Shown here: positions 1 to 64,000 of the stretch, piece after piece | How the letters are laid out: the number at the start of each line of letters is the position of its first letter | Numbering within the stretch: the first letter of the stretch is position 1 | Assembly (NCBI GenBank): GCA_045614565.1 | Contig: JAZLDG010000074.1 | Location: 38,561 to 102,560, forward strand | Direction: 5' to 3' | DNA length: 64,000 bases | Source of the DNA: Candidatus Scatosoma sp. | GTDB lineage: Bacteria > Bacillota > Clostridia > Christensenellales > Borkfalkiaceae | Made by a program: the position numbers and the translations under genes | Notes under the pieces: generated by a model | Told to the model about the DNA's origin: nothing | Seen by the model: only the letters and a program-made list of their open reading frames with translations | Database searches by the model: none

Positions 1-1202
1 TCTATTTCGTAAGCGGCAGGCGTTGCGGAGACGTACACCACCTGCGGTATACGCGCGTCGAACTCGGGAAACGTGAGCGGACGGTTGTCGTACGCCGCTT
101 GCATACGGAAACCGTATTCCACGAGATTTTTCTTTCGGGAAAGATCGCCGTGATACATCGCGCGGATTTGCGGCACGGTCATATGGCTTTCGTCGATAAA
201 CACTAAAAATTCCCCCGACGGAAAATAATCGAGCAAGGTAAACGACGGCTCGCCGGGCTTTCGCCCGTCGAAATAACGGCTGTAATTTTCAATCCCGCTG
301 CAATACCCGATTTCCCGCATCATCTCCAAATCATGCTCGGTGCGTTGCTTCAAGCGTTGCGCTTCCAAAAGCTTGCCCGCGTCTTCAAACGCTTTCACTT
401 CTCCGCGCAAGTCTTCTTCAATCATCGCCAAAGCACTCCGCAGCTTTTCCGTGCCGACTGCGTATTGACTTGCGGGGAATATCGCGACGTGCGAAAGCTC
501 GTTGAGTTTGTTCCCCGTCAACGCTTCCACTTCGTAAATTTTATCAATCTCGTCGCCGAAAAACTCGACGCGTATCGCAACTTCCGAGTTAGACGCAGGG
601 AAAATCTCCAAGCTGTCGCCGCGTACGCGGAAGGTCGAACGCTTAAAATCGACGTCGTTGCGCGAATATTGCAATTCGATGAGCTTTCTAATCAGCTCGT
701 TGCGTTCGTATTCCATATTTGGGCGTAGAGATAAAGACAACCGAAAATACTCTTCGGGCGCGCCCAAGCCGTAAATACACGACACCGACGCCACCACGAT
801 TACGTCGCTTCGCTCCATCAACGAGCAGGTTGCGCTGTTGCGGAGCTTGTCGATTTCGTCGTTCATACTCAAATCTTTCTCGATATAGGTATCGGTGGTG
901 GGAATATAGCTTTCGGGCTGATAATAATCGTAGTAAGACACGAAATATTCCACGCGGTTTTCGGGGAAAAATTCCCGAAACTCGTTGCAAAGCTGCGCCG
1001 CAAGCGTCTTATTGTGCGCGATTACGAGCGTAGGTCTATTCACGTTTTTGATGACGTTTGCCATCGTAAACGTCTTACCGCTACCCGTAACCCCTACGAG
1101 TACCTGCGCACGCATACCGTCAAGCACGCCTTCGGTTAATTTTTCTATCGCCTGCGGTTGATCTCCCGTGGGAGCGTACGGCGAATGCAGCTTAAATTCC
1201 AT
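1..1202 (-). CDS. uvrB: excinuclease ABC subunit B, N-terminal ~400 codons (rest of gene lies beyond window start)
   Basis: Absent from the ORF track because it runs off the window. My translation from the ATG at 1202 gives [51 protein letters not shown]..., a UvrB N-terminus with Walker A GSGKT. Confidence 0.9.
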
Positions 1203-1221
1203 ATTTTATCCTTAAAACAGT

Positions 1222-1267
1222 AAACAAATGTTTAGAATATTATAACACAATTCGTAGAAAATGTAAA
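1222..1267 (-). promoter_or_regulatory. putative uvrB promoter with degenerate LexA (Cheo-like) box
   Basis: Minus strand reads TTTACA (1262..1267), a 17-nt spacer, TATAAT (1239..1244), then AAAC-N4-GTTT (1222..1233), about 20 nt before the uvrB ATG. The box deviates from GAAC-N4-GTTC at both outer positions. Confidence 0.35.
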
Positions 1268-1287
1268 CTTCTTGAATGGGATTTTTT

Positions 1288-1680
1288 TCAAAATATCCAT
1301 TTTAGAAGATACCCTACGAGAAAAGCGATCACCGCCGACGTAATCGCCCAACCAAGCTTCATCGCCCAATCGCGTTTTTGTTGTAAGGACGAGCGTTTAT
1401 ACGCATACCCGTTAGGGTGCATAGAAATGACGTACATTTTTTCGCCCTTGCGCTCGGAAGATAAAAGTTCAAAATAATCGTCCAGCGCGAGCGCGCTCAA
1501 AATCCCTTCGAGCTGTTCTTCGGTGTATCTTTTTTTAGGCGGTAATAAAGACAGTAATTCAGACGGCGAAATTAAACATACGCCCTTGTCGCTTGCCAAA
1601 GCGTATACCGCGTTCATTACTTCGTTTTCCCGTTTATCTAACATCTCCATTATAGTATTTACCTTTCTTTGTTCTTTCAT
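1288..1680 (-). CDS. hypothetical protein with C-terminal transmembrane helix
   Basis: 130-aa ORF with a hydrophobic tail, LGWAITSAVIAFLVGYLLKWIF. I recognise no family. The true start may be an internal Met (MEMLDK...). Confidence 0.55.
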   Translation of the reverse strand: MKEQRKVNTIMEMLDKRENEVMNAVYALASDKGVCLISPSELLSLLPPKKRYTEEQLEGILSALALDDYFELLSSERKGEKMYVISMHPNGYAYKRSSLQQKRDWAMKLGWAITSAVIAFLVGYLLKWIF

Positions 1681-1734
1681 TCACCACAAAAAAAGCGTTC
1701 ACCTGTGCGGTGAACGCTTTTATTCGCTTATCTT

Positions 1735-2109
1735 TTATAAAGTTGCAATGACTTCGACTTCGACTTTGACGCCCTTGGGTAAATCTTTTACCGCCACGCA
1801 GCTACGGGCGGGCTTGGTCGTAAAATAGTTCGCGTAAACGCCGTTAAACGCCGCAAAATCGCCGATATCCGCTAAAAAGCAAGTGGTTTTTACCGCTTTT
1901 TCAAACGAACTTCCCGCCGCGGCAAGTACCGCGCCGAGATTTTTCATTACTTGCTCGGTTTGCGCTTCAATCGTCGTCGCTTCCACGTTCCCGCTTGCGG
2001 GATTGATAGGAATTTGTCCAGACGTGAACACCATTTCCCCGCAAACGATCGCTTGCGAATACGGTCCGATTGCCGCGGGCGCGTTTTCCGTTGCTACTTT
2101 TTTAAGTTC
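1735..2109 (-). CDS. ridA: RidA/YjgF-family reactive enamine/imine deaminase
   Basis: Contains ENAPAAIGPYSQA...GQIPINP...CFLADIGDFAAFNGVY...ARSCV, typical of RidA. I chose the ATG at 2109, preceded by AAGGAG 8 nt upstream; the track's 2121 start is a GTG. Confidence 0.9.
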   Translation of the reverse strand, partial: ELKKVATENAPAAIGPYSQAIVCGEMVFTSGQIPINPASGNVEATTIEAQTEQVMKNLGAVLAAAGSSFEKAVKTTCFLADIGDFAAFNGVYANYFTTKPARSCVAVKDLPKGVKVEVEVIATL

Positions 2110-2124
2110 CATATCTATCACTCC

Positions 2125-3318
2125 TTATAACAGTTTGAAGCCAAAATCTTTTAAGGCTTTCTTGATGTTTTCAATATGCTCGTAATTTCTCGTTTCCAAA
2201 ACGATACGCAAATAACAACCGTTGACGTCCGAGCCTTCGTTTGCGCGTTCGTGATGAACGCTCGTTACGTTCCCGCCGAGATCGGCGATAATCCGCGACA
2301 CGTTTTTAAGCTGACCGGGCTTGTCCATAAGCTCGATAACGAGCTGACAGCTTCGGCCCGACGTCAACAAACCGCGCTTGATGACGCGCGAAAGAATGGT
2401 TACGTCGATATTCCCGCCCGACAAAACGCAAACGGCTTTTTTGCCCTGTAAATCCACCTTTTTGAACATCGCCGCCGCTACGGCAACCGCACCCGCGCCT
2501 TCGGCTACGAGCTTATGCTGTTCCATCAGCGCAAGAATTGCCGCGGAAATCTCGTCGTCGGAGACCGTCACGATCCCGTCCACGTACTTTTGGCAAAATT
2601 CATAGGTATGCTCGCCCGGTTTTTTAACGGCGATACCGTCGGCAATCGTCGAAACACCTGAAAGCTCTTCCATTTTTCCGTGTTCAATCGCGTTTTTCAT
2701 CGACGGTGCGCCCGCCGCTTGCACGCCGTAGACTTTAACGCGGGGTTTGAGCGTTTTCAAGGTATACGCAATCCCCGAAATCAGTCCGCCGCCGCCGATC
2801 GGCACGAGTACCGCGTCCAAATCGGGGAGCTGTTCTAAAAGCTCCAACCCGATTGTGCCTTGCCCCGCAATCACGTCTTCGTCGTCGAAAGGATGAATAA
2901 AGGTATACCCCTTTTCATCGCGAAGTTCCAACGCTTTTTTGTACGCGTCGTCATATACGCCTTCTACAAGACAAACTTCCGCGCCGTAGCTTTTCGTCGC
3001 TTCCACTTTGGAAATGGGCGCGCCGTCAGGCAAACAAATCACGGCTTTTATCCCGTTCTTTTGCGCGGCAAGCGCAACGCCTTGCGCGTGATTTCCTGCC
3101 GAACAAGCGATAACGCCGCGCTTCTTTTCTTCTTCGGAAAGGCGCGACATTTTATAGTACGCGCCGCGTACCTTGAACGAGCCCGTTACCTGTAAATTTT
3201 CCGTTTTCAAATAAAGATCCACTCCCTTGCAAAGCTTGGGCGCGTAAATGACGTCCGTTTTACGGATCACACCTTTGAGCGCGTTACTCGCGCTGTATAC
3301 GTTATCAATCGTAAGCAT
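2125..3318 (-). CDS. ilvA: threonine ammonia-lyase (threonine dehydratase), short form with a C-terminal regulatory domain
   Basis: PLP motif SFKVRGA and the glycine loop GGGGLISG. The 397-aa length fits the biosynthetic/catabolic short form. Confidence 0.9.
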   Translation of the reverse strand: MLTIDNVYSASNALKGVIRKTDVIYAPKLCKGVDLYLKTENLQVTGSFKVRGAYYKMSRLSEEEKKRGVIACSAGNHAQGVALAAQKNGIKAVICLPDGAPISKVEATKSYGAEVCLVEGVYDDAYKKALELRDEKGYTFIHPFDDEDVIAGQGTIGLELLEQLPDLDAVLVPIGGGGLISGIAYTLKTLKPRVKVYGVQAAGAPSMKNAIEHGKMEELSGVSTIADGIAVKKPGEHTYEFCQKYVDGIVTVSDDEISAAILALMEQHKLVAEGAGAVAVAAAMFKKVDLQGKKAVCVLSGGNIDVTILSRVIKRGLLTSGRSCQLVIELMDKPGQLKNVSRIIADLGGNVTSVHHERANEGSDVNGCYLRIVLETRNYEHIENIKKALKDFGFKLL

Positions 3319-3350
3319 AATTCTATCCTTATTCTAATTATTTGCTTCTA

Positions 3351-4532
3351 TTATAATAAGCTGTCAATAAATTGCTCTGCGCATCTTGCCGAGCGGTTAC
3401 CCTTGCGAAGCGCGAAGGCTTCCGCTTTGATTTCCAGCTCCTGCACAGGAAGCGCGATACCGTGCTTTTGCGCCAGCTCACGTACGATTTCCAAATACAA
3501 CTGCTTGTTGGGTTTTTGGAACAGTACGACAAGCCCAAACCGTTCGGAAAGCGAAAGCGTTTCCTGCAAAGTATCGTTGATATGCACGTCGTCGCCGTCG
3601 CGGTCGGCAAAGCTTTCCTTGATAATATGCCGACGGTTACTCGTCGCGTAAATGACGGCGTTATCCGCTTTCGCACTCGCCGAGCCTTCCAACGCCGCTT
3701 TGAGCATACTGAAATTGTCGTCGCTTCTGTTAAACGCCAAATCGTCGATGAAAATAATAAATTTCAAGGGATTGCCGCTAATCTTGCCCATAACGTAGGG
3801 CAGGAGCGAAAGCTGATCCTTGCGAAGCTCGATCAAACGCACGCCGTCGTCGAAAAAGGCGTTTGCCACAGCTTTGACCGTGGACGATTTTCCCGTTCCC
3901 GCATCCCCGCAAAGCAAGGTGTTTGCCGCAGGTCTGCCTTCCACAAACGCGCGGGTATTAGCCACGACCGTTTCGCGTTCCGCTTCGTAACCGATAAAGG
4001 TATCCATACCGATTTTGTCCGCGCTGACGATCGGCTCGATGGTTTTTTCGTCGGACAAACGGAACATACCGTGCGACGAAAATATGCCGTAGCCGTACTT
4101 TTCAATCCCGCGAAGCCGTTTTTTATACGCGGCGTATAAATCAACGTTCGTGCTGTCAAAGGACGGGATTTCCCCTTCGTTCAAGCCCATATCCAAAGCA
4201 AAATCCAAGGGCTTCAACGAAGCGAACGCGGAAAAGCTTTCCAGTTCTCTTTTTACCGACTTTTCCACACAAGCCGCCGTTTTTTCGCCGTGGGCTACCG
4301 CTTTGATATACACGTTTTCGTCTTCAAAAATCAAGCCCTGCACACATTTGGTAAGCGATGCGCCGCGTTCGTATATCTCGGCAACGAACGCCGTGTACGC
4401 GCTACGCTTTTCCGACGCCGTTTCCGCGCGCATATACTGCGAAAACGCGGTAAGGAGCGGCTTTTTCGTCACGCGGATAAACACGCTCGAAAGACATAAC
4501 CGATCGTAAATTGTACGTAAATTTTTTTCCAT
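3351..4532 (-). CDS. DUF815-family AAA-type ATPase
   Basis: 393 aa with Walker A LLCGDAGTGKSS and Walker B-like FIIFIDDL. The overall layout matches the uncharacterised DUF815/COG2607 ATPases as I remember them. Confidence 0.7.
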   Translation of the reverse strand: MEKNLRTIYDRLCLSSVFIRVTKKPLLTAFSQYMRAETASEKRSAYTAFVAEIYERGASLTKCVQGLIFEDENVYIKAVAHGEKTAACVEKSVKRELESFSAFASLKPLDFALDMGLNEGEIPSFDSTNVDLYAAYKKRLRGIEKYGYGIFSSHGMFRLSDEKTIEPIVSADKIGMDTFIGYEAERETVVANTRAFVEGRPAANTLLCGDAGTGKSSTVKAVANAFFDDGVRLIELRKDQLSLLPYVMGKISGNPLKFIIFIDDLAFNRSDDNFSMLKAALEGSASAKADNAVIYATSNRRHIIKESFADRDGDDVHINDTLQETLSLSERFGLVVLFQKPNKQLYLEIVRELAQKHGIALPVQELEIKAEAFALRKGNRSARCAEQFIDSLL

Positions 4533-4536
4533 TTTT

Positions 4537-5610
4537 TTACAGTCTTTTAATAATTTCTTCCGTCATTTCCACCGTACCGAGCGGTTTCGCACCGTCCCGC
4601 GCCAAATCCGCCGTACGAAGTCCGTCGTTTAACACCTTGTCCACGGCGTTTACGATCGCTTCGCTCGCTTCCGTTTCGTTGAATGCGTACAAAAGCATCA
4701 TCGCCGCCGAAAGCACGGTCGCAATCGGGTTCGCCTTGTTTTGCCCCGCAATATCGGGCGCGGAGCCATGAATAGGCTCGTACAAGCTGCGCGTATTGTC
4801 GCCGATCGACGCCGACGGCAGCATACCGATAGAACCTGTAATTTGCGAAGCTTCGTCGGAGAGAATGTCCCCGAACATATTGCTCGTCACGATAACGTCA
4901 AACTGCGACGGGTTGCGAACGAGCTGCATCGCCGCGTTATCCACGAGCATATCCGAAAGCTCGACGTCGGGATATTCCGCCGCAATCTCGTGCACGATTT
5001 TACGCCAAAGCCGTGACGTTTCCAAAACGTTCGCCTTGTCGATGCTCGTCAATTTTTTACGGCGTTTTCTTGCCGTTTCAAACGCCACACGGGCAATCCG
5101 TTCAATCTCCATACGGCTGTACGCTTCGGTGTCGTACGCTTCTTCGCCGTACTTGCCGTTGCGATAACCGCGCTCACCGAAATAAATCCCGCCCGTAAGC
5201 TCGCGCACGATCATAATATCAAAACCGTTCGCTACGATATCGGCGCGAAGCGGACATTCGCCGCTCAACGCAGGGTACAGCTTTGCAGGACGAAGGTTGG
5301 TAAACAAACCCATCGCCGCGCGAATCCCAAGCAACGCTTTTTCAGGGCGGACGTTTCCCGCCAAGTTGTCCCATTTCGGTCCGCCGACCGCACCAAGCAG
5401 CACGGAGTCGGAAGCAAGACACCCGTCGACCGTTTCTTTGGGTAACGGCTCGCCAACGGCGTCAATCGCCGCACCGCCGATCAAATAGGGCGTAAACGAA
5501 AATTCTAATCCGTACTTTTTGCCAACGGCTTTTAATACGCGCACCGCGCTGTCTACGATTTCAGGGCCGATCCCGTCCCCGCGAAGTAATCCGATTTTAT
5601 ACTTTTTCAT
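4537..5610 (-). CDS. leuB: 3-isopropylmalate dehydrogenase
   Basis: [19 protein letters not shown]..., [12 protein letters not shown] and [14 protein letters not shown] are signatures of isopropylmalate/isocitrate dehydrogenases. Confidence 0.93.
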
Positions 5611-5622
5611 AACCTTCTTCCT

Positions 5623-6117
5623 TTATTTCACGTCGCCTTTTTGAATAGAGTTTACCAAGCCGCCGTTCGTGATAATCTTTTGAATAAACGGGGGGAAGGG
5701 TTGCGTTTGGAAGCTTTTACCCGTCGTACGGTTATAAATCACGCCGTTGTCAAGATCCGCTTCCACTTTATCGCCTTCTTGAATCCCGTCCACTGCTTCG
5801 TCGCACTCGACGATCGCAAGTCCGATATTGATGGAATTGCGGTAAAAAATACGAGCAAAGCTACGCGCAATCACGAGCGATATGCCGCTTTCCTTAATCG
5901 CGATGGGCGCGTGTTCCCGCGAAGATCCGCAACCGAAATTAAATCCCGCCACCATAATATCGCCTTGACGTACCTTGTCCTTGAAAGACTTGTCGATATC
6001 TTCCATACAATGCGAAGCCAACTCTTTTTTATCAATGGTATTCAAATATCTTGCAGGAATAATAACGTCCGTATCTACGTTATCCCCGTATTTGATTGCC
6101 TTACCGTTAAAAATCAT
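5623..6117 (-). CDS. leuD: 3-isopropylmalate dehydratase small subunit
   Basis: [25 protein letters not shown]...GCGSSREHA. Start set at the internal ATG 6117, with AAGGAGAG upstream. The track ORF extends into the repeat element. Confidence 0.9.
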
Positions 6118-6153
6118 AACTCTCTCCTTATAAAATACTCGTATTTCCCACCC

Positions 6154-6434
6154 GTTAACCAATTCAATATAATCCGAACTCGATTTTGAGTGGCGAATTT
6201 TGGCGCATATTGCGTTAAAAGCCTTGTTAAATCGTCAGGTTTAACTTCGTCTTTTGCCTTATATTCACCTAAAATTCGCCTACTGAAAATTGCACACACG
6301 CAAAAGAGCGTATTTTCTGACGGATTTTGGTGAAGGTGCTCGCAGTTGTACCCGCGTACTACAAGGGCATATTTGCCGAAATGCGGCGAAAAGACGTCTT
6401 TTGCGCGAGTTCGGATTATATTGAATTGGTTAAC
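6154..6434. mobile_element. MITE-like non-autonomous element (281 bp) with perfect 29-bp terminal inverted repeats
   Basis: GTTAACCAATTCAATATAATCCGAACTCG at 6154..6182 is the exact reverse complement of 6406..6434. There is no credible CDS inside. A 57-bp copy of one end recurs at 53565..53621. Confidence 0.75.
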
Positions 6435-6540
6435 CATACACCCACCGAACCGTATGCGTAATGGTTAAAAGAATTCATATCCTTATATATCGTTTTGCGC
6501 GGATATTCTAAAAAATTTCAACGAAAACCCTTTTCAAAAA

Positions 6541-7803
6541 TTAAGCGATTTCGTAAGGACTTGCGATTTTACCCGCAATCGCGCTCGCCGCGGCAACCGC
6601 GGGAGAAGCAAGATACACTTCGCTGTCCACGTGCCCCATACGCCCGACGAAATTTCTATTCGTCGTCGCGACCGCTCTTTCGCCCGCCGCAAGGATACCC
6701 ATATACCCGCCAAGGCAAGGTCCGCAGGTGGGCGTAGACACGATACAGCCCGCTTGAATAAAGATTTTCACAAGTCCGTTTTCTACGGCTTTGAGATAGA
6801 TATCCTGCGTAGCGGGGATCACGATCGCCCGAACGCCCTTTTTCACCGTTCTACCCTTGAAAATTTCCGCGGCTTCCGCAAGGTCTTTATAATGTCCGTT
6901 GGTACACGAGCCGATCACGACTTGATCGATTTTGATATCCCCGATCTCGTCGAAAGTTTTCGTGTTTTCAGGCAAATGCGGGAACGCCACCGTCGGCTCG
7001 ATCGTATCCAAATCAATAACGTATTCCGCGTCGTAAACGGCGTCGTCGTCCGCTTTATATGCCACGAATTTTCTTTCGCTCCGTTCTTTCACGTACGCTT
7101 CCGTTTGTTCGTCCACTTCAAAAATACCGTTTTTCGCGCCTGCTTCAATCGCCATATTAGAGATGGTGAGCCGATCGTAGACCGTCAACGCTTTTACGCC
7201 GTCGCCGACGAATTCCATCGACTTATACAACGCGCCGTCCACGCCGATTTTGCCGATAATATGCAAAATTACGTCCTTCCCCGACACGTATTTTTTGAGT
7301 TTCCCTTTCAAAACGAAACGGATAGCCGAAGGCACCTTAAACCAAGCCTTACCCGTCGCCATACCGCAAGCCATATCCGTCGAACCCACGCCCGTCGAGA
7401 ACGCGCCCAACGCGCCGTAAGTGCAGGTATGCGAGTCCGCGCCGATGACGACGTCCCCGGGCACGACCAAGCCCTTTTCAGGCAAAAGCGCGTGTTCGAT
7501 ACCCATTTGTCCCACGTCGTAGAAATGCGTTACTTCGTGCTTGTCGCAAAAATCACGGCACATTTTGCATTGCGTAGCCGCTTTAATATCCTTATTCGGT
7601 GCAAAATGGTCCATAACCATCGTGACTTTATCTTTATCGTACACGCTCGTCGCACCGATATTTTCAAATTCCCGAATCGCAACGGGGGAAGTAATGTCGT
7701 TGCCGAGTACTCTGTCCAAATCGACGAGTATCAGCTGTCCCGATTCCACCCTTTCAAGTCCCGCGTGCGCCGCGAGAATTTTTTGCGTCATCGTCATTCC
7801 CAT
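6541..7803 (-). CDS. leuC: 3-isopropylmalate dehydratase large subunit
   Basis: MTQKILAAH...[15 protein letters not shown]...GSCTNG...CGPCLG are aconitase-family Fe-S ligand motifs. The start is ambiguous (7830, 7803 or 7797); I chose 7803. Confidence 0.9.
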
Positions 7804-7888
7804 ACTTTTTTCTTTCTCCTTTTTCCACATAAAAAGCCACGGCTACGCCCCAAAAAGGCGTAGCAAGGCAAGTTGAATTATTTGATTT

Positions 7889-9547
7889 TTATTTGTTTAT
7901 GATCGCGCCTTTATCCGCCGAGCTTACCTGCGCTGCATAGCGTTTCAAATACCCGCTCACTTCTTTCTTTTTTAACGGCATTTCCGCTTTGCGTTTTGCA
8001 AGTTCTTCGTCGGAAACTTTCAACTCGATCTTGTAATTCGGAATATCGATCGCAATGATATCCCCGTCTTTTACGTACGCAATCGGACCGCCCGAAACCG
8101 CTTCGGGGGAAACGTGACCGATAGACGCGCCGCGGGTTGCACCCGAGAAACGCCCGTCGGTAATGAGCGCGACGTCTTTATCCAAGCCCATACCCGCGAT
8201 CGCGGAAGTCGGCGAAAGCATTTCGCGCATACCCGGTCCACCCGCAGGACCTTCGTAACGGATAACCACTACGTCGCCCTTGACGATTTTACCGCCGTAG
8301 ATCGCCGCGATACATTCTTCTTCGCTTTCAAAAACCTTGGCAGGCCCTTCGTGCATGAGCATTTCGCTCGCCACGGCGGCACGCTTCACCACGCAACCGT
8401 CGGGCGCGAGATTGCCCTTCAACACCGCGATACCGCCCGTTTTTCCAAACGCGTTTTCGGGCTTTCTAATCACTTCGGGATCGAGATTGACGACGCCTTC
8501 CAAATTTTCTTTCAGTGTTTTACCCGTACAGGTCATCACGGAAGTATCTAAAAGGTTCAAGTTTTCAAGCTCTTTCAAAACCGCCGCAACGCCGCCCGCT
8601 TCGTTGAGATCTTCCATATAGGTAGGGCCTGCGGGCGCAAGATGACAAAGGTTGGGCGTTTTTTCGCTGATGGCGTTCACTTCGTCCAAATCAAACGCTA
8701 CGCCGCATTCGTTGGCAATCGCAGGCAAATGCAACATACTGTTCGTCGAACAACCCAACGCCATATCCGCGGTAATCGCGTTCTTAATCGCCGCCGCCGT
8801 CATAATATCGCGGGGACGGATATTCTTTTTCACAAGCTCCATAACCTGCATACCCGCGTGTTTTGCAAGCTCGATACGCGCGGAATATACCGCGGGGATC
8901 GTACCGTTGCCGCGAAGCCCCATACCGAGTACTTCGGTCAAGCAGTTCATAGAGTTTGCCGTATACATACCCGAGCAAGAACCGCAGGTAGGACATACTT
9001 TTTTCTCAAATTCCGAAAGCTGATTATCGTCAATCTTGCCCGCACTATACGCGCCGACCGCTTCAAACATACTCGAAAGCGAGCGTTTTTTACCGCCCAC
9101 TCTGCCCGCGAGCATAGGTCCGCCGCTGACGAACACCGTCGGAATATTGAGCCGTGCCGCCGCCATCAAAAGCCCGGGCACGTTCTTGTCGCAGTTGGGG
9201 ATCATAACCAACCCGTCGAAGCCGTGCGCCATTACCATCGCTTCGGTGGAATCGGCGATCAAGTCACGGGTGATGAGCGAGTATTTCATACCCGTATGCC
9301 CCATTGCAATCCCGTCGCAAACGGTGATCGCGGGGAACATAATAGGCGTACCGCCCGCCATCGCCACGCCGAGCTTTACCGCATCGCAAATTTTATCAAG
9401 ATTCATATGCCCCGGCACGATTTCGTTGTACGAGCAAACGACGCCGATGAGCGGACGGGCTTGTTCTTCGTCCGTCAAGCCAAGCGCGTGATACAACGAT
9501 CTATGCGGCGCGTTATGAAATCCGTCTACTATGGTTTCTTTAATCAT
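7889..9547 (-). CDS. ilvD: dihydroxy-acid dehydratase
   Basis: 552 aa with CDKNVPG, SGGPM, TDGRFSG and the overall IlvD layout. Confidence 0.93.
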
Positions 9548-9591
9548 AATTATACCTTTAATAAACAGTAACTGAAAAGTTAAAGTATTTA

Positions 9592-10629
<1,038 letters not shown>

Positions 10630-10655
10630 TTATAAATTTTTATTTTTTGAATAAA

Positions 10656-11156
10656 TCACTTTGAAAATAGTGTAGCCGTGCCGCGCTCTAACGCAACGAT
10701 ACCCGTACGGCACATTTCAAGAATTCCAAAAGGTTGCATCAATTTCACGAACGCGTCGATTTTGGACGGATTACCCGTAACTTCAATGCACATACCTTCC
10801 GTAGAATAATCGATGACGCTTGCGCGGAACACGTCCACCGCCGTCATAATTTCACTACGGTTTTTATTCTCGTTTTTGACTTTAATAAGCATAAGCTCAC
10901 GCTTAATCGGCTCGTATTCCATCACTTCGACCTTTTTGACGACGACTAATTTTTTGAGCTGATTGAGCATTTGTTCTTTCACGTACGCGTCCCCGCTCAT
11001 ACAAATGGTGATACGGGAATATTCGGGGCGTTCGGTTTCTCCTACCGTCAACGTGTCGATATTGAACCCGCGGCGGGTGAACATAGCCGTAACCCGCGTC
11101 AATACGCCCGCTTTGTTTTCAACGTATACTGCAATGATGAATTTATTGTTTTCCAT
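10656..11156 (-). CDS. ilvN: acetolactate synthase small (regulatory) subunit
   Basis: ACT-domain N-terminus, IIAVYVENKAGVLTRVTAMFTRRGFNIDTLTVG. It lies immediately downstream of ilvB. Confidence 0.9.
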   Translation of the reverse strand: MENNKFIIAVYVENKAGVLTRVTAMFTRRGFNIDTLTVGETERPEYSRITICMSGDAYVKEQMLNQLKKLVVVKKVEVMEYEPIKRELMLIKVKNENKNRSEIMTAVDVFRASVIDYSTEGMCIEVTGNPSKIDAFVKLMQPFGILEMCRTGIVALERGTATLFSK

Positions 11157-11183
11157 ACCTTTCTCCTTTCACGAATATACGCG

Positions 11184-12860
11184 TTATACCTTCGTAATAA
11201 TATCGCTGATCGCCCCGCCCGGCGGCAACATCGGCAACACCATTTCGTCCTTATCGATCCGCACGTCGATAACCGCGGGTTTACCCGCTTGCAACGCTTT
11301 TTCAAACGCTTGCTTGAACTCGACCTGCGTTTCCGCCAAATACCCGTCCGCGCCAAACGCTTTCGCCAAAGCCACAAAATCGGTTTTTCTTTTGAGTACG
11401 GTGTTAGAATAACGTTTTCCAAAGAACAGCGTTTGCCATTGTCTTACCATACCCAACACGCCGTTGTTCATCAAGACGATAACGACGGGAATATTATAGG
11501 TTACGGCGGTTGCCAGCTCGTTCAAGTTCATACCGAAGCTTCCGTCGCCCGTAATCAAAACGGTAGGATCTTTGGTCGCCGTGTACGCACCGATCGCCGC
11601 GCCCAAGCCAAAGCCCATCGTACCCAAACCGCCGCTCGAAACGATCCGTCTCGGACGGTCGAAATACGCGTACTGCGCCGTCCACATTTGATGCTGACCA
11701 ACGTCCGTTGCTATGATCGTACCCGCGGGTTTATTCGCGTTGATAATATCAAACACTTGCTTGGGCGTAAGCGGCGCGGTATTCGCCGCCGCTATTTCCG
11801 CTTCAAAGGCAAGTTCTTCTTTTTTGAGCTGACGAACGCGAGCGAGCCATTCGGGGCTGCTCTTGGCTTCGCACTTTGCCGCAATACGGCTGAATGCGTC
11901 GTGCACGTCGCCGACAAGCCCCAACTCGACGGGTACGTTCTTGTTAATTTCCGCGTAATCGGGGTCTAACTGTATAATTTTGCTTTGCTTGGCAAATTTA
12001 GAAACGTTCCCCGTAGCGCGATCGGAAAACCGAACGCCGACGGCGAGAATTAAATCCGCTTCGTTTTGGGACATAGACGACGCGTAATGCCCGTGCATAC
12101 CCTGCATTCCCAAAAACCGTTCGCTATCCTGCGGTACGGCGGAAAGCCCCATAAACGTACAGCCGATCGCCGCGTCGATTTTGTCCGCCAAAGCCACGAT
12201 CTCTTCACCCATTCCAAGCCCTGCCGCGCCCCCACCGACGTAAATATACGGTCTTTTCGCTTCGGAAATGAGCTTCACCGCTTCGTCGATTTGCGTTTCG
12301 TCTACCGTGGGCAAAGGAATTTTCTCTACCACGGGTTGCGGCTCGTACTCGTAGAAAGCCACCTGCACGTCCTTGGGAATATCAATCAAAACGGGACCGG
12401 GTCTGCCCGATTTCGCGATTTGGAACGCTTCGCGTACGGTGTCGGCAAGGTCTTTAATATCGTTCACGAAATAATTGTGCTTGGTGATCGGCAAGGTCAC
12501 GCCCGTGATATCGATTTCTTGGAAACTGTCCTTTCCGATCAACGAACAAGGTACGTTCCCCGTAATCGCAACCATCGGAATACTGTCCAGCATCGCCGTC
12601 GCAATACCCGTAACCAAATTCGTAGCACCAGGTCCGCTCGTAGCGATACAAACGCCCACCTTTCCCGTTGCACGGGAATACCCGTCCGCGGCGTGCGACG
12701 CACCTTGTTCGTGCGCCGTTAAAACGTGGTTGATTTCGTCCTTGTATTCGTACAAGGCATCGTAAATATTGATAACCTGACCGCCGGGATACCCGAATAC
12801 GTCGGTTACCCCTTGTTCGATCAGCGTCTTGATTAAAATTTGAGATCCTTTTAATTTCAT
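11184..12860 (-). CDS. ilvB: acetolactate synthase large (catalytic) subunit
   Basis: GYPGG...HEQGA...GPGATN and the ThDP motif GDGSFGMNLNELAT in a 558-aa protein. Confidence 0.93.
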   Translation of the reverse strand: MKLKGSQILIKTLIEQGVTDVFGYPGGQVINIYDALYEYKDEINHVLTAHEQGASHAADGYSRATGKVGVCIATSGPGATNLVTGIATAMLDSIPMVAITGNVPCSLIGKDSFQEIDITGVTLPITKHNYFVNDIKDLADTVREAFQIAKSGRPGPVLIDIPKDVQVAFYEYEPQPVVEKIPLPTVDETQIDEAVKLISEAKRPYIYVGGGAAGLGMGEEIVALADKIDAAIGCTFMGLSAVPQDSERFLGMQGMHGHYASSMSQNEADLILAVGVRFSDRATGNVSKFAKQSKIIQLDPDYAEINKNVPVELGLVGDVHDAFSRIAAKCEAKSSPEWLARVRQLKKEELAFEAEIAAANTAPLTPKQVFDIINANKPAGTIIATDVGQHQMWTAQYAYFDRPRRIVSSGGLGTMGFGLGAAIGAYTATKDPTVLITGDGSFGMNLNELATAVTYNIPVVIVLMNNGVLGMVRQWQTLFFGKRYSNTVLKRKTDFVALAKAFGADGYLAETQVEFKQAFEKALQAGKPAVIDVRIDKDEMVLPMLPPGGAISDIITKV

Positions 12861-12887
12861 CTTTGTCTACTCCTTCACTTTATCATC

Positions 12888-14546
12888 TTACAGCAATCTA
12901 TTGACTGCGGACACCAACGCCCGAACGGACGAAGTCATAATGTCTGTGTGTATCCCCGCGCCCCAAAACGGTTTTCCGTTTTCCACGATACAAATATACG
13001 AAGCCGCTTGCGAAGTCGATTTTTCTTCCAACGCGTGTTCGACGTAATTTTCAAGCGTATACTCTTTTCCCGTAACTTGCTTAATCGCGGTGCTTACGCA
13101 ATCGAGCCTGCCGTTTCCTTCCACTTCCACGGTCGTAGCCTTCCCCGCGTACTCGATCACGATCTTGCCCTTAATCCGTTCTGCGGAAACGTCTTGATAA
13201 CCCGCTTCCAAAACGTTAAGCTTTTCGGTAAGATTGACGAAATCCCGAATGAAAATGTCGTACACTTCTTTGGACGCAAGCTCTCTATGCTCGTGATCGG
13301 AAATACTCTTGACGTGATAGCCGAACTGTTCACGCATTTTGGGGGGTAAAATAAGCTTGAATTGCGTTTCGAGCACGTACCCGATACCGCCCTTTCCCGA
13401 TTGCGAATTGATGCGGATAACGTCCGCCTCGTATACTCTGCCCACGTCGGCAGGATCGAGCGGGAGATAGGGCACAGTCCAAGTATTTTCGTCCCTTTCC
13501 ACCCTGTATTTCATACCCTTTGCAATCGCGTCTTGGTGCGAGCCCGAGAACGCCGCGAACACAAGCTGCCCGCTGTACGGCTGACGCTCGCTCACTTTCA
13601 TTCTCGTCACTCGTTCGTACACCTTGGTAATCGCGGGCAAATCGGAAAAATCAAGCAACGGATCGACGCCTTGGGAATACATATTCAACGCTAGCGTCAC
13701 GATATCTACGTTCCCCGTGCGTTCGCCGTTCCCAAACAGCGTACCTTCGATACGGTCGCCCCCTGCAAGCAAGCCCATTTCGCTGTCCGCAACCGCACAG
13801 CCGCGGTCGTTGTGGGGGTGCAAGGAAATGACGACGTTTTCGCGGTTTTTCAGGTTTTTGCACATATATTCGACCTGACTTGCGTACACGTGCGGCATAG
13901 AATTTTCCACCGTCACGGGCAAATTGATAATCGCCTTATCGTCCGCCGTGGGCTGCCAAATATCAAGCACGGCGTTACAAATTTCCGCCGCAAATTCAGG
14001 CTCCGTACCCGTAAAGCTTTCGGGAGAATATTCAAAGGTGATTTTTCCTTCCGCTTGCTCACGGTATTTTTTACAAAGTTTCGCGCCCGTCACCGCAATA
14101 TCGATAATTTCTTTTTTCTCTCTCTTGAACACCTGCTCGCGTTGCGCTTTGGACGTGGAATTGTACAAATGCACGATCGCGCGTTTCGCGCCTTTGAGCG
14201 CGGCAAACGTCTTTTCGATGATATGCTCGCGGGACTGCGTAAGTACTTGAATGGTCACGTCGTCAGGAATCAAATTTCTCTCGATGAGCGCGCGGCAAAA
14301 TTCATATTCCGTTTCGCTCGCCGCGGGGAAACCCACTTCGATTTCCTTGAACCCGATTTGACAAAGCAAAGTGAAAAATTCAAGCTTTTCTTCCAAACTC
14401 ATCGGAATAATCAATGCTTGATTTCCGTCGCGCAAATCCACGCTACACCAAACGGGCGGTTTTTCAATCGCCGTCTTTTTCACCCAATCCATCGTTACGC
14501 CTTGTGGCGTGAAATATTGTTTCACGTATTTTTGACTGTTTCTCAT
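12888..14546 (-). CDS. leuA: 2-isopropylmalate synthase (long form)
   Basis: WCSVDLRDGNQAL...HPHNDRGCAVA...GERTGN motifs in a 552-aa protein. Confidence 0.92.
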   Translation of the reverse strand: MRNSQKYVKQYFTPQGVTMDWVKKTAIEKPPVWCSVDLRDGNQALIIPMSLEEKLEFFTLLCQIGFKEIEVGFPAASETEYEFCRALIERNLIPDDVTIQVLTQSREHIIEKTFAALKGAKRAIVHLYNSTSKAQREQVFKREKKEIIDIAVTGAKLCKKYREQAEGKITFEYSPESFTGTEPEFAAEICNAVLDIWQPTADDKAIINLPVTVENSMPHVYASQVEYMCKNLKNRENVVISLHPHNDRGCAVADSEMGLLAGGDRIEGTLFGNGERTGNVDIVTLALNMYSQGVDPLLDFSDLPAITKVYERVTRMKVSERQPYSGQLVFAAFSGSHQDAIAKGMKYRVERDENTWTVPYLPLDPADVGRVYEADVIRINSQSGKGGIGYVLETQFKLILPPKMREQFGYHVKSISDHEHRELASKEVYDIFIRDFVNLTEKLNVLEAGYQDVSAERIKGKIVIEYAGKATTVEVEGNGRLDCVSTAIKQVTGKEYTLENYVEHALEEKSTSQAASYICIVENGKPFWGAGIHTDIMTSSVRALVSAVNRLL

Positions 14547-14560
14547 ACTCTTACCTTTCT

Positions 14561-14800
14561 AAAAAAATAATCTCTTTCCCGCGCTAAAAAAGCAGGAAAG
14601 AGACGAAGAATTTTTTTCTCCGCGGTACCACTCCGTTTGACGGAAATTTTCCGTCCACTCACGTCCTTGAAAGACTTTCCCTATAACGGGGGAATCCGTC
14701 CGAATCTACTTGGCGAAATTCGCCGTTCTCTCGGCGGCTCGGGGAGGAGCTATGTTCCGTAATCCGTGTCGGCTTACACCCGCCGCCGACTCTCTGCTTT
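14561..14800 (-). promoter_or_regulatory. T-box leader (tRNA-sensing riboswitch) with intrinsic terminator, upstream of leuA
   Basis: The minus strand contains AGAGAG near the 5' end, an F-box-like CCGTTA, and the T-box core AGTGGTACCGCGGAG (plus strand 14618..14632). It ends in the terminator hairpin TCTCTTTCC...GGAAAGAGA (14571..14603) followed by TTATTTTTTT. I could not assign the specifier codon. Confidence 0.8.
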
Positions 14801-14955
14801 TTACGGTTTTTACGAATTTTTTCCCGTCGTTGCCTTTGTTTTATAATGCTTGTATATATTGTATACTACTTTCTTCTTTTTGTCAAGAAAGTACTGTCAC
14901 CTTTTTCACTTTTTTTACGATATTTTCTTGGAAAATGTTGCAATTCTTCGCTTCA

Positions 14956-16017
14956 TTACAGCTTATGCACCCAGCGGAAGGTATCTTCAATCTTACCCCA
15001 TTGAATACCCGTCAAAATATCGTAGAGTTTTTGCGTAACTTCGCCGATCTTGCCGCCGCCGATTTCGTATTCTTCATCGCCGTACGCAAGCTTTCCGATA
15101 GGCGACACGACCGCCGCCGTACCGCAGCCCCAAGCTTCTTCCAGCGTGCCGTTTTTCATCGCTGCCAAAAGCTCGTCCACGGACAAAAGCCGTTCGCTGA
15201 CCGAATACCCCAAGGACTTCAAAACTTCAATACAGCTCTTGCGGGTAATTCCGGGTAAAATCGAACCCGTCAAAAGGGGCGTGATGATTTCGCCGTTGAT
15301 TTTGAACATAACGTTCATTGCGCCCACTTCTTCAATATACTTTCTTTCCACGCCGTCCAGCCACAGTACCTGCGAATAGCCTTTTTTTGCTGCTCTTTCG
15401 CCCGCACGCGTGCTTGCTGCGTAATTCCCGCCGCATTTCGCGTAACCCGTACCGCCGCGCACCGTTCTAACGTCTTCGTTTTCGATCATAATCTTGACGG
15501 GGTTAATCCCTTCAGCGTAGTAGCTTCCGCTCGGCGATGCAATGAGCATAAACGTCGCGCGTTTCACCGCGTGTACTCCTAAGCTTTCGTCGTTCCCGAA
15601 CATAAAGGGACGAAGATAGAGCGACGTCCCGAACGAATGGGGCACGAAGCGTTCTTCTAAACGTACGAATGTTTCCAAAATTTCTAACGCGTCCTGCTCG
15701 TCTAAAAGGGGCAAGCTCATACGCTCGGCGGAATTGTTCATACGGCGGATATTTTCCATCGGTCTAAACAGCTGTATGCCGCCGTCCGCGCGTCTGTACG
15801 CTTTCAAGCCTTCAAAGATTTCCGCGCCGTAATGCAATACGGTAGACGCGGGATGCAAGGAAATACGCCCGAACGGCACGATTCTCGCATCGTACCAGCC
15901 CCGACCTTCTTCGTAGTCCATTATAAACATATGGTCGGTAAATACTTTCCCAAAGCCCAACTTATCTTCGGGCGGCATTACGCTCGGCGTCGTCGTTTTC
16001 GTGATTTTGATTTCCAT
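14956..16017 (-). CDS. ilvE: branched-chain amino-acid aminotransferase
   Basis: Class IV aminotransferase layout (FEGLKAYR...YLRP...GTGYAKCGGNYAAS). Start taken at the ATG 16017, preceded by GGGAG. Confidence 0.9.
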   Translation of the reverse strand: MEIKITKTTTPSVMPPEDKLGFGKVFTDHMFIMDYEEGRGWYDARIVPFGRISLHPASTVLHYGAEIFEGLKAYRRADGGIQLFRPMENIRRMNNSAERMSLPLLDEQDALEILETFVRLEERFVPHSFGTSLYLRPFMFGNDESLGVHAVKRATFMLIASPSGSYYAEGINPVKIMIENEDVRTVRGGTGYAKCGGNYAASTRAGERAAKKGYSQVLWLDGVERKYIEEVGAMNVMFKINGEIITPLLTGSILPGITRKSCIEVLKSLGYSVSERLLSVDELLAAMKNGTLEEAWGCGTAAVVSPIGKLAYGDEEYEIGGGKIGEVTQKLYDILTGIQWGKIEDTFRWVHKL

Positions 16018-16157
16018 AATCCACTCCCGTTCTCCATTCAAAAAACGAATTGAAGACATAAATTGCATTTATTTATATAATTATACAATATGATAGCACG
16101 CAAAAAAAATTAAGTCAACATTTTTTGCGTGCTTTTTACGTTTTTTATAAAATTTTA

Positions 16158-16187
16158 GCCCCGTTCCGCATTTTTTCGGAACGAGGC
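16158..16187 (-). terminator. intrinsic terminator after the symporter gene
   Basis: Minus strand reads GCCTCGTTCCG-aaaaaatg-CGGAACGGGGC followed by TAAAATTTTAT. Confidence 0.55.
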
Positions 16188-16195
16188 TTCGTTTT

Positions 16196-17827
16196 TTACG
16201 CGTTTGCGTCTTCCGCGGCAGGTTCTTCCGCCGCTTCGCCATTTTCTACGGCAAGGTCTTTAATAAACTGTTCGTTTTGTTCGGGATATCCCGAAAGCAT
16301 AGGCACTACGTCCTTGCCCGCTTTCCGATCGAAGTAGTTTTTGGTAATCTTGGCAACTAAGCCGCCCATAAACACCAAACCGATCAAGTTGGGCAACGCC
16401 ATAAGCCCGTTGAAGGTATCGGAAATTTCCCACGCAAGCGTGTTATCCATAATCGCCGCCACGATAACGAGCAATACGTACGCCACTTTGAATACGACCG
16501 TCGCGATTTTTTGTCCCTTATCCCCCGTCTTACGGAAAAGGAACTGTACGCATTTTTCACCGTAATACGACCAAGCGAGAATGGTGGTAAACGCGAACAA
16601 GGGAATAATCGTCGCGTAAATAACCGTACCCACGTCGCCGAACAAGCCTTGGAACGCACGCATCGAAACGACCGTCGTCGAGAGCGAATTGCCGTTTGCG
16701 TCTACGTAATACAAGACGTCGGTCATACCCGCTTCGTTGCCAAACGACACGAGAATAACGAGCGCGGTAAGCGTACAAATAATGAACGTATCGAAGAATA
16801 CTTCAAAGATACCCCAAAGCCCTTGTTTTACAGGCTCCCGCGTAGCGGACGCGCTATGCGCGATAACGGACGAACCAAGCCCCGCTTCGTTGGAGAATAC
16901 GCCGCGCGCAAGACCCTTTTGAATGATTTGCGCGAATACGTAACCGCCTACGCCCGCAATCGCCGTTTCAAAGCTGAAAATGTTGGAGAATATCAAAACA
17001 AACGCATTTCCTACCATCGTAATATTTGCAAAAATGATGATAAGTGCCATCAAAATAAACACCACGGACATAAAGGGCACGAGAATGGAAGCTACTCTAC
17101 CGATAGATTTGATACCGCCCAAGATAACGAGCGCAAGCATAACTGCAACCACGATACCGACGATCAAAACGACTACGTTGGTATCCACGCCTTGCACGCT
17201 GCCGAAAATGTCTTCAAACGTACCCGCGATATTGTTCGTTTGCGCGCCGCTCATACCGATTGCCGCGAGTACGCAGAATACCGCCGCCATTACGCCGAGC
17301 ACCTTACCAAAGCCCTTCAAGAACGAGCCGCCCTTGCCTTTTACGTCGCGGCCGATACCTTCGGAAAGGTATTGCATAGGACCGCCCGAAAATTCGCCGT
17401 CGCTACCCTTTTTACGGAAATACATACCGAGCACGTTTTCCGCGTAGTTGGTAACCATACCGAAGAATGCGGAAATCCACATCCAGAACACCGCACCGGG
17501 ACCGCCCGTCATAATCGCGGACGTAACACCGATAATGTTCCCCGTACCGACCGTTCCCGAAATTGCGGTTGCAAACGCTTCAAACGGGGAAATGGTCTTT
17601 TCCTTTTTCATTCCGCCGCCAACCTTGTCCTTTTTTACGACCATACTCTTAACGGTAGGAATGATGGTTTCGCCCCAAGACGTACCGAATTTACGGACTT
17701 GAAGCACCTTCGTGCGTACGGTGAGATAGATACCCGTGCCGAGAATTAAAATAATCATCGGCCAGCCCCACACGACGCCGTTGATCGCGGAGTTGACGCT
17801 CGCGATCCAAGCCAAAACTTGTTCCAT
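16196..17827 (-). CDS. sodium:alanine (glycine) symporter family (AGCS) amino-acid carrier
   Basis: 543-aa polytopic membrane protein. The N-terminus VNSAINGVVWGWPMIILILGTGIYLT and the region AIMTGGPGAVFWMW are typical of the AGCS family. Confidence 0.88.
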   Translation of the reverse strand: MEQVLAWIASVNSAINGVVWGWPMIILILGTGIYLTVRTKVLQVRKFGTSWGETIIPTVKSMVVKKDKVGGGMKKEKTISPFEAFATAISGTVGTGNIIGVTSAIMTGGPGAVFWMWISAFFGMVTNYAENVLGMYFRKKGSDGEFSGGPMQYLSEGIGRDVKGKGGSFLKGFGKVLGVMAAVFCVLAAIGMSGAQTNNIAGTFEDIFGSVQGVDTNVVVLIVGIVVAVMLALVILGGIKSIGRVASILVPFMSVVFILMALIIIFANITMVGNAFVLIFSNIFSFETAIAGVGGYVFAQIIQKGLARGVFSNEAGLGSSVIAHSASATREPVKQGLWGIFEVFFDTFIICTLTALVILVSFGNEAGMTDVLYYVDANGNSLSTTVVSMRAFQGLFGDVGTVIYATIIPLFAFTTILAWSYYGEKCVQFLFRKTGDKGQKIATVVFKVAYVLLVIVAAIMDNTLAWEISDTFNGLMALPNLIGLVFMGGLVAKITKNYFDRKAGKDVVPMLSGYPEQNEQFIKDLAVENGEAAEEPAAEDANA

Positions 17828-17845
17828 AACAGAACCTCCTATGTA

Positions 17846-18111
17846 AATAAAAAATAATGACGGAGTATAAAAACACTCCGTCGGCCGTTACGAAAAAAAG
17901 CAAAACTTTCCCTTTGAAAAGGGTTGATTTTACAAAGCATTTCTCTGTCCTTTTGCCTGAGAGATTAACGGCGGTTTTCCGTCCGTTTTGCCCCTTCGGC
18001 ACTCGCCTTGCGCGAGCTTCTCCGGAGTGCTATCCGATAGCAGTTCCCAATCTTGCGATCACCTGAGAGCTTTACTCCTTCGGTCGGACGAACCCGCCCG
18101 TCTTCTACTAT
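17846..18111 (-). promoter_or_regulatory. tandem glycine riboswitch with terminator expression platform
   Basis: Aptamer 1 on the minus strand is ATAGTAG...ACCGAAGGAGTAA...CTCTCAGGT...CTGCTAT. Aptamer 2 is CTCCGGAGAAG...GCCGAAGGGGCAA...CTCTCAGGCAAAAGGACAGAG. They are followed by the hairpin GACGGAGT-gtttttat-ACTCCGTC (17859..17882) and a U-run. Confidence 0.85.
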
Positions 18112-18274
18112 CTTCTTATAGCGCGCTTTCTTCAATTTTCGTCTATGATAACACACACTTAAACGTTTTGTCAATAAAATTTCACCCGTTTTTGATAATT
18201 TTTTTATCAATCAGTAGATTTTTACGAAAAAAAATGATATAATAAAAGAAAAAATTACGGGGCTTTTTATTTGT

Positions 18275-19306
18275 ATGATTAAAAAAACGTATTCGTTTGA
18301 AAAGAACGGCAATATTAACGACGTATACACCCTTTCCAACGCCGCGGGCGCGGAAGTGGATATTCTCACCTATGGCGGACGCATCACCCGCATTTCCGTA
18401 CCCGATAAAAACGGAGCGTTCGGCGACGTGATCGTCGGCTGTGCAAAATCCGAAGATTATTATGAAAAAAATCCTTATTTCGGCGCGACGATCGGACGGT
18501 ACAGCAACCGCATCGGCGGGGCGCGGTTTGTAATCGGGGGTAAAGAATATAAACTCGAAGCCAACGAACGGGGCAATATTTTGCACGGCGGTAAGAACGG
18601 CGATTTTTCGCGCAAGGTTTGGAGCGCGGAAATTGCGGGCAATACGCTCGTTTTATCCCATTTCTCCCCCGACGGCGAAAGCGGTTTCCCCGGGAATTTG
18701 TCCGTGAAGGTCTTTTTCACACTCACGGAAGAAAACGCGCTCGTTATCGAATACGCCGCGGTGAGCGATCAAGACACCGTTTGCAATCTCACCAACCATT
18801 CGTATTTTAATATCGGCGGTCAAGATACCGTGCTTAACCACGAATTGATGATCAAAGCCCGCCGTATCACGCCCGTGGACGAAGAATTGATCCCCCACGG
18901 CGAATATATGGATATCGACGGTACGCCGTACAGCTTTTACCCCGCGAAAAAGCTGGGTAAGGACACTTTCTCGGACGAAAAAATGATTAAAATGGCGAAC
19001 GGGTACGATTTTAACTACTGCTTGGAAAGAAGCGGCGACGGCTTGGAACATTTTGCATACGTGTACGACGAAGAAACGGGTAGAAAAATGGACTGTTATA
19101 CGACGCTTTGCGGCGTACAGCTTTACACCGCGGGCGGTATGGTCAGATTTGACGGCAAGCGCGTATACGGCAACCATTGCGCGCTTTGCTTGGAAACACA
19201 AGGCTACCCCAACTCCCCCAACTGCCCCGAATACCCGTCCACCCTTTTGCGTGCGGGGGAAAAATACACGGCGACGACCGTTTATAAATTCTCCGTCGTT
19301 AAATAA
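18275..19306 (+). CDS. galM: aldose 1-epimerase (galactose mutarotase)
   Basis: 343 aa with GATIGRYSNRI, HGG and NLTNHSYFN motifs of the aldose epimerase family. Confidence 0.85.
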   Translation: MIKKTYSFEKNGNINDVYTLSNAAGAEVDILTYGGRITRISVPDKNGAFGDVIVGCAKSEDYYEKNPYFGATIGRYSNRIGGARFVIGGKEYKLEANERGNILHGGKNGDFSRKVWSAEIAGNTLVLSHFSPDGESGFPGNLSVKVFFTLTEENALVIEYAAVSDQDTVCNLTNHSYFNIGGQDTVLNHELMIKARRITPVDEELIPHGEYMDIDGTPYSFYPAKKLGKDTFSDEKMIKMANGYDFNYCLERSGDGLEHFAYVYDEETGRKMDCYTTLCGVQLYTAGGMVRFDGKRVYGNHCALCLETQGYPNSPNCPEYPSTLLRAGEKYTATTVYKFSVVK

Positions 19307-19330
19307 ACATAAATTATCAGTACGGAAAGA

Positions 19331-19360
19331 TTGACAAAAAAGCAACATAAAGTGTATAAT
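19331..19360 (+). promoter_or_regulatory. sigma-70-type promoter for the DUF1538 operon
   Basis: TTGACA (19331..19336), an 18-nt spacer ending in TG, then TATAAT (19355..19360). Confidence 0.6.
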
Positions 19361-19399
19361 ATATTTTAGTATGGTTTTTAGTTTTAGGCGGATTACGAG

Positions 19400-20923
19400 A
19401 TGTTGAAAGCGTTATTCCACAAATTGAAAGAAGCGGCGGTGAGCGTATTTCCCGTCGCTATTATCGTGTTGTTTCTCAATCTTACCCCGCTCGTCAATTT
19501 CACACTGACGGAAACCTTGATTTTTGCAGGCTGCGCCGTCACACTCGTCGTCGGTATGGCACTTTTCAATCTCGGCGCCGATATGGCGATGACGCCGATG
19601 GGCGAACAGGTCGGTTCGGGCTTGTCCAAGTCGGGAAAGCTCGGCATACTGCTTTTGGTATGTTTCATTATGGGCGTGTGCGTAACCATCGCCGAGCCTG
19701 ACCTTTCCGTGCTTGCTTCGCAAGTACAAGATATTCTCAACGGCACGACGCTGATCGTGACGATCGGCGTAGGCGTGGGCGCGTTTTTACTTTTGGCGAT
19801 ACTCCGTATCGTGTTCCGTTTAAGCCTTGCCCACCTTATGACCTTTTTCTACTTATTGTTATTCGCGCTTTCCGCGCTCATTTTGGAAAGCGGAAACGGT
19901 AGCTTTTTACCCCTTGCGTTCGATTCGGGCGGGGTAACCACGGGTCCTATCACCGTACCCTTTATTATGGCACTCGGCGCGGGCGTTTCAGCTACGCTGG
20001 GCGATAAGCACGACCGCGAAAGCAGCTTCGGCTTTATCGCGCTTTGCTCGATCGGACCTATTCTCGCGGTAATGTTTTTGGGACTTTTCGCAAGCGGGGA
20101 AATGGAATACGCGCTCCCTGATTACACGATGCAAACGGGATTTGCGGAAATTGCCGAAACCTTTTTGCATACTTGCGGAGAAGTGTTGATGGCGTTGCTT
20201 CCCATTATCGCGTTTTTCTTCATTTTGCAATTCGCAGTATTGAAATTGCCCCAAAAGCGCATCTTACCCATCGCCGTCGGAATTTTTTACACCTTTTTCG
20301 GGCTTGTGATTTTCTTGGCGGCAGTGTCCGTCGGGTTTTTGCCGCTCGGCTATAAAATGGGTACGCAACTTGCGGCGCAAGACCCCGTACTGCTCGTTTT
20401 GTTCGCGTTTTTGTTGGGCTTGACCGTCGTTTTGGCAGAGCCTGCCATTCACGTCTTGAATAAACAAGTCGAAAGCGTAACGGGCGGCGCGGTGAAAAAG
20501 ACTTCGATGCTGATCGCGCTTTCCGTGGGCGTGGGCGTGGCAATCGCCCTGTCCGTTATCCGCGCGATTTTCGATTTCAGTATTTTGTATTATCTTATCG
20601 TCGGGTATTTCCTGTCGCTTGGACTTTCGTTCTTCGTTCCCAAGCTGTACACAGCGATTGCGTTCGACTCGGGCGGCGTTGCGAGCGGGCCGTTGACTTC
20701 CAGCTTCATTCTCCCTTTCCTTATCGGCGTTTGCGCGACCTTGCAGGGGGAAAGCAAAATCCTTTTGGACGCATTCGGGCTTGTCGCGATGGTAGCGATG
20801 ACGCCGCTCATTTCCATTCAAGCCCTCGGCTTTAAGGCGGTTGCAACCAAGCATTTACGCGAAAAAATCGCCATGCGCCGTATTCTCGCCGCGGACGACG
20901 AGCAAATTATTGATTTTATGTAA
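19400..20923 (+). CDS. DUF1538-family integral membrane protein
   Basis: 507-aa polytopic protein with an internal duplication (AFDSGGVTTGPITVPFI and AFDSGGVASGPLTSSFI). It is followed by P-II-like genes, the usual context for DUF1538 as I recall. Confidence 0.7.
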   Translation: MLKALFHKLKEAAVSVFPVAIIVLFLNLTPLVNFTLTETLIFAGCAVTLVVGMALFNLGADMAMTPMGEQVGSGLSKSGKLGILLLVCFIMGVCVTIAEPDLSVLASQVQDILNGTTLIVTIGVGVGAFLLLAILRIVFRLSLAHLMTFFYLLLFALSALILESGNGSFLPLAFDSGGVTTGPITVPFIMALGAGVSATLGDKHDRESSFGFIALCSIGPILAVMFLGLFASGEMEYALPDYTMQTGFAEIAETFLHTCGEVLMALLPIIAFFFILQFAVLKLPQKRILPIAVGIFYTFFGLVIFLAAVSVGFLPLGYKMGTQLAAQDPVLLVLFAFLLGLTVVLAEPAIHVLNKQVESVTGGAVKKTSMLIALSVGVGVAIALSVIRAIFDFSILYYLIVGYFLSLGLSFFVPKLYTAIAFDSGGVASGPLTSSFILPFLIGVCATLQGESKILLDAFGLVAMVAMTPLISIQALGFKAVATKHLREKIAMRRILAADDEQIIDFM

Positions 20924-20938
20924 ACGAAGGGGGCAGGT

Positions 20939-21331
20939 ATGGCGTTAAAGAATGTTTTACGGAAAACGAAAAAAGAAAAGCCCGCTTCGGCGGATTTCAA
21001 AAAACTTAAACTTTTAATCACGGTCGTCAACCGTAGCAAGGGCGAGTTTTATATGGATTATCTCGGCGGTTTTGAAGTCAATTTCCAAACGAGCGTTTTG
21101 GCGCAAGGCACGGCGCACTCGGAAACCTTGCACTTGCTCGGTTTGGAAAACTCGGACAAAAGCGTAATTTTCAGTATCGTGCGGGAAGACAAAGCGGAAG
21201 AAATTTTGCGGGGCTTGGACGAAAAATTCCAAACGGTGAAAAAGGGTAAAGGGATTGCTTTTACCGTCCCGCTTACCAGCGTCATCGGCGTGGCGATTTA
21301 TCGGTTTTTAAGTAATAACAGAACGGTTTGA
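20939..21331 (+). CDS. P-II-like signal-transduction family protein
   Basis: 130 aa. The core LLITVVNRSKGEFYMDYL...GKGIAFTVPLTSV resembles P-II/DUF-type nitrogen regulatory-like folds. Confidence 0.55.
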   Translation: MALKNVLRKTKKEKPASADFKKLKLLITVVNRSKGEFYMDYLGGFEVNFQTSVLAQGTAHSETLHLLGLENSDKSVIFSIVREDKAEEILRGLDEKFQTVKKGKGIAFTVPLTSVIGVAIYRFLSNNRTV

Positions 21332-21342
21332 AAGGTGGAATT

Positions 21343-21684
21343 ATGAAATACGGACACGAATCTATATTTTGTATTGTAAACAGCGGTTACAGCGAAGCGG
21401 TTATGGACGCGGCTAAAAAATTCGGCGCACGCGGGGGTACGGTTATCAACGCCCGCGGTACGGCAAGTAAAGACGCCGAAAAGTTTTTCGGGATTACGAT
21501 CGAGCCTGAAAAGGAAATCGTAATGATTCTCGTTCCCGCCAAATGCAAGGACGACATTTTACACGCCCTGTATAAAGAAGTCGGATTAGATACCGCAGGG
21601 CAAGGCATTGCATTCTCCCTGCCCGTCGATAGCGTAGTCGGCATCACCACCGAAGAAACAAGCAAAGAAACGGAAACGAAATAA
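21343..21684 (+). CDS. P-II-like signal-transduction family protein
   Basis: IFCIVNSGYSEAVMDAAKKFGARGGTVINARGT...GQGIAFSLPVDSV. Start at the ATG 21343, with AAAGGTGGA upstream. Confidence 0.6.
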   Translation: MKYGHESIFCIVNSGYSEAVMDAAKKFGARGGTVINARGTASKDAEKFFGITIEPEKEIVMILVPAKCKDDILHALYKEVGLDTAGQGIAFSLPVDSVVGITTEETSKETETK

Positions 21685-21725
21685 ACGAACGCGGGGTTGC
21701 ATTTTTCAATGCAACCCCGCGTTAT

Positions 21726-22310
21726 TTACATTCCTTCAAGTTCGTCCAAGGTTAAGGAAAAGGACGGAATGAAATGCTCGAAAAAATATTCGATTTCGGG
21801 CATTTTTTTATCGTGTAAGTCCTGCTCGATGCTCTTTTTGGCCTTGGAGAACTCGCCGTTGCCCGACCGCAGCTCTTCTAGGCATTTGATATACGCGGCA
21901 AGTCGGTCGGCGGCTTTTACCAAGCGGTATTCCACGCTGTTTTCGTCTGCGAGAATATACGGCTTGATTTCCTGTTGCATTTTTTGCGGGAGCATATCCG
22001 ACATCTTTTGACAAGCTTTTGCTTCCAGCTCCTTATACGCGCCGTGAATTCCTTGGTTATAGTACTTAATCGGCGTGGGCAAATCCCCCGTCATCACTTC
22101 GCTCGTTTCGTGGTACGTAGCGTACAGTACCGTTTTCAAAATATCCGCGTTTCCGCCAAACTCTTCGTTGTGGATAACGGCGAGCGCGTGCGCGAGCAAG
22201 GTTACGCAGTGGGAATGCTCCATTATATTTTCTTCCCGTACCGAGCGCATAAGCTGCCAACGCTTAATATATTTCATTCTGTCCATATACGCGTAAAAAT
22301 CGTACCGCAT
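21726..22310 (-). CDS. HD-domain 5'-deoxynucleotidase (YfbR-like)
   Basis: ENIMEHSHCVTLLAHALA...YHETSEVMTGDLPTPIKY closely parallels the YfbR motifs. Start at MRYDF (22310). Confidence 0.85.
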   Translation of the reverse strand: MRYDFYAYMDRMKYIKRWQLMRSVREENIMEHSHCVTLLAHALAVIHNEEFGGNADILKTVLYATYHETSEVMTGDLPTPIKYYNQGIHGAYKELEAKACQKMSDMLPQKMQQEIKPYILADENSVEYRLVKAADRLAAYIKCLEELRSGNGEFSKAKKSIEQDLHDKKMPEIEYFFEHFIPSFSLTLDELEGM

Positions 22311-22387
22311 AAATTTTTTCTCCTTTTTTTTGCCAAACGCTTGACAAAGACTTTTCATCGTTTTATAATGATAGTACAAAATTTAAT

Positions 22388-22551
22388 TATCCGTCGTGGG
22401 TGCCCTACAAGGCTGAGATTATACCATTGGAATCGGCAAGGTAATACTTGAGCGAGAGATTGATAACCGTTTTTTCCGTAACGCCGCTTGCGGCTTTTAC
22501 AACGAAAAAGCTTTTACGCCCCACTTTATACAAGTCGGGGCTTTTCTTTTT
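22388..22551 (+). promoter_or_regulatory. TPP (THI-box) riboswitch with terminator
   Basis: GGGTGCCC...GGCTGAGA...ACC...GGTAATAC...GCGAGAGA at 22390..22465, then the hairpin GCCCC-N14-GGGGC (22518..22541) followed by TTTTCTTTTT. Confidence 0.7.
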
Positions 22552-22766
22552 GTGAAGGCACTGTCCCAATATTCGGTTGATTTTTGACGGAAAAACGCCG
22601 CGAAATGCATCGCAAAACACGCGGTTACATACCACAGCGGGTATGCGCCCTTGTGTATTTGCTTGTCTTTCTTGCGTTTTTCTCGTCAAACCGTGCAAAG
22701 CACTAATTAACCGCTTATTGTGACACCGCCTTTGGAAAAGCGCGTACGACGGAAAAGGAGTGTTTT

Positions 22767-23480
22767 ATGTTTCTTTATTCCCTGCTCGAAGTTTCCGAGC
22801 AAACCACCAACGTCGTGAAATGGGTTTCCGTTTTAGGCGTCGTACTCGTACTTTGCGTCATTGCGCTCATCGGTTTTTTACAAAACGGCAAACGCTTCGA
22901 CGCGAAAAAAATCGCGTTTGCGGGCATTTGCGTGTCAATGTCGTTTACGCTCGCCGTGATCAAGTTCAGCCCCGTACAATCAGGCGGCTCGATCACCATC
23001 GCTTCGTTCGTGCCGATCTTGATTTTCGCCTACGTTTACGGCGTGGCGGACGGATTGCTCATCGGACTGATCCACGGCTTACTCAATTTCATTGAAGACC
23101 CGTATATTCTCACACCTGCCACCTTCATATTCGATTATTTACTCGCGTTTATGAGCGTAGGCGTAATGGGATTTTTCGGAAAAATGAAACGCAAGGAAAG
23201 AAGCGTTTTGCCCGTGGTTTTGGGTTGCGTTAGCGTGTTCTCGCTCCGTTTCCTTTCCCACCTGTTCTCGGGTATGATCTTCTTTGCCCAAGACGCCGTT
23301 TGGGTGAGCTTCCCCGACTGGGCAACGAGCAACGCGTTTATTTACTCGTTCATCTATCAATGTATCTACGTGCCCGCGGACGCGATTATCGCCACGCTCG
23401 TGCTCGTCGCACTTTGCAAATCAGGCGTGCTTGACCGCTTAACGGCAATGATGAAGCCAAAAAAATCAACGGCTCAATAA
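22767..23480 (+). CDS. thiT: ECF-transporter S component for thiamine (ThiT-like)
   Basis: 237-aa six-helix membrane protein downstream of the TPP riboswitch. RBS AAAGGAG lies 6 nt before the ATG. Confidence 0.75.
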   Translation: MFLYSLLEVSEQTTNVVKWVSVLGVVLVLCVIALIGFLQNGKRFDAKKIAFAGICVSMSFTLAVIKFSPVQSGGSITIASFVPILIFAYVYGVADGLLIGLIHGLLNFIEDPYILTPATFIFDYLLAFMSVGVMGFFGKMKRKERSVLPVVLGCVSVFSLRFLSHLFSGMIFFAQDAVWVSFPDWATSNAFIYSFIYQCIYVPADAIIATLVLVALCKSGVLDRLTAMMKPKKSTAQ

Positions 23481-23974
23481 ACGGCGATTTCGTCGAATAC
23501 CGATTTATTGACGATTACCTTTTTTTCGTCAATATCGACCTTTACGATCACGCCTTTTACGGCAGGGAAGAGTATGCTTTTCCCTGCTTTTTCTATGGTA
23601 TAAATATCCGAAGCAAGCAAAGTAATATCCTTGACCGTGCCTAAAAATTCCCCGTCCTGCGTTTCGCAAGCGCAACCGAGCACGTCGACGATATAATATC
23701 TGCCTTCTTCCAAAGCGGGCGCATCGTCGCGTTTTCCGTAAACGAGCTTGCCGCGGAACATCTCCGCCGCGTTACGGTCGGGTACGCCGCGAAGCCCTAC
23801 GTACGCCGCGCCGTCGTTTCCGACACGATAGGACAAAATCTTATAAGGCGTATCGTCGATATACAGCGTTTTGAACGCTTTGACGTCCTCGGGAAAATCG
23901 GTAAAGGTTTTAATTTTCAATTCCCCGCGAATACCCTGCGGTTTTAATATTTCAGCAATAACGAGCTTATCCAT
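23474..23974 (-). CDS. rimM: 16S rRNA processing protein RimM
   Basis: IAEILKPQGIRGELKIK...PEDVK... PRC-barrel layout, in the conserved ffh-rpsP-KH-rimM context. Confidence 0.88.
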   Translation of the reverse strand: MDKLVIAEILKPQGIRGELKIKTFTDFPEDVKAFKTLYIDDTPYKILSYRVGNDGAAYVGLRGVPDRNAAEMFRGKLVYGKRDDAPALEEGRYYIVDVLGCACETQDGEFLGTVKDITLLASDIYTIEKAGKSILFPAVKGVIVKVDIDEKKVIVNKSVFDEIAVY

Positions 23975-24199
23975 ACCACACACTCCTTTGATTTGAACGC
24001 ATACCTGCCCCTATCGTTTTAGTTATGGCGATGTCACAATAAACGATTGATTAGTGCTTTGCACGATTTGACGAGCAAAACGCGTAGAATTTCGCGGCGT
24101 TTTTTCGTCAAAATCAACCGAGTGTTGGGACAGAGCCTTGGTTATAAGCCAAAAAAAGGCTTCCGTCAGAAAGCCTTTTTATTCGGTTTTACAAACGGC

Positions 24200-24463
24200 T
24201 TATTCTTCGTCCGTGTTTACGGCGTCGCCGCCCTTTTCACGGATTTCAACGACGTATTTCTTGCTATTTGCAGGCGTCGCCGCGCGTACGATCGTACGCA
24301 TTGCTTTCGCGATTTTACCCTGCTTGCCGATTACCTTGCCCATATCGGACGGGGTAAGCACGACGGTAACTTCGATTACGCGGTCTTTTTCTTTGACTTC
24401 GTATTCGACGTTGTCCTTGTCTTCGGCAAACTGCTCGACGATATATTTAATCAAATCCAGCAT
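24200..24463 (-). CDS. KH-domain RNA-binding protein (YlqC-like)
   Basis: The KH motif VIGKQGKIAKAMRTIV, located between rpsP and rimM. Confidence 0.85.
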   Translation of the reverse strand: MLDLIKYIVEQFAEDKDNVEYEVKEKDRVIEVTVVLTPSDMGKVIGKQGKIAKAMRTIVRAATPANSKKYVVEIREKGGDAVNTDEE

Positions 24464-24482
24464 TTTTTATGCCTCACACTTC

Positions 24483-24773
24483 TTATTTGGATTTCTTCGT
24501 CTTGGTCTTGGAAGGGCTTAACTTCGCGCTCTTTTCCATAGCACCCGTTTTAACAAGCAAGTTCTTAACCGTTTCCGTGGGTTGAACGCCCTTAGAAATC
24601 CAGTCTTTTGCTTTTTCTACGTCGATCGTAAGTTCAACGGGATCGCAGGTAGGTCTGTAATGACCAACGCAATCGATGTATTCGCCCGTTGCAGCCTTTC
24701 TGCTGTCAACGACTACGACACGGTAGATAGGGTTCTTTTTGTCGCCCATTCTGAAAAGTCTCATTTTTACCAT
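24483..24773 (-). CDS. rpsP: 30S ribosomal protein S16
   Basis: MVKMRLFRMGDKKNPIYRVVVVDSRKA... Confidence 0.95.
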   Translation of the reverse strand: MVKMRLFRMGDKKNPIYRVVVVDSRKAATGEYIDCVGHYRPTCDPVELTIDVEKAKDWISKGVQPTETVKNLLVKTGAMEKSAKLSPSKTKTKKSK

Positions 24774-24822
24774 AATAGTATACCTCCAAAGTATATAAAA
24801 ATTTTTTTATTTTTTGCTGTGT

Positions 24823-26142
24823 TTAGAAGGGAAGCTTGAATTTCCCGCGCCCGCCTTTGAGCTGTTTCATCAAAAGCTTGGTTTGCTCGTACTGTTTCAA
24901 AAGCTGATTGACTTCCTGTACGCTCGTACCCGATCCCGCCGCAATACGACGTTTTCTCTTGCTGTCGATGATCGCGGGATTATCCCGCTCGGTTTTGGTC
25001 ATTGAAAGGATAATCGCTTTCGTGCGTTCGATCTTCTTTTCGTCGATATCGCCTTCGTTGACCTTCATTTTATTCGCGCCGGGGAGCATCGAAAGCATCG
25101 CGCTCGCACCGCCCATTTTTTTCATCATTGCAAACTGCTCTAAATAATCGCTCAAAGTAAAGCTGTTCGCAAGCATTTTTTGTTGCATTTTCTTGGCGTC
25201 TTCTTCGGTGATTGCCTGTTGCGCTTTTTCAATCAGCGAAAGCACGTCGCCCATACCCAAAATCCGCGAAGCCATACGGTCGGGATAGAAAGGCTCTAAA
25301 TCGGTGAGTTTTTCCCCAACGCCGATAAATTTAATGGGCTTGCCCGTAACCGCCTTGATCGACAAGCACGCGCCGCCGCGCGTATCGCCGTCTAATTTCG
25401 TCAAAATCACGCCCGTGACCGCCAACCGTTCGTTGAAGGTTTGCGCTACGTTCACCGCTTCTTGCCCCGTCATTGCGTCTACGACGAGCAGCGTTTCGGT
25501 GACTTCGATTTCTTTTTTGATATTTTCCAGCTCTTGCATCAGCGTATCGTCGATCTGTAACCGACCCGCCGTGTCCAAGATTACCGTATCGTAATTCATC
25601 GAACGCGCGTACTCGATCGCTTGCTTCGCCGTTTTGACGGGATTTTGCGTACCCTTTTCAAAAACTTCCGTTTGCGCGTTTTTGCCCACGACTTGGAGCT
25701 GGGTAATCGCCGCGGGGCGGTAAATATCCCCCGCCACGAGCAAGGGGCGTTTGCCCTGTTTTTTGAGAAGCAACGCAAGCTTGCCGCAAAGCGTCGTTTT
25801 ACCCGCGCCTTGCAAACCGCACATCATAATGACCGTGGGGAGCTTGGGCGAAACTTCGATTTTCGCGTTTTTCGCGCCCATCAACGCGATGAGTTCTTCG
25901 TTGACGATTTTGATAACCTGTTGTGCAGGGTTTAAGGAAGAAAGAATTTCTTGCCCTACCGCTTTTTCCGAAACGTCCGCGATAAAATCTTTGGCAACCT
26001 TTAAGTTGACGTCCGCTTCGAGCAAAGCCACGCGCACTTCGCGCATCGCCGTGCGGATTTCAAGCTCCGTAAGCTTCCCGCGTTTGGTGAGCTTGGAAAA
26101 TATATGATTTAATCTTTCTGATAAAGATCCGAATAAAGCCAT
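24823..26142 (-). CDS. ffh: signal recognition particle protein Ffh
   Basis: GLQGAGKTT, DTAGRL and TKLDGDTRGG GTPase motifs plus a Met-rich M domain. Confidence 0.95.
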   Translation of the reverse strand: MALFGSLSERLNHIFSKLTKRGKLTELEIRTAMREVRVALLEADVNLKVAKDFIADVSEKAVGQEILSSLNPAQQVIKIVNEELIALMGAKNAKIEVSPKLPTVIMMCGLQGAGKTTLCGKLALLLKKQGKRPLLVAGDIYRPAAITQLQVVGKNAQTEVFEKGTQNPVKTAKQAIEYARSMNYDTVILDTAGRLQIDDTLMQELENIKKEIEVTETLLVVDAMTGQEAVNVAQTFNERLAVTGVILTKLDGDTRGGACLSIKAVTGKPIKFIGVGEKLTDLEPFYPDRMASRILGMGDVLSLIEKAQQAITEEDAKKMQQKMLANSFTLSDYLEQFAMMKKMGGASAMLSMLPGANKMKVNEGDIDEKKIERTKAIILSMTKTERDNPAIIDSKRKRRIAAGSGTSVQEVNQLLKQYEQTKLLMKQLKGGRGKFKLPF

Positions 26143-26168
26143 TCCACTCTCCTTAATCGCCCGTCTCC

Positions 26169-26543
26169 TTAATCGTCCGCCGTGATCGTTTCCACACCAA
26201 ATTCTTCGTGGACGGCTTGCAAGTCCGCTTTCAGTTTCAGCACGGCTTCGCTTGCCGCATTCGCTTCCATAAAACGGTCCACCGTCGTCATATACGCGGA
26301 ATATTCGCGCGAAAGCTCGTCCAGCGTATTCAAAAAACCGAGCTTTTGATCGTAGTTTTCAAGCTGTTTTTTGCATTTTTGCAAACAGTCGGAAACGCTT
26401 TGGCGGGATACGCCCTTTTGTTCGGCAATTTCACCCAAAGAAAGGTCGTAATTGAAATACAAATCGGTGATTTCTCGTTGCGTCGCCGTAAGCAAGGGCG
26501 AATACAAATCCCAAAGTCGGAGAAACCGCAAATCGTCTTTCAT
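26169..26543 (-). CDS. ylxM: YlxM/UPF0122 putative helix-turn-helix protein
   Basis: LLTATQREITDLYFNYDLSLGEIAEQKGVSRQSVSD, located immediately upstream of ffh. Confidence 0.85.
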   Translation of the reverse strand: MKDDLRFLRLWDLYSPLLTATQREITDLYFNYDLSLGEIAEQKGVSRQSVSDCLQKCKKQLENYDQKLGFLNTLDELSREYSAYMTTVDRFMEANAASEAVLKLKADLQAVHEEFGVETITADD

Positions 26544-26637
26544 ATCCGTTTCCCCCCTTTCCGTCGTCTATTATACCCTAAAAATAAACGAGTGTCAAGC
26601 ATTTTTACTTGACACCCGTAAATTTTTTTTGCGTTTT

Positions 26638-27819
26638 TTACAGAATAAATTGTAATAAATCCACGAGAATGGCAAACGCGAACAAGAAAATGATGCCGAC
26701 GAAGTGGATAATCGTTTCCACTTTACGGTTGACGGGTTTTTTGCGTATCCATTCGATGATACAAAAGATGACCTTACAGCCGTCGAGCGCGGGAACGGGC
26801 AATAAATTGAACACCGCCAAGTTCACGCCGATAAACGCCGCTATATTCAAAAACGAAAGCGGGCTTGCCGAAGCGGCTTGTGCCGTCAAGCCGATCGTGG
26901 TTACGGGACCGCCCATCGTCGTAATACCGAGCTTGCCCGTAATCAATTCCCCAAGCGAGCGCAAGACCGTGCCGCCGATTTTGAACGAGTACACGAACGC
27001 CGAGCCGATCGTTTCAAAAAAGCCTTGTTGCACCGTCACGCTCGCGAATTGATATTGCGTAACGTCTAACCCAAGCGTTGCGTACAGCGTTGTCATATCG
27101 TTCATATTTTGGAAATTGCAATCGCTTTTGAGCAAAATTTGCAGCGTTCTTTCTTCCCAAACGCCGTCGGCGTTTTTGCGCAAGATTTTGAAATCCACAC
27201 TTTCGCCCTGCGTTTTACCCGAAAGCGCGTCGATATAGTCCGTAGCCAAATAGATATCTTCGCCGTCCACCGACAAAATAATATCTTTTGCGGAAAGCTC
27301 CGTTTCAGAAATCACAGGCTCGCCTTCCCCTGCGTAGGCAAGATAGGAATGAATACAGCCGTATACGCCGAACATCGTAAAAAGCAACACGAGCGCGAGC
27401 AAATAATTCATCAACGCGCCCGCTACCAACACGATAATACGTTTCCAAGGCGGTTGGTCGTTGAAACGTTCGCCCTTGGGTGTGGGGTACTCGTTTTCTT
27501 GGGTTTTCTCAACCCTGCCCCCGTCGCTTTGTTGGTTTTGTGCAAGCTCTTCAAACGGTTCTTCCGTTTTTTCTTCATTTTCTTCGTACTCGTCTTCGCC
27601 GTCAAAAGCGCAATACCCGCCGAGCGGGATTGCGCGGAGCGCAAACAGTTCGCCCGTTTTTTTACTGCGTTTTTTGAAGATGGCAGGTCCAAACCCGACG
27701 GAAAATTCGTTGATACGAAACCCTAAAATTTTTCCCGCGATATAATGCCCGAATTCGTGAATGGTGACCATTGCGAGCAAAATCAAAATTGCCAAAACGA
27801 TTCCGCCGATCGTCGTCAT
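26638..27819 (-). CDS. rseP: RIP (site-2) zinc metalloprotease RseP
   Basis: HEFGHY zinc motif in TM1, a central PDZ-like segment and a C-terminal NLLPVPALDG motif. Start uncertain: I took Met-38 of the track ORF so that the gene does not overlap dxr. Confidence 0.85.
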   Translation of the reverse strand: MTTIGGIVLAILILLAMVTIHEFGHYIAGKILGFRINEFSVGFGPAIFKKRSKKTGELFALRAIPLGGYCAFDGEDEYEENEEKTEEPFEELAQNQQSDGGRVEKTQENEYPTPKGERFNDQPPWKRIIVLVAGALMNYLLALVLLFTMFGVYGCIHSYLAYAGEGEPVISETELSAKDIILSVDGEDIYLATDYIDALSGKTQGESVDFKILRKNADGVWEERTLQILLKSDCNFQNMNDMTTLYATLGLDVTQYQFASVTVQQGFFETIGSAFVYSFKIGGTVLRSLGELITGKLGITTMGGPVTTIGLTAQAASASPLSFLNIAAFIGVNLAVFNLLPVPALDGCKVIFCIIEWIRKKPVNRKVETIIHFVGIIFLFAFAILVDLLQFIL

Positions 27820-27862
27820 TACGCTTTCAAACGTTGCTAATAAACCGTTTATATACAAAGTC

Positions 27863-29008
27863 TTAACCCCTTTCCACGTATTCCTTTGCCAAGGCGCGCG
27901 CCCGTTCGTCCGTAGCCTTGAGCGCGGCATACCCGTCCGCTTTTACGCGTTCCGTCTTTCCAAGCGCGTATTCGATCGTATCGGCAATCGCAAGGAAAGG
28001 TATTCGCCCGTCTAAAAACGCCCGAACGGCAATTTCCCCCGCGCCGTTGAGCGCGCAAGGATAGTTATCCCCCGTTTCCGCGGCTTTGAGCGCAAGGTCA
28101 AAGCAAGGAAACGCTTTTCTTTCAAACGGTAAAAAACGGATCGCGCCAAGCGACGCAAAATCCAAGGGCTTGACGCCGCAAGGCAGGCGTTCAGGATAGG
28201 TGAGTGCGAGCTGAATGGGCAATTCCATCGTCGGATAGCTCATTTGCGCCAACACGCCGCCGTCGGAAAATTCCACCATGGAATGAATGATACTTTCGGG
28301 TTGCACGATCGTGTGAATTTTGTCTAAATCGCAGTCGTACAACCATTTCGCTTCGATAACTTCAAAGCCTTTATTAAGGAGCGTTGCCGAGTCGATCGTG
28401 ATTTTCGCGCCCATATTCCAAGTGGGGTGTTTGAGCGCGGAAGCGGGTGTGACGGTTGCTAATTTCGCTCTATCCCAGCCGTAAAACGGACCGCCGCTCG
28501 CCGTGATGATCAGCCTTGAAAAAGGCGCATCCGTGCGGAAATGCAAGGCTTGCCACAGCGCGGAATGTTCGCTGTCCACGGGCATTAAACGCGTACCTGC
28601 CCCCTTGATTTTTTGCATTACCAGTTCGCCGCCGCAAACGAGCGTTTCCTTGTTCGCAAGCGCGATATCCTTTTTCGCTTCCACCGCTTTGAGTGTGTAT
28701 TTAAGTCCCGCAAAACCCGTCGCGGCAATGAACGCAACTTCGCCGTATTCGATGGCGGCAAGCGCGGCTGCTTCACCGTAGCCAAATCGTACCCCCGCCG
28801 GAATTTTGTCTGCAATCGCTTTCCCCGCTTCTTCGTCCACGAGCGCGGCGTACGCGGGCTTAAATTCTATCACTTGACGCAAAAACGCTTCCGCAGAAGC
28901 GTTTGCAACGATACTTTCAATTTTGAATTTGTCAGCGTGACGGCGAACGACGCTACAAACCTGCGTTCCGATAGAACCCGTCGAGCCGATCAAGGAAATT
29001 GTCTTCAA
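27863..29008 (-). CDS. dxr: 1-deoxy-D-xylulose-5-phosphate reductoisomerase
   Basis: LIGSTGSIGTQ...LANKE...PVDSEHSA... Confidence 0.93.
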   Translation of the reverse strand: MKTISLIGSTGSIGTQVCSVVRRHADKFKIESIVANASAEAFLRQVIEFKPAYAALVDEEAGKAIADKIPAGVRFGYGEAAALAAIEYGEVAFIAATGFAGLKYTLKAVEAKKDIALANKETLVCGGELVMQKIKGAGTRLMPVDSEHSALWQALHFRTDAPFSRLIITASGGPFYGWDRAKLATVTPASALKHPTWNMGAKITIDSATLLNKGFEVIEAKWLYDCDLDKIHTIVQPESIIHSMVEFSDGGVLAQMSYPTMELPIQLALTYPERLPCGVKPLDFASLGAIRFLPFERKAFPCFDLALKAAETGDNYPCALNGAGEIAVRAFLDGRIPFLAIADTIEYALGKTERVKADGYAALKATDERARALAKEYVERG

Positions 29009-29020
29009 AATCCCACCACC

Positions 29021-29950
29021 TTATGCTATCAAATAAATGAGCGCGAACGCCGCGTATACGATCACCGTCGCAAACAGCGTACCGTCGATACGGTCTAACA
29101 TTCCGCCGTGACCGGGGATTAAATTCCCCATATCTTTCAAACCTTTTTTGCGTTTGATACAGCTTTCCACGAGATCGCCAAACGCCGTCGCAAGCGCGGT
29201 CAGTAAACCGATTATCATATAAATCGGCAACCATAAGCCCATATGCGGGAAACCGCCCACGAACGAATTATAAATAAAGTAAATGAGCGTTGCACCGATT
29301 ACCCCGCCCAGCAGCCCGCCGATAAAGCCGACCACCGTTTTGTTGGGGCTTAACGTAGGCGCGAGTTTTTTTGGAAATACCTTTTTCAATGAAACTCCCA
29401 CGAAAAACGCCGTACAGTCGGCAATCGGGGAAATGCCCAAAATGAGTAAAATCGCAAGGTTGGAATTGAACTTCATTGCGTCCAGATCCGCCGAACTTGC
29501 CAAGAGTTTATCCCGAAACATCGGTGCTTCACCGATATGGTTTGCAAGCACCAAAAGTGTCAAAAGCAAGGTAGGATATACCGCGGATACGAACGCCGCG
29601 CCGATATTTTCGGGGGTAGATTCTTCGTTTTTGAACACGAGCAAGGACAACAGCGCAAGCGCGAGCACGAAAAACAAAACCGCCGTTACGTGGATACCGT
29701 ACCCGTAAAAAAATTCACCCAACGCGCAAAGCGGAATACAAACCGCCGAGAAGATAAATATGATGGATTTTTCCGTTTTTGCAAGATTATCGTTCATCGC
29801 GCGGACGATTTCAAACGTACCGATGAGCGAACAGCCGTAAATGAGTACGTCGAAGCACAAGCTTCCGTACGTGGGTACGAAAACCTTTAATAGATAAAAG
29901 GATAATACGACGATAATATATATTATGCCCGACGTAATTCGCTGTTTCAT
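29021..29950 (-). CDS. cdsA: phosphatidate cytidylyltransferase
   Basis: The C-terminal signature GDLVESCIKRKKGLKDMGNLIPGHGGMLDRID. Confidence 0.9.
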   Translation of the reverse strand: MKQRITSGIIYIIVVLSFYLLKVFVPTYGSLCFDVLIYGCSLIGTFEIVRAMNDNLAKTEKSIIFIFSAVCIPLCALGEFFYGYGIHVTAVLFFVLALALLSLLVFKNEESTPENIGAAFVSAVYPTLLLTLLVLANHIGEAPMFRDKLLASSADLDAMKFNSNLAILLILGISPIADCTAFFVGVSLKKVFPKKLAPTLSPNKTVVGFIGGLLGGVIGATLIYFIYNSFVGGFPHMGLWLPIYMIIGLLTALATAFGDLVESCIKRKKGLKDMGNLIPGHGGMLDRIDGTLFATVIVYAAFALIYLIA

Positions 29951-30019
29951 TGCTCACTCTCCCGCAAAAGGCGCGTTTCAACGCATACCTGCCCCTTGCA
30001 TTTTTATTTTTGGTGGAAT

Positions 30020-30736
30020 TTATAACTGTTCGTCCGTTTTACCAAAACGGCGGGTACGCTCGGAAAACCAAGCGATCGCACTTTCCAAATCCTTATCCGA
30101 AAACTCAGGGAACATTTTATCGGAAAAATACAGTTCCGCGTACGCCGCTTGCCATAAAAGGAAGTTGGACAAACGGACTTCCTTGCCCGTACGGATAATG
30201 AGATCAGGATCAGGTTGCTCGTAGGTATACAAAAGGGAAGAAAAGCTTTCTTCCGTAAGCGTTTCGCCCCGTTCGATTGCTAAATTCGCCGCGCGAACGA
30301 TTTCCGCGCGCGCGCCGTAGCAAAGCGCCATATTGATGCCTTTACCTTCGTAGCATTGCGTTCTTTCTTCGCTCGCGCGGAGAATGGCTTGCACGTCGTT
30401 AGGCAAAAGGGAAAGATCACCGATTACGCGAAGGCGTACGCCACGCGCGCACACCCGACGCATATATTCGTCGAAATAATTACGGATCAAATCGTACAGC
30501 CCTTCTAATTCCGCTTGCGGGCGTTTCAAGTTTTCCGTAGACAACGCGTACACGGTCACGTAAGAAACGCCTAAATCGAACGCGTGTTCGAGCAGTCCGA
30601 CCATACGCTCCATACCCTGTTTATGACCAAAGGAGCGGGGCATTAAGCGTTTTTTCGCCCAACGCCCGTTGCCGTCCATTATTATGGCGATGTGGCGGGG
30701 AATTTTCACACCCGCTTTTATTGTATTCGCCACCAT
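30020..30736 (-). CDS. uppS: isoprenyl transferase (undecaprenyl-diphosphate synthase)
   Basis: HIAIIMDGNGRWA...LIIRTGKEVRLSNFLLWQ. Confidence 0.93.
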   Translation of the reverse strand: MVANTIKAGVKIPRHIAIIMDGNGRWAKKRLMPRSFGHKQGMERMVGLLEHAFDLGVSYVTVYALSTENLKRPQAELEGLYDLIRNYFDEYMRRVCARGVRLRVIGDLSLLPNDVQAILRASEERTQCYEGKGINMALCYGARAEIVRAANLAIERGETLTEESFSSLLYTYEQPDPDLIIRTGKEVRLSNFLLWQAAYAELYFSDKMFPEFSDKDLESAIAWFSERTRRFGKTDEQL

Positions 30737-30739
30737 AGC

Positions 30740-31312
30740 TTATATAGACATCAAATCTTTTTCTTTCGCGGAAATAATCGTTTCCAACTTGCTCATATAT
30801 TCGGAAATCATTTTTTCTACGTCCGCTTCGCAACCCGAAGCTTCGTCTTCGGAAAGCTCTTTCGCCGTTTTCATTTTCTTGATAACGTCCATCGCTTCGC
30901 GGCGGTGGTTACGTACGGCAACTTTCGTTTCTTCGCCCATTTTCTTGGCTTGCTTTACAAGCTCTCTTCTGCGTTCTTCCGTCATATCGGGGAATACCAA
31001 ACGGATCACGTTCCCGTCGTTGGACGGCGTAAGCCCGATATTCGATTGCAAAATCGCCTTTTCTACCGCTTTGAGCAGGGATTTATCCCAAAGGCTGATT
31101 TGCAAGCATTTCGCGTCCAAAGCGGAAACGTTGCCAAGCTCGATAAGCTTGCTCATACCGCCGTACGCTTCGACTTCCAAGCGGTCCAAAATACGGGGAT
31201 TAGCTCTACCCGTACGAATTGCGCCGTAATCGTTTTCTAACGCGCGCAAGGAATTTTCCGCTTTTTCTTCAAGTTCTAACATCATTTCTTCAATTCTTTC
31301 GTTTTCAATCAT
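30740..31312 (-). CDS. frr: ribosome recycling factor
   Basis: IRTGRANPRILD...NDGNVIRLVFPDMTEERRRELVK. Confidence 0.93.
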   Translation of the reverse strand: MIENERIEEMMLELEEKAENSLRALENDYGAIRTGRANPRILDRLEVEAYGGMSKLIELGNVSALDAKCLQISLWDKSLLKAVEKAILQSNIGLTPSNDGNVIRLVFPDMTEERRRELVKQAKKMGEETKVAVRNHRREAMDVIKKMKTAKELSEDEASGCEADVEKMISEYMSKLETIISAKEKDLMSI

Positions 31313-31355
31313 TGTTCGTTTCTCCTTTATTGCCTTTTTTTATGCTTTTTATTCT

Positions 31356-32063
31356 TTACACCTTAATAAGAGTGCCAAGTTTTTCGCCGCAAACCGCGCG
31401 AACGATGGAATTTTCTTCGTTCAAGCCGAATGCAAGCGTGGGCACGTCGTTTTCCATACACATCGTCGCCGCCGTGAAATCAATCACTTTCAAATTGCGG
31501 TTGATAATGTCCGCATAGCGCAATTCTTCGTACTTTTTCGCAAACGGGTTGGTCTTGGGATCGGAATCATAAATCCCGTCTACGTTCTTTGCCATCAGTA
31601 AAATGTCCGCGCCGATTTCACAAGCGCGAAGCGCAGCCGCCGTATCCGTGGAACAGAACGGGTTACCCGTTCCGCAAGCGAAAATCACGATACGCCCCAT
31701 TTCAAAATGGCGCAATGCTTTACGCAGAATGAACGGTTCTGCCAAAGACACCATATTCAACGCCGTTTGTACGCGTACGGATACGCCGCGTTGCTCGATG
31801 GCGTCCATCATTGCGAGCGAGTTCATAACCGTCGCTAACATTCCCATATGATCCGCCGTCGTTCTGTCCATATTCGTGCCTTGTCTACCGCGCCAAAAGT
31901 TTCCGCCGCCGATAACAAGCCCGACTTGAACGCCCATGTTGTGCAATTCTACAATTTGATCCACGACGGGCGCGATCACTTCGTGATTAAGCCCAAACCG
32001 TTGATCGCCCGCAAGCGCTTCCCCCGAAAGTTTGAGCAATACTCTCTTGTAAATAGGTTCCAT
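31356..32063 (-). CDS. pyrH: UMP kinase
   Basis: YKRVLLKLSGEAL...VIGGGNFWRG. Start at Met-5 of the track ORF. Confidence 0.92.
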   Translation of the reverse strand: MEPIYKRVLLKLSGEALAGDQRFGLNHEVIAPVVDQIVELHNMGVQVGLVIGGGNFWRGRQGTNMDRTTADHMGMLATVMNSLAMMDAIEQRGVSVRVQTALNMVSLAEPFILRKALRHFEMGRIVIFACGTGNPFCSTDTAAALRACEIGADILLMAKNVDGIYDSDPKTNPFAKKYEELRYADIINRNLKVIDFTAATMCMENDVPTLAFGLNEENSIVRAVCGEKLGTLIKV

Positions 32064-32212
32064 AAACTCCTCCACTACCGTTTTATCTATTATACCATAT
32101 TTCTTTGAAGAAAGCTATATAAAATAAGAAAAAAGTTGATGAAATTTAGAAAATTTTATACAATTTACCCCGTGGGCGGGGTCGCCCACGGGGGAGTGGT
32201 TGTTTTTTTAAT

Positions 32213-33103
32213 TTAGTTCTTCATTGCAGCGACTTGTTTTGCAACTTCTTCGCTCAAATCTTCGCTCTTCTTTTCAAGACCTTCGCCCATAATATAGAAC
32301 GCGAATTTGTTGATGGAAGCGCCTGCGCCTTTTACAAGGTCCGCAATCTTCTTGGAGTCGTCCTTAATGAACGCTTGTTCCAAAAGGCAGTTTTCTTCGT
32401 AGAATTTCTTAATTCTACCCATAACCATCTTTTCAGCGATTGCTTCGGGTTTGCCTTCGTTCATCGCTTGTTGCTTCAATACAGCCTTTTCTCTTTCAAG
32501 CGTTTCAGCCGAAACTTCGTCCTTGGTAAGGTACGCAGGCTTCGTGAACGCGATTTGAAGCGTGATATCGTGCGCAACTTCTTTCGCTGCGTCCGTAGCT
32601 TCGCCAGCCATATCAAGCAATACGCCGAGCTTACCGCCAAGGTGGATATAGCTTGCCATAAAGCCGTTCGTTTCATAGCGAACGAATCTTCTTACCGCAA
32701 TCTTTTCGCCGATAATCGCGATTTTGCTCTTCAAAAATTCTTCTACCGTGCCGCCTTGGCAAGCGCAAGGAAGCAACGCTTCCACGGATGCGGGGTTATC
32801 TTTAACGATAACTTTCGCGATTTCGTTTGCGATTTCAAGGAACTGGGGATTTTTTGCAACGAAGTCGGATTCGCAGTTAAGTTCTACCAAAACGCCCGTG
32901 TTGCCGTCGATATACGCCGCAACGATACCTTCCGCCGCGATACGGGAAGCTTTCTTATCCGCTTTCGCAATGCCCCGTTCTCTCAATAAATCCGCCGCCT
33001 TTGCCATATCGCCGTCAGCGTCCGTCAATGCTCTCTTACAATCCATAACGCCTGCGCCAGTCTTTTCACGCAACGCCATTACGTCTTTTGCCGTAAATGC
33101 CAT
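32213..33103 (-). CDS. tsf: translation elongation factor Ts
   Basis: VMALREKTGAGVMDCKRAL... in a 296-aa protein. Confidence 0.95.
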   Translation of the reverse strand: MAFTAKDVMALREKTGAGVMDCKRALTDADGDMAKAADLLRERGIAKADKKASRIAAEGIVAAYIDGNTGVLVELNCESDFVAKNPQFLEIANEIAKVIVKDNPASVEALLPCACQGGTVEEFLKSKIAIIGEKIAVRRFVRYETNGFMASYIHLGGKLGVLLDMAGEATDAAKEVAHDITLQIAFTKPAYLTKDEVSAETLEREKAVLKQQAMNEGKPEAIAEKMVMGRIKKFYEENCLLEQAFIKDDSKKIADLVKGAGASINKFAFYIMGEGLEKKSEDLSEEVAKQVAAMKN

Positions 33104-33181
33104 AATTTTTTTCTCCTTATTTATTATTTTGAAATTTTCGTCCGATTATAAACAAATCGGACGAGCGTTAATTTTCTTCTC

Positions 33182-33952
33182 TTACGCGTTTTCTTCCGCT
33201 GCCGCTACCACTTCTTCAATGGATTCAGGAGCTTCTTCCGCAGCTTGTTGCATAGCAACGAGCGCTTCTTCACCTTGATTTGCTTCGATAACCGCGTTTG
33301 CGATTACGGACGCGATCAGCTTGATTGCGCGGATAGCGTCGTCGTTACCGGGGATAACGTAATCGATTTCGTCGGGATCGCAGTTGGTGTCGGTAATCGC
33401 AACGATCTTGATGCCGAGCTTCTTCGCTTCTTTGATCGCGATATCTTCGTTGTGGGGATCTACGACGAACATAACGCCGGGCATAGACTTCATAGTCTTG
33501 ATACCGCCAAGGTTCGCCTGCAATTTGCCCATTTCCTTCTTCAAAAGCATAACTTCTTTCTTGGGCAACGCTTCAAAATCGCCGTTTGCTTCCATAGCTT
33601 CAAGCTTTTCAAGACGCTCTACGCGGCTTCTCATCGTTTTGAAGTTGGTCAAGCAACCGCCAAGCCAACGGCTGTTTACGTAGTATTGACCGCAACGTTC
33701 CGCTTCTTCTTTGATTGCGTCCTGTGCCTGTTTCTTCGTACCTACGAAAAGTACGGTTTTGCCTGCTTTTACGCTGTCGCAAACGAACGTGTACGCTTCT
33801 TCGATAAGGTTAGCCGTAACCTGCAAGTCGATGATGTGAATATCGTTTCTTGCCGCGAAGATGTACTTCTTCATTTTGGGATTCCACTTTCTCGTCTGAT
33901 GACCGAAGTGCACGCCAGCTTCCAAAAGCTGTTTCATAGTGATAACTGCCAT
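33182..33952 (-). CDS. rpsB: 30S ribosomal protein S2
   Basis: [22 protein letters not shown]... Confidence 0.95.
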
Positions 33953-34171
33953 AATTCAAACCTCCGTTTTACCTCCCCGCCTTGCGTTGGCTCGCAATTA
34001 CGTTCGCATTGAAAGATTTTACGAACACGGATTGCGCACAATGAGCGAGTGTGAATTTTCAGCCTTACTATTTTATCATATCGGACAAGCGATTGCAAGC
34101 TATTTTATAACGATTTTACACTTTTTTTCCTTTTTTATAAAAAAACGCGGAAAATTTCCGCGCTTTTTCAT

Positions 34172-34921
34172 TTACTCCAACTGCATCGCTTCGTCGCTGT
34201 CTTCAAATTTTTCGTACTGATAGCAAAATTCCGCGAATACTTCGTCCATAAGCTGTTCGTCTTCCAATGGTACGAGCGTTTGTTCCGCTTCGTTAAGCTC
34301 GAAAATCACGACTTCGTCCTCTTCTTCCGATTCAGGTTCAGCTTTTTGGAATACGCAATACGTGCCGCCGCGATACTCGATCGTTGCGATATGCAAAAAT
34401 TTCTCTACGTTCCCCGCGTCGTCTTCCAGCTCGATAATGCGTTCTTCTTCATCCATCAACATTTCTTCGTTTTCCATTGTCTTCTCCTTTTTTTCTTTGA
34501 TTTTTTCTCGCGACAACCAGCTTTCTAAAATATAGGAAGCGGCAATCGAATCCACCGTTTTTTTTCTGTCCCCGCGCTTTACGCCGCCCGCAATTTGCGT
34601 TTCCCGCGCTTGCATCGTGGTAAAACGCTCGTCTTCCAGCTCAATGGGCAAATCCGTTTTTTCGCGCAGGGCTTGAATAAACTCTTGCGTTTTCACCGTT
34701 TGCACGCTCTCGCTGCCGTCGAAGTTCACGGGCATACCGCATACGATCACGCCTACGCCCCTATCCGCGGCAATTTTGGCAATCGCCGCCACGTCCGCTT
34801 GAAAATCCCGCGTACGAAAATAGGTTTCGCAAGGCATTGCGTATTCGTTAAAGGGATCGGAAATCGCTACGCCGATTCGTTTGTCGCCTATATCGAAGGC
34901 TATCGCTCTTTTTTTCAACAT
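34172..34921 (-). CDS. ruvX: Holliday-junction resolvase-like RuvX (YqgF) fused in frame to a DUF1292 domain
   Basis: The N-terminal ~146 aa, AFDIGDKRIGVAISD...DERFTT...AASYILESWL, match YqgF/RuvX. The C-terminal 101 aa, IIELEDDAGNVEKF...VVIFELNE...LVPLEDEQLMDEVF, match DUF1292. No stop codon separates them. Confidence 0.8.
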   Translation of the reverse strand: MLKKRAIAFDIGDKRIGVAISDPFNEYAMPCETYFRTRDFQADVAAIAKIAADRGVGVIVCGMPVNFDGSESVQTVKTQEFIQALREKTDLPIELEDERFTTMQARETQIAGGVKRGDRKKTVDSIAASYILESWLSREKIKEKKEKTMENEEMLMDEEERIIELEDDAGNVEKFLHIATIEYRGGTYCVFQKAEPESEEEDEVVIFELNEAEQTLVPLEDEQLMDEVFAEFCYQYEKFEDSDEAMQLE

Positions 34922-35080
34922 AACTATATTATAACACAATCCCCGCCTGTCGTCTATCGTTTGGATACGTATATTTGAAAAATTTTATCACATACTGTAT
35001 AACGAAACGGAAATAAAACAAACCCGACTTTTACAGTTTGTTTTACGATCGTTTGGTATATGCTCGATAAGGGGGAAATT

Positions 35081-35320
35081 ATGGAAAAATTCGTAATCGG
35101 TTTAGCCGTCGGCGGGGTTTTAGGCGCAGTTTTGGCAACGAACAACTATAAAATGCGTACGATCGTCAAAAAGAGCCAAGAAGAAGTCCAAGCCAAGCTT
35201 GACGAATTGATGGACGAAAAAATCCGTGAAATGGACGAAGCGGCGGAAGAAAAAGCCGCCGAAAAAAACGAAGCGGACGAAAAACCCGTCAAAAAATTGA
35301 TGAAAAAATTGAAGCAATAA
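35081..35320 (+). CDS. YtxH-like small membrane-anchored protein
   Basis: N-terminal helix FVIGLAVGGVLGAVLA followed by a charged helical tail. RBS AAGGGGG precedes the ATG at 35081. Confidence 0.65.
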   Translation: MEKFVIGLAVGGVLGAVLATNNYKMRTIVKKSQEEVQAKLDELMDEKIREMDEAAEEKAAEKNEADEKPVKKLMKKLKQ

Positions 35321-35355
35321 ATCAAAACCACCAGTTGAACTGGTGGTTTTGATTT
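35321..35355. terminator. bidirectional terminator hairpin between convergent genes
   Basis: 14-bp perfect stem ATCAAAACCACCAG/CTGGTGGTTTTGAT with a 5-nt loop. Confidence 0.7.
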
Positions 35356-35995
35356 AAGAATTTTTTAAGACGCGAAGCTCGGCTTTGAGCGCGGCGTTTT
35401 CTACGCGTAAGCGTTCGTTTTCCGTCTTTAAGGCTTGCGCCAAACGGTCGTATAAAGAATTGATTTCGTTTTCTAATCTACGGCGCAAAAAATCACGGTC
35501 GGGCAAATTCGTTTTTTCCACGGCGGCAGCTCGGCGTTGCATTTGCGATGCTTCTTCCCCAAGCCCCATTTCCGCGGCGATTGCCGCAATGCGTTTGGGT
35601 TCTTTTTTCAGCATATTACGGTACTTATTTTGCAAGCGGAGCATTAATTTATCGTCGCCGCCCGCAAGATTAAAAATCGCGCGGCGGATGGAAATTCCCT
35701 TGCTCTTTTCCGTCAAAATACTACGCAAAGCCGCGTCCGTTTCTTGCTCGGTAAACTCGCGGATTTTTTCCACGGACAGCGTAGACCCGTCCAAAAGCTT
35801 GACGATCCGTTCGTCTTGCTTTTCATTTTTCATCAGCGCGTAATAGTAATTTCTCACACTTCCTTTCGCTCTGCCCCGCTGCAAGCCGTACGCTTCAAAT
35901 AAATAAGTAAGCGTTTTGCCCTTGCTTTTGCCTTCCTTAATAAATTCGACTAAATTTTTAGCTTCTTCTTCCGTATAACCGTTGATCTTGTTCAT
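35354..35995 (-). CDS. hypothetical protein: two SANT/Myb-like helical repeats (tentative) plus a C-terminal coiled coil
   Basis: Start at MNKINGY (35995), preceded by GGAGGA. The C-terminus LENEINSLYDRLAQALKTENERLRVENAALKAELRVL is heptad-like. No family recognised. Confidence 0.6.
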   Translation of the reverse strand: MNKINGYTEEEAKNLVEFIKEGKSKGKTLTYLFEAYGLQRGRAKGSVRNYYYALMKNEKQDERIVKLLDGSTLSVEKIREFTEQETDAALRSILTEKSKGISIRRAIFNLAGGDDKLMLRLQNKYRNMLKKEPKRIAAIAAEMGLGEEASQMQRRAAAVEKTNLPDRDFLRRRLENEINSLYDRLAQALKTENERLRVENAALKAELRVLKNS

Positions 35996-36085
35996 ATTTT
36001 TATCCTCCGATTTTCTCGATCTGAAAAAATTATTAACGGATTTTTGCACTTTTATACTTTTCAAAGCGGGAAAAGAATAGGATAT

Positions 36086-36982
36086 AGTATGAAAATTTAT
36101 TTTTTATCTTCAAAACCTTGCGCGCTTTATATTAACGACGCGTATTTCGGTATCACGGACGGCTTTGAACGCTTCGCCGAAGCGTCGTTAAAAGACAAAC
36201 TTTTTATACGCTTTATTCCCGAAAACGCTTCGCCGATCGGCTTTTTTCTAACGGAAAATATCCGTTTCTCGCCCCCGCAGGGGTGCGAAGTATATTTACT
36301 TCGCGACGGGATTGCCATTTTTGCGCGGGATTTTACTCCGCTCGACAAAGCCTTGAAGATGATTGCGCAAAAGCGCGAAAATCAAACGCTCGTCACCGTG
36401 TTCACCCAAGGGGAAATACAAGCGTCCATCGAAACGCCCGACGGGCTGTTTCTCGCAACCCTGCCCCCGTCCTTTTCAGAATGTGAAATTATTTTTGCCT
36501 GTGATTTGGTACTGCTGAAAAGCCCAACCCAGCTCGCCGTGCTTACGCTTACGGGCAAGCGCGTGCTTTTGGAAAGCGTACGCGAATTTTCGCTCGAAAA
36601 CGATGAGTTGTTTTTAACCCTACCCCTTTGCGATTCGCTGGGGCAAGAAGCAAAATGCACGTACCGTTTGGATAAAGACGGTTGCCAGCGAACGGCGTTT
36701 TCGCTTATTCAAGCGCAAAGCGACAGCGTTTTAGACGAGCTTTTACCTTACGCGTTTTTTGAAAGCGTTTTGTTGGGGTTAGATTACGAAAATTTGTTAA
36801 ACGACGAGTTAAAAGCAAAATCGGGCGAGCTTCGCGCGTTTTTGGGCGAGTTCGTCGCCGTTATTCAAACCAAAACGTCTAACGTTTGCGCGTTAGTGCG
36901 AGAAAAGAAAGAACGGCTTTACGAGCTTTCCTATTACACCGTGGAAATTGCGGACGGAAAAATTTGCGATATAAAAACTTGA
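36086..36982 (+). CDS. hypothetical protein
   Basis: About 298-aa ORF with host-like composition. No motif recognised. Confidence 0.55.
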   Translation, partial: SMKIYFLSSKPCALYINDAYFGITDGFERFAEASLKDKLFIRFIPENASPIGFFLTENIRFSPPQGCEVYLLRDGIAIFARDFTPLDKALKMIAQKRENQTLVTVFTQGEIQASIETPDGLFLATLPPSFSECEIIFACDLVLLKSPTQLAVLTLTGKRVLLESVREFSLENDELFLTLPLCDSLGQEAKCTYRLDKDGCQRTAFSLIQAQSDSVLDELLPYAFFESVLLGLDYENLLNDELKAKSGELRAFLGEFVAVIQTKTSNVCALVREKKERLYELSYYTVEIADGKICDIKT

Positions 36983-37029
36983 TTTGACAAGCTTTGACCA
37001 AATTATAGAAAAATAGCCAAAAACCACCT

Positions 37030-37069
37030 TGCGCGCGCGGTTGACAACCGCGCGCGCAATCGTTTATAA
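37030..37069 (+). promoter_or_regulatory. promoter (TTGACA-18-TATAAT) whose -35 is embedded in a perfect 13-bp inverted repeat
   Basis: GCGCGCGCGGTTG-A-CAACCGCGCGCGC at 37030..37056. TTGACA at 37040..37045 and TATAAT at 37064..37069. Confidence 0.55.
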
Positions 37070-37102
37070 TAAGCTTGCTAAAAAATAAAAAGGAGCATAG
37101 TT

Positions 37103-37336
37103 ATGCAAAAAGTAATTTGTAAAAAGGTTTACGACACGGAAACGGCTACGTTTATTACAAAATTTACGTTTGGCGAATTCGGTTCGGCGGACGGATACGA
37201 AGAATGTCTGTTCCAAACGGAAAGCGGATCGTACTTTCTCTACGTAAACGGCGGGGCAAACTCGAAATACACGAAAGAAGACATCAAAAGATTGAGCCCA
37301 GAAAAAGCCGAAGCGTGGTTGAAAGCCATCGCGTAA
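37103..37336 (+). CDS. small hypothetical protein (77 aa)
   Basis: RBS AAAGGAG precedes the ATG. No family name recalled. Confidence 0.6.
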   Translation: MQKVICKKVYDTETATFITKFTFGEFGSADGYEECLFQTESGSYFLYVNGGANSKYTKEDIKRLSPEKAEAWLKAIA

Positions 37337-37355
37337 CGAAAGAAGTCGCAACAAA

Positions 37356-37387
37356 ACGCCCCGAACGGTTCGTACCGTTCGGGGCGT
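37356..37387. terminator. GC-rich hairpin between convergent genes
   Basis: 13-bp stem ACGCCCCGAACGG/CCGTTCGGGGCGT. A U-run is present only on the minus-strand reading. Confidence 0.6.
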
Positions 37388-37391
37388 AAAA

Positions 37392-38051
37392 TTATCCGAT
37401 AATTTCAAAAGCCAAGATGTCCACGGAAGAGTCTTTCACCTTGTAGCCAAAGCTCTTGAACATAGCTTTCAAGGTCACTCTGCCGTTCAAGGTTAACGTG
37501 TACATTTCGTGCGTGTTGCGGGATTCCCCTTGCACGTACGGCGTATTCCAAGCCGAGCCCATATCTATTTTGGTGTAGGCGGAATCGCCTTCTTCCAAAA
37601 TATATTTTACGATATCGTCCGCGAAATATTTAGGACGGGTAAGCGCGCCGTCCTTGCAAGGAACGTAAAGCTTTAACTTGTCGTTTAACGTAAGCACGTT
37701 GTACGGGTTTTCAATTTCCACGTCGTATTTAACGCTTAACGAAACCTTCGCCTTTTTGCCGTTTTTGGCGGTAAATTTAACGTCTTTTTTCGTAAAGCTT
37801 CCCGACATACCGTAAGGATAAAAATATAACTTTAAGTTTTGCACCTTCCCAAACAAGAACGGTACTTTTAACCCCGGTATATCCTTGCTGTTGACGGTAA
37901 TTTTATCGTTAAAAAATTTCAACGCGCCGTTGCCCTGCTTTGCCACGCCGAAATGGTTTTCGGGACAGTACACGACCGTTCCTTTCGCAAACGGCTGTTG
38001 CAGCCCGTAAAAAAGCGAGTCCGGAGAAAGCTTACAATAAATTTTTTCCAT
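37392..38051 (-). CDS. hypothetical protein (219 aa, beta-rich)
   Basis: Clean ORF with host-like composition. No recognised motif. Confidence 0.55.
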   Translation of the reverse strand: MEKIYCKLSPDSLFYGLQQPFAKGTVVYCPENHFGVAKQGNGALKFFNDKITVNSKDIPGLKVPFLFGKVQNLKLYFYPYGMSGSFTKKDVKFTAKNGKKAKVSLSVKYDVEIENPYNVLTLNDKLKLYVPCKDGALTRPKYFADDIVKYILEEGDSAYTKIDMGSAWNTPYVQGESRNTHEMYTLTLNGRVTLKAMFKSFGYKVKDSSVDILAFEIIG

Positions 38052-38119
38052 ATCCTTATTCTCCCATCTTTTTTCTTGACTTAATAAAAATTTGCCAAAA
38101 ATTAGAATAAAGCCAACTT

Positions 38120-38950
38120 TTATCTCTTGTTGATAACGACGTCTTCAATGACTACGGGCGAAGTCAAAACGTCAAACGTTTCCTTTTTGCCGTATTCGCT
38201 CATAAAGCGGTCGTCCGTATCGATATTGACGGTTACGCTACGCGCCGCACTCGAAGAAACGTAGGTCTTAATCGCCGCATCTAACGCCTTTAACGCGTCC
38301 ACGCTGTCGTCGTTTAAGGTCGCAAACGTACAATATTTAGAATTGCTTTGTTCCGTTTCCACCAAGGAAATATAGAACTGCGACGTCGCGCTGTTGTATT
38401 TATAATCGCGTTGGAACTGTCCCGCTTCGGGATGCTCTACGTATACGCTGTCTTCACATTCGGACTTATCCGTGTAATACATTGTTAACGCGCCGTAATT
38501 TTCTTTCTTGTTTCCGTTGGTAACTTCAAATTTATTCGCGCCAAACTCGCCGCAAAGCGTGTACGTGCTTTCGCCCTTACCGTTTGCGCCTTGCGTATAA
38601 ACGGTGGACGGGAAGTTTTGATAGCCTTTTACCGTTTCGTAATAGTTTTTATACTGCAAAGCGTCGTTTTCGTACGAATACCCGCCCGTCAAAAGTCTGG
38701 TCGCGCTGTAATCGTGTACGCAAAGCCCGTCGTAATAATTTTCTTCCGCAAGCACGAGAAAATGCTCGACGGTAGCGGGCGCAACCTTTCTAAACAAGGT
38801 ATAATTGAGCTTATACGTTTCCCCTTCAAAGGAAATTTGGATTTGCACTTCGGGATGCGAAGTTTCGCAAGCGGTTGCCATTCCCAAGCACCCAAACGCC
38901 GCCGTAGCCGCTAAAACGCCGCAAATTGTCTTTTTCAATATTTTCGCCAT
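38120..38950 (-). CDS. lipoprotein, divergent cyclophilin-type peptidyl-prolyl isomerase
   Basis: Signal peptide with a lipobox-like LGMATAC. VAPATVEHFLVLAEENYYDGLCVHD resembles the cyclophilin N-terminal motif. Confidence 0.6.
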   Translation of the reverse strand: MAKILKKTICGVLAATAAFGCLGMATACETSHPEVQIQISFEGETYKLNYTLFRKVAPATVEHFLVLAEENYYDGLCVHDYSATRLLTGGYSYENDALQYKNYYETVKGYQNFPSTVYTQGANGKGESTYTLCGEFGANKFEVTNGNKKENYGALTMYYTDKSECEDSVYVEHPEAGQFQRDYKYNSATSQFYISLVETEQSNSKYCTFATLNDDSVDALKALDAAIKTYVSSSAARSVTVNIDTDDRFMSEYGKKETFDVLTSPVVIEDVVINKR

Positions 38951-39402
38951 AATGAACGCTCCATTATATATTACCCTTTTATTTTAACTTTTATTTCCTT
39001 TTCCGTCAAGCGGTTTTTATACTCTTTTTATAATTTTTATCCGATTTACACAATTTACCCCCCACAAACGCATAAAGAGCGGAAACGTAACGCTTCCGCT
39101 CTCTATTCTTTAACTTACGATTATTTCTTTTTGATAACGTTGGTATCGCCGTCCGTCCAACCGCTCAACGCGCCTTGGTACGTGTTACCGCTCATTGCGC
39201 TAACCGTATGATATACGCCGCCTTTCTTTTTCAAATACAAAACTTTTACATCCGTGCTATCATTCACAAAAGTATTGTTTTTAACTTCTACCGTAAGCAT
39301 CGTTTGATCTTGATCAGCAGACTATTTATTAGGTTTATCCGATTATTAAAAGCCGTGGCATTTTTGAGAAAAATACCACGGCTTTTGCTTTTGAATTTAT
39401 TT

Positions 39403-39984
39403 TTATAATACGTTTGCAAAATTATATACGATATCTACGATGCAAGCAAACAGTGCAAACGCCGCTAAAATCCGCACGAGCGTTACGGGCATTTTACCCA
39501 AAAGATTTTTAATAGGCGTAAACGCAAATTTCATAAAAAAGAATATAAGCGTTGCCCATACGAGCGACACGGGCAAACAAACGTACCCGTTCAAATTAAG
39601 CGGTTGGGGAGAATAATCCCAAAGCGGGTTATGAAAAAGTTTATCGAAAGCAAAGCCGACGATAAGCTCGGCAAGGCTGGGCACGATAAAACCGATTAAA
39701 AAGTAAAACAAATAACGGAACACACGGTTGTCTACCCCTTTCAAGACGCCTTTCGGCTCGTCGGGCGTACCCGCGAGCAAATACATTCCAAACAGCGAAA
39801 CGCCGTAAATGGGGCAAAAGGGCAAAGTCATAAAACCGCGGTCTTGGAATTTCCCGAACGCGAGCCACACAAACCCCGTTTCAAACGCCCAACCCAAAAA
39901 GGATAAAATTAAAACGAGCAAAAAATATCGGCTTAAACCGTATTTTTGCTCGTTTATTTTTGTTTTTTCGTAATTTTCCCGCAT
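39403..39984 (-). CDS. membrane protein, putative ABC-transporter type IV (CmpB/DUF1113-like)
   Basis: LSFLGWAFETGF...LPFCPIYGVSLFG matches the family hallmark as I recall it. Start set at Met-43 so that the gene does not overlap the upstream gene. Confidence 0.6.
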   Translation of the reverse strand: MRENYEKTKINEQKYGLSRYFLLVLILSFLGWAFETGFVWLAFGKFQDRGFMTLPFCPIYGVSLFGMYLLAGTPDEPKGVLKGVDNRVFRYLFYFLIGFIVPSLAELIVGFAFDKLFHNPLWDYSPQPLNLNGYVCLPVSLVWATLIFFFMKFAFTPIKNLLGKMPVTLVRILAAFALFACIVDIVYNFANVL

Positions 39985-40012
39985 ACGGATATTGTGTGCA
40001 ATATCTCGTAAT

Positions 40013-40795
40013 TCAACTCTCGTATTCGTATAATTTATACAACTTTTTAGACGTTTTTCCCGCGTATACGGACTTAAAAACGAACTTTTCAAAACCTTGT
40101 AACTCATCAATGAGAAACGCGGGCGTGATTTCGTGTTCTTGCACGAAACGCAAATTCGTATTTTCTTCCAAAACGCTTGAATTTTCCACGCCGAAAACTT
40201 GGGAAACGCCTACGTCGTTTATGGGATTTTTAATCTTCGACATCTTCGCCGCAAAGGGTGTATAACAATCCACCAACACGGATAAATGCGAAAACCGTAT
40301 AGTAAGATTGTGCAGCGTTTGCCGTAATTCGGCGTTCGTCAAATACATACTCACACCTTCTAAAATCACGATGGCGCGTTCTACTTGGGGTAAAAGCTCG
40401 ATAAGCGCAGGCTCTTTGATATCCGCGGCAAGCAAACGGTAACGCTCCGTTTCCGTGTAATACCGCTTGCGCTCGGCAATGACGGCAGGAAAATCTACGT
40501 CAAACCATTGTAAAGCTCCATCCACTCTTTGCGCGCGGCTGTCCAAGCCGCAACCCAAATGCAATACAACGGCGTCAGGATATTCGGTTATTTTTGCTTT
40601 GACCCAGTTATCAAAAACCGCGGAACGCATACCCATATAATAGGCAAGCCACTTGGATTTGGATTTACCCTTCAAGGGGAATCGTTCTTTTTCCCAAATT
40701 TCTTCCGCTTTTTCGTCGCGAAGAATGATCCCCTTTTTGCTGACTAACGCTTTCCCGTAAAGCGGGATATATAAAGTTTTATTGACGTTATTCAT
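40013..40795 (-). CDS. class I SAM-dependent methyltransferase (LCMT/TcmP-like)
   Basis: The SAM motif VVLHLGCGLDSRAQRV. Confidence 0.65.
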   Translation of the reverse strand: MNNVNKTLYIPLYGKALVSKKGIILRDEKAEEIWEKERFPLKGKSKSKWLAYYMGMRSAVFDNWVKAKITEYPDAVVLHLGCGLDSRAQRVDGALQWFDVDFPAVIAERKRYYTETERYRLLAADIKEPALIELLPQVERAIVILEGVSMYLTNAELRQTLHNLTIRFSHLSVLVDCYTPFAAKMSKIKNPINDVGVSQVFGVENSSVLEENTNLRFVQEHEITPAFLIDELQGFEKFVFKSVYAGKTSKKLYKLYEYES

Positions 40796-40859
40796 TTTCT
40801 TTATTTCTATATTGATTTTTATTTTACAAAATTCCTATGTTGGGAGCGTTTTTCCTTTT

Positions 40860-41390
40860 TCATTGCAAGATTTTTACAAGTTCTTTTAGATTTTTTCGTT
40901 TCTTTGTGCGGAGCTTATCTTCGTCCTTGGCGTAACCCAAAATAATCACGAGCCGAACGGTGCCGTCAAGAGCGCAAATACTTCGTATTTCTTCGTCGTT
41001 GAGCCAGCCGAGAATACACGTTCCAAGTCCTTGCGCCGTCGCTTCCGCCGTGATATACGCCGTAACGATACCGATATCGATCGAACGGTAATCGTTCTTT
41101 TTTACCTTTGCGCCCACCCCCGCCGTTAGCGCGTACGGCTTTTCCAAAATAACCAACGCCACAGGCGCATCGGTGGCAAATTTGTTCATTCCCATTCCTT
41201 GCGTAGCTTTTTCCACCCTTTTTGCGATTTCCCCGTAACAAACGGTAATTTGATAGGGTTGACCGTTACAAGCGGACGGAGCAAGCCGCGCCGCTTCTAA
41301 AATGCAATCAATTTTGTCCTGTTCCACTGCGCGGTCGGGGTTATAACTACGGCAAGATTGCCTTGTTTTTGCTATTTCACTAAAATCCAT
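40860..41390 (-). CDS. nitroreductase-family protein
   Basis: RQSCRSY...ILEAARLAPSACNGQP, typical of the nitroreductase fold. Confidence 0.8.
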   Translation of the reverse strand: MDFSEIAKTRQSCRSYNPDRAVEQDKIDCILEAARLAPSACNGQPYQITVCYGEIAKRVEKATQGMGMNKFATDAPVALVILEKPYALTAGVGAKVKKNDYRSIDIGIVTAYITAEATAQGLGTCILGWLNDEEIRSICALDGTVRLVIILGYAKDEDKLRTKKRKNLKELVKILQ

Positions 41391-41411
41391 CTTTTTCCCT
41401 TTTTGCTTAAT

Positions 41412-41455
41412 TGGTACTCCCGACGAGAATCGAACTCATAATTGTCCCTTAGGAG
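41412..41455 (-). pseudogene. orphaned 3' portion (44 nt, anticodon loop to CCA) of the host tRNA-Arg(CCU); attL-side junction
   Basis: Minus strand reads CTCCTAAGGGACAATTATGAGTTCGATTCTCGTCGGGAGTACCA. Its stems pair with the orphan 5' half at 48721..48758. Confidence 0.85.
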
Positions 41456-41682
41456 CACATCCAAACTGTTGATATAATTCTAAATTCTATGGATTAACCG
41501 TAATTTTATATATTTTATGGATATTTTTCTTTCAATAAAATGGATGTTGTAATAAATTATGGACGTTTCAAAACAACTTTTATTCTAAAATTATTCCTAT
41601 TTTATTCCAATTCACTTTTCCCTCCTCTAAAAAGTTATTAAAATCATTTTCAAAATTAAAAATCTAAATATTGGATTTTTGG

Positions 41683-41711
41683 TTGAATTTTTTAGATGGA
41701 TATGCTATAAT
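41683..41711 (+). promoter_or_regulatory. sigma-70-type promoter of the island cargo operon
   Basis: TTGAAT (41683..41688), a 17-nt spacer, then TATAAT (41706..41711), about 40 nt before the XRE gene. Confidence 0.6.
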
Positions 41712-41749
41712 AGTAAAAACTGATTTTTTATTAAGGATGGTGCTATAAA

Positions 41750-41956
41750 ATGGCTGTCAGTTATAAAAAGCTATGGAAACTTTTAATTGATAAGGATATG
41801 AAGAAAAAAGACCTTCGTATTGCTACGGGTATGACTACTACTGCGCTTGCAAAACTCGGTAAAAACGAACACGTAAACACCGAAATTTTGGCTAAAATCT
41901 GCAAAGTTTTAGATTGCAATATAGAAGATATTGTGGAAGTTGTAGATGAAAAGTAA
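41750..41956 (+). CDS. XRE/Cro-family helix-turn-helix transcriptional regulator (68 aa)
   Basis: KKDLRIATGMTTTALAKLGKNEHVNTEILAKICKVLDCNIEDIV is the classic short HTH (YozG/HTH_26-like) pattern. Confidence 0.85.
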   Translation: MAVSYKKLWKLLIDKDMKKKDLRIATGMTTTALAKLGKNEHVNTEILAKICKVLDCNIEDIVEVVDEK

Positions 41957-42023
41957 AAACTTTTATAAATATGACAAGCGTTGTCGTATTTAGCGTAATA
42001 AAATTAATTTTATAGGTGAAATA

Positions 42024-42677
42024 ATGGCAGAAATGGTCTCTTGGATGAATGATAACAATGGCTTTATAATGGGGCTTTTAACTTTGGTATATGTTATAGC
42101 TACTATTTGTATCTGTGTTTTTAATTATAAATCAGCGACTGCGGCACGTAAACAAACTGAAACCCAAATAAATCAATTTAATGCAACGAATCGCCCTAAT
42201 ATTATTCCTTGTTTTACAATGATAGAAGGTGCAATGTTTTGTTTAACCTTCAAAAATATAGGAAACGAATGTGCAAAGAATCTAAAAATAACGATTAATA
42301 AGGAATGGTTTAATTGCTTTGATGAAGCGTTAAAACAAAAACAAATGCCCGGCAATATGAAAGAGTCCTTGCAAAACGAATTTTTTCTTCCCCCTAACGA
42401 TGATATTAAATTTGTTCTTATGATTCCAGGGGATGGTACAACAATGTATCAAGAACTTAGTAAAGAAAAAATAAAAATTCATTTATCATATAATCGAAAC
42501 AATTCCCAAGAATCTTTTAATGATGATTTTGAGTTGGATTTATTGGCAATGGCAGGATTGATACTTGATAAATCAGACTTTATTAGAAAAATGGAAAAAC
42601 AAGAAAAGGCATTAAAAGACATATCGAAAAATATTAAAAGCGTAGAAAAAGCAATTGCAAAGGAGAAAAACTTATGA
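42024..42677 (+). CDS. single-pass membrane protein of unknown function (217 aa)
   Basis: N-terminal TM helix FIMGLLTLVYVIATICICVF followed by a ~180-aa soluble domain. RBS AGGTGA. The stop overlaps the next start (ATGA at 42674..42677). Confidence 0.7.
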   Translation: MAEMVSWMNDNNGFIMGLLTLVYVIATICICVFNYKSATAARKQTETQINQFNATNRPNIIPCFTMIEGAMFCLTFKNIGNECAKNLKITINKEWFNCFDEALKQKQMPGNMKESLQNEFFLPPNDDIKFVLMIPGDGTTMYQELSKEKIKIHLSYNRNNSQESFNDDFELDLLAMAGLILDKSDFIRKMEKQEKALKDISKNIKSVEKAIAKEKNL

Positions 42678-44767
42678 AAGTAGAAAAATATAGAGTTCTT
42701 GGAGAGTTAATTGAGACGAATAAACGTCAATTTGTTATCCCTGTCTATCAAAGAAACTATGATTGGGGAAAACAACACTGCAAAAAACTTTATGACGATA
42801 TTATTTCTGCATATGAGTTAGATAGATTTCACTTTATCGGTTCAATCGTTTATGTCGACCAAGGTGAAGAAAATAAAATATATAGATATTTAATAATTGA
42901 CGGACAGCAAAGAATCACAACACTTTTTTTATTGCTCAAAGCTCTTCTTGATTCAACCGAAGACGAAAACCTTAAAAAAGAGTTTGAAGATATTCTTTTT
43001 AATATCGACAAATATAATGACTTAAAACTAACAGACCAAACAAAAATAAAGTTAAAGCCAATCAAAAGCGATAATGACCAATTTATGCTTTTGATGAAAA
43101 ATGATTTGCAAGCGATTGATAGAAGTTCAAACATTTTTATTAACTATGACTATATGAAAAAGTTGATTTCAAAATCAAACGCATTAGGTATAACAACTAA
43201 AGATATTTTGTCAGGTATCAAGAAATTAACTTCAGCAGTCATTATACTTGACCCAAAAGAAGATGAACCACAAGTGGTTTTTGAGTCTATCAACTCAACA
43301 GGGTTAGACCTTTCTCTTGCAGATTTAATTAGAAACTTTATTCTAATGACTGATAAAAATCAAGAAAAACTTTTTGAAGACTATTGGATTAAAATCGAAA
43401 ATAATGTTGGGCAAAATAAAATGCCCGCCTTTATTACGGATTTCTTGCAGTTTTCTTGTCGTGAGATTGTTTCCACTAAAAATGCTTATATTGTCTTTAA
43501 AAACTATTTTAAGACAGAGAATTTCTCTAATGAACAAATGTTAGAAAAGTTATTGCATTATTCTGCTTTCTACAAGGCATTTTTAGGCAATGATACACAA
43601 ACATATTCTCACATCGTAAACAAAAAATTGGCAGGATTTAATGCATTAGACCAAGGGACTATATATCAATTTTTATTCCACATTTTCGACGATTACGATG
43701 CAGGCATTATTTCAATTGAAGATTTAGAAAAGATTGTTACGTTCTTCTTTAATTATTTACTCCGTAGAATTGTTTGTGGGGTTGGCTCTAATAGTTTAAG
43801 AGGACTATATAAAACTCTATACAATAGAATTTTTGCCGATAAAAAGAATTTGGAAAATTACTACGACTCTATTATTCAATTCTTCTTACAGTTGAATACA
43901 AAGGATGCAGTTCCTTCTGATTCAGCGTTTAAGGATGCCTTAATAAACACTGATATTTATAACAAGAAAAACGTTTGTAAATATCTCTTAAAATCAATAG
44001 AAGATATTGCAGAAGATGGAAGTGAAAGCAAAGAGATATTAGACGTTTCCACTCTTTCTATTGAACATATAATGCCGCAAAAACTTTCAGATTATTGGCA
44101 AACAGCGCTCGGCAATAATTATGCCAAAATACACGAAAAATACTTACATAATCTCGGTAACTTAACGTTAACGGGTTATAATAGTGAATTAGGACAAAAA
44201 ACTTTTGACGAAAAGAAGCAATTAATCATAGATAAAAACTCTCATATTGTTGCTCTTAACAAAGATGTTTTATCTCAAACTTCTTGGGGCGAAAAAGAAA
44301 TTAAAAATCGTGCAGACCGCTTAAGTGCTATTTTATTAAAGTTATTCTATATTGATAAGCCGCAAAAATATATTCAATTTCAAAATGATACGGAAAGGCG
44401 TTATTCGGTTGGAGAAAACTTCGATGCTACGGGAACTAAGCCAAACACTTGCATTTTCTTTGGCAATACCTTAACGGTTAGTTCTTATGCAGACTTATTA
44501 TCAAAAGTTATGGAAGTGTTCTATGATTTAGATAACGATGTAATAAATGAATTAGCGAATAAAAATTACAAGTTAGCAAGCGCATCAAGAACATATATTA
44601 CCCACGATGCTGAAAAATTAAGAAAAGCTGTTGAAATTTACGAAACAGGCATATTTTTTGAATCAAATTTAAGTGCAAATAACATTATTTCTTTCTTAAA
44701 GAGTCTTTTAGATGTGTTTGAGCTTGATTATACCGAACTTGTAATTTGTGTAGATTCTAAACAATAA
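42674..44767 (+). CDS. DUF262/DUF1524 (GmrSD-like) nuclease-family protein with extra C-terminal region (697 aa)
   Basis: N-terminal DUF262 motifs FVIPVYQRNYDWGK and IIDGQQRITTLFLLL. The C-terminal His-Me/DUF1524-like motifs are LSIEHIMPQ and HNLGNLTLTGYNSELGQKTF. About 170 further residues of unknown type follow. Confidence 0.85.
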   Translation: MKVEKYRVLGELIETNKRQFVIPVYQRNYDWGKQHCKKLYDDIISAYELDRFHFIGSIVYVDQGEENKIYRYLIIDGQQRITTLFLLLKALLDSTEDENLKKEFEDILFNIDKYNDLKLTDQTKIKLKPIKSDNDQFMLLMKNDLQAIDRSSNIFINYDYMKKLISKSNALGITTKDILSGIKKLTSAVIILDPKEDEPQVVFESINSTGLDLSLADLIRNFILMTDKNQEKLFEDYWIKIENNVGQNKMPAFITDFLQFSCREIVSTKNAYIVFKNYFKTENFSNEQMLEKLLHYSAFYKAFLGNDTQTYSHIVNKKLAGFNALDQGTIYQFLFHIFDDYDAGIISIEDLEKIVTFFFNYLLRRIVCGVGSNSLRGLYKTLYNRIFADKKNLENYYDSIIQFFLQLNTKDAVPSDSAFKDALINTDIYNKKNVCKYLLKSIEDIAEDGSESKEILDVSTLSIEHIMPQKLSDYWQTALGNNYAKIHEKYLHNLGNLTLTGYNSELGQKTFDEKKQLIIDKNSHIVALNKDVLSQTSWGEKEIKNRADRLSAILLKLFYIDKPQKYIQFQNDTERRYSVGENFDATGTKPNTCIFFGNTLTVSSYADLLSKVMEVFYDLDNDVINELANKNYKLASASRTYITHDAEKLRKAVEIYETGIFFESNLSANNIISFLKSLLDVFELDYTELVICVDSKQ

Positions 44768-44783
44768 AACAAAGGAGAAAATT

Positions 44784-45008
44784 ATGTTTGACCCAAATTG
44801 GTATTATAACCCTAACTGTTTTAATCCACAAGCTTACGCTCAAATGCAAGCGCAACAACAATATGAGCAAGAACAGCAGAAAGATGTATATAACGCAATA
44901 AAAGCCTATAGCGATTTTCTAGATGCAATGGAAAAGTTAGACCCTGCGCATAAGCAAGATGTATTTCGCGGTTGTTTTGTTGAGATTGCTAAACGTATGC
45001 ATTGGTAA
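44784..45008 (+). CDS. small Q/N-rich hypothetical protein (74 aa)
   Basis: RBS AAAGGAG 7 nt upstream. The sequence is MFDPNWYYNPNCFNPQAYAQMQAQQQYEQEQQK... No family recognised. Confidence 0.6.
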   Translation: MFDPNWYYNPNCFNPQAYAQMQAQQQYEQEQQKDVYNAIKAYSDFLDAMEKLDPAHKQDVFRGCFVEIAKRMHW

Positions 45009-45051
45009 TTTTACACACAAAAAAATTGGTAAATAATATAGGAGAAAAGAA

Positions 45052-45747
45052 ATGCCCTTTAGTGAAAAAACAAAAGAAGACGCAATGATAGCGTGTGGGA
45101 GACACTGCTGCATCTGTCATAAGTTTTGTGGCAATAAAATGGAAGTCCATCATATAACTCCACAAAAAGATGGTGGTGAAGACACATTTGAAAACGCTAT
45201 TCCCCTTTGCTTTGATTGCCACGCCGAAGTGGGTGCGTATAATACAAGTCACCCTAAGGGTGTTAAGTTCTCTAAAACTGAATTAAAGCGCCATCGCGAT
45301 AATTGGTATAAATGTGTTAAGCAAGGTAATATAACAAGCGATACAATTCCACCGATGAAATTATTGCGTGAAGAAGGATTTAAAGAAACCCCACTCGTTC
45401 GCATAACATCAGGAATACAACTATTAAATGCGTTGAGTGGTTGTTGTGGAGCTCAATATAATTACGAAGAACCCAAAACGAGAGAAGAAGCATCAATTAT
45501 AAGCGAATTTCAAAAAGAAATGGAATATTTATCGGATGCGGATTCTCTTATCGAAGAAAGCGAAAGAGTTCTAATAGGGTTTGACTTAAATGACTTAATA
45601 ACTAAAATGGATGAGAAAGGTTTTTGGATTTTTATAGGAAGAGAAAATCGCGTCTTAACGGGTGGCGTAATCAAAGAGCCTGAAAGTTTTCCGATATTAC
45701 ATATTTACATTCTAAAAAAAGACAATATAACAATTAAAAATTGTTAA
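45052..45747 (+). CDS. HNH nuclease-domain protein with uncharacterised ~140-aa C-terminal domain
   Basis: CGRHCCICH...MEVHHITPQKDGGEDTFENAIPLCFDCHAEV follows the CxxC...HH...N...CxxCH HNH zinc-finger pattern. RBS AGGAG. Confidence 0.8.
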   Translation: MPFSEKTKEDAMIACGRHCCICHKFCGNKMEVHHITPQKDGGEDTFENAIPLCFDCHAEVGAYNTSHPKGVKFSKTELKRHRDNWYKCVKQGNITSDTIPPMKLLREEGFKETPLVRITSGIQLLNALSGCCGAQYNYEEPKTREEASIISEFQKEMEYLSDADSLIEESERVLIGFDLNDLITKMDEKGFWIFIGRENRVLTGGVIKEPESFPILHIYILKKDNITIKNC

Positions 45748-45830
45748 AATCTTTACAAAAGTAGGCAGATTCCCAAGAACGTGGGCGTTTGCCTATTAAA
45801 TTTTCACAACTCAATATATCTACCCTATTT

Positions 45831-45863
45831 AGGCGAGTGGAATTTGTTCTACTTGCCTTTTTT
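45831..45863 (+). terminator. intrinsic terminator closing the cargo operon
   Basis: AGGCGAGTGG-aatttgtt-CTACTTGCCT, a 10-bp stem with two G-U pairs, followed by TTTTT. Confidence 0.65.
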
Positions 45864-46365
45864 ATGTCCTAAAATTGCTTTCGTGGTTGTTTTTTTAAAA
45901 ATTTTTCAGCATTATAAAGTAGATGGGGTTGCAAAATGCAAAAAAAGTCAGGGATATATAATAGGAGGGTTATTTTCGCTTAAAAAATTCAGCAATATAA
46001 AGTGAGTGGTTGTTTTTTAAGAAAAAAGTAAGGAATATATAGTGTAAGGACAAACAAAAATATAACCGCTTGGTGCGGTGCGGAAATCAAAAAATTGTAA
46101 GCAGGATAAGAAAACCGCACCAAGTTGCAAATTTTCCTATTTTACCAAGCAGGTAAAGGAAAATGCAACAGGTCGCAGTTTCGACTTTTCAAACAATCGG
46201 GAAACCCGATTTTTGCTCTACTCCCCACCACCCAAACATTAACCACAAGGAGGAAAAATTTTATGAAAAATATTTTAGATTTTTATTAAAAACAGCTTGA
46301 CTTTGTTTGTTGAATATGATATTCGTATTAATACGACAATGCACTACGGTTAAGGAGATTTCAAA

Positions 46366-46686
46366 ATGAAAGAATTAACGTTAGAAGAAGTAATGGAATA
46401 TCAGCGAACACACCCACCCGTTAAGCACGTTTACGGCAGATGGGGAAACTTAAAAAAGCAATACTTAATAGACACGGGCAAAGATTGGCTGATTGCAGAT
46501 TTACCCACCTATCTTCACGGTATTGATAAAGCTGCCGAACAAATTTGGGAAGTTATGAGAGAAAAACTCTTAAAGCGCCCCGAATATAAAAAGACGGGCG
46601 AATTTATGCACGACGTTAAAATTGAAACGGAAATCAAAAACCGTATTGACGAAGAAATCTTAACCGAACTTATTTACGTGGATTAA
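46366..46686 (+). CDS. TnpV-like transposon-associated protein (106 aa)
   Basis: MKELT..., a central basic region and the C-terminal EEILTELIYV resemble clostridial TnpV proteins as I remember them. RBS AAGGAG. Confidence 0.55.
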   Translation: MKELTLEEVMEYQRTHPPVKHVYGRWGNLKKQYLIDTGKDWLIADLPTYLHGIDKAAEQIWEVMREKLLKRPEYKKTGEFMHDVKIETEIKNRIDEEILTELIYVD

Positions 46687-46699
46687 AGGAGAAAACACT

Positions 46700-46930
46700 A
46701 TGAATAGAAAAGAAGATACACCTATTAGAATTAGTCGTAGAACATACGAAGAAAAACACAAAGTAGAACGCAAAAAACTCAATAAGGTTTGGGGAACGAG
46801 CATCCCCCGTAAAGATGCTGAAAAAATTGATGCTTTCTTATCAAGCAAAGGATTATCAAAGGTAGATTTGATAATGGCAGGCTATGCAACGTTGATTGAG
46901 CAATTTGAAAGCAAGAAAAGTAATGATTAA
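46700..46930 (+). CDS. small basic protein (76 aa), possible recombination-directionality or DNA-binding factor
   Basis: Lys/Arg-rich N-terminus. The gene sits between the TnpV-like gene and the integrase with gaps of 11-13 nt. RBS AAAGGAG. Confidence 0.5.
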   Translation: MNRKEDTPIRISRRTYEEKHKVERKKLNKVWGTSIPRKDAEKIDAFLSSKGLSKVDLIMAGYATLIEQFESKKSND

Positions 46931-46941
46931 GGAGGAATTAT

Positions 46942-48360
46942 ATGGCTTATTTCAAAATAAGCACGGATAAAAAAGGAAAATTAAAAGCAAAAATACAAGC
47001 GCTTGGCAGAGACCCCGAGACGGACAAGCAAAAGGTTTGTTATAAATTGGTTAAAAACGATAACGACCTTACCCCGGCCAAGTTTCATAAGTACGTAGAA
47101 AAATGCGCTATTGAGTTCGAAGAAGAACTTGCAAAGGCTTATGAACTCAAAACCGACGTTAAAAAGTTGAAAGTTTTGACTTTTGACGAACTTGCAGCCG
47201 AGTGGCTTGAAAGTGTTAAAAAGAATTGGTCTATCAACTACTATTTAAGGGGAATTGGTATCACCAAAAAGTTTAGCGATTACTTGAAGAACAATAGACT
47301 TGCAGATAAACCCGTGAGTGAAATTACGGTTAGGCACGTTCAAATGTTTTTGAATAGTTTTGAGCAGAAAAACGGCAAACAAGACAACACTGTTTGCCTT
47401 AAAAAATACTTTCCAAACTCAATCAGTTTTAGAGCACTTGCAAGGGATAACGTTATAAATCGTTGTTCGTCATACGGACTTAAGAAAAAAGGCAATTACA
47501 TACTTCGTGAAACGGCAGAGAAAATTTGCGAAATTCACAACCTTGATTTCGACGAATATTTTAAGCCTAACGAAAGAAACAAAGCCTATTCAGCCGAAAC
47601 CATTAAAGGTTATAGAAGATTGCTTAGAACAGTATTTAACGAAGCCGTAAGATACGATTGGATAACGAAAAATCCCGTATGCGCTACAAAGGTTGGCTCA
47701 GGCAATAGCAACTCATCGCTTCGCCCCGTCAACGAAAAGGAAGTTTACTCAATAGCCGAAGCGCAAGAATTTATGAAAGCGCTTGACGAACTTCCCGAAG
47801 ATTTGATTTATAAGCGTGTACCGATAAAGTTTATGCTTCTTACGGGTGTGCGTGCAGGTGAACTTAACGGACTACGTTGGTCGGATATTGATTTTGACAA
47901 GCAAGTGGTTCATATTCGCAGAAATCGGCTTGTGGCGAAAGGTTACGGAATCTATGAGAAAGAACCCAAGACAAAGACTTCCACTCGAGATATACCCCTT
48001 CCAACGCCTTTAATTGACGATTTGAAGGAATATCGTGAGTGGTTTAGAGTAATCGACGACGAGTTTGATAATAATGTGGACGAATACTATTTTGCCGTCA
48101 ATATCTGCCGTGAACCCGTCTATCCACATACGGTTGGTGGTTGGCTTAAAAAGTTTCAAGACGACAAAGGTTTCAAGCGAGTTTGTTGTCACGGACTACG
48201 CCATACCTATTGCAGTTTGCTATTATCGCAAAACGTTCCCTTACAAACGGTTAGTAAATATATGGGACATAGCGACTCAACCATTACTTTGCAGGTTTAC
48301 AGTCACTTTATACCCGACACACAAGAAAAGGCGTTAAATGCACTAAATAACCTATTTTAG
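46942..48360 (+). CDS. int: tyrosine-type site-specific integrase
   Basis: N-terminal SAM-like/core-binding region plus a catalytic domain with LTGVRAGEL (Arg), HGLRHTYCS (H-x-x-R) and GHSDSTITLQVYSH (His...Tyr). Confidence 0.9.
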   Translation: MAYFKISTDKKGKLKAKIQALGRDPETDKQKVCYKLVKNDNDLTPAKFHKYVEKCAIEFEEELAKAYELKTDVKKLKVLTFDELAAEWLESVKKNWSINYYLRGIGITKKFSDYLKNNRLADKPVSEITVRHVQMFLNSFEQKNGKQDNTVCLKKYFPNSISFRALARDNVINRCSSYGLKKKGNYILRETAEKICEIHNLDFDEYFKPNERNKAYSAETIKGYRRLLRTVFNEAVRYDWITKNPVCATKVGSGNSNSSLRPVNEKEVYSIAEAQEFMKALDELPEDLIYKRVPIKFMLLTGVRAGELNGLRWSDIDFDKQVVHIRRNRLVAKGYGIYEKEPKTKTSTRDIPLPTPLIDDLKEYREWFRVIDDEFDNNVDEYYFAVNICREPVYPHTVGGWLKKFQDDKGFKRVCCHGLRHTYCSLLLSQNVPLQTVSKYMGHSDSTITLQVYSHFIPDTQEKALNALNNLF

Positions 48361-48372
48361 GAATAAAAAATT

Positions 48373-48409
48373 GGGATACCCACTTGATTGTGGGTATCCC
48401 TTAATTTTT
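48373..48409 (+). terminator. intrinsic terminator after the integrase
   Basis: GGGATACCCA-cttgattg-TGGGTATCCC followed by TTAATTTTT. Confidence 0.7.
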
Positions 48410-48507
48410 GTCTATGGGTGGATATAGTGGAATAGTTCAAAATTATTCCAAAAATGCCCGTTTTTTGCCCTAAAAATAGTAAAAAACCACAAAAAATGTG
48501 GTTTTTT

Positions 48508-48582
48508 TGGTAGTCCCTGCGGGAATCGAACCCACAACTAGCCCTTAGGAGGGGCTTGTTATATCCATTTAACTAAGGAACC
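48508..48582 (-). tRNA. island-borne complete tRNA-Arg (anticodon CCU), CCA-encoded
   Basis: Minus strand reads GGTTCCTTAGTTAAATGGATATAACAAGCCCCTCCTAAGGGCTAGTTGTGGGTTCGATTCCCGCAGGGACTACCA. It folds as a 75-nt cloverleaf with anticodon loop CTCCTAA. A hairpin with a T-run (48482..48507) follows it. Confidence 0.88.
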
Positions 48583-48720
48583 AAAATGGATAAAATTTAT
48601 TTTATTTTTATTCCTAAAATTATTCCTAAAACTTTTTAAGTCTTAAAAAGTGGCTATTTTCACTCGTTTTTACCATAAAAAGCATTGATTTTAGATATAT
48701 TAGACGGATAGACCAAGCGT

Positions 48721-48758
48721 TTAGGAGGGGACTGTTATATCCATTTAACTACGGAAGC
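48721..48758 (-). pseudogene. orphaned 5' portion (38 nt) of the host tRNA-Arg(CCU); attR-side junction
   Basis: Minus strand reads GCTTCCGTAGTTAAATGGATATAACAGTCCCCTCCTAA. Its acceptor and anticodon stems are complementary to the 3' fragment at 41412..41455. Confidence 0.85.
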
Positions 48759-48777
48759 ATACTATATAATTTTAATT

Positions 48778-48806
48778 ATTATACCGAAAATTACGTTTTT
48801 TTGCAA
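48778..48806 (-). promoter_or_regulatory. host tRNA promoter left upstream of the truncated tRNA
   Basis: Minus strand reads TTGCAA (48801..48806), a 17-nt spacer, then TATAAT (48778..48783), about 20 nt before the tRNA 5' end. Confidence 0.6.
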
Positions 48807-48894
48807 TGATTTTTATGGGAAAAGTTGAAATTTTGTAGTACGCTATTCCTTACGCGCTTGGTGGAAAACCGCCAAGCGCGTAAATTGAAATTGA

Positions 48895-51800
48895 TTATTC
48901 GCCGTCTTTTTTCAACGAAAGCATTTCGCCGTTCACTTCTATTTCGTCTTTTATCAGTCTTAACGCCGTTTCCATACGCTCCGTTAAGGCTTCCCCTGCG
49001 CGGGCAAAGCCAAGCTGCGAAGCAAGCAAACGGAACAAACCCGCTTTTTCCACCGTTACGTTTCTACGCAACAGCTCTTTAATCCCTGCAATCAGCTCCT
49101 GCAATTCAATATACTTGATATCCCGCGGCTCGTCGCCGTCCTTGGGCACGCGAAGCATCGGAACGGGTTTATTAATCAAATACAAAAATCCGTTCAAACG
49201 CACAATCCCCCAACGCTCGCAACCCTGCATGAGTTTGTTGAACTCGTCGTGCACGACGCCCGTCACCTTTTCCCGACCGCCAAACGCGAACACGATCCGT
49301 TTCAACAGCCATTCTTCGGAAACGGGAGCTTCCTTTTCCACGATCGCTCTCGTCATCTTCACGACGTCTTTTTTATACATTATACCAAGTCTGTTCTCGT
49401 CCAGCTTCTCATACTTGGGGAACTCGAAATGCTTTTCCTTGACCGCTTGTTCAAACGTCGTTTCCTTTTGCCCTTTGCTTTCCTTTTTCGGGGGATGCGC
49501 AATCGCGTACTTGACCGCCGTCAGCAAGCGTTCCTTTTCTACCCGTTTATTCGCAAACCAGTCGGTAGACCAAATACGGTAATACCGCCAGCCCATACGC
49601 TCCATAACTTCCTGCTGCAAGCGATCGCGATCTCTCGTCGTATGGGCGTCGCGATACGCCGCGCCGTCGCACTCGATCGCGAGCGCATATTCTTCCGTAT
49701 TCGGACGTTTGACCGCCAAATCGACCTTAAAGGACGAGCTTCCCAGCCGTTTTTCGACTTCAAAGCCTTCCGCCGTCAAAAAGTCGCAAATCTCCGCTTC
49801 CAAATCGGAATCGTGCGTAGCAAAAAGCTGCGTTTGCGACGTGGCGCGCGTAAGCGCGATATCGCCGTTTTCAGCGTAATCCAAATAATCCCGCAACAAT
49901 CTTGCTCCCACCGAGTTGGTACGCGAAATATCGATATCTCCGTAGTGCATAGACGAAACGAGCTGTACGTTATATTTCGCGCGCGTAACGGCAACGTTCA
50001 GGCGCCGTTCGCCGCCAGCACGGTTGACAGGGCCGAAATTGAGCAACAATTTCCCCTGCGCATCCTTGGCGTAAGCCACGCTGAAAATGATCACGTCGCG
50101 TTCGTCACCTTGTACCGTTTCCAAATTCTTGACGAAAAACGGCTCGCTGCGGTCGGATTTGAAAAACCAGTCCTTGGACGGGTCTTTTTTTCTGCGTTTG
50201 GTAATCAGTTTATCGATCAAGGTTTGTTGCGAAATACTAAACGCGACCACGCCGATACTTCTATCGGGATATTTTTCAATATTTTCAAACACGAGCTCGA
50301 CGACGCGTTCCGCTTCCAAGCGATTGGTTTTGCTCGTTCTGTCAAACACGCCGTCCACGTAAAAGTAATCGACGCCCAAGCCCTTTTTATCCTTTTGCGC
50401 CGAAGGGAAGGTCACAAGCTCTCCGTCGTAAAAATTCTCGTTAGAGAAGGAAATCAAGCGTTCAAAACGGCTTCTGTAATGCCATTTGAGCCGTCTTTGC
50501 GGGAAGGTCGTGGAGCAAAGATCCAAAATGGACTCGAAATCAGTAATATCTTCTTCTTCGCTATCGTCGAAATCGGCGGTGGAATTAAAGAAATTGCTCG
50601 GCGGCATTTGCTTGGAGTCGCCCACGACGATGAGCTGTTTTCCGCGATAAATCGCGCCGACCGCGTCCTGCGGGAAAATTTGCGAAGCTTCGTCGAATAC
50701 GACCACGTCAAATTGTATATCGGGGCTTAAAAAGGTACTTACGCTCAACGGCGACATCAAAAAGCAGGGTTTGAGCGTTTGTGCCAGCTCACCGATTTCC
50801 GACAGTAGCTGCCGTATGCCCTTTTGTTTGCGTTTTTTCTCGCCTTCGCGGAGCAAAATCGCAATACTGCTTCCTTGCGCGATCATATCCAAGGACGGTC
50901 TTTGCGCAGACAGCGTCGCTTTGATTTTCGCTTTATTGATATCGAAATGTAAATTGTCTTTTTCCTTGAACCGTTTTACCGTTTCGTCGTGCGGTATTCT
51001 TGCAAATTCCGCAAGCGCAGGCGTTTGGCCGAGTACCAAATCCGCCCATTGCGAATAGTAGGTTTTTTGGAACGTATCGCAAACGGCGGGGGCAGGTATG
51101 CGTTTATCAATGGTTTTATTGACGAACGTAAACAGCGACAAGGCTTTCAATTCGTCCAAAAGCTTCATAAACGAGCACCAGTGTCCAAGCTCGTCTACGC
51201 GGTCTAAACAGTCGCGGTATTTTTGCGTCAACGCGTCCAAAGGCGCGCGTTGCGTGTCGTACGCGTTCAAATCAAAGCGTTCTTTCAAACCTTTTTCCGC
51301 TTCGCCGTCCTTGGCAAACGCTTTTTCGTACGCGTCGAAAAATCTTGCAAACGAGCCGCGTTCGCTTTCAAATTCGCTCGGCGTATATTTTTGCAAACGC
51401 GCAAAGTCTACGTTTTCGGAATGAATTTCCGCCAACCGCGTCAATTCGTCGATCGCGCGCTTAAAATCCGTGTTGACCCCTGCGTAGTCCTTGCCCAACG
51501 CGTCCTTTACGCGATTTTCCAATTCGTCAAATTCGCGGAGCGTAGTTTGATACACGCAAAGATCGTCCATCGACGACACCGCTTTCTTATACGGGAGCTT
51601 TTTGCCGTTTCCCGTGCAGAAACGGATATCCTGCGCGATTGCTTTGTATTCCTTGGAAAACAAACGGGTGAAAAATCCGTCGTATTGCCGCGTTAATTTT
51701 TTATACAGTTCTTGTCCGTTGAGCTTATACACGTCTTGATCAAAGCGCATATCTAGCGCCTTTTTCTTTTGCAAAACGGTTTCGGCGAGCGTTTTCATCT

Positions 51801-53502
51801 TCCCACAAAGCTCTAATACGCGCGTATTTTCGCTTGATTTTAACAGCGTAGGCGTGATAAAACGCGCGTCTTTTAACAAGGCAAAGCATTTTTCAAGCGT
51901 TCGCGCGCCGTTTACGCCGTCTACGCACACGCCGTATTTGTCCTTGACGCTGTCGCGTAAAATCACGAGCGTATCGCAAAGGCTGATTGCGCCTTGAAAC
52001 TCCGCTTTGAGCTTGGTTACGGACGGATAGGAATAATCCCCGTCAACGTAACCGTACCAAACGTTCTTACGGTAGTCGTAGCCCACGGACTCGGTATATT
52101 CCGCGTATCGCGTCAACGCCGTTTCCGCTTTTTCGCCGTATTCTTCGCCCTTGCTAGGCAAATCCGAAATCACGAAATCCATCGTAGGCGCGTTTCGCCG
52201 CGCCGCGATTTCTTCAAATAAGCGGTACGCCGATTTATTGATAATCGGGCGGGGCGCGTGCAATTCTTTGGCGTATTCGTCCAAGCGTTCTTGCGCTTCT
52301 TTTTTCAGCCGAATTTCCCGATCCGCTTTATCCGAAACGCCGCTTTTTTGCAACTTCAAGGTATGGCAAAGCTCTTCGATAACCTGCTTTTTATTGGCTT
52401 TATGGCTGTGCAATTCCAAACAAAATTCTTCCAAGCCAACTTTTTTTAATTTATCGTATACGACGCTCAACGCCGCGAGTTTTTCAGAAACGAACAATAC
52501 CTTTTTTCCGTCGCCCATACATTCGGCGATGATATTCGTGATCGTTTGACTCTTGCCCGTTCCCGGAGGCCCTTGCAAGACGAAGCTTTCGCCTGCTTTG
52601 GCAAGCGCAATCGCTTCCCCTTGGCTGGAATCGGCGTCTACGACGTTACGCAAAGACAAAAGGTCGGGGGCAGGTATGCGTTCATTGTCCGTTTGTTCCA
52701 CCTTTTCGCCAAGCAAAGCGCGAATACAAGCGTTTTGCGCGATCTTGGGCGCGTTATCCTTTAAGTCCTTGTACATATTGATTTTCAAAAAAGAAAACGT
52801 ACCGATTTTACATTCCGTCGTCACCGTCCACTTCAACCGCGAAACGACGTCTTGTATCCGCAAGAAATACCCTTCGATCCCTTCGTCTTCGTCGTATTCG
52901 GGAAGCTTCACGCCGAACTCGTTTTGGAGCTTAAAGGAAAAAGTCGGATTGACGATCACTTCGTCGTCCGTTACGCGTACGTAGCAAGGCTCGACGGGAG
53001 ATTCGTTTTCAATGCAAACAGGAGCGAGCAAAATGGGCGCGCGCATACTCGTGGGCGCGTTTTCGTTTTCCCGCCAGTGAATAAAACCGAATGCAAGATA
53101 GGCGATATTGACGCCCGTTTCTTCCATTGCACTACGCGCTTTTTTACCGATGTTTTTCAGGGCTTGAATGGGTTTATTTTCGCTGTTATATACGAGAATT
53201 TGACGGTTTTTCACCTTTTTACGATAGGCGAGCAAATATTCGCCCTTGGTGATTTTTTGTTCTACACTTTCCCCGTCCCAAAGCGTGGTGGGAAGCGTAT
53301 AATCTTCGTCGTCTTCTTGCTTGGGATCGTATACTTCAAAGACGGCGGAATGTTCCGCGCGAGAAAATACCGTCGCAAAATCGGGATAGACGATTTCCGC
53401 CGTTCCCGTTTTCGTGTCCTTGAAATTGATCAAATTATTCCCCTTGCCCGTATCCAGCAATAAATCCGCCCATACGTGCAGTTTCTCCGTTCCCTTACTC
53501 AT
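48895..53502 (-). CDS. 1535-aa DUF4011-like / Upf1-like SF1 helicase / Vsr-DUF559-like endonuclease / DUF3320-like protein (Hhe-like)
   Basis: Helicase motifs: Walker A LQGPPGTGKSQT, motif II VVVFDEASQI, then LIVVGDSKQMPP, VQGDERDVIIFS and RLNVAVTRAK. The endonuclease-fold segment is FKVDLAV...ALAIECDGAAYRD...RDRLQQEVMERMGWRYYRIWSTDW. The long N- and C-terminal extensions fit DUF4011 and DUF3320 by layout. Confidence 0.8.
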   Translation of the reverse strand: MSKGTEKLHVWADLLLDTGKGNNLINFKDTKTGTAEIVYPDFATVFSRAEHSAVFEVYDPKQEDDEDYTLPTTLWDGESVEQKITKGEYLLAYRKKVKNRQILVYNSENKPIQALKNIGKKARSAMEETGVNIAYLAFGFIHWRENENAPTSMRAPILLAPVCIENESPVEPCYVRVTDDEVIVNPTFSFKLQNEFGVKLPEYDEDEGIEGYFLRIQDVVSRLKWTVTTECKIGTFSFLKINMYKDLKDNAPKIAQNACIRALLGEKVEQTDNERIPAPDLLSLRNVVDADSSQGEAIALAKAGESFVLQGPPGTGKSQTITNIIAECMGDGKKVLFVSEKLAALSVVYDKLKKVGLEEFCLELHSHKANKKQVIEELCHTLKLQKSGVSDKADREIRLKKEAQERLDEYAKELHAPRPIINKSAYRLFEEIAARRNAPTMDFVISDLPSKGEEYGEKAETALTRYAEYTESVGYDYRKNVWYGYVDGDYSYPSVTKLKAEFQGAISLCDTLVILRDSVKDKYGVCVDGVNGARTLEKCFALLKDARFITPTLLKSSENTRVLELCGKMKTLAETVLQKKKALDMRFDQDVYKLNGQELYKKLTRQYDGFFTRLFSKEYKAIAQDIRFCTGNGKKLPYKKAVSSMDDLCVYQTTLREFDELENRVKDALGKDYAGVNTDFKRAIDELTRLAEIHSENVDFARLQKYTPSEFESERGSFARFFDAYEKAFAKDGEAEKGLKERFDLNAYDTQRAPLDALTQKYRDCLDRVDELGHWCSFMKLLDELKALSLFTFVNKTIDKRIPAPAVCDTFQKTYYSQWADLVLGQTPALAEFARIPHDETVKRFKEKDNLHFDINKAKIKATLSAQRPSLDMIAQGSSIAILLREGEKKRKQKGIRQLLSEIGELAQTLKPCFLMSPLSVSTFLSPDIQFDVVVFDEASQIFPQDAVGAIYRGKQLIVVGDSKQMPPSNFFNSTADFDDSEEEDITDFESILDLCSTTFPQRRLKWHYRSRFERLISFSNENFYDGELVTFPSAQKDKKGLGVDYFYVDGVFDRTSKTNRLEAERVVELVFENIEKYPDRSIGVVAFSISQQTLIDKLITKRRKKDPSKDWFFKSDRSEPFFVKNLETVQGDERDVIIFSVAYAKDAQGKLLLNFGPVNRAGGERRLNVAVTRAKYNVQLVSSMHYGDIDISRTNSVGARLLRDYLDYAENGDIALTRATSQTQLFATHDSDLEAEICDFLTAEGFEVEKRLGSSSFKVDLAVKRPNTEEYALAIECDGAAYRDAHTTRDRDRLQQEVMERMGWRYYRIWSTDWFANKRVEKERLLTAVKYAIAHPPKKESKGQKETTFEQAVKEKHFEFPKYEKLDENRLGIMYKKDVVKMTRAIVEKEAPVSEEWLLKRIVFAFGGREKVTGVVHDEFNKLMQGCERWGIVRLNGFLYLINKPVPMLRVPKDGDEPRDIKYIELQELIAGIKELLRRNVTVEKAGLFRLLASQLGFARAGEALTERMETALRLIKDEIEVNGEMLSLKKDGE

Positions 53503-53564
53503 AAGTAAATCCTCTGTGTTTTATTTAAGCGTTAAAATCCTATACCGCAAAGACAATGTGTACT

Positions 53565-53621
53565 TTAACCAATTCAATATAATCCAAACTCGCGCAAAAG
53601 ACGTCTTTTCGCCGCATTTCG
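53565..53621. repeat. solo end (57 bp) of the MITE-like element
   Basis: TTAACCAATTCAATATAATCCAAACTCGCGCAAAAGACGTCTTTTCGCCGCATTTCG matches the reverse complement of 6377..6433 with 1 mismatch. No second end lies nearby. Confidence 0.8.
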
Positions 53622-53691
53622 TACCGCTGATATCCAAAACGATATAATATTTCTTTTTTTATACCGCCTACTACTTACTATATCGTATAAT

Positions 53692-53720
53692 ATTATAAAA
53701 CTTTTCGCGCGCGATGTCAA
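53692..53720 (-). promoter_or_regulatory. consensus sigma-70 promoter for the giant helicase gene
   Basis: Minus strand reads TTGACA (53715..53720), a 17-nt spacer, then TATAAT (53692..53697). This predicts a 5' UTR of about 180 nt. Confidence 0.6.
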
Positions 53721-53761
53721 TTACATTGTACGGCTATTTTTTGATCTTTTGCGCAAGCCGT

Positions 53762-53790
53762 TTGACTTTCTTTCCGCTTGGGTGTATAAT
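53762..53790 (+). promoter_or_regulatory. consensus promoter for the GNAT gene, positioned for a leaderless transcript
   Basis: TTGACT (53762..53767), a 17-nt spacer, then TATAAT (53785..53790). The ATG at 53797 is 7 nt after the -10 element. Confidence 0.5.
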
Positions 53791-53796
53791 AAAGGT

Positions 53797-54264
53797 ATGG
53801 AAACGAGACCTTTGTCCCCCTTTACCGAACGGGATTTTGAAAACTTATACGATTTTATGAAGCCGATTTGGCTGGAAACCTACGGACCGATTTTGCCGCA
53901 AGAACAAATTTTGTTCCTGTTGGATAAGTATTTTTCACAAAAGGGCTTGGCGCACTATAAAAGTCTTGGCTATCAGTACCGCAAAATAGACGACATCGGC
54001 GTGGTCGTGTTCGTCGACCGCGGGGAATATACCTATATGGACAAATTATACTTACTCCCCGCCGCACGCGGAAAACGGTATCCCGCGTTCGTGTTCGCCG
54101 AGCTTGCGAAAGCGGGCAAGGATATCGTACTCAACGCAAATTCGCACAATACCCGCGCCGTAAACTGTTATTTGAAAAACGGATTTGTGATTGAACGCGC
54201 AGAAGATATCGACCTTGGCAACGGTATGCTCAACCGCGATTTCGTAATGCGAAAAAAAATATAA
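53797..54264 (+). CDS. GNAT-family N-acetyltransferase
   Basis: About 155 aa with an acetyl-CoA-binding-like segment LLPAARGKRYPAFVFAEL and a C-terminal NTRAVNCYLKNGF. Confidence 0.7.
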   Translation: METRPLSPFTERDFENLYDFMKPIWLETYGPILPQEQILFLLDKYFSQKGLAHYKSLGYQYRKIDDIGVVVFVDRGEYTYMDKLYLLPAARGKRYPAFVFAELAKAGKDIVLNANSHNTRAVNCYLKNGFVIERAEDIDLGNGMLNRDFVMRKKI

Positions 54265-54312
54265 CCGTAAAGTTTACGCCCCCAAAGCCGAACAGCTTTG
54301 GGGGCGTACGTT

Positions 54313-56301
54313 TTATTCTAATTCAAACGCGCCCGTGTACAGTTGATAGTACGTACCCTTTTGCGCGATTAGCTGTTCGTGCGTGCCGCGCTCGATGATA
54401 TGACCGTGGTCAAGCACCATAATTGCGTTGGAATTGCGGACGGTGGAAAGTCTATGGGCGATTACGAACACCGTTCTGCCTTCCATCAGTTTATCCATAC
54501 CGTCGGTAACGAGTGCTTCCGTACGCGTATCGATACACGAAGTCGCTTCGTCCAAAATCATCGCGGGCGCGTCGGCAACCGCCACGCGGGCAATGGAAAG
54601 GAGTTGTCTTTGACCTTGGGAAAGGTTTGCGCCGTTGTTGGTAAGCACCGTTTCGTACCCGTCGGGCAAACGTCGGATAAAATCGTCTGCGTTGGCGAGC
54701 TTGGCGGCGGCGATACATTCTTCGTCCGTCGCGTCCAGCCGTCCGTAACGGATATTTTCCATTACCGTACCCGTAAACAAATTCGTGTCCTGCAAAACAA
54801 TCCCGAGCGAACGCCGTAAGTCGCTTTTACGGATTTTATTGATATTGATACCGTCGTAACGGATTTTTCCGTCGGCAATATCGTAAAAACGGTTGATAAG
54901 GTTGGTAATCGTCGTTTTTCCCGCGCCCGTCGCACCGACGAACGCGATTTTTTGCCCAGGTTTGGCGTACAGCGTAACGTCGGTAAGCACCTGTTTTTCG
55001 GGCACGTAGCCGAAATCGACCATATCCATTACGATATCCCCTTTCAGCTCGGTATACGTCGTCGTACCGTCCGTTTTATGGTAATGCTTCCAAGCCCAAA
55101 GCCCCGTACGCTCCTGCGTTTCCACGATTTCGCCGTTTTCATCCTTTTTGGCGTTCACGAGCGTTACGTAGCCTTCGTCCATTTCGGGCGGTTCGTCCAT
55201 AAGCGTAAACACGCGGCTTGCGCCCGCAAGACCCATTGCAATCATCGAAACCTGATGGGACATTTGGTTGACGATTTGTGAGAAATTCCTTGAAAAGCCC
55301 AAAAAGGCAACGATCGTACCGATATCAAGAATCGCTTTTTCCGCCGCGAACAGGTTAGAAAAACCGATATTAGGCACTTGTAAGGTAAATAACAACGCGC
55401 CGATAATAGCGATTAAAACGTAGGTGATGTTCCCGATATTGCCAAGGATCGGACCTAAAACGTTACCGAAAATATGCGCGCGCTCGCTATCCTTGAAAAG
55501 TTTTTCGTTCAACTCGTCAAAATTCTCTTTGGCTTTTTCTTCGTGGGTAAAGACTTTAACGACCTTTTGCCCTTTCATCATTTCTTCTACGAAGCCTTCT
55601 TCCATGGCAAGCGAAGATTGCTGCGCGACCATATATTTCGCGCTGTTTCCACCGATTTTCTTGACAACAAAGGTCATCGCCACCGTGCAAAAGCCCACGA
55701 CGATGGAGAGCCAGAAACTAAACGAAAGCATCATTCCCACGGAAACGACGAGCGTTAAGGCATTGGAAAACATATTTGGCAAGCTTTGTCCGATGATTTG
55801 CCGTACCGCGTCCGTGTCGTTCGTGTAACAGCTCATAATTTCGCCGTGCGCGTGGGTGTCGAAATATTTAATGGGGAGCGACTGCATTTTGGCGAACATT
55901 TCTTCGCGCAACCGATAGAGCATACCCTGCGTAACCGTCGCCATTATCCGCGAATATACGAAGTTTGCCACAACGACGAATCCGTACACCGACACCATCA
56001 TTACGATCAAACCCGTCAATACGCCGTACAAAGCGTCCGTCATACCGCCGCCCTTAATTGCGGGCGTAATGACTTCGTTGACGAGATCTTTCATATACAG
56101 CGTGGAAACCAAGCTCCCGAGTGAACTGAATATCAAGCACAGAAAGACGACGATCATTTGCCATTTATAATACTTAAACAGCATTTTCATAAGACGGGTA
56201 AACGTGCCTTTCTTGATCGCGCCCTTGGGAACGGGCATTGCGCGGCCACGCATCGGTTTTACCACGCGGGGTTTTTGTTCGTATTTCTTTTCTTCCGACA
56301 T
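54313..56301 (-). CDS. ABC transporter ATP-binding/permease (exporter half-transporter)
   Basis: Six-TM domain followed by Walker A GATGAGKTT, the signature LSQGQRQ and Walker B ILDEATS. Confidence 0.88.
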   Translation of the reverse strand: MSEEKKYEQKPRVVKPMRGRAMPVPKGAIKKGTFTRLMKMLFKYYKWQMIVVFLCLIFSSLGSLVSTLYMKDLVNEVITPAIKGGGMTDALYGVLTGLIVMMVSVYGFVVVANFVYSRIMATVTQGMLYRLREEMFAKMQSLPIKYFDTHAHGEIMSCYTNDTDAVRQIIGQSLPNMFSNALTLVVSVGMMLSFSFWLSIVVGFCTVAMTFVVKKIGGNSAKYMVAQQSSLAMEEGFVEEMMKGQKVVKVFTHEEKAKENFDELNEKLFKDSERAHIFGNVLGPILGNIGNITYVLIAIIGALLFTLQVPNIGFSNLFAAEKAILDIGTIVAFLGFSRNFSQIVNQMSHQVSMIAMGLAGASRVFTLMDEPPEMDEGYVTLVNAKKDENGEIVETQERTGLWAWKHYHKTDGTTTYTELKGDIVMDMVDFGYVPEKQVLTDVTLYAKPGQKIAFVGATGAGKTTITNLINRFYDIADGKIRYDGININKIRKSDLRRSLGIVLQDTNLFTGTVMENIRYGRLDATDEECIAAAKLANADDFIRRLPDGYETVLTNNGANLSQGQRQLLSIARVAVADAPAMILDEATSCIDTRTEALVTDGMDKLMEGRTVFVIAHRLSTVRNSNAIMVLDHGHIIERGTHEQLIAQKGTYYQLYTGAFELE

Positions 56302-58079
56302 TACGCTTCACCCCCTTTACTCTTGGTTTGCGCTTCGTAGATTTCGCGATAAATATCGCTTTCTTTCATAAGCGCGTCGTGATTGCCGCAAGCCACAATC
56401 TTGCCGCCGTCTAAAATGAGTATCTTATCCGCGTGTTCTACGGACGACACGCGTTGCGCGATAATAATTTTCGTCGTTTGGGGAATTTCCGTATCGAACG
56501 CTTTACGGATAAACGCGTCCGTTTTGGTATCGACCGCGCTCGTCGAGTCGTCCAAAATCAATATCTTGGGTTTACGGAGCAAAGCGCGGGCAATACAAAG
56601 CCGTTGCTTTTGACCGCCCGAAACGTTCGTGCCGCCCTGCTCGATATAGGTATCGTACCCGTCGGGGAACGCACGGATAAATTCGTCCGCTTGCGCAAGC
56701 TTGCACACGCGTTCGATATCTTCGTCGGTGGCGTTCTCGTCGCCCCAACGCAAATTTTCTTTAATCGTACCCGAAAAGAGTACGTTCTTTTGCAAGACCA
56801 CCGCCACGTCTTTGCGGAGTGCGTCCAAATCGTAGTCCTTGATGTTCACGCCGCCGACGTACACCGCGCCTTCCGTCGCGTCGTATAGACGGGGAATGAG
56901 CTGAATGAGCGTAGTTTTCGACGAGCCCGTGCCGCCTAAAATCCCCACCGTTTCGCCCGATTGAATTTCCAAATTTATATTAGAAAGCGCGTATTCATGG
57001 GCCGTTTTCGCGTACTTGAACTGTACGTTTTCAAAACGCACAGAGCCGTCCTTGACCTGCGTTACGCCCTGCTCGGGACTGACGATGTCCGATTCGCATT
57101 GCATAACTTCCGCAATTCTCCGTCCCGATTCTAAGGACATAGACAGCATCACGAAAATCATAGAGAACATCATAAGACAGGCCAGCATTTGTATACCGTA
57201 GGCAATGAGCGCGGAAAGCTGTCCCGTACCGAAACCGTCGTACGCCGCCCAAAAGTTCGGATCGACGATCGCGTACGCCGCGAATACGGAAATGAGAATG
57301 GACGCAAAATTGATAAACAGCGTCATAATCGGGCCGTTGAGCGCGATTACCTTTTCCGCGCGCGTGAAATCGTCGCGGACTTCCCCCGCCGCTTTTTGGA
57401 ATTTTTCCGTTTCGTACCCTTCGCGCACGAACGATTTGACTACGCGAATACCGCCCACGTTTTCCTGCACGGAATTATTGAGCGCGTCGTATTTTTTGAA
57501 GATACGACGGAAATAGGGCATAACGAAACGCATAATCGAAATAATCAAAAATGCAAGGAAGGGCACGATCACGACGAAAATCCAAGCGAGCTTGGGATTG
57601 ACCGTGAAGCTCATTATAATCGCGAAAATAAATTGCAAGGGTACGCGTACCACAATCCGCAAACACATTTGAAAGGATTGCTGTACGTTGGAAACGTCCG
57701 TCGTCAAGCGGGTCACGAGCGACGAAGTAGAGAACGTGTCTACGTTTCCGAACGAGAATTTTTGCACTTTATAAAACAAATCGTGGCGCAAATTTTTCGC
57801 AAAGCCGCAGCTTGCCGTCGCTGCAAACCGGCCCGCAAGCACGCCGCTTACGATGGATACGAGCGCGAGCGCGACCAAAATAATCCCGTATTTTAATACG
57901 AGCTGCATCGCGACGTCCGAAGCCACCACCGAACCGTCGTTGGGCTGAATCGCGGTGATAAGCTGTGCCATAAAGAAGGGAATTAAACACTCGCATAACG
58001 CTTCTAAAACCATAAAAACGGGCGTTATGATCGCGGGTTTTTTATATTCCCTTACGCTTTTTAGCAAGGTTTTTACCAT
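56301..58079 (-). CDS. ABC transporter ATP-binding/permease (exporter half-transporter, partner subunit)
   Basis: TMD followed by GGTGSSKTT, VSGGQKQR and ILDDSTSAVD. Its stop abuts the downstream partner's start. Confidence 0.88.
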   Translation of the reverse strand: MVKTLLKSVREYKKPAIITPVFMVLEALCECLIPFFMAQLITAIQPNDGSVVASDVAMQLVLKYGIILVALALVSIVSGVLAGRFAATASCGFAKNLRHDLFYKVQKFSFGNVDTFSTSSLVTRLTTDVSNVQQSFQMCLRIVVRVPLQFIFAIIMSFTVNPKLAWIFVVIVPFLAFLIISIMRFVMPYFRRIFKKYDALNNSVQENVGGIRVVKSFVREGYETEKFQKAAGEVRDDFTRAEKVIALNGPIMTLFINFASILISVFAAYAIVDPNFWAAYDGFGTGQLSALIAYGIQMLACLMMFSMIFVMLSMSLESGRRIAEVMQCESDIVSPEQGVTQVKDGSVRFENVQFKYAKTAHEYALSNINLEIQSGETVGILGGTGSSKTTLIQLIPRLYDATEGAVYVGGVNIKDYDLDALRKDVAVVLQKNVLFSGTIKENLRWGDENATDEDIERVCKLAQADEFIRAFPDGYDTYIEQGGTNVSGGQKQRLCIARALLRKPKILILDDSTSAVDTKTDAFIRKAFDTEIPQTTKIIIAQRVSSVEHADKILILDGGKIVACGNHDALMKESDIYREIYEAQTKSKGGEA

Positions 58080-58191
58080 AAGTATCTCCTTCTATCATTG
58101 CATTATCCATACCATTATATTTTTTTATAAAAAATATGTCAACGGTTTGGGGGTAAAAATTTATCCTTTCACGGAAATTTCATTTTTGGGG

Positions 58192-60441
58192 TTACAAGCT
58201 TCGTTCTTCTTTACAGGTGAAATAAATAATTTGATATTTTTGCGCCAACTGCTTCATCAATGCCTTTGCGCGCGCCGTTTTTTCATCGTCAAGGTTGGTA
58301 AACGGATCGTCCAAAATCAAGGGCGGGGCATCCTTGGTGAATACGGCTTCCGCAAGTGCGACGCGTACGCAAAAATCAAGTAAATCTTTCATACCCGCGC
58401 TGAAATATTCCGCGCTCCGCAAGTTCCCGTTTTCGTCGGATATGGGCGCGCCGTCGGCGGCAAATTGCAAGCCCTGCGCCCGCTCGTTAAACCCAAGCGT
58501 TTGCGCGTATACGCGCAAGGACTGTTCGACGGGATCAAGATACCGCGTAGCCATATTTGCCCGCGCCCGCGTGAGCAATTCTTTGGCGTAGCGTATTGCC
58601 GTCAAGCGTTTTTCAAGCCGTGCCTTTTCTTCCAAAAGCGCGCTTTCTTCCGCTTCGTAATCGGTCAGTTCCGCCGCCCGTTTTTGGAGTTGCTCCGCGC
58701 CCGCAACCGCTTTGCCGAGCATCGTCGTCAAATTTTCCTTTTCTTCTTCCTTATAGCGGATTTGCGTCTTGATATCTTCGATATCGGACGGGTAAATTTC
58801 CCGTTCGTCTAATACACGGTAGCTATCTTGCGCATTTTGAACGGGCGTTAAGGCGGAAAGCTTATGCGTGTATTCCCGTGAAATTTGCGTATATTTTTCG
58901 TGCGCCGCAACCCCGTCTTTTAGCTTGCCGAGCGCGGCTCTGTAATCGTAAATCTCCCCGAAACGGAAATTGCTTAAAAAGCGTTGGATTGCCCCGTCCA
59001 GCTCTTGCGAGTGCGCCCGCCTTTCTTCCAAATACGCGGAAAGTTCTTCAAATTCCGTTTCCGTTTGCGGTGCAATGAGCGCAAGCTTACGATCGATTTC
59101 CACGAGTTCCGCTTTAATCGCTTCGTAACGCGCCACGAGCGCGGGGTCTTTGGGTTCTTCCTTGGGTTTTTGCGGTTTATCCACGCTTCGGAGCATCACA
59201 ATAAAGCACACCAGTACGCCCGCCGCGCCGATCGCAAGCAGGCTCGCGCCAAGCGCGGGGATACCTTCCACGAGCATCGCGCCGATGATGGACAACGCCA
59301 ACATAAACACGAGCGCAAACGTCGCTTTTATCCCCCGTTTCGCCTTGGTTTTGTCCTTGCTTACCCGCGGCGTTTCTTTTTTAGGCGGGTTGAGCAATAA
59401 TTCATAGCTTTCCAACGACTTTTCCGTAGCCGCGCGTTGGGTTTCCAAGGTCTGTTTGTCGCGGATTTGCGCCGACAAAGCCGCGTACGCGCTTTCCTTT
59501 TCTAAAAGCTGGGCTTTGACTTCGTAAAATTCGTTCACGGCTTTTTCCAAGCCTTCGGTATTGAGCGTTGCGGGCGCGTTTTCACCAAAAAACGCGTTCC
59601 ATTCCGCGAGCGCGGTTTGCGCTTCGGAAAGCTTACTTTCTATCTCCGCTCTTACGGCGCGTTGCGCAGCCATTTCGCTACGGCGGGTATATTCTTCGCT
59701 CTTTGCCGCAAGCCGTGCAATCTCGTCCGAAAGCCCTTTAAGCCGCGCCGTACGCGCTTCCATTTCCCGCTCCGTTTCCGCCAGACGGTCGGCGGCGTTT
59801 TTGCAGTCCGTTTTTTGCGCGTTCAAATACGCAAGCCGTTCGTCCAGCTCGTCGAGCTTGCCTTTGGCGGGACGGCGTTTCGCGCGAAGCGCGCGATCGG
59901 CGGCTTCCAAACGATCCAACGCGTTTTGCCCGCCCGTTTGATCGGCGGTAACGCTTAAAAGGGCTAAAAGCTTGCCCTTGATATTTTCAGGGAGCGCGGC
60001 GCAATTTGCAATATTTTGGGGCAAATACGCCGTCTTACGATAGCTTTCTCTATCCAGCCCGAACACCGTTTCGCCCACGCGTTCGGCTTTGTCGCCGAAA
60101 TCGTAGCAAAGCATATTGTTCGCGTCGTACACGCGTACGGTATCTCCGCTCGGCGTGCGGGCAAAAAAGCGTTCGATACGGTAGGTCTTTCCCTCGTACG
60201 AAAACACGAGCGATCCGCCGAAGCGTGCGCCCGACCACGGCTCGTATTTGAGCCGTGCGTTTTCGCTCACGATTTTGCTTCTTCCCCCGTCGATTCCGTA
60301 AAACATACTCTCCAAAAATTCGGCGAGCGTCGTTTTTCCCCAACCGTTTTCTTCCTTGAAAACGGTGATTGGCGCGGAAAGATCAAAACTGCGGTCCACG
60401 AATTTTCCAAAACCCGTGATATAGCAAGAAACGAGTTTCAT
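58192..60441 (-). CDS. SbcC/YhaN-like AAA ATPase with long coiled coils and central hydrophobic helices
   Basis: N-terminal GWGKTT Walker A, extensive coiled coil, the central segment FALVFMLALSIIGAMLV...LLAIGAAGVLVCFIVML, and a C-terminal LILDDPFTNLD Walker B. Confidence 0.75.
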   Translation of the reverse strand: MKLVSCYITGFGKFVDRSFDLSAPITVFKEENGWGKTTLAEFLESMFYGIDGGRSKIVSENARLKYEPWSGARFGGSLVFSYEGKTYRIERFFARTPSGDTVRVYDANNMLCYDFGDKAERVGETVFGLDRESYRKTAYLPQNIANCAALPENIKGKLLALLSVTADQTGGQNALDRLEAADRALRAKRRPAKGKLDELDERLAYLNAQKTDCKNAADRLAETEREMEARTARLKGLSDEIARLAAKSEEYTRRSEMAAQRAVRAEIESKLSEAQTALAEWNAFFGENAPATLNTEGLEKAVNEFYEVKAQLLEKESAYAALSAQIRDKQTLETQRAATEKSLESYELLLNPPKKETPRVSKDKTKAKRGIKATFALVFMLALSIIGAMLVEGIPALGASLLAIGAAGVLVCFIVMLRSVDKPQKPKEEPKDPALVARYEAIKAELVEIDRKLALIAPQTETEFEELSAYLEERRAHSQELDGAIQRFLSNFRFGEIYDYRAALGKLKDGVAAHEKYTQISREYTHKLSALTPVQNAQDSYRVLDEREIYPSDIEDIKTQIRYKEEEKENLTTMLGKAVAGAEQLQKRAAELTDYEAEESALLEEKARLEKRLTAIRYAKELLTRARANMATRYLDPVEQSLRVYAQTLGFNERAQGLQFAADGAPISDENGNLRSAEYFSAGMKDLLDFCVRVALAEAVFTKDAPPLILDDPFTNLDDEKTARAKALMKQLAQKYQIIYFTCKEERSL

Positions 60442-61502
60442 AAATCAATCTCCTCCCCCGCAAGCGCTTTCAGCCCCACTTCTAAAATTTCTTCGCGCAA
60501 GCTCTCGTTCATCTCGTACCTGCCCACTTCTCTCACAAATTCCCCACGTTCGGTTAAATCGTTTTCATAGGTCTTGGGGTCAAGGAATAAACGGCTTTCG
60601 TCCACCGTTTTCACGAAGAAAAAGCGTTCGGAAAGCCGCGTGGATAACAGCGCGGTATCCTTTTTCAAACCCGCTTCAAAAGTTCCGCACAGCACGAGTC
60701 GTATCATATTGTCGCCGTTTTCGTCTTGCAAAGCGTTGAGCGCGGCGTTTTCCAAATCAAAATAACTGCGGCAAGCGGAAATATCCACCCGCTTTTCCAC
60801 GATTTCGCGGCGAGCAAAGGACAGGAATTTTTCGTTTACAATCCCGCCGTTTGCGATTTCTAACAAGAAGAAGCCCCGTTTCCCGATTTCGTCAAAGCCC
60901 CGACCTTCGGGACAACCGCAATAGCGGTATTTTCCGCGCATATCCAGTCGTTCCGCTTGCGGCGTGGGGATATGGATATGTCCGAGCGCAAGATAGTCGA
61001 TATATTTGTTTTGCAGGCTTGCAAGCGGGATTTCGCTCTTGATATCCCCGTGCATTAAGACGATATTAAACGCGTTCGCATCCAAAGCAAGCGAAGAAAG
61101 CGCGAGCGGGGAAATATTTTTGGTATCAATCCCCGTGACGGTCACACCTTCGCCCAAAGCGTACGCCTGCCAGCCGTGACCACGGGAAAAGGTAAAGAAA
61201 TTGTCGGGCAATTCGTCGCGAGTGTCAAATTCGTCGTCGTGGTTGCCCGAAACGTAAAAAAAGCAAACGGGTTTCGCCGCCGCAATAAAGGACAGCGTTT
61301 GCCGTTTGACCGCGGGAGAAACGCGGTTTTCATCAAATAAATCGCCCGCGAGCAAAACTGCCGCCACGCCGTGTTCCTTGGCGTACAAGCAAAGTTTCTT
61401 AAACCCGTCTAAAATCTCCGCTTTGCGGAGCTGGGCTTTTTCGCGCGGCAAGTTTTTCATCGCCGAGCCGATATGAATATCCCCCGTATGTATAATCTTC
61501 AC
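60438..61502 (-). CDS. SbcD/YhaO-like metallophosphoesterase (DNA repair exonuclease)
   Basis: IIHTGDIHIG, AGDLFD, SGNHD and MHGD motifs. The gene overlaps the ATPase gene by 4 nt. Confidence 0.8.
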   Translation of the reverse strand: MKIIHTGDIHIGSAMKNLPREKAQLRKAEILDGFKKLCLYAKEHGVAAVLLAGDLFDENRVSPAVKRQTLSFIAAAKPVCFFYVSGNHDDEFDTRDELPDNFFTFSRGHGWQAYALGEGVTVTGIDTKNISPLALSSLALDANAFNIVLMHGDIKSEIPLASLQNKYIDYLALGHIHIPTPQAERLDMRGKYRYCGCPEGRGFDEIGKRGFFLLEIANGGIVNEKFLSFARREIVEKRVDISACRSYFDLENAALNALQDENGDNMIRLVLCGTFEAGLKKDTALLSTRLSERFFFVKTVDESRLFLDPKTYENDLTERGEFVREVGRYEMNESLREEILEVGLKALAGEEIDL

Positions 61503-61600
61503 GATCGTTCACACTCCTTTTTCCTATTATATCATAAATACGTGGAATTGTAAACAAAAAAAGCGAAAATTCGTTCGTTTTTCGCATTTGTCAAGCGGTA

Positions 61601-61633
61601 AAATTTGGGGAACGGGCACACCCGTTCCCCAAA
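61601..61633 (-). terminator. intrinsic terminator after clpB
   Basis: Minus strand reads TTTGGGGAACGGG-tgtg-CCCGTTCCCCAAA followed by TTTTAC. Confidence 0.7.
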
Positions 61634-61636
61634 ATC

Positions 61637-64000
61637 TTACCGAATAAACAATCCGTTCTCGTTTGCGTCCACTTCGACGGTTTGCCCCGCCGAAAAATCG
61701 CCCGCGAGAATACGCTTGGCAATCGCCGTTTCGAGCGCGTGTTGAATATACCGTTTGAGCGGTCTTGCCCCGTAAACGGGGTCGTAACCCTTTTCCACGA
61801 TCGCGTCCACCACCTTTTGCGTGAGCGACAGCGCAAGCTGTTTCTCGTTCAAACGCTTTTTCAAGTCCTGCACGAGTAAATGCACGATTTTGCCGATTTC
61901 CGTCTTGTTCAACGGTTTGAAAAACACCGTTTCGTCCAAGCGGTTCAAAAATTCGGGACGGAAAGACGCTTTCAGCATCACGTTAACTTCTTTTTTCGCT
62001 TCTTCGGACAGCGTTCCGTCGTATTCAATCCCGTCCAAAATCGCGGACGAGCCTAAATTCGACGTGAGTATAATAACGGTATTTTTGAAATCCACCGTTC
62101 TACCCTGTCCGTCGGTAATCCGCCCGTCGTCCAAGACCTGCAACAACACGTTAAACACGTCGGGGTGCGCTTTTTCGACTTCGTCGAACAAAACCACGCT
62201 ATACGGTTTTCTCCGTACCGCTTCGGTCAGCTGCCCCCCTTCGTCGTAGCCCACGTAGCCCGGGGGCGCGCCGATCAAGCGCGATACCGAATATTTTTCC
62301 ATATATTCGCTCATATCGATACGAATCATATTCTTTTCATCGTCAAACAGCGACCGCGCGAGCGTTTTCGCAAGCTCCGTTTTCCCCACGCCCGTCGGTC
62401 CTAAAAACAGGAACGACCCGATCGGACGATTGGGATCGGCGATCCCCGCACGAGAACGCAAAATGGCGTCCGCAACCGCTTCCACGGCTTCATCTTGTCC
62501 GATCACCCGCTCGTGCAAGGTATCGCCAAGGCGCAACAGCTTCTCTCTTTCCCCTTCGACGAGCTTGGCAACGGGTATCCCCGTCCACCGCGCGACGATA
62601 CGCGCGATTTCTTCTTCGCTGACGCGGTCGCGAAGCAACGAATTTTCCGTTGCGCTCGTACCTGCCCCCGCTCTTTCAAGCTCTTCAAGCTGTTTTTTGA
62701 GCTCGGGAATTTTCCCGTATTGCAGTTGGCTTGCCCTTTCAAGGTCGTATTCCCGTTGCGCCTTTTCAAGGCTCGCCCCCGCAAGCTCTAATTCTTCGCG
62801 AAGCTTTTGCACCTTGCCGATCGAATTTCTTTCGTTTTCCCACTTGACTTTCATTTGCCCGTAATTTTCCCGAAGCTCTAAAAGCTCTTTTACGATTTGG
62901 GTAAGGTGGGAAGCGGAAAGCGCGTCCGTTTCCTTTTTCAGCGCGTTTTGCTCGATTTCAAGCTGCATAATTTTCCGCGCGATTTCGTCCATTTCGGACG
63001 GCATAGACTGCATTTCCGTCTTAATTAAAGCGCAAGCTTCGTCCACGAGATCGATCGCCTTATCGGGCAAAAAGCGATCGGTGATATAACGGTTAGAAAG
63101 CGTAGCCGCCGCAATCAACGCGTTGTCTTGGATCTTTACGCCGTGATAAACTTCGTAACGTTCTTTCAAACCGCGTAAAATGGAAATTGTGTCTTCCACG
63201 GTCGGTTCTCCCACGAGTACGGGCTGAAAACGCCGTTCCAGCGCAGGGTCTTTTTCGATATATTTACGGTATTCGTCCAAAGTCGTTGCGCCGATACAAT
63301 GCAATTCCCCGCGGGCGAGCATCGGCTTTAACAAATTCCCCGCATCCATCGCGCCGTCCGTTTTTCCCGCGCCGACGATGGTGTGCAGCTCGTCGATAAA
63401 CAAAATAATCCCGCCGTCGCTCTTTTTCACTTCGGCAAGTACGGCTTTTAACCGTTCTTCAAACTCGCCGCGGAACTTCGCGCCCGCGATCAACGCGCCG
63501 ATGTCCAAGGAAAATACCTTTCTATCCTTTAAGCTGTCGGGAACGTCCCCTTTCATAATCCGAATGGCAAGACCTTCGGCAATCGCCGTTTTGCCTACGC
63601 CCGCTTCGCCGATTAAAACGGGATTGTTTTTGGTTTTTCTCGACAAAATCCGAACGACGTTGCGGATTTCTTCGTCACGTCCGATGACGGGGTCGATCTT
63701 TTGCGCCCGCGCCTTTTCCACGAGATCCACGCCGTATTTATTCAAAACGTCGTAGGTGTCTTCGGGATCTTCGCTGTCTACTCTCCGATTACCGCGAACG
63801 CTTGCAAGTGCTTGCATAAACGCGTTTTGTTCAATTCCGTACGAAGCTAATAGCTTTTTCACCTGCGCGTCGGGCTTTTCGGTTAAACCGAAAAACAAAT
63901 GCTCGACGGACAAATATCCGTCCCCCATCTTCGCCGCTTGCGATTCGCCCGCTTCAATCGCTTGCGCGAGCGCGGTGGAAATATATTGCTCCCCGCCGCT
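61637..64000 (-). CDS. clpB: ATP-dependent chaperone ClpB (N-terminus beyond window end)
   Basis: Two AAA modules (GEAGVGKTA and GPTGVGKTE) with a long middle coiled coil. The reading frame stays open to position 64000, so the true start is outside the window. Confidence 0.93.

Follow-up and report, generated by a model that had tools for sequence, protein, structure and literature searches.

An integrative island of gut Clostridia that splits a tRNA-Arg(CCU) gene at the anticodon loop and carries a tRNA-Arg(CCU) gene of its own

In tRNA-dependent lysogeny, described for the actinobacteriophages Fionnbharth, LeBron, Gaia, BrutonGaster and others, the common core, of only 8–17 bp, is too short for either junction to restore a functional tRNA; the targets are tRNA-Lys, tRNA-Ile2 and tRNA-Leu, all encoded by essential single-copy genes, and the requirement for the phage tRNA has been shown by experiment (Guerrero-Bustamante and Hatfull 2024, PMC10865867). 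The same authors stated in 2024 that it was unknown how widespread the phenomenon is beyond actinobacteriophages (PMC10865867). Prophage Lj965 of Lactobacillus johnsonii, as cited in the same paper, also does not rebuild the tRNA at the junction and encodes a cognate tRNA. Classical islands in tRNA and tmRNA genes, as outlined for Islander (PMC4383910), have a tyrosine integrase at one end by the tRNA and the displaced fragment at the other.

Here we report an integrative island of 7.3 kb (positions 41456..48720 plus one copy of the core) in a 64-kb stretch of DNA, hereafter the window. We describe the split resident tRNA gene, the empty site in close relatives and the tRNA gene that the island carries, together with the recurrence and nesting of this layout across an island family. 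The combination of a split tRNA gene and a replacement has been known until now only for some phages, and the island is a non-phage variant of it in gut Clostridia.

The split gene, its junctions and the empty site

The resident tRNA-Arg(CCU) gene lies in two pieces (Table 1), an orphan 5′ half at the right junction (minus strand 48758..48721, GCTTCCGTAGTTAAATGGATATAACAGTCCCCTCCTAA) and a displaced 3′ half at the left (minus strand 41455..41412, CTCCTAAGGGACAATTATGAGTTCGATTCTCGTCGGGAGTACCA). Both fragments stand where the first-pass annotation had placed them and read as it claimed, CTCCTAA is the only sequence common to the two, and joining them through this core yields a 75-nt tRNA-Arg(cct) in ARAGORN, with 7/7 pairs in the acceptor stem and 5/5 in the anticodon stem. 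ARAGORN made no tRNA call on either half alone. The joined tRNA also passes covariance scoring, as the identical intact gene in two relatives (L089 and L090) reaches 59.1 bits against the Rfam tRNA model (gathering score 29). No intact tRNA is regenerated at either junction (no hit with ARAGORN, none in the Rfam scan), which agrees with the earlier description.

The heptamer CTCCTAA alone does not exceed chance (4 copies in the window vs 3.7 expected). The significance of the split derives from the halves, each of which scores about 37 bits against a half-tRNA HMM; the 5′-half HMM had no matches when 470 kb of sequence lying upstream of related integrases served as the control. Five tRNA-Arg(CCU) genes of different sequence share this breakpoint to the nucleotide: in each, the tRNA is interrupted after CTCCTAA, and from there all five read identically into the island with acgcttggtctatccg, a stretch that does not belong to a tRNA. 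Because identity is limited to the 7-nt loop, integration leaves a 5′ half at attR and a 3′ half at attL, with the gene restored on neither side. These observations support the view that the segment is an island that integrated site-specifically, that the two halves of a tRNA-Arg(CCU) gene flank it, and that crossover took place within the 7 nt of the anticodon loop. This loop is a recognised crossover sublocation, reportedly described by Williams in 2002.

An empty site had been predicted to hold the intact gene between the nitroreductase gene and the giant helicase gene. An intact 75-nt gene is indeed present directly upstream of the nitroreductase gene in L089 and L090, whose flank on that side is 98.1% identical to the window over 853 nt, and L090 additionally matches 61 nt of the window's 5′ flank on the other side. 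L089, L090 and the window each have a different sequence upstream of the tRNA; beyond the 61 nt the empty site is supported on one side only, and its confirmation stops short of the giant helicase gene. The gene at the empty site equals exactly the orphan 5′ half plus the distant 3′ half, and six relatives (L081-L083, L086, L089 and L090) have an intact gene whose 5′ half matches the orphan half at 100% identity. Two independent assemblies (L084 and L085) are occupied and have the same left junction as the window, and both presence and absence of the island are found among close relatives.

Table 1. Features of the island and its junctions (positions in the window).
Feature	Position	Strand	Basis
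attL: displaced 3′ half of resident tRNA-Arg(CCU), anticodon loop to CCA	41412..41455	-	Sequence; half-tRNA HMM 37 bits; continuous with 5′ half at empty sites L089/L090
Core CTCCTAA at attL, anticodon loop and crossover region	41449..41455	-	Sole sequence common to both junctions; breakpoint same in five different host tRNAs
P arm, non-coding, with arm-type repeat AGGAATAATTTTAG at 41585..41598	41456..41749	-	Direct repeat D19; putative arm site
Cro/C1-type HTH regulator, 68 aa, conserved left-end module	41750..41956	+	Pfam HTH_26 E=6e-19; 92% nucleotide identity in L004, L005, L028
217-aa protein	42024..42677	+	ORF list; weak match to PHROG 9607
GmrSD-family type IV restriction endonuclease, 697 aa, cargo	42674..44767	+	Pfam GmrSD_N E=2e-34, GmrSD_C E=3e-25; PADLOC Orf5/HEC-06 E=2e-126
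74-aa ORF	44784..45008	+	ORF list; PADLOC matches weak
HNH endonuclease, 231 aa, cargo	45052..45747	+	Pfam HNH E=4e-10; PHROG HNH families
TnpV-like protein, 106 aa, start of conserved integration module	46366..46686	+	Pfam TnpV E=2e-7; kept beside integrase in L112-L114
Conserved small basic protein, 76 aa	46700..46930	+	44% identical to 73-aa ORF at same position in L112
Tyrosine integrase, 472 aa	46942..48360	+	Pfam Phage_integrase E=6e-23 and SAM-like domains
Hairpin fitting terminator pattern on both strands, just after integrase gene	48373..48400	.	Terminator scan
Intrinsic terminator-like hairpin and T run directly after island tRNA	48481..48507	-	Terminator scan
Island-borne complete tRNA-Arg(CCU), putative replacement copy	48508..48582	-	ARAGORN; Rfam tRNA 60.7 bits
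P′ arm, 138 nt, with CTATCCG at 48711..48705 and paired arm repeats AGGAATAA at 48627..48608	48583..48720	-	Conserved layout; putative integrase binding
attR: orphan 5′ half of resident tRNA-Arg(CCU), ends in core CTCCTAA (48721..48727)	48721..48758	-	Sequence; HMM 37 bits
Promoter-like site of resident tRNA gene, TTGCAA-17-TATAAT	48778..48806	-	Promoter scan, 10/12 matches

The island-borne tRNA gene

Inside the island, 138 nt downstream of the orphan 5′ half and in the same orientation, lies a complete gene for tRNA-Arg(CCU), with 80% identity to the split resident one. Its location on the minus strand contradicts the earlier view of an interior encoded entirely on the plus strand, and that view, which took the resident gene as simply destroyed, overlooked this co-oriented gene beside the attachment site. 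That neither junction regenerates the gene stays true but takes on a different meaning, since the island copy so close by would compensate for the split gene and supply its function. The rule that tRNA-targeting elements preserve the function of their target would then not be broken; an island that brings its own tRNA would preserve it in another way.

The promoter-like site of the resident gene now points through the orphan half and the P′ arm into the island tRNA, and the terminator scan predicted no terminator in between (48583..48720). Judged from this arrangement, the island tRNA is probably transcribed from the resident tRNA promoter. In the related islands, terminator-like sites were found in 7 of 42 spacers, whereas 30 of 40 tRNAs had one in the 60 nt of their 3′ flank.

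The same locus might be read as a classical integration in which the intact tRNA is the regenerated host gene, composed of a host 5′ part and an island 3′ part, and the orphan 5′ half is an unrelated leftover. An integrase beside an intact tRNA, and a displaced 3′ fragment where the element ends on the other side, would indeed be the usual picture, as outlined for Islander (PMC4383910). This reading is very improbable: the intact tRNA is 100% identical over its full length in the window and four related loci (L001, L005, L006 and L008), although the acceptor and anticodon stems of the split tRNAs flanking it are not the same; the 5′ and 3′ strands of the intact tRNA pair with each other, whereas the partner of the orphan 5′ half, with 7/7 pairs, is the 3′ half at the other end of the island; the empty site is composed of exactly these two distant halves; and an island-specific P′ arm of 138 nt separates the orphan from the intact gene. 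The island does share with classical tRNA- and tmRNA-targeting islands the integrase end, the displaced 3′ fragment (41412..41455) at the far end and the occurrence of tandem arrays at one tRNA locus. Unlike these islands, which copy the 3′ part of the target and rebuild the gene, it has an identity of 7 nt (10 nt in L116) and a dead junction, and it leaves an orphan 5′ half as well as a 3′ half.

Another possibility is that the tRNA serves mainly a different purpose, as a landing pad, as protection from anticodon nucleases of host or phage, or as a supply of a rare tRNA. AGG is rare in both the host flank (0.7 per 1000 codons) and the island (2.1), so that tRNA-Arg(CCU) may be dispensable and its loss tolerable, as tRNA-Arg(UCU) could cover AGG. 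Later islands demonstrably target island tRNAs, and protection against tRNA-degrading host defences has been raised as a possible selective force (PMC10865867). Such a main purpose is nevertheless unlikely, because split gene and carried tRNA have the same anticodon in every case, even in the locus that has switched to UCU (L069), and because its position and orientation fit the resident promoter, with a terminator after it; the island's total of only 4 AGG codons argues specifically against codon supply. These roles and compensation for the split gene, which we favour, are not mutually exclusive.

Split tRNA genes also occur in Nanoarchaeum equitans, where the break is near the anticodon loop and the 5′ and 3′ halves occupy different genomic positions; both are expressed and are joined via complementary leader sequences by the archaeal splicing machinery. 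Bacteria are not known to possess the archaeal tRNA-splicing enzyme. A trans-spliced tRNA of the Nanoarchaeum type was rejected for the window, as the sequences adjoining the halves are not complementary by eye (acgcttggtc... vs ...tttggatgtg) and a full replacement gene is present.

The island family and its genes

The family numbers 427 integrase homologues similar in length to that of the window, and genomes that represent species contain 151 related stretches; most loci are from metagenome-assembled genomes, in which binning and assembly errors are possible. An antisense tRNA-Arg(CCU) follows the integrase in 42 of the 58 related loci with enough flank, and at least one orphan 5′ half is present beyond the island tRNA in 39 of these 42 (two or three orphans in 10). 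The layout is not universal in the family, since 16 of the 58 loci have no tRNA within 10 kb and the 77%-identical relatives L112-L114 have none after the integrase. Fifty-three of 56 orphans end exactly in CTCCTAA, with 48 unique junctions at the same nucleotide, and the stem after the core forms on average 2.7 of 5 pairs in orphans vs 5.0 in intact genes.

Individual loci illustrate the range of the family. The halves flanking a 9,965-bp island (L005) join to a perfect 77-nt tRNA, and those flanking a 35.5-kb island with Dnd-like cargo (L116) to a perfect 75-nt tRNA. In L069, a tRNA-Arg(UCU) gene is split at CTTCTAA and the island carries a tRNA-Arg(UCU). Nesting is seen in L041, where three island types follow one another: the first and the second each contribute a P′ arm and a tRNA 5′ half, and the third its P′ arm with an intact tRNA. 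Integrases that are 96–97% identical, accompanied by identical island tRNAs, occur in several different genera. The island family is large and resides in gut Clostridia, mostly Christensenellales.

The exact 14-mer AGGAATAATTTTAG occurs in the 64 kb only at 41585..41598 and 48614..48627, the two ends of the island. Across 42 unique spacers the layout of the P′ arm is kept, including a conserved TATCC motif; its paired repeats differ from one integrase subfamily to another. The integrase would bind these arm repeats.

The first-pass annotation had described the interior as AT-rich and as ending with TnpV-like, small-protein and tyrosine integrase genes. The three genes were confirmed, and the G + C content is 0.27–0.38 over most of the island vs 0.43–0.53 in the flanks, with 0.42–0.43 at the 3′ end of the integrase gene inside the island. 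The cargo includes a predicted GmrSD protein that unites an N-terminal DUF262 and a C-terminal DUF1524 domain, both above the Pfam cut-offs. The end of the preceding 217-aa gene overlaps its start by 4 nt, which makes the product probably an operon partner of GmrSD; Pfam and PADLOC searches with the 217-aa protein gave no match. The small basic protein has no Pfam family, and the TnpV-like protein is a candidate excision factor. Residues R304, H417, R420, H443 and Y453 of the integrase are invariant in an alignment of 18 sequences and are putatively catalytic.

The earlier statement that replication, relaxase and capsid genes are absent from view was upheld, as none were detected with Pfam and PHROGs. 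The same searches gave no matches to capsid, tail, terminase or lysis genes in the island, and no island ORF matched a relaxase with oriT or a replication initiator or primase with packaging-redirection genes (several small ORFs are without assignment). IMG/VR contained only integrases of about 24% identity, and one "phage" record with a 55% relative had Dnd-like defence genes and no structural matches among the 10 largest ORFs tested. By the genes found, the island would be a non-phage element and neither a phage satellite (PICI- or P4-like) nor an integrative mobilisable element, an assignment that does not extend to proof of absence in the small ORFs.

An assembly or binning artefact, or a decayed and immobile remnant, would be a different explanation for the locus. 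The origin of most relatives in metagenome-assembled genomes could point that way, as could the outcome of a search for a circular or attP junction, which found none, and the lack of an excisionase with a recognised domain beside the window's integrase. Such an origin is extremely improbable, however, given the identical left junction in two independent assemblies, the 48 unique junctions at one nucleotide, a full-length integrase with its invariant putative catalytic residues, the near-identical integrases with identical island tRNAs in several genera, and the presence and absence of the island among close relatives.

Proposed mechanism and significance

In the proposed mechanism, the 472-aa tyrosine integrase would act on an island site, composed of P arm, CTCCTAA and P′ arm, and on the anticodon loop in a gene for tRNA-Arg(CCU); recombination between the two would split the resident gene, with its 5′ half at attR and its 3′ half at attL. 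The island tRNA beyond the P′ arm would take over the function, read from the resident tRNA promoter, and would itself offer a fresh target at which later islands could insert. Since no host match is needed outside the loop, the same island type could enter tRNA-Arg(CCU) genes of quite different sequence, and orphan 5′ halves would pile up because later islands insert into the tRNA brought by an earlier one. Excision and a means of transfer from cell to cell are presumed. We consider it very likely that this account as a whole is correct, that is, that an integrative island cuts tRNA-Arg(CCU) at the anticodon loop, brings its own tRNA as a replacement, and nests.

The arrangement resembles tRNA-dependent lysogeny in its element-encoded tyrosine integrase, an attB in a host tRNA gene, a short core, dead junctions, an element tRNA with the anticodon of the target, and putative arm-type sites that flank the attP core. 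It differs in that the island lacks phage genes and resides in gut Clostridia, whereas those elements are temperate phages of Actinobacteria. Further differences are a core that is exactly the 7-nt anticodon loop, a tRNA that follows immediately on the P′ arm, reads the same way and has the promoter of the resident gene upstream of it, and serial nesting into the replacement tRNA in the island family; the requirement for the tRNA is here presumed. Lj965, as cited in that paper (PMC10865867), is a prophage and a single case, unlike the island family.

We lean slightly towards a broader view, in which the islands form a non-viral defence-island family with a strategy of cutting the anticodon loop and bringing their own tRNA. 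Such a strategy would include capture of the promoter, a landing site renewed with each arrival, and an open-ended stack at one locus, in which the orphan halves may record the order of arrival. Freedom from a host tRNA match outside seven functionally fixed bases would explain the spread across genera.

Islands of this type will probably be misplaced at their ends by finders that seek a regenerated tRNA and a 3′ fragment, and annotation will probably mistake the island tRNA for a host gene. An integrase that apparently requires no more than the 7-nt anticodon loop as a target, and that comes with a compensating gene, could help to engineer poorly tractable gut Clostridia. The logic of tRNA-dependent lysogeny is now found in a different phylum, in non-phage elements and at the scale of a family; it offers an explanation of how one island type enters hosts with differing tRNA sequences, and shows how a single tRNA locus can accumulate defence cargo.

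The split tRNA gene and its empty site

On the minus strand, positions 48758..48721 form the 5'-terminal 38 nt of a tRNA, terminating in CTCCTAA, and positions 41455..41412 start with CTCCTAA and end in CCA, exactly where the first-pass annotation had placed two fragments of a resident tRNA-Arg(CCU) gene. Joined via the common 7-mer, the halves give 75 nt that ARAGORN identified as tRNA-Arg(cct), with 7/7 pairs in the acceptor stem and 5/5 in the anticodon stem; on each junction region alone, it called no tRNA. Each half scored ~37 bits with a half-tRNA HMM. Such HMM scans also located the 3' halves across related loci, and the 5'-half model had no match in 470 kb upstream of related integrases. 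Enrichment of CTCCTAA was rejected as evidence by itself (4 copies in the window vs 3.7 expected, not above chance). Since the 7-mer occurs at chance frequency, the evidential weight is carried by the halves.

An exact look-up of the window's nitroreductase protein returned no record; close relatives were present. Two of these loci (L089 and L090; nitroreductase 98% identical) align to window positions 41455..40603 with 98.1% identity over 853 nt and contain, at 273..347, an intact tRNA gene that is identical to the joined halves at every position and scores 59.1 bits against Rfam, in agreement with the proposal that the fragments make up one tRNA. As these empty relatives have the tRNA unsplit and the gene passes Rfam scoring, the insertion is confirmed. 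L090 also matches window positions 48781..48721. From the tRNA on, the window and these two loci share 98% identity; more than ~60 nt upstream, the three are mutually unrelated (L089 1-272, L090 1-249, window 48782-48895). The empty site predicted between the nitroreductase and giant-helicase genes was therefore recovered on the nitroreductase side, but the match on the helicase side is only ~60 nt long. The upstream stretch of L090 is AT-rich and contains a small minus-strand ORF that by eye resembles a heavy-metal-binding (CopZ-like) domain.

Two loci from other samples (L084 and L085; nitroreductase 99% identical) are occupied, with the same left junction as the window. In the more distant L086 (81%), an intact tRNA gene adjoins the nitroreductase gene. 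L086-L088 (80-81%) were rejected as syntenic empty sites because synteny is lost on the 5' side, as were three human-gut contigs from a metagenome scan (L081-L083), which carry the identical intact tRNA among unrelated neighbours. In L086, a truncated tRNA-Arg(CCU) copy (first 56 nt; region 9751-9879) lies upstream of the intact gene and is followed by 73 nt with an inverted fragment of the tRNA T-arm/acceptor region (cgacgagaatcg), which may be the scar of earlier events at the site.

The presumed replacement tRNA and the attachment sites

The only tRNA gene that ARAGORN found in the whole window is a tRNA-Arg(cct) inside the island (48508..48582, minus strand; Rfam score 60.7 bits). It shares 80% identity and its orientation with the split gene, a spacer of 138 nt separates it from the orphan 5' half upstream, and a hairpin and T run (48507..48481) directly follow on its 3' side. 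Because the island contains this intact, co-oriented tRNA, we regard the resident gene as split and unrestored at both junctions, but replaced by the island copy. The first-pass annotation was right that the gene is physically split and that neither junction rebuilds it, but had overlooked the island copy.

The orphan 5' half is preceded, at a distance of 19 nt, by a promoter-like site (TTGCAA-17-TATAAT). Between this site and the island tRNA, no terminator was predicted, and one was predicted after the tRNA; family-wide, terminator-like sites were found in 7/42 spacers vs 30/40 tRNA 3' flanks. This layout fits, but does not prove, transcription of the island tRNA by read-through from the resident promoter. 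A second promoter-like site, weak and internal, is present at 48646..48619. AGG is rare, with frequencies of 0.7 (host flank) and 2.1 (island) per 1000 codons, and a role of the island tRNA in codon supply was rejected, as the island has only 4 AGG codons.

The spacers between core and tRNA have the same order in 42 unique sequences: the core, a TATCC(A/G) motif ~10 nt on, a short direct-repeat pair, and the tRNA. The repeat pair differs by integrase subfamily (GGAATAA, GGTATAA, GGTGAAA, GGTTGTA, and others); the spacer of the window, which represents the P' arm, has a CTATCCG motif and AGGAATAA repeats. The 64 kb contain exactly two copies of the 14-mer AGGAATAATTTTAG, one per arm and in the same orientation, and these are candidate arm-type integrase sites. 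The predicted attP reads ...CAACAGTTTGGATGTG-CTCCTAA-ACGCTTGGTCTATCCG.... A search for the corresponding circular junction (ATGTGCTCCTAAACGCTTGG...), which the first-pass annotation had proposed as a check, yielded no match in viral contigs or the 116 fetched loci.

Gene content of the island

The island is lower in G + C content over most of its length (0.27-0.38) than the flanks (0.43-0.53), consistent with the AT-rich interior described initially. Every protein-coding ORF lies on the plus strand, as was also described, but the tRNA does not. The TnpV-like, small-protein and tyrosine integrase genes expected at the island end are present at 46366..48360, and searches of the island ORFs against Pfam and PHROGs gave no matches to phage structural, replication or relaxase families, in line with the initial description, in which no replication, relaxase or capsid genes were seen.

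Protein-coding features of the island in the window
Feature	Position	Strand	Basis
Cro/C1-type HTH regulator	41750..41956	+	Pfam
217-aa protein, function not assigned; end overlaps start of GmrSD gene	42024..42677	+	ORF list
GmrSD type IV restriction enzyme	42674..44767	+	Both Pfam domains; PADLOC E=2e-126
74-aa ORF	44784..45008	+	ORF list
HNH nuclease	45052..45747	+	Pfam
TnpV-like protein	46366..46686	+	Pfam
Conserved 76-aa protein	46700..46930	+	Comparison with relative
472-aa tyrosine integrase; putative catalytic residues invariant	46942..48360	+	Pfam, alignment

Among the relatives compared, the ends are conserved (the HTH module on the left; TnpV through tRNA on the right) and the middle cargo is variable. 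Between the HNH and TnpV-like genes, where the conserved right-hand module starts, a 38-nt repeat with GTGGTTGTTTT is present in three imperfect copies (45868-46043; poorly coding). Screened against Rfam with a permissive cut-off, the island gave only the tRNA as a credible hit; a trpB-motif match at 45758..45868 had E=0.96. The gene adjoining the landing site (48895-53502, minus strand), in DNA of host-like G + C content, encodes 1535 aa with DUF4011, AAA_11/AAA_12 helicase, MTES_1575 restriction-endonuclease-like and DUF3320 domains, and looks like a defence-type helicase-nuclease.

Related insertions and known systems

The integrases of the window and of four related loci (L001, L005, L006, L008) are 96-97% identical and their island tRNAs 100% identical. 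The flanking tRNA halves differ among the five in the acceptor and anticodon stems, and the breakpoint in all of them follows CTCCTAA, with acgcttggtctatccg coming next. The halves in L005, which are of a 77-nt type and 9,965 bp apart, form a perfect 77-nt tRNA when joined. In L116 (MT835493.1, 10883-46420; integrase 55% identical), two halves separated by 35.5 kb combine into a perfect 75-nt tRNA and enclose Dnd-like defence genes; the genes of this island comprise PAPS-reductase-like, SbcC-like, helicase and DNA polymerase genes. A phage origin of this record, labelled 'UNVERIFIED: Bacteriophage sp.' in GenBank, was rejected; it is a bacterial scaffold, and the 10 ORFs tested gave no phage structural matches. 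L069 (12388-12733; integrase 52% identical) has the same layout within a tRNA-Gly/tRNA-Arg operon and keeps a TATCCAC motif and GGTATAAA repeats; here the island splits a tRNA-Arg(UCU) gene at a CTTCTAA core and brings a tRNA-Arg(tct). At the sequence level, the strongest argument that the carried tRNA may exist to replace the destroyed one is this joint switch of target and cargo.

We obtained 427 integrase homologues of ~472 aa. Scanning species-representative genomes gave 80 loci, almost all of them belonging to Christensenellales or to other Clostridia of the gut. An opposite-strand tRNA-Arg(cct) follows the integrase in 42 of the 58 loci with at least 1.5 kb of downstream sequence; beyond it, 39 of these 42 have at least one orphan 5' half, and 10 of the 39 have two or three. 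CTCCTAA is the exact end of 53 of 56 orphan halves (48 unique junctions). The sequence after the core is not tRNA (mean of 2.7 out of 5 stem pairs vs 5.0 in intact genes). A search of IMG/VR with the integrase alignment recovered only distant relatives (~24% identical), and the best integrase matches in a plasmid collection were 23-30% identical.

Part of the related loci lack the tRNA. These include L112-L114, the closest non-identical relatives (integrase 77%), which encode TnpV, a 73-aa ORF and then the integrase, with no tRNA after it; L112 and L114 have an HTH_17 excisionase-like ORF, and in L112 the integrase gene is directly followed by a RhuM-family gene. In L068, a tRNA-Glu(ctc) (4960-5034) lies at +162 from a 52%-identical integrase with no orphan 5' half upstream, and could represent a classical arrangement or a host gene. 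A subfamily ~60% identical to the window integrase (L017-L020) has orphan 3' halves downstream of the integrase and on its strand (plus strand, at +707 to +2771), and no intact tRNA is near enough to belong to them; the orientation appears reversed relative to the tRNA.

Along the tRNA strand of L041, the P' arm of one island type comes first, with its tRNA 5' half; a window-type P' arm and tRNA 5' half are next, and then a third P' arm, here combined with an intact tRNA. The tRNA gene interrupted in L005 has exactly the sequence of the one carried by another island subfamily, whose integrase is encoded on the same contig. Together, these two cases indicate that island tRNAs themselves serve as targets, which accounts for the accumulation of orphan 5' halves. 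On this contig (JAZSOI010000012.1; L005/L028), the two family integrases are ~16 kb apart, with two orphan 3' halves 1.1 kb apart between them, of which one has a degenerate core (ATCCTAA); the array yielded a single orphan 5' half.

In tRNA-dependent lysogeny, shown for actinobacteriophages, a tyrosine integrase recombines at an attB in a tRNA gene through an 8-17 bp core without reconstruction of the gene, and viable lysogens require the phage-encoded cognate tRNA (PMC10865867); the authors cite Lj965 in Lactobacillus and state that the prevalence elsewhere is unknown. A similar substitution has been noted in Sinorhizobium phage-related sequences (PMC11476347). All four sequence-level criteria of tRNA-dependent lysogeny apply to the window element, which does not qualify as a temperate phage. 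It also differs from classical tRNA-targeting islands, whose defining feature is restoration of the gene at the junction (PMC4383910). A single recombination event between the attP core and the loop of the island tRNA would turn the present arrangement into the classical one. The element would represent the logic of tRNA-dependent lysogeny in non-viral defence islands of gut Clostridia, with the anticodon loop as the core, a replacement gene apparently placed under the resident promoter, and serial insertion into the replacement gene.

Follow-up and report, generated by a model that had tools for sequence, protein, structure and literature searches.

The question raised by this locus was whether five AT-rich genes lying on the same strand, within the 64,000 bp stretch analysed here (the window), encode one undescribed multi-component defence system, as a preliminary description had proposed, or a series of separable functions. 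A small mobile island almost certainly carries the five genes as its predicted anti-phage cargo. Our results suggest that the region is probably an operon carried as cargo by an integrative element of ~7.3 kb, and that this operon stacks defence modules, each exchangeable separately, rather than encoding one machine. The features of the operon were as follows:

41683..41711, + strand: promoter-like site TTGAAT-17-TATAAT with an extended -10 TG (motif scan)
41750..41956, + strand: XRE/HTH_26 gene, 68 aa (ORF scan; HTH_26, 6e-19)
42024..42677, + strand: 217-aa single-pass membrane protein gene (ORF scan)
42674..44767, + strand: gene for a 697-aa predicted GmrSD/HEC-06-type type IV restriction enzyme (GmrSD_N, GmrSD_C)
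44784..45008, + strand: gene for a 74-aa Gln/Asn-rich small protein (ORF scan)
45052..45747, + strand: 231-aa HNH protein gene (HNH, 4e-10)
45762..45795, + strand: hairpin just 3' of the HNH gene, conserved in the window and in loci L025 and L031
45831..45863, + strand: intrinsic terminator, end of the operon and of the shared cassette (12-bp stem and T-run)

All five ORFs were found in the places previously given to them, with successive gaps of 67, -4, 16 and 43 nt, the stop codon of the 217-aa gene overlapping the start codon of the GmrSD gene (ATGA). The GC content of the operon was 0.29-0.34, as compared with 0.41-0.45 in the left flank and ~0.49-0.51 in the right flank. The promoter described earlier is present as a motif within the 360-nt gap located 5' of the XRE gene, but such motifs did not exceed chance level (36 sites per 10 kb versus 29.8 +/- 4.8 in shuffled sequences). 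The proposed terminator was corroborated, its hairpin (45831-45858) and T-run ranking top of 17 sites (9.6 +/- 3.3 expected) and being retained in L025 through pair-preserving changes. The hairpin at 45762..45795 falls inside a shared HNH module (45041-45804).

The operon is carried on the ~7.3 kb integrase island, which is located at a tRNA-Arg gene and has these further features:

41411..41455, - strand: left island end; 3' half, now displaced, of the ancestral tRNA-Arg(CCT) of the host (80% identity to 48507-48551)
46366..46930, + strand: island backbone, a TnpV-like 106-aa gene (TnpV, 2e-7) and a 76-aa gene
46942..48360, + strand: tyrosine integrase (Phage_integrase, 6e-23; phrog_1, 4.5e-70)
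48508..48582, - strand: complete tRNA-Arg(CCT) (tRNA detection)
48716..48758, - strand: right island end; 5' half of the ancestral tRNA-Arg(CCT) of the host (79% repeat of 48540-48601)

A valid tRNA-Arg(CCT), its acceptor stem fully paired, resulted when the sequence at ~41411-41455 was fused with 48716-48758 read as its reverse complement. The 5' end of the complete tRNA-Arg(CCT) failed to pair with the displaced 3' half, and this complete copy was apparently brought by the island itself. An integrative element has probably split the host tRNA-Arg(CCT) gene in this way, supplying its own replacement copy. Relatives of the 76-aa gene were found upstream of recombinases in L025, L031 and L044. 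The integrase and the tRNA-Arg(CCT) bear out the earlier view that a small island with an integrase carries the operon as defence-type cargo, and the methyltransferase domain said to be missing was not seen among the eight island proteins scanned. The small size of the island was also confirmed, but the operon is not all that it carries, given the TnpV-like gene, the 76-aa gene and the complete tRNA.

From its sequence, the 697-aa protein is a predicted GmrSD/HEC-06-type type IV restriction enzyme. It matched GmrSD_N (2e-34) and GmrSD_C (3e-25) as well as the PADLOC models Orf5 (2e-126) and HEC-06 (1e-66), and the motifs YQRNYDW, DGQQR, EHIMP and GNLTL were located at residues 25, 76, 464 and 495, respectively, in agreement with the DUF262/DUF1524 nuclease family already assigned to it. 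Its architecture comprises a DUF262 NTPase, a DUF1524 His-Me nuclease and a C-terminal extension of ~140 aa, which had no domain match and was also present in plasmid homologues. Full-length homologues with 30% identity stand alone on Lactobacillaceae plasmids. HEC-06, the matching GmrSD-like family, defends on its own in experiments and requires the DGQQR and EH motifs to do so (Payne et al. 2024, bioRxiv 10.1101/2024.01.29.577857). By analogy with HEC-06, BrxU and GmrSD, the DUF262 domain would use NTP via DGQQR and the DUF1524 His-Me domain (EHIMP...N) would cut modified phage DNA. Family knowledge suggests that the enzyme could act without a methyltransferase and without a partner, and it may be the main effector of the operon.

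These properties bear on the five-gene system of the preliminary description, read as an obligate one in which the GmrSD enzyme would depend on the membrane protein, the 74-aa protein and the HNH nuclease. Such a system would fit the arrangement as a single operon, in which genes that overlap or are separated by short gaps share one promoter-like site and one strong terminator, and the membrane-GmrSD-74aa-HNH order was found again in L044 and L046. However, this recurrence was confined to copies with a 98-100% identical GmrSD gene and so reflects one lineage, in which partners were exchanged. The region from GmrSD to the terminator (42661-45883) was 93.7% identical at the nucleotide level to L025, the match ending at the terminator, but there the membrane gene is replaced by a Bro-N/Fic gene and the integrase by a serine recombinase; L044 has the same GmrSD-74aa-HNH cassette with HipA-like and 259-aa products instead of XRE. 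The HNH module (45041-45804) was 79.6% identical in nucleotide sequence in L031, where it follows a Dcm/BpuJI/Dcm system, and nucleotide comparison showed that module boundaries coincided exactly with gene ends. Relatives of the other four genes were found in none of the first 24 loci bearing relatives of the 217-aa gene (at least five distinct contexts), many of the context loci being short contigs, assembled from metagenomes of similar gut samples, on which genes were called as simple ORF picks. The other four genes travel with GmrSD only in near-identical cassette copies, and every partner also occurs in unrelated operons without GmrSD. Together with the sufficiency of HEC-06 alone, this makes one obligate five-gene system very improbable. 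Some functional coupling among the operon genes may nevertheless exist, because of the ATGA overlap and the repetition of the four-gene order in L044 and L046.

The preferred reading, a stack of exchangeable modules, asks for a role for each partner. The 68-aa protein, whose description as an XRE regulator was upheld, probably controls the cargo operon. Its relatives (56-94% identity) head five different cargo operons, and the XRE leader (41699-41992) was 92.6% identical in nucleotide sequence to positions 1-293 of L028, where it precedes a different cargo gene, that of a DUF4011 helicase; the regulator and its own promoter could be a generic leader for cargo. For the 74-aa protein there were 18 homologue clusters, and its exact sequence was found on 207 contigs. 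A homologue in L028 (76% identical) comes after this DUF4011 helicase, and relatives in L127 and L128 stand before unrelated gene pairs, as might be expected of a small floating gene placed ahead of varied effector genes, possibly with a regulatory function.

The 217-aa protein has, as described before, one strongly hydrophobic segment (~residues 14-33) and no match in Pfam, NCBIfam or PADLOC. Its AF2 model (pLDDT 80) consists of an N-terminal TM helix, an Ig-like beta-sandwich and a long C-terminal helix, with matches only to generic Ig-like or pilin structures (PDB) and to transmembrane proteins of phages (BFVD, 3e-6). The family was repeatedly inserted into restriction loci, usually with overlap of stop and start codons. 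Its members were located between DUF4391 and Mod in a type III operon, between HsdS and HsdR and 3' of HsdS in the type I loci L020 and L021 (where similarity was limited to the N-terminal 90-130 residues), 3' of an MTase-Mrr fusion (L015), 3' of an Mrr enzyme (L013) and adjoining an HsdR fragment (L016). Two further relatives were found beside a phage terminase (L017) and PEPCK (L014), respectively. These placements hint that the protein could most likely be an independent membrane-associated exclusion or abortive-infection gene product.

The 231-aa protein contains the expected N-terminal zinc-finger HNH nuclease (residues 1-~95), followed by a C-terminal domain (~101-231) which had no match in Pfam or PDB; its AF2 model (pLDDT 84) gave PDB matches for the HNH part only (EcoKMcrA, ScoMcrA and IscB). 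The HNH family comprised 852 homologues, with catalytic and zinc residues invariant across 37 sequences. Restriction genes adjoined 13 of the 25 clusters defined at 90% identity (neighbours being unannotated in ~12 of the 25), and nine of those 13 were directly 3' of a type III Mod, followed by Res in every case where the contig reaches far enough. A site separating mod from res in type III systems was the commonest restriction placement, and the neighbouring Mod genes had diverged to 46-61% identity. HNH relatives were also found 3' of HpaII-, BpuJI- and PstI-type type II systems. Others accompany DUF2992 on elements with Mob_Pre, or lie in contexts other than restriction. The C-terminal domain had 188 representatives (E<=1e-3) and was fused to CAP12/Pycsar-type TIR, CHAT, SLFN_AlbA_2, SMEK_N, HNH_2 and XRE-type HTH modules (the latter in 16-18 clusters), which suggests a regulatory or sensor domain; it could instead be a plain dimerisation module. 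Most likely, the protein would be a self-contained effector, its nuclease gated by the C-terminal domain via sensing or oligomerisation, adding a second defence layer beside restriction enzymes.

A different role would follow if the XRE, 74-aa and HNH genes were backbone genes of small mobilisable elements bracketing a variable cargo slot, serving in regulation or in nicking or homing for cassette exchange or transfer, which would make the HNH protein a nuclease for selfish spread or mobility and not an immune effector. XRE at the 5' side and HNH at the 3' side do bracket four different cargoes (window, L025, L036/L072 and L053), carried by elements that encode Mob_Pre, a relaxase or a recombinase, and the exact gene-end boundaries also agree with this. 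Some homing endonucleases have an N-terminal HNH and an extra C-terminal domain, the same layout. We nevertheless regard this explanation as quite improbable. The nine HNH clusters between type III mod and res had no mobility genes called immediately flanking them, and the XRE relative of L028 heads a cargo in which HNH was not seen, on a contig that stops just past the 74-aa gene. Moreover, the C-terminal domain is common to TIR, CHAT, Schlafen and SMEK immune effectors and to CBASS-type HNH modules, a sharing not expected of a homing or transfer function.

It is also conceivable, although unlikely, that the 217-aa and HNH proteins, and perhaps the 74-aa protein, are guards or back-ups acting through the adjacent restriction enzyme and not independently, for instance firing once that enzyme is inhibited or evaded by a phage, in the manner of PrrC in type I loci. 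Accessory genes closely adjoin restriction genes of many kinds, and their codons often overlap; PrrC and other embedded genes are precedents. Because the Mod-HNH-Res order is stable over the deep divergence of Mod, the HNH protein could work with the neighbouring restriction enzyme and not alone. However, the adjoining enzymes have unrelated mechanisms (types I, II, III, IV and Mrr) and direct physical sensing of all of them is therefore unlikely. In addition, HNH relatives also accompany DUF2992 or lie in contexts other than restriction, and relatives of the membrane protein adjoin a terminase or PEPCK.

Separately exchangeable modules, our preferred reading, can be compared with known systems. 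Like the HEC-06/GmrSD family (GmrSD, BrxU and SspE relatives), the window enzyme is one polypeptide with DUF262 (DGQQR) and DUF1524 (EHxxP...N), found on mobile DNA without a methyltransferase; it differs in its ~140 extra C-terminal residues and in not lying within an Hma, BREX or Ssp locus. Defence genes inserted among those of multi-gene immune systems have been recognised through "guilt-by-embedding" (Payne et al. 2024, bioRxiv 10.1101/2024.01.29.577857), with PrrC in type I loci and TgvAB in a V. cholerae type I locus as precedents. Relatives of the 217-aa and 231-aa proteins likewise lie between type I or type III restriction-modification genes, often translationally coupled, whereas in the window both genes flank a single-gene type IV enzyme and are not nested in a multi-gene system. 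No PADLOC v2 candidate model matched either family beyond the generic HNH motif, and a useful lead is provided by these two new "embedded" candidate families, uncharacterised and recurring inside restriction-modification operons.

The HNH protein, a nuclease with a second domain, resembles effector-sensor proteins (Schlafen-sensor, CBASS HNH-SAVED, and short-pAgo APAZ with SMEK, HNH or DUF4365), single-chain fusions of this type having a precedent in bacterial Schlafens, and its C-terminal domain has recombined with the same TIR, CHAT, SLFN, SMEK and HNH_2 modules. In contrast, this domain is neither SAVED nor APAZ nor any Pfam or PDB family, and it is also joined to XRE-type HTH modules. EcoKMcrA and ScoMcrA, to which the HNH domain came closest in structure (6ghc, 4e-3; 5zmm), share its zinc-finger HNH, but theirs is C-terminal and their 5mC- or PT-reading domains are unlike the other domain of the 231-aa protein; in L031 and L036 the HNH genes adjoin Dcm methylases, an argument against 5mC as the target. 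Finally, as in C-protein-controlled restriction cassettes, a small HTH gene heads restriction operons on mobilisable elements, although the regulator family of the window also heads a helicase and a type IV enzyme that has no methylase with it.

The five open reading frames of the operon were found on the forward strand exactly where the preliminary description had placed them, with gaps of 67, -4, 16 and 43 nt:

41750-41956, +, XRE regulator gene (68 aa; Pfam HTH_26, 6e-19)
42024-42677, +, gene of the 217-aa membrane protein (no Pfam match)
42674-44767, +, gene of the 697-aa GmrSD-type enzyme
44784-45008, +, gene of the 74-aa Gln/Asn-rich protein (no Pfam match)
45052-45747, +, gene of the 231-aa HNH protein (Pfam HNH, 4.1e-10)

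The AT-rich composition described for the operon was also borne out (29-34% GC versus 41-51% in the flanks), and the proposed terminator hairpin was the strongest of the region and was kept in a related locus via pairing-preserving changes. The promoter-like site was present, but such sites did not exceed those of shuffled sequence (36 versus 29.8 +/- 4.8). An alignment of the non-coding stretch 3' of the HNH gene from three loci, in which an RNA or an oriT was sought, showed only two hairpins and some backbone blocks in common. The 620-nt non-coding stretch separating the operon from a TnpV-like gene contained, in its parts 45883-46043 and 46091-46225, three imperfect copies of a repeat of about 38 nt (GTGGTTGTTTTTT...ATATAAAGT) and a 135-nt block common with L025 (71%), one of the loci fetched for comparison. 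A regulatory region, an oriT or arm sites for a recombinase are possible roles of the repeats and the shared block.

The 697-aa protein contained GmrSD_N (DUF262; 2.4e-34, residues 9-223) and GmrSD_C (DUF1524, His-Me nuclease; 3.1e-25, residues 414-552) in Pfam, and the motifs quoted for it were all found: the NTPase motif DGQQR at residue 76, the (D/E)HxxP motif as EHIMP at 464 and the downstream-N motif as GNLTL at 495. Both of its PADLOC matches, HEC-06 (1.1e-66, residues 7-557) and 'Orf5' (2e-126), lay within residues 7-558, and no methylase domain was detected by Pfam among the island proteins scanned. Full-length homologues with 30% identity, C-terminal extension included, were solitary genes on Lactobacillaceae plasmids annotated as 'DUF262 domain-containing protein'. 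HEC-06 defends by itself, and its activity is abolished by mutation of DGQQR or EH (Payne et al., bioRxiv 10.1101/2024.01.29.577857). Since HEC-06 suffices alone and the plasmid homologues are solitary, the 697-aa gene is predicted to be a further member of the known, self-sufficient GmrSD/HEC-06 family. Truncated or split GmrSD copies seem to be common in gut metagenomes; many members of the 90% cluster of this enzyme had just 328 aa, and a 571-aa ORF of locus L046 (3248-4423), which looks like a deletion variant, combined a membrane-protein N-terminus with the C-terminal part of GmrSD.

The five genes had been put forward as one multi-component defence module, whose order might be conserved among unrelated genomes. 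Members of the set occurred jointly only in loci with a 98-100% identical GmrSD (L025, L026, L044 and L046), and even among near-identical copies the partners were swapped, being found elsewhere in unrelated operons. None of the first 24 loci collected, all carrying relatives of the 217-aa protein in at least five distinct contexts, held a relative of the GmrSD, 74-aa, HNH or XRE genes. The window segment 42661-45883, from GmrSD through the 74-aa and HNH genes to the terminator, had 93.7% DNA identity to L025, where a Bro-N/Fic gene stood in place of the membrane-protein gene and the recombinase was of the serine type. L044 kept the membrane gene (88% identical) and had HipA-like and 259-aa genes in place of XRE. 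At the other end, the XRE leader (41699-41992) matched the start of L028 at 92.6% identity, heading there a gene for a 1549-aa DUF4011 helicase with a homologue of the 74-aa protein (76% identical) behind it, and XRE relatives with 56-66% identity headed Vsr/Dcm/HpaII/HNH and Eco57I-methylase/PstI/68aa/HNH operons. Contig look-ups by exact sequence with the GmrSD and 217-aa proteins of the window, and with protein P0001, gave no match, and the nearest database matches came from human-gut metagenome and Clostridia/Christensenella MAG contigs. On the evidence collected, the five genes do not form a unit, and an obligate five-part system is in our opinion highly improbable. We consider it probable instead that the operon consists of exchangeable defence modules stacked on a small integrative element, in which GmrSD would be a type IV enzyme sufficient by itself and the remaining genes would be independent add-ons. 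Discarding a "new five-gene system" saves effort on a wrong model, and the operon illustrates clearly the way in which defence cargo may be built up on small integrative or mobilisable elements of gut Firmicutes, whole genes being exchanged in the interval that a conserved XRE leader and a conserved HNH gene enclose.

The element itself was delimited by the following features, the TnpV-like gene and a 76-aa gene also lying downstream of the operon:

41411-41455, copy of the 3' half of the tRNA (repeat search)
46942-48360, tyrosine integrase, 3' of the operon
48508-48582, -, complete tRNA-Arg(CCT)
48716-48758, copy of the 5' half of the tRNA (repeat search)

A tyrosine recombinase by a tRNA gene, with tRNA segments duplicated at both ends, is the arrangement of a tRNA-targeting integrative element. 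When the outer halves were joined at their common anticodon-loop motif, a valid tRNA-Arg(CCT) with a perfectly paired acceptor stem was obtained, and no pairing was obtained between the left fragment (41411-41455) and the intact tRNA-Arg at its 5' end. From these two results, the element of about 7.3 kb seems to have interrupted a host tRNA-Arg(CCT) within the anticodon loop and to carry a complete replacement copy. An Rfam scan of the island gave tRNA only, the remaining matches being under threshold. Just outside the island (48895-53502, -), a predicted 1535-aa helicase was 61% identical to the 1549-aa helicase of L028 (DUF4011/AAA_11/AAA_12/MTES_1575 domains), which is itself mobile cargo, with a 94%-identical XRE ahead and the 74-aa homologue behind.

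The 231-aa protein belonged to a family with 852 matches, mostly of 230-240 aa. Residues C19, C22, H23, H33, H34, N48, C53, C56 and H57 (zinc and catalytic) were invariant in 37 sequences, and Foldseek matched this part to the HNH domains of EcoKMcrA, ScoMcrA and IscB, so that the N-terminal part is predicted to be an HNH (His-Me finger) nuclease of beta-beta-alpha-metal fold. Its contexts were analysed in 80 loci from a metagenome scan together with the earlier loci, which gave 88 HNH proteins in 25 clusters at 90% identity. In nine clusters the HNH gene stood immediately behind a homologue of type III Mod; it usually lay 1 nt past the Mod stop, and its own stop overlapped the Res gene; this arrangement persisted though the Mod genes had diverged to 46-61% identity. 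The type III assignment came from Pfam and PADLOC (MTase_III 7e-215, REase_III 3e-286), and SNF2 and DUF4391 genes lay upstream. Four more clusters followed HpaII-, BpuJI- or PstI-type type II systems or GmrSD, and in about 12 of the 25 the neighbours were without annotation. Several clusters paired the HNH gene with DUF2992 on Mob_Pre elements, a setting consistent with mobility or backbone functions for the XRE, 74-aa and HNH proteins; given the type III contexts of the HNH gene and the occurrence of its C-terminal domain in immune effectors, this alternative seems to us very unlikely, and independent defence modules remain our preferred reading. The DUF2992-HNH pair was recurrent: in L064, L092, L096, L106, L116 and L119 the DUF2992 gene (138 aa) overlapped the HNH-family start by one base, and the host Mob_Pre elements also carried a GNAT acetyltransferase. 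In L124 (CP114559.1, a Candidatus Manganitrophus plasmid), a gene at 7001-7933 encoded a 310-aa HNH protein whose first 99 residues were 48.5% identical to the window protein; the match stopped before the C-terminal part, and the gene adjoined toprim and helicase genes resembling a Gabija pair.

Only 24 homologues of the 217-aa protein were found in 5.8 billion clusters. It was described as a single-pass protein, in agreement with its one strongly hydrophobic segment (residues 14-33 approximately), and in its model (AlphaFold pLDDT 80) an Ig-like beta-sandwich (60-171) lay between two long helices, an N-terminal one containing the membrane span and a C-terminal one. The sandwich probably faces the cytoplasm, since the span is followed by positive charges. 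A PDB fold search returned just generic Ig-like or pilin matches, and the BFVD matches (about 3e-6) were uncharacterised phage transmembrane proteins. Relatives with 66-68% identity lay behind a Metallophos/HD protein and ahead of two methylases (L001); others occupied, with overlapping stop and start codons, the DUF4391-Mod interval of an SNF2/type III operon (L007). Distant relatives were found in the HsdS-HsdR interval (L020), downstream of HsdS (L021), immediately behind a methylase-Mrr fusion (L015), behind an Mrr enzyme (L013), adjoining an HsdR fragment (L016) and by the terminase genes of a prophage (L017). Viral contig scans gave just two distant relatives, and tblastn against phage GenBank gave none. 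Our best guess, to which these data lend weak support, is a membrane-associated role in exclusion or abortive infection.

Gene embedding in immune operons is an already published concept. Both families were embedded between the genes of known immune systems in related loci, the membrane relatives at DUF4391|Mod (L007) and HsdS|HsdR (L020) and the HNH relatives at MTase_III|REase_III. In the window the neighbour is a single-gene enzyme, so that embedding in the strict sense does not apply there. Such positions could mean that the accessory genes act through the adjoining restriction enzyme as guards or back-ups; we regard this possibility as unlikely, the accessory genes being better seen as independent add-ons. 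In the SNF2/DUF4391/Mod/Res operon family (L007, L051, L059, L083 and L114) insertions recurred at two places. The DUF4391|Mod slot contained the membrane-protein relative, a PDC-S32/AbiJ_NTD4 protein or uncharacterised proteins of 156, 603 or 719 aa, and the Mod|Res slot the HNH family or a 138-aa gene with a 339-aa gene (weak nucleoside deoxyribosyltransferase match). Some of these type III operons had a GmrSD-like 585-aa gene upstream in place of the SNF2 gene. No useful literature on DUF4391 was found.

Relatives of the 74-aa protein preceded a 277-aa gene and a trypsin-like protease in L127, and a 296-aa gene and a multi-pass membrane protein in L128; viral contig scans gave no relative. 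The short-Argonaute-associated PADLOC model 'Aga_REase-PNTD1-PNTD2' matched it weakly in the C-terminal region of the model (6e-5), which is probably a compositional effect (Gln/Asn-rich). The same model strongly matched the SMEK-type N-terminal region (1-231) of P0182, a protein representative.

The AlphaFold model of the HNH protein (pLDDT 84) had structural relatives for the HNH part only, the whole-model Foldseek search being dominated by that domain, and a profile of the C-domain (residues 101-231 approximately) had no match among PDB sequences. Using residues 101-231, phmmer found 188 proteins (E<=1e-3) among 1.84 billion representatives, and 85 of the best 150 had 60 or more residues ahead of the C-domain. 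According to local comparison, with counts given as clusters, the N-terminal partners were an HNH_2-type nuclease (52), an XRE-type HTH (16-18), the window-type HNH (4), TIR of the CAP12/Pycsar type (2), and CHAT, Schlafen AlbA_2 and SMEK_N (1 each). P0254, P0172, P0241 and about 15 other representatives joined the C-domain to XRE-type HTH modules, and the HTH of P0254 matched PADLOC capH (4e-8); the C-domain may thus be present in transcription regulators as well. Its position appears to be that of the sensor or regulatory domains of known single-chain immune proteins. Because the C-domain is also fused to HTH modules, simple oligomerisation, perhaps under regulation, would account for it equally well.

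The uncharacterised families and the C-domain had no Pfam, PDB or PADLOC v2 counterpart, as far as testable, and it is in these candidate families and the shuffled C-domain alone that a real potential for discovery lies. We tentatively propose, as a possibility which is attractive rather than probable, that the C-domain is an undescribed regulatory or sensor domain recombined with HNH, TIR, CHAT, Schlafen and SMEK effectors and HTH regulators and, jointly with this, that the HNH-plus-domain and the 217-aa membrane-anchored Ig-like families are two new stand-alone anti-phage genes that regularly nest in type I-IV restriction loci, where they would add a second line of immunity. Both families, which are absent from PADLOC v2, show strong guilt-by-embedding across four classes of restriction systems. 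The C-domain is common to many types of immune effectors, and knowledge of its trigger or of its oligomeric behaviour could reveal the way in which a whole set of single-chain effectors is switched on.

Compared with known systems, the island differed from BrxU, SspE and TgvAB in its neighbouring genes, since BREX genes, sspABCD and a second DUF262 protein had no PADLOC or Pfam match among the other island proteins, and the PADLOC models of SspE matched just the N-terminal 100 residues or so of the 697-aa protein. The HNH protein differed from McrA-type enzymes in its reversed domain order and in its C-domain, which matched no modified-base reading domain in PDB by fold or profile; a role as a McrA-like 5mC reader was discarded because relatives neighbour Dcm methylases, and an IscB-like identity was rejected because just the HNH motif matched (NCBIfam 35 bits versus a cutoff of 175). 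The nuclease effectors of short Argonaute systems are SMEK, HNH and DUF4365 (PMC10810196), and in bacterial Schlafens an effector is joined to sensors of various kinds (PMC13056530). The HNH-SAVED effectors of CBASS use an HNH_2-type nuclease, which is also the commonest partner of the C-domain.

Follow-up and report, generated by a model that had tools for sequence, protein, structure and literature searches.

A membrane protein gene that overlaps a GmrSD-family nuclease gene and whose relatives stand mostly beside restriction systems

When a stop codon and a start codon overlap in a bacterial defence island, are the two gene products partners? The question is raised by a locus inside the window, i.e., the whole stretch of 64,000 nucleotides that was analysed. 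Here, the gene of a 217-aa membrane protein (TM217) ends in an ATGA overlap with the gene of a 697-aa nuclease of the GmrSD family, and the AAGGAG that precedes the nuclease gene lies within the TM217 ORF, 8 nt upstream of the nuclease ATG. The initial annotation had described this arrangement correctly and had taken it as the sign of a stoichiometric pair, in which the membrane protein could serve the nuclease as a sensor, an anchor or an abortive-infection effector. The description stands, while the conclusion drawn from it does not: very probably, TM217 is no dedicated partner of the GmrSD nuclease but a roving module linked to restriction. The two genes do share an operon, and both lie in a defence cassette. 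Among the roles offered, that of an abortive-infection effector is plausible.

At this locus, a small defence operon (HTH_26, TM217, GmrSD, 74-aa ORF, HNH) is carried on an integrase-borne island of low GC content, about 30% compared with 44-50% in the flanks (Table 1). The promoter-like site is probably the start of the operon, as judged from its sequence, and no terminator-like site was found from there up to position 45831. The HTH_26 protein also matches the NCBIfam VanU model (2.8e-23, under the curated cutoff), and leaders of the HTH_26 type stand at the head of other restriction operons as well: the window protein shares 62% identity with the leader from a type III operon (L048), 38% with the one from a type I operon (L006), and 77% and 67%, respectively, with two such proteins from a GmrSD locus without a TM gene (L056). 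Its gene falls outside the block that the window has in common with a second locus, L022, and that ends at 45874. In both L022 and L023, an HNH gene again lies 3' of GmrSD; the 90% cluster of the HNH protein includes a member found on 111 contigs. The 74-aa ORF gave a weak PADLOC match to Aga_REase-PNTD (6e-5), which was set aside as composition-driven because the ORF is rich in Q. Upstream of the integrase, a TnpV gene was recognized with Pfam at 46366-46686, and two stretches, 41578-41599 and 48607-48628, form an imperfect direct repeat that is a candidate pair of att sites.

Table 1. Features of the defence operon and of the island that carries it.
Feature	Position	Strand	Remark
Promoter-like site, TTGAAT-17-TATAAT with upstream TG	41683..41711	+	Consensus match only; precedes the HTH_26 gene
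HTH_26 regulator, 68 aa, Cro/C1-type, VanU-like	41750..41956	+	Pfam HTH_26, 6e-19
TM217 gene, 217-aa single-pass membrane protein	42024..42677	+	Restriction-linked family without a name
Transmembrane helix of TM217, residues 14-33	42063..42122	+	Most conserved segment of the family
AAGGAG (42660-42665) and ATGA stop/start overlap (42674-42677)	42660..42677	+	AAGGAG inside the TM217 ORF; overlap of TM217 and GmrSD
GmrSD-family nuclease, 697 aa, DUF262 and DUF1524 His-Me, type IV	42674..44767	+	Pfam, PADLOC, profile against PDB
C-terminal extension of the nuclease, residues 563-697	44360..44764	+	Conserved in the subfamily; weakly SeqA-C-like fold
74-aa Q-rich ORF	44784..45008	+	No family match; in the block common to L022 and L023
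HNH endonuclease, 231 aa	45052..45747	+	Pfam HNH, 4e-10; final gene of the shared block
Terminator-like hairpin, 12 pairs and T run	45831..45858	+	Coincides with the end of the shared block
Tyrosine integrase	46942..48360	+	Pfam; its low-GC island of about 7 kb carries the cassette
tRNA-Arg(CCT)	48508..48582	-	Right edge of the island

As for the nuclease, it is a self-sufficient putative type IV (modification-dependent) enzyme of a very common subfamily of about 700 aa. Pfam places GmrSD_N at residues 9-223 (2.4e-34) and GmrSD_C at residues 414-552 (3.1e-25); the DGQQR motif is found at residue 76, and IEHI, the His-Me motif, at residue 464. Two PADLOC models, Orf5 (PDLC02693, 2e-126) and HEC-06, are matched end to end over residues 7-558, and the SspE models of the same library cover the N-terminal 100 residues or so. 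A search of the PDB with the single sequence found no match; with a subfamily profile, 9jfl_B (1.4e-19), SspE 6jiv (2e-10) and, weakly, BrxU 7p9k (0.32) were retrieved. The protein resembles GmrSD, BrxU and SspE in possessing both defining domains and motifs, but its C-terminal extension is absent from the PADLOC models and the solved relatives, and none of the three profile matches covers it. Further, in contrast to BrxU, it is encoded outside BREX, among the genes for HTH_26, TM217, the 74-aa ORF, HNH, TnpV and the integrase; in contrast to SspE, it has no ssp genes (sspABCD) in its island and no full-length similarity to that protein. A pairing with such a membrane protein is not known from the described GmrSD, BrxU and SspE systems, as had been remarked from the start. 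The unassigned C-terminal part, first put at about 170 residues, does exist, although it measures 135 aa from PQKYIQFQ (residue 563), or 145 aa if everything beyond GmrSD_C is included. Its presence is usual: the extension is conserved in a very large GmrSD subfamily of about 695-704 aa, and its fold weakly resembles SeqA-C, a lead at most towards a dependence of cleavage on modified DNA.

What, then, is TM217? Its homologues (E<=1e-3) form 401 representative clusters at 50% identity, and they occur in gut Firmicutes, Verrucomicrobia and other phyla; the close clusters number 24. The family is unnamed: hundreds of clusters without annotation, in operons of every restriction type. Pfam, applied to TM217 and 64 diverse members, gave no consistent match, with 12 scattered families appearing in one or two members each. 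No PADLOC or NCBIfam model matches TM217, and the sole match to a curated profile is weak (7e-5), to phrog_9607, a PHROGs family of unknown function. By tblastn, no sequence homologue was found among the deposited phages of INPHARED. In the literature on DUF4391, transmembrane-linked GmrSD, Ronin/RonA and membrane proteins embedded in hsd operons, no description of the family was found. Family matches of about 55-85 aa were considered as RonA-like mini-proteins and rejected, for they look like truncated or frameshifted fragments. Regarding the alignments, the one of 64 members (A2) contains no conserved stretch of 7-10 residues, and the retrieval of loci used a closer alignment (A1).

The main finding comes from the neighbours of this family, which are overwhelmingly restriction systems, of all types. 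The homologues at 65-75% identity lie in type III operons or beside a type II system: six clusters (67-75% identity to TM217) belong to operons with the order SNF2-DUF4391-[TM]-mod-res, and P0008 (68%) has a type II R-M system on one side and a Metallophos/HD protein on the other. At 25-41% identity, the gene is found directly 3' of hsdS in type I systems, or beside Mrr, type IIG or type ISP enzymes. The place after hsdS is kept in all six type I loci, namely L006, L017, L018, L044, L047 and the Pusillibacter plasmid pMM59_01, the latter being the one match of a tblastn search of plasmids. Three of them (L006, L017 and L018) also have hsdR and are complete systems, and the order in L017 is hsdM-hsdS-[TM]-hsdR. 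The further neighbours are an MTase-Mrr fusion, Mrr, an Eco57I-like type IIG enzyme, a type III mod, an HSDR_N protein and a type ISP enzyme. Among the close clusters, the contexts read are those other than P0002, P0004, P0006, P0011-P0014, P0016 and P0017. Random placement beside unrelated genes had been named at the outset as evidence against a partnership. The gene does lie largely beside unrelated genes (types I, II, IIG, ISP and III, phages), yet its neighbourhood is far from random.

The restriction linkage is strong and not universal, because about five loci have housekeeping-like surroundings (L011, L016, L029, L038 and L046) and three lie in phages: L014=L064, where the family gene precedes TerS/TerL, L037=L065, near an endolysin, and L034. 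Could TM217 simply be a passenger without a role in defence, a mobile-element membrane protein that gathers in variable regions and acts in holin-like lysis, element maintenance or some envelope function? The housekeeping-like loci, the phage copy that lies three genes 3' of an endolysin and the fact that no defence library matches TM217 would fit such a protein. We nonetheless consider it quite unlikely, since about 20 of about 29 informative non-redundant loci are directly restriction-linked, with fixed operon positions, and since purifying selection on TM217 within the GmrSD cassette is strong. With a dN/dS of 0.07, the gene is functional and under purifying selection.

The next question is whether TM217 was made for GmrSD, binding it stoichiometrically as an anchor, a sensor or a regulated effector. 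The ATGA overlap with its internal Shine-Dalgarno sequence speaks for such a dedicated partner, and so does the recurrence of the pair in L022, in L053 and, in a decayed form, in L023. However, 4-nt ATGA overlaps with an internal Shine-Dalgarno sequence are ordinary in compact operons, and this one shows co-transcription, not stoichiometric partnership. TM217 homologues overlap or abut quite different neighbours by 4-14 nt (L005, L006, L048, L049, L051 and L054), and overlaps of this kind outside the window involve mod, DUF4391, hsdS and a 59-aa ORF. Every homologue at 65-75% identity with a readable context is in an unrelated type III or type II operon and, conversely, the nearest homologues of the nuclease, P0172 (85%), P0177 (76%) and P0182 (72%), have no TM neighbour.

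The history of the two genes also differs. Between the window and L022, GmrSD, the 74-aa ORF and HNH are 99-100% identical, with a dS of 0.10, whereas the TM gene is 77-91% identical, with a dS of 0.87: a synonymous divergence about nine-fold that of GmrSD. Because these values coexist within one lineage, the TM gene and GmrSD have been exchanged independently. When the window is compared with TM genes from type III contexts, the DNA homology is confined to the ORF (42042-42636). In the comparison with L022, a zone of intermediate identity extends into the 5' end of GmrSD, which suggests that the donor TM allele also adjoined a GmrSD gene and favours the pair. Some functional coupling of TM217 and GmrSD may therefore exist in the lineage of the window, where the arrangement is old enough for the TM gene to have reached a dS of about 0.9. 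A dedicated, stoichiometric partnership of the two proteins is highly improbable.

The structure of TM217 gives hints of another kind. The AF2 model (pLDDT 91.8) bears out the proposed outline of one N-terminal transmembrane helix followed by a soluble part that ends in a helix: a long helix (12-55) includes the membrane segment, FIMGLLTLVYVIATICICVF, and is followed by a seven-strand beta-sandwich of about 115 aa (60-171) and a C-terminal helix of 44 aa (173-216). The mean number of K and R residues around the membrane helix is 0.33 on the N side versus 3.8 on the C side, and the positive-inside rule is satisfied in 64 of 64 members. The predicted topology is N-out/C-in, with the beta-sandwich and the C-terminal helix in the cytoplasm. 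A fusion protein, P0329, in which a signal peptide and an S1-P1 nuclease precede the TM217 module, likewise places the N-terminus of the module outside the cell. The short outer tail carries the conserved motif W-x-N-x-N-x-G, and the polar residues T20, Y23, T27 and N34 fall on one heptad face of the helix, in a stripe that Q44 and Q51 extend. Conservation in alignment A2 is 0.62 in the TM segment versus 0.35 in the beta-sandwich, and some proteins match TM217 in the N-tail and TM helix only, their C-terminal domains being unrelated. Both points, like the contrast with SNIPE given below, speak for a helix that is more than an anchor. With Foldseek, only generic Ig-like sandwiches were found in the PDB (GGA GAE, the Kir cytoplasmic domain, MALT1 Ig3; E >= 4.7e-3), and the relatives in BFVD are uncharacterised phage membrane proteins (Rhizobium phage RHEph01 transmembrane protein, 2e-6; Siphoviridae ctUGQ45). 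Neither fold search gave a toxin-like signal.

Small membrane-anchored proteins that protect the cell at the membrane are well known from phages and mobile elements, where superinfection-exclusion proteins such as lactococcal Sie2009 and T4 Imm belong. Does TM217 act in this manner, hindering the injection of phage DNA through a conserved host membrane component or the injection machinery, so that its presence in restriction operons is the mere co-travel of defence genes? The phage loci listed above, the phrog_9607 match and the phage relatives in BFVD agree with an autonomous block of entry, and the highly conserved helix and outer tail would fit a conserved membrane partner. Moreover, that defence can be directed at the site of injection is known from SNIPE (PMC13190303). 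On the other hand, the predicted location of most of TM217 is the cytoplasm, nothing in sequence or fold was found to relate it to the Sie2009 and Imm type, the INPHARED phage records hold no sequence homologue, and the fixed slot within operons is tighter than plain co-residence in an island. On balance, entry blocking is unlikely.

SNIPE itself offers a closer comparison. It joins a TM region, DUF4041 and GIY-YIG in one polypeptide, and its anchoring region is the least conserved part (Saxton et al., Nature 2026, PMC13190303). Like TM217, it is a single-pass N-out/C-in defence protein that links the membrane with nuclease-based defence. Might TM217 then be a generic tether or scaffold, bringing the co-encoded restriction enzyme to the inner membrane near the site of DNA entry, after the logic of SNIPE but in trans? 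The common topology allows it, P0329 shows the module to be able to carry a nuclease, and the Ig-like sandwich on the cytoplasmic side is similar to appendage domains that bind peptides. However, the nuclease of P0329 is outside the cell and not on the side of the sandwich, TM217 has no nuclease of its own, and neither it nor GmrSD contains DUF4041 or GIY-YIG. Conservation is poor in the N-terminal anchor of SNIPE but, within TM217, highest in the helix, the reverse of what is expected of a plain anchor. In addition, proteins about 70% identical accompany structurally unrelated enzymes (GmrSD, type III Mod/Res, type II REase), which makes a common binding surface unlikely. A tether is very unlikely.

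Two further systems are instructive. Ronin consists of RonA and an HsdMS decoy: RonA, a TM protein of 61 aa that is linked to HsdMS, is lethal alone and thought to injure the inner membrane, with Ocr and ArdA as triggers (Silas et al., bioRxiv 10.1101/2023.04.06.535777). As with TM217, the gene of a small single-TM protein is closely joined to genes of the restriction type (hsdS and hsdM for RonA); RonA acts as a back-up under phage anti-restriction attack. When the two proteins are compared by description, however, RonA is essentially one TM helix, whereas TM217 also has a beta-sandwich in the cytoplasm and a helix at its C-terminus; its partner in the window is GmrSD, and its relatives go with complete type I and with type II, III and IV systems. 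PrrC and PARIS have been termed "RM guardians" in a paper that also describes the concept of sensing the failure of restriction (PMC12707154). In EcoprrI, and likewise for RloC, the accessory gene is embedded in the hsd operon, and the slot of the TM gene in L017 is that of prrC; yet PrrC is a cytoplasmic protein in which an ABC-ATPase is fused to an anticodon nuclease, a domain pair that RloC has as well, while TM217 is a membrane protein in which Pfam, NCBIfam and PADLOC find no such domains.

Taken as a whole, the reading that we put forward, at just under an even chance, is that of a portable restriction-linked TM module that acts as an autonomous second-line membrane effector, the GmrSD enzyme being self-sufficient. 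TM217 would be a single-ORF module inserted in restriction operons, after hsdS in type I and between DUF4391 and mod in SNF2-linked type III, and also set beside type II, IIG, ISP, Mrr and GmrSD enzymes. The conserved TM and stalk helix would oligomerise via the polar heptad stripe, and the beta-sandwich and C-terminal helix would read a cytoplasmic cue: perhaps a phage protein (an anti-restriction factor, for example) or an after-effect of restriction that has failed. The cue would lead to perturbation of the membrane and then to growth arrest or abortive infection. In this way, TM217 would back up whichever restriction system carries it, as RonA does in Ronin or PrrC in EcoprrI. What tells against autonomy is the fixed slot, always 3' of hsdS and always between DUF4391 and mod, which could instead reflect a physical tie to the methylase or specificity part of those systems. 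The mechanism is proposed by analogy with these two, and as such it is a tentative one, possible but somewhat short of probable. A bolder version, in which the family are "universal restriction guardians" whose polar-striped helix would form a pore or lesion once a phage neutralises or evades the co-encoded system, of any type from I to IV, is rather doubtful.

The locus carries a warning for annotation: in defence islands, the overlap of a stop and a start codon does not by itself indicate a protein complex. Restriction systems are the commonest defence of bacteria and are routinely disarmed by phages and, to our knowledge, few guardians that punish this disarmament have been described (PrrC, PARIS and Ronin). 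If the guardian reading is true, the principle of Ronin and PrrC would be widened from single cases to a portable module across phyla. Should TM217 indeed be an effector or a guardian, its family would add to immunity by restriction a second layer, general and portable, and the protein itself would represent a novel small membrane effector with a simple architecture.

TM217, a 217-aa single-pass membrane protein, and GmrSD, a 697-aa DUF262/DUF1524 type IV restriction nuclease, are encoded as the initial annotation described: the ORF coordinates and residue positions bear out the ATGA shared by the stop and start codons, the AAGGAG within the TM217 ORF, 8 nt 5' of the GmrSD ATG, and the helix FIMGLLTLVYVIATICICVF at TM217 residues 14-33. 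Both genes belong to a ~7-kb island whose GC content is about 30%, against 44-50% in the flanking DNA; the gene order is HTH_26 regulator, TM217, GmrSD, 74-aa ORF, HNH, TnpV, 76-aa ORF and tyrosine integrase. The island is probably a small integrative element, carrying its integrase and TnpV; the tRNA-Arg region at its end is partly duplicated 176 nt away. The best promoter-like site is found 5' of the HTH_26 gene and the first good terminator-like hairpin 3' of HNH, so that HTH_26 through HNH, five genes in all, look like one operon.

Some neighbors deserve a comment of their own. Small HTH_26 proteins (MAVSYKKLWKLLIDK..., VanU-like) head restriction operons of differing types, with or without a TM gene, and the family may act as controllers or repressors, much as C proteins or RptR do. 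The 74-aa ORF and HNH always accompany this GmrSD allele (window and the related loci L022 and L023) and are absent 3' of the 85%-identical GmrSD in L056; one member of the HNH protein's 90% cluster was seen on 111 contigs. The island is inserted beside another defence gene, a 1535-aa helicase-nuclease in DNA of about 50% GC, just outside the island, which has an end-to-end match (1374 bits) to the PADLOC candidate system PDC-S37 and matches Hhe as well.

Features of the island and of related loci
Feature	Locus	Position	Strand	Remark
Imperfect direct repeats	window	41578-41599 and 48607-48628		both island edges
HTH_26 regulator	window	41750-41956
Common block	window / L022	41966-45874 / 5944-9848
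TM217 ORF	window	42024-42677	+	217 aa
Similarity to type III-context TM copies	window	42042-42636		DNA level
Segment lost in L023	window	42556-43589		window equivalent
TM217-GmrSD fusion	L023	2711-4426
Intermediate-identity zone	window	42596-42995		about 94% to L022
Breakpoint zone	window	about 42600-43000
AAGGAG	window	42660-42665
ATGA overlap	window	42674-42677
GmrSD ORF	window	42674-44767	+	697 aa
GmrSD C-terminal extension	window	44360-44764		residues 563-697
74-aa ORF	window	44784-45008		Q-rich
HNH endonuclease	window	45052-45747		231 aa
Terminator-like hairpin	window	45831-45858
Tyrosine integrase	window	46942-48360
tRNA-Arg(CCT)	window	48508-48582		island end
Partial tRNA-Arg duplication	window	48540-48601/48716-48777
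Helicase-nuclease	window	48895-53502	-	1535 aa
HTH_26 family copy	L048	353-556
HTH_26 family copy	L006	434-661
HTH_26 family copies	L056	549-758 and 2888-3217
Metallophos + HD_3 protein	L001	2322-5963		1213 aa
Region with a phage-borne TM217 relative	L037/L065	3338-6564
Region with a phage-borne TM217 relative	L014/L064	6001-9793

In the nuclease, the Pfam domains GmrSD_N and GmrSD_C span residues 9-223 and 414-552, the DGQQR and His-Me motifs fall at residues 76 and 464, and the PADLOC models 'Orf5' (2e-126) and HEC-06 match residues 7-558. Carrying both defining domains, the protein is assigned by sequence to the GmrSD family, as a standalone and unremarkable representative of a very large subfamily; homologues with the full ~695-704-aa architecture number in the thousands. 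A profile search with the subfamily retrieves the solved DUF262 protein 9jfl (1.4e-19), SspE and, weakly, BrxU; a BrxU or SspE identity is ruled out by context. The tail, initially put at ~170 unassigned residues, measures 135 aa from PQKYIQFQ; the subfamily conserves these last 135-145 residues, which are confidently modeled (pLDDT 88.9). In the PDB they find coherent matches only in the SeqA C-terminal domain, a binder of hemimethylated GATC (3fmt, 1lrr, 1iu3; probability 1.0, rmsd 2.2-2.7 Å over 86-89 residues, E only 0.016-0.05). The extension may thus be a modification-reading module of the subfamily, a lead and not a demonstration.

Is TM217 a dedicated partner of this nuclease? The overlapping codons had suggested a stoichiometric pair, and relatives 87-88% identical to TM217 (L022, L053, L023) share the order TM-GmrSD-74 aa-HNH (TM being the TM217 homologue) behind differing 5' genes (HipA_C, 259-aa ORF). 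Three lines of evidence, namely homologues beside other restriction enzymes, close GmrSDs without a TM gene and separate exchange, leave that reading unsupported. The closest GmrSD homologues with readable contigs have no adjacent membrane gene: P0172 (85%) lies in HTH_26-KilA-N-GmrSD, P0177 (76%) stands alone beside hsdM and hsdS, and P0182 (72%) follows HTH-MTase-RE_AlwI. The block common to the window and L022 comprises TM217, GmrSD, the 74-aa ORF and HNH, with the HTH gene outside it, and is a mosaic: identity is 77-91% in the TM gene, intermediate across the breakpoint zone and 99-100% everywhere downstream, and dS is 0.87 for TM217 and 0.10 for GmrSD. At a dN/dS of 0.07 in the same comparison, TM217 is a functional gene, and it and the nuclease were exchanged separately. 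With TM copies in type III contexts, similarity at the DNA level ends at the ORF boundaries, which indicates that the TM217 ORF travels as a module of its own. In L023, a deletion derivative, the loss of 1 kb joins TM217 to the C-terminal half of GmrSD, and the 90% cluster of the window's GmrSD holds many 328-aa truncated members; decayed copies are therefore common in gut metagenomes.

TM217 has 24 close clusters, and an exhaustive search gave 401 representative clusters at 50% identity, mostly of about 200 aa. None of the Pfam, PADLOC or NCBIfam models matches TM217, no Pfam family recurs across 64 diverse members, and a literature search found no description of the family. At 67-75% identity, six clusters (P0005, P0007, P0009, P0010, P0015, P0018) lie in (HTH_26)-SNF2-DUF4391-TM-type III mod-(variable)-res operons. 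There the variable gene encodes 138+339 aa, 269 aa with SLFN/AlbA_2, DUF2971, or 271-275 aa (L005, L048-L051, L054), and DUF4391 has no PADLOC model. At 68%, P0008 lies in Metallophos/HD protein-TM-381 aa-two MTases-type II REase; in L001 a Metallophos + HD_3 protein that precedes both the TM gene and a type II R-M system shows a weak NCBIfam likeness to 'anti-phage phosphoesterase' (DS9_1, 3.9e-9, below cutoff). Relatives at 25-41% stand immediately 3' of hsdS in 6/6 type I operons (L006, L017, L018, L044, L047, Pusillibacter faecalis pMM59_01). At lower identity, the neighbors are an MTase-Mrr fusion, Mrr, Eco57I-like type IIG, type III mod, an HSDR_N protein and type ISP (L012, L010, L042, L024, L013, L031). 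The enzymes differ, yet they are almost always restriction enzymes: by our own tally, linkage to restriction holds for about 20 of the roughly 29 informative non-redundant loci. TM217 is thus a module travelling among restriction operons, not tied to GmrSD.

The remaining loci bear on two rival explanations. TM genes 3' of DUF1848, a DRT accessory (L013, L040), are defence-associated without being restriction, and others are housekeeping-like (L011, L016, L029, L038, L046), as would suit a passenger without a defence role; the restriction linkage speaks for a role. Phage copies (L014=L064, L034, L037=L065) would suit an entry blocker resembling a superinfection-exclusion protein, to be set against the fixed slot within restriction operons. 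One phage-borne relative lies three genes 3' of an amidase/NAGPA endolysin and another two genes 5' of the small and large terminase subunits.

The AF2 model of TM217 (pLDDT 91.8, pTM 0.74) comprises a helix at 12-55 (transmembrane segment and stalk), a seven-strand beta-sandwich at 60-171 and a helix at 173-216. Its fold retrieves only generic Ig-like sandwiches from the PDB and, from BFVD, phage membrane proteins in two significant hits, neither of them characterised. Among the 64 members, conservation is highest in the transmembrane segment (0.62; sandwich 0.35, C-terminal helix 0.29), where T20, Y23, V24, T27, I30 and N34 are 90-98% conserved and share one heptad face with Q44 and Q51 (78-79%). 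The mean Lys+Arg count is 0.33 N-terminal to the helix and 3.8 C-terminal to it, with this bias in 64/64 members, which predicts an N-out/C-in topology. P0329 (499 aa, single contig, JGI metagenome) carries a signal peptide and an S1-P1 nuclease (PF02265) before the module, which places the N-terminus outside the cell and supports this topology; it appears to be an extracytoplasmic nuclease tethered by the TM217 module. Such a fusion would fit a further rival, a tether placing nucleases at the entry site by the logic of SNIPE (PMC13190303), although the P0329 nuclease lies on the outer face, away from the sandwich; TM217 is without the defining features of SNIPE. Some relatives have additional N-terminal multi-pass regions, and others have only the N-tail and helix in common, with unrelated C-terminal domains. 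TM217 is a conserved, selected, membrane-anchored protein, predicted to face the cytoplasm.

Because it is the helix that is conserved, whereas the globular domains vary or can be swapped, the helix is probably the active element, perhaps as an oligomeric polar-core bundle that could disturb the membrane; regulation or sensing would then fall to the cytoplasmic sandwich and C-terminal helix. A role as back-up, once restriction has been evaded or inhibited, is suggested by the restriction-specific linkage and by the prrC-like slot in L017 (hsdM-hsdS-TM-hsdR). For such a role there are precedents: RonA, of the Ronin system, is a 61-aa TM protein that HsdMS restrains and that Ocr or ArdA sets free (bioRxiv 10.1101/2023.04.06.535777), and PrrC and PARIS are further examples (PMC12707154). 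TM217 may work like Ronin or PrrC; however, it differs from Ronin in size and in lacking exclusive hsdMS linkage, Ronin's defining features, it is without those of PrrC, and it belongs to no described family. Since a ~70%-identical TM protein serves unrelated enzymes, binding to each of them seems to us less likely than an autonomous trigger, for instance a phage factor or some general effect of infection. An interaction with the methylase or specificity module would be compatible with the fixed slot that the TM gene occupies, after hsdS or between DUF4391 and mod.

The locus is best described as a portable, restriction-linked membrane module beside a routine type IV enzyme. TM217 would be a restriction-linked accessory gene or guardian, and its mechanism is one that we infer. 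The family, which is large and unannotated, is built systematically into restriction operons, and the function of TM217 can be tested.

Follow-up and report, generated by a model that had tools for sequence, protein, structure and literature searches.

Islands that integrate into tRNA genes are, in the textbook account, self-mending insertions, which repair the gene they cut by bringing along its 3' end. The window considered here, by which we mean the whole 64-kb stretch of DNA that was analysed, raises the question of how such a cut is made good at a locus where a host tRNA-Arg(CCU) gene is cut in two at its anticodon loop by a 7.3-kb island, and where the single tRNA called by ARAGORN in the entire window is a complete tRNA-Arg(CCU) within that island. 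The original prediction had proposed that the island splits the host gene and supplies its own structurally intact cognate tRNA, and the comparative data presented below bear this out. The best explanation overall, which we regard as very probable, is that a tyrosine-integrase island splits tRNA-Arg(CCU) and compensates for this with a complete tRNA of its own. The features on which the argument draws are collected in Table 1.

Table 1. Features of the split tRNA-Arg(CCU) locus and of the island within it, in window coordinates
Feature	Position	Strand	Evidence or remarks
Host tRNA promoter-like site, TTGCAA-17-TATAAT	48778..48806	minus	consensus scan, 10/12 matches
Orphan host tRNA-Arg(CCU) 5' half, positions 1-38, attL junction	48721..48758	minus	sequence, direct repeat, structure-aware parse
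Left-end spacer, from crossover to island tRNA, 138 nt, AT-rich	48583..48720	minus	
Complete island tRNA-Arg(CCU) with encoded CCA	48508..48582	minus	ARAGORN; Rfam tRNA model, 60.7 bits (gathering score 29)
Terminator-like hairpin and T-run, directly 3' of island tRNA	48481..48507	minus	
Tyrosine integrase, 472 aa, convergent with island tRNA	46942..48360	plus	Pfam Phage_integrase 6e-23 and SAM-like domains
76-aa ORF just upstream of int	46700..46930	plus	no family match
TnpV-like small protein	46366..46686	plus	Pfam TnpV, 31.3 bits
Cargo block: 217-aa protein without assigned role, GmrSD-type enzyme, 74-aa ORF, HNH nuclease	42024..45747	plus	
HNH nuclease (predicted)	45052..45747	plus	Pfam HNH 4e-10
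GmrSD-type (type IV restriction-like) enzyme	42674..44767	plus	Pfam GmrSD_N 2.4e-34, GmrSD_C 3.1e-25
Cro/C1-type HTH regulator of island	41750..41956	plus	Pfam HTH_26, 6e-19
Island right end	41456..41640	minus	arm-type-like repeat GGAATAAAATAGGAATAATTTTAGAATAAAA, exact 13-mer at 41585..41597
attR: second core copy CTCCTAA (41449..41455), then orphan host tRNA-Arg(CCU) 3' half through CCA	41412..41455	minus	

The insert spans 7,265 bp (41456..48720) between two copies of CTCCTAA, and its GC content of 0.28-0.40 stands against 0.42-0.52 in the flanks. At the left junction, the orphan host 5' half consists of GCTTCCGTAGTTAAATGGATATAACAGTCCC followed by the loop CTCCTAA (48721..48727); it parses into the segments GCTTCCG, TA, GTTA, AATGGATA, TAAC, A, GTCCC and CTCCTAA, and its likeness to a tRNA stops directly past the loop at 48721. 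At the right junction, the second copy of the loop runs into the orphan host 3' half (CTCCTAA, then GGGAC...GGGAGTACCA; 41455..41412 on the minus strand). The target site of the island thus lies in a host tRNA gene, now divided at the anticodon loop, whose two halves still pair at 7/7 positions of the acceptor stem and 5/5 of the anticodon stem (5' half against 41412..41448). The junctions, GTCCC-CTCCTAA-ACGCTT in attL and GGATGTG-CTCCTAA-GGGAC in attR, are identical in the 7-bp anticodon loop only, and at 7 bp, against a bound of about 10 bp, this common core is too short for a tRNA to be rebuilt at the junction; ARAGORN calls no tRNA at either one. From these ends the attP junction is predicted to read ..GGATGTG-CTCCTAA-ACGCTTGG.. 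and the restored attB ..GTCCC-CTCCTAA-GGGAC... On the minus strand, the end of a gene for a 1535-aa protein is followed, in order, by the promoter-like site, the host 5' half, the spacer, the island tRNA and the terminator-like hairpin.

A group I intron in the anticodon loop, where such introns occur in some bacterial tRNAs, is ruled out as the nature of the insert, given that the 7-nt loop is duplicated at both ends and that the insert encodes an integrase. No intron model of Rfam was matched, and the weak Rfam matches that did appear (trpB motif, rimP leader, ycf2) fell below their gathering scores and were treated as chance. Regarding other states of the locus, exact-protein look-ups of the flanking nitroreductase and the window integrase, made for an empty site, returned no match; the attP junction of an excised circle, ATGTGCTCCTAAACGCTTGGTC, was without a match in viral contigs; and a metagenome scan with the left-junction sequence recovered three further integrated copies and zero attP.

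The ends of the island and its genes are consistent with integration by its own recombinase. The left-end spacer holds arm-type-like repeats, AGGAATAATTTTAGGAATAAAA, with an exact 13-mer at 48614..48626, as well as a T5-N7-A5 inverted repeat (48632..48650). The exact 13-mer, GGAATAATTTTAG, occurs at each end of the island, identically oriented and some 100-130 bp away from the core; the terminal ACAGTTTGGATGTG of the right end adjoins the core, and between int and the tRNA there is a third, degenerate copy of the GGAATAATTTT repeat (48437..48449). As the 13-mers are laid out in the manner of arm-type sites, the island tRNA would be placed inside an arm of attP. The integrase belongs to the tyrosine family: its R304, H417, R420, H443 and Y453 are invariant in the family alignment, its closest solved structure is the Tn1549 Int (6emy; E 4e-17 over residues 210-461), and from the junctions we infer that it recombines attP with attB. 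The TnpV-like protein and the 76-aa ORF are, by position only, candidate excision or directionality factors. The GmrSD-type enzyme is predicted to combine the N-terminal (DUF262-type) and C-terminal (HNH-type) domains in one protein, and is matched by the PADLOC models Orf5 and HEC-06 (2e-126). No virion, lysis or conjugation family was matched by the island ORFs. Judged by its predicted genes, the island is an integrative, defence-carrying, non-phage element.

Where, then, does the complete tRNA come from? When the host gene is rebuilt from its halves (75 nt) and compared with the island tRNA, 13 of the 75 positions differ, namely 2, 7, 27, 28, 42, 43, 45, 48, 51, 61, 64, 65 and 70. Twelve of these constitute six compensatory pairs (2:70, 7:65, 27:43, 28:42, 48:64 and 51:61), and the thirteenth, position 45, lies in the variable loop. 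Standard pairs occupy 21/21 stem pairs in both molecules, and the two possible chimeras between them would carry three and four broken pairs. The original prediction had given the same tally of differences and compensatory pairs, which on recomputation proved right in all coordinates and counts, and had placed the island tRNA 138 nt downstream of the orphan host 5' half in the same orientation, as the sequence confirms. The element encodes a tRNA cognate to the target that it splits, and that this tRNA is a replacement for the split one is, in our assessment, highly likely.

The usual arrangement for islands in tRNA genes is a different one (Islander, PMC4383910), under which the complete tRNA would be a hybrid of a host 5' part and an island 3' part, and the apparent 5' half upstream an unrelated pseudogene. 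The 3' end of the island tRNA does face int, as in canonical attL sites. However, the DNA beside the core, ACGCTTGGTC..., is not tRNA, and so attP carries no segment running from the crossover to the tRNA 3' end; further, it is the 3' half at a distance of 7.3 kb, rather than that of the island tRNA, to which the orphan 5' half is perfectly complementary. The hybrid reading also meets with a difficulty in the other hosts of the element, for eight copies from different genomic contexts agree in the 5' half of their complete tRNA and in the 138 nt that precede it. These copies (L001, L005, L006, L008, L044, L081, L082 and L083), in which the integrase is 96-97% identical and the tRNA and spacer are nearly invariant, each have a different 5' half beyond the junction; the only part of the spacer to depart from near-invariance is the 7-nt centre of the inverted repeat. 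The window-type tRNA with its 138-nt spacer is found behind nine different junctions across other genomes and metagenomes. In L001, L005, L006 and L008 the tRNA sequence is identical to that of the island, behind different host halves, and one host half behind a window-type element belongs to an entirely different tRNA-Arg(CCU) type with another D-arm (GTTCGTG...TTCGC). Of the 5' halves at the nine junctions, eight are host halves and one, in L044, is that of another element of the family. The right end is likewise kept in L004 and L005 (ACAGTTTCAATGTG-CTCCTAA) beside different host 3' halves. Since the tRNA and the spacer are constant and the 5' half beyond the junction is variable, the element carries the whole gene. 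The hybrid reading is refuted by the pairing of the host halves together with this constancy, and we consider it next to impossible.

To see how far the arrangement extends beyond close copies, the integrase and 17 homologues were used as a search profile, and 80 loci were kept from the 172 confirmed in species-representative genomes, nearly all of them in gut Clostridia or Christensenellaceae-type metagenome-assembled genomes. Among the 74 informative loci, i.e., those with enough sequence after int, a tRNA-Arg(CCU) lies downstream of int in 53 (42 on the opposite strand within 1.5 kb, 11 further away); the 21 loci that have none there include short contigs, a subfamily with int at the other end and cases with only an orphan 3' half. 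A structure-aware scan of every CTCCTAA recovered 49 complete tRNAs preceded, at a distance of about 170-320 nt, by an orphan 5' half with CTCCTAA as its end. Some family members have inserted into one another's tRNAs, leaving stacks of orphan 5' halves. Hence, by these comparisons, the replacement-tRNA architecture appears to be common in the integrase family, and is demonstrated in part of its members.

The tRNAs themselves bear the imprint of function. We parsed by cloverleaf geometry 30 distinct tRNA-Arg(CCU) sequences, comprising 29 from the integrase loci and the rebuilt host gene of the window; a MAFFT alignment of the set was gapped inside stems and was, for that reason, left out of the pair counts. 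Across the set, 629/630 stem positions are paired, with 2-6 pair types at each stem position, and U8, the TTCGA T-loop and the encoded CCA are conserved, as are the invariant G18, G19 and A20, the last being a major identity element for arginyl-tRNA synthetase. Even between two closely similar variants of the window element, G2:C70 has been swapped for C2:G70 in a compensatory manner. That stems remain paired despite varied pair types, and through such a swap, argues for selection on a working tRNA. Were a host 5' half joined to the 3' half of the element, the product would have at least three stem mismatches in 32 of 45 distinct pairs, and one or two in 7 more.

The strongest indirect evidence for compensation comes from L080, whose integrase is 52% identical to that of the window. 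Here, an orphan tRNA-Arg(UCU) 5' half ending in CTTCTAA stands about 150 nt before a complete tRNA-Arg(UCU). Target and cargo have changed in step to Arg(UCU), and the carried tRNA would compensate for the one that is cut. A one-off capture of a tRNA from a former host by aberrant excision was also considered as an immediate explanation and rejected, since the arrangement is kept in integrase relatives down to 52% identity; such a capture may nonetheless be the ancient origin of the arrangement.

These patterns also bear on the proposal that the island tRNA mainly serves some other purpose, either as a rare decoder for the AT-rich genes of the island or as a decoy or spare against anticodon nucleases. 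AGA and AGG make up 33 of the 63 arginine codons in island genes against 62 of 372 in host genes, and phage tRNAs that counter tRNA-cleaving defences have been discussed (PMC10865867). The extra usage in the island is, however, almost all AGA (29 codons), which a CCU anticodon does not read, with AGG appearing only 4 times, and the element tRNA is in every case of the same kind as the disrupted target, even where this has switched to UCU, in L080, a pattern indicative of compensation. We accordingly regard a mainly different purpose as very improbable.

A replacement must be transcribed, and the original prediction had the island tRNA positioned to use the promoter of the host gene. The promoter-like site that it named upstream of the orphan 5' half was recovered by the consensus scan; it has a perfect -10 and ends 19 nt before the half. 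Expression of the island tRNA might proceed through read-through from this host promoter, from a weak internal promoter, or from both, and whether read-through is a major contributor is, on the sequence features at hand, a matter on which the probabilities seem to us evenly balanced. Complete tRNA and orphan halves are co-oriented wherever both are found, and a terminator-like site occurs in only 3 of 48 distinct stretches of orphan half plus spacer, as against 36 of 47 stretches downstream of complete tRNAs. The replacement could also be real with the island tRNA driven by a promoter in its own spacer and the host promoter irrelevant, the co-orientation then merely following from the asymmetric core; this we see as possible, if somewhat short of probable. 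Several relatives offer good candidates for such a promoter: TTGACA-17-TATAAT in the spacers of L011 and L012, TTGTCA-17-TATAAT directly upstream of the tRNA in L072, TTGCAA-17-TAAAAT in nine loci, where it precedes the tRNA by 9 nt, and TTGCAA-17-TAAAAT or TATAAT 9-10 nt upstream of it in CTGCCTG-type elements. Promoter scores of at least 10 are reached by 17% of spacers against 3% of shuffles, and the phage Fionnbharth furnishes a tRNA with its own demonstrated promoter (PMC10865867). In the window, the best internal candidate is the weak TTAAGA-16-AATAAT (48646..48619), in place of which close relatives of the element have TTGATA-16-AATAAT (10/12). Against an own promoter in the window, this candidate scores 9/12, its non-canonical AATAAT -10 belongs to the arm-site repeat, and the one patch of the spacer that varies contains its -35; the host site, by comparison, scores higher, and there is no terminator-like site between it and the island tRNA. 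From either source, the island tRNA is presumably expressed and charged, and presumably needed by the host. Separately, the minimum-energy fold of the 294-nt read-through precursor, computed in silico, is not a cloverleaf; we treat this fold as uninformative, because in vivo tRNA folding is poorly predicted from long precursors.

The original prediction had gone further and suggested an addiction-like stabilisation, whereby the island, having destroyed the only AGG decoder, would become indispensable and its loss costly. The host gene is indeed non-functional while the island is in place, the outermost, old-looking orphan half in L044 appears decayed, and there is a phage precedent in which survival of the integrant requires the tRNA of the element (PMC10865867). 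If orphan halves decay over long times, excision may at some point no longer restore a working gene. In the window, however, the host halves are intact and perfectly complementary around identical 7-bp cores, so that integrase-mediated excision would be predicted to regenerate the host gene exactly, and the requirement in the phage precedent concerns integration without the tRNA rather than loss of the element. Moreover, host genes in the window seldom use AGG (12 of 372 arginine codons; 1.6 per 1000 codons), such that the need for this tRNA may be weak, and tRNA-Arg(UCU) can read AGG in many bacteria. Stabilisation by addiction is thus not supported, and we hold it to be improbable.

Taking these observations together, we propose the following course of events for a compensating island. 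The island integrase would have recombined attP with the host tRNA-Arg(CCU) gene, the identity between the two being confined to the 7-nt anticodon loop CTCCTAA. A core of this length would be too short for the host tRNA gene to be rebuilt: its 5' half and promoter would stay at one junction, with the 3' half 7.3 kb off at the other. The co-oriented, complete tRNA-Arg(CCU), situated 138 bp inside the left end between presumed arm-type sites and furnished with its own terminator, would then compensate. Carrying a whole tRNA instead of a 3' fragment would free the element from having to match the stem sequences of the host, and with no such matching needed, the tRNA-Arg(CCU) genes of very different hosts would become usable. 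Excision driven by the integrase would restore the host gene.

On a longer timescale, these islands might bring about the horizontal replacement of tRNA genes in gut Clostridia, working as an evolutionary ratchet rather than by acute addiction, although we offer this as a speculative proposal that is, as it stands, rather unlikely. Under it, the integrase would need little beyond the 7-9 bp of the anticodon loop (C-CTCCTAA-G), and any tRNA-Arg(CCU), including that of a resident family member, would be a target, leading successive elements to nest. As the orphan halves decayed, the element tRNA behind the host promoter would become the permanent AGG decoder of the lineage. If true, this would explain the very different tRNA-Arg(CCU) types scattered among related hosts.

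More generally, a short core combined with a complete spare tRNA amounts to a second solution to the problem of the cut gene, one that was shown experimentally in actinobacteriophages in 2024. The loci surveyed here suggest that a large family of small, defence-carrying, non-phage islands in gut Clostridia has adopted it as a standard design. What such a design plausibly gains is access for one and the same element to hosts whose tRNA-Arg(CCU) is too divergent for a foldable hybrid. This has practical corollaries: island finders that seek displaced 3' fragments with long blocks of identity will misplace the borders of such islands; tRNA gene trees in the gut Clostridia that host them may in part mirror element traffic; and cassettes of Int, attP and tRNA could serve as broad-host integration vectors for gut anaerobes that are hard to engineer.

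Among known systems, the canonical tRNA islands (Islander, PMC4383910) share with the window island a tyrosine integrase, the location of int beside the tRNA end and a displaced host 3' fragment at the far end. Crossover in a 7-nt anticodon loop flanked by a symmetric stem is a further likeness. Sublocation classes of integration within tRNA genes were reportedly distinguished by Williams in 2002. In contrast to the window island, the canonical ones bring a tRNA segment that continues the core from the crossover as far as the 3' end, and thereby regenerate a hybrid gene; in the former, identity ends after 7 bp, an orphan 5' half is left as well, and a separate whole gene is supplied. The integrases of the Tn1549/Tn916 type (6emy) include the nearest relative with a solved structure for the catalytic and core-binding part, and a TnpV-like gene is found near them too. 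They differ in using many AT-rich insertion sites with non-homologous coupling sequences, whereas integrases of the island family keep to one tRNA loop as their specific site, with an identical core of 7 bp; the island also lacks conjugation genes.

A comparable principle underlies tRNA-dependent lysogeny, shown experimentally in actinobacteriophages, mycobacterial ones included, with Fionnbharth (K4), LeBron (L), Gaia (X) and others as examples (Guerrero-Bustamante and Hatfull, mBio 2024, PMC10865867). These phages combine a tyrosine integrase, an attB in a tRNA gene that is not reconstructed and a cognate phage tRNA; integration without the phage tRNA is lethal, the cognate tRNA being required for viable integration (PMC10865867). 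The island likewise combines a tyrosine integrase, an attP flanked by putative arm-type sites, an attB that lies within a tRNA gene, and a tRNA that shares the anticodon of the host copy but has diverged in sequence; the core is very short in both (8-17 bp in the phages, 7 bp in the island), which leaves the tRNA not rebuilt. Gaia and the island further agree in having the tRNA shortly downstream of int. Among the six features that define tRNA-dependent lysogeny, the island exhibits four; it is not a temperate phage and would work like tRNA-dependent lysogeny without being a lysogenic phage. In IMG/VR, no relative of the integrase family exceeded 26% identity. The Lactobacillus johnsonii prophage Lj965 is named as a likely case outside Actinobacteria (PMC10865867); as far as the citing paper's description goes, it resembles the island in being a Firmicutes element that encodes a cognate tRNA and does not rebuild the tRNA at the junction, and differs from it in being a prophage.

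From the phage systems the island differs in the type of element and in the phylum of the host: in place of temperate phages, we have a non-phage island of 7.3 kb with defence cargo, residing in a genome of the gut Clostridia type. Its target is tRNA-Arg(CCU), and its core coincides exactly with the anticodon loop. The tRNA of Fionnbharth lies elsewhere, antisense to a protein gene and under its own proven promoter; in contrast, the island tRNA, being co-oriented inside an attP arm 138 bp from the crossover, would land directly behind the host tRNA promoter. Members of the island family, unlike the phages, nest in each other's tRNAs. The phage mechanism has been tested experimentally, whereas the island is known here from its sequence. 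In the open-access literature we did not find the arrangement described for non-phage islands or for gut Clostridia. The principle is already published, and what appear to be new are its scale and its form in gut bacteria.

At several loci carrying homologues of the window's tyrosine integrase, two to three orphan tRNA 5' halves stand in series upstream of a single complete tRNA (L044, L035, L027 and L042), and these stacks indicate that members of the family insert into each other's tRNA genes. The order of parts is clearest in L044, where an e04-type tRNA half is followed by a window-type left end, leading to a window-type tRNA half, and then by the spacer and complete tRNA of a third element; the outermost orphan half at this locus looks decayed. 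At two further loci (L014 and L066), the sole tRNA sequence downstream of the integrase homologue is a tRNA-Arg(CCU) orphan 3' half, fused at CTCCTAA to unrelated DNA, as would be expected if a second element had entered the resident element's own tRNA. At another locus (L013), the 5' side of the tRNA continues to the end of the sequence examined, and this tRNA may be complete.

Positions of features in the window and at loci with integrase homologues
Locus	Position (nt)	Strand	Feature
Window	40860..41390	minus	Host nitroreductase gene
Window	41390..41412		Interval between orphan 3' half and nitroreductase gene
Window	48632..48650	minus	T5-N7-A5 inverted repeat, CTTTTTAAGACTTAAAAAG
L006	3105..3812		Additional segment
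L006	4296..4340	minus	tRNA-like 5' fragment
L008	11438..11981		Additional segment
L013	~11500	minus	tRNA at edge of sequence
L014	~11504	minus	Orphan 3' half
L066	~12229	minus	Orphan 3' half
L017	5076	plus	60%-identity subfamily site
L018	12609	plus	60%-identity subfamily site
L019	5245	plus	60%-identity subfamily site
L020	12128	plus	60%-identity subfamily site
L031	20928		60%-identity subfamily, further site
L027	16493..17133		Stacked 5' halves
L035	2873..3473		Stacked 5' halves
L042	1805..2157		Stacked 5' halves
L044	14797..15590		Stacked 5' halves
L079	4960..5034		tRNA-Glu(CUC) beside integrase relative
L080	12388..12640		Severed and complete tRNA-Arg(UCU)
L082	13718		Element junction
L083	2686		Element junction

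In L006 and L008, close relatives of the window element, an additional 0.5-0.7 kb, absent from the window, separates the integrase gene from the island tRNA. L006 also holds another tRNA-like 5' fragment, GCTTCCTTAGTTAAATGGATATAACA, leading into the palindrome AAGGAGCTCCTTT where the anticodon stem-loop would stand; the fragment may have been left by a separate insertion, or the junction may have been rearranged. Two copies of the window-type element (L082 and L083) have their tRNA ~145 nt downstream of the junction, with C2:G70 replacing G2:C70; this is a compensatory double change among very close relatives.

The spacer contains a T5-N7-A5 inverted repeat that overlaps its candidate -35. Across eight copies of the window element, the 130 nt around the repeat are almost invariant, but its 7-nt centre has two main alleles, one AAGACTT-like and the other GATAGAT-like. 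The repeat may be a site bound by a protein or a footprint left by other recombination.

On the opposite flank of the island, the host nitroreductase gene begins 21 nt past the orphan 3' half, with no terminator-like site in the intervening interval. The gene and the tRNA may have been co-transcribed prior to the insertion; 7.3 kb of island now lie between the gene and the tRNA promoter.

In the 60%-identity subfamily, the integrase lies at the other element end, aimed at the orphan host 3' half. Its right end, ...GAATGAGGGTATAA abutting CTCCTAA, is unchanging, and the adjoining host 3' halves differ. A complete tRNA is absent from the 10 kb upstream, so these elements must be long or differently organised.

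More distant relatives, with integrases of 52% identity, adjoin other tRNAs. One (L079) lies beside a tRNA-Glu(CUC) that has a good promoter; no orphan 5' half is visible near this tRNA, and the element may restore its target tRNA in the canonical way or may use another target. The other (L080) adjoins a host tRNA-Gly(UCC)/tRNA-Arg(UCU) operon, whose Arg(UCU) gene is severed after the loop CTTCTAA, with a complete tRNA-Arg(UCU) ~150 nt further on. Here, the family has moved to a different isoacceptor as its target, and its cargo tRNA is altered to match.
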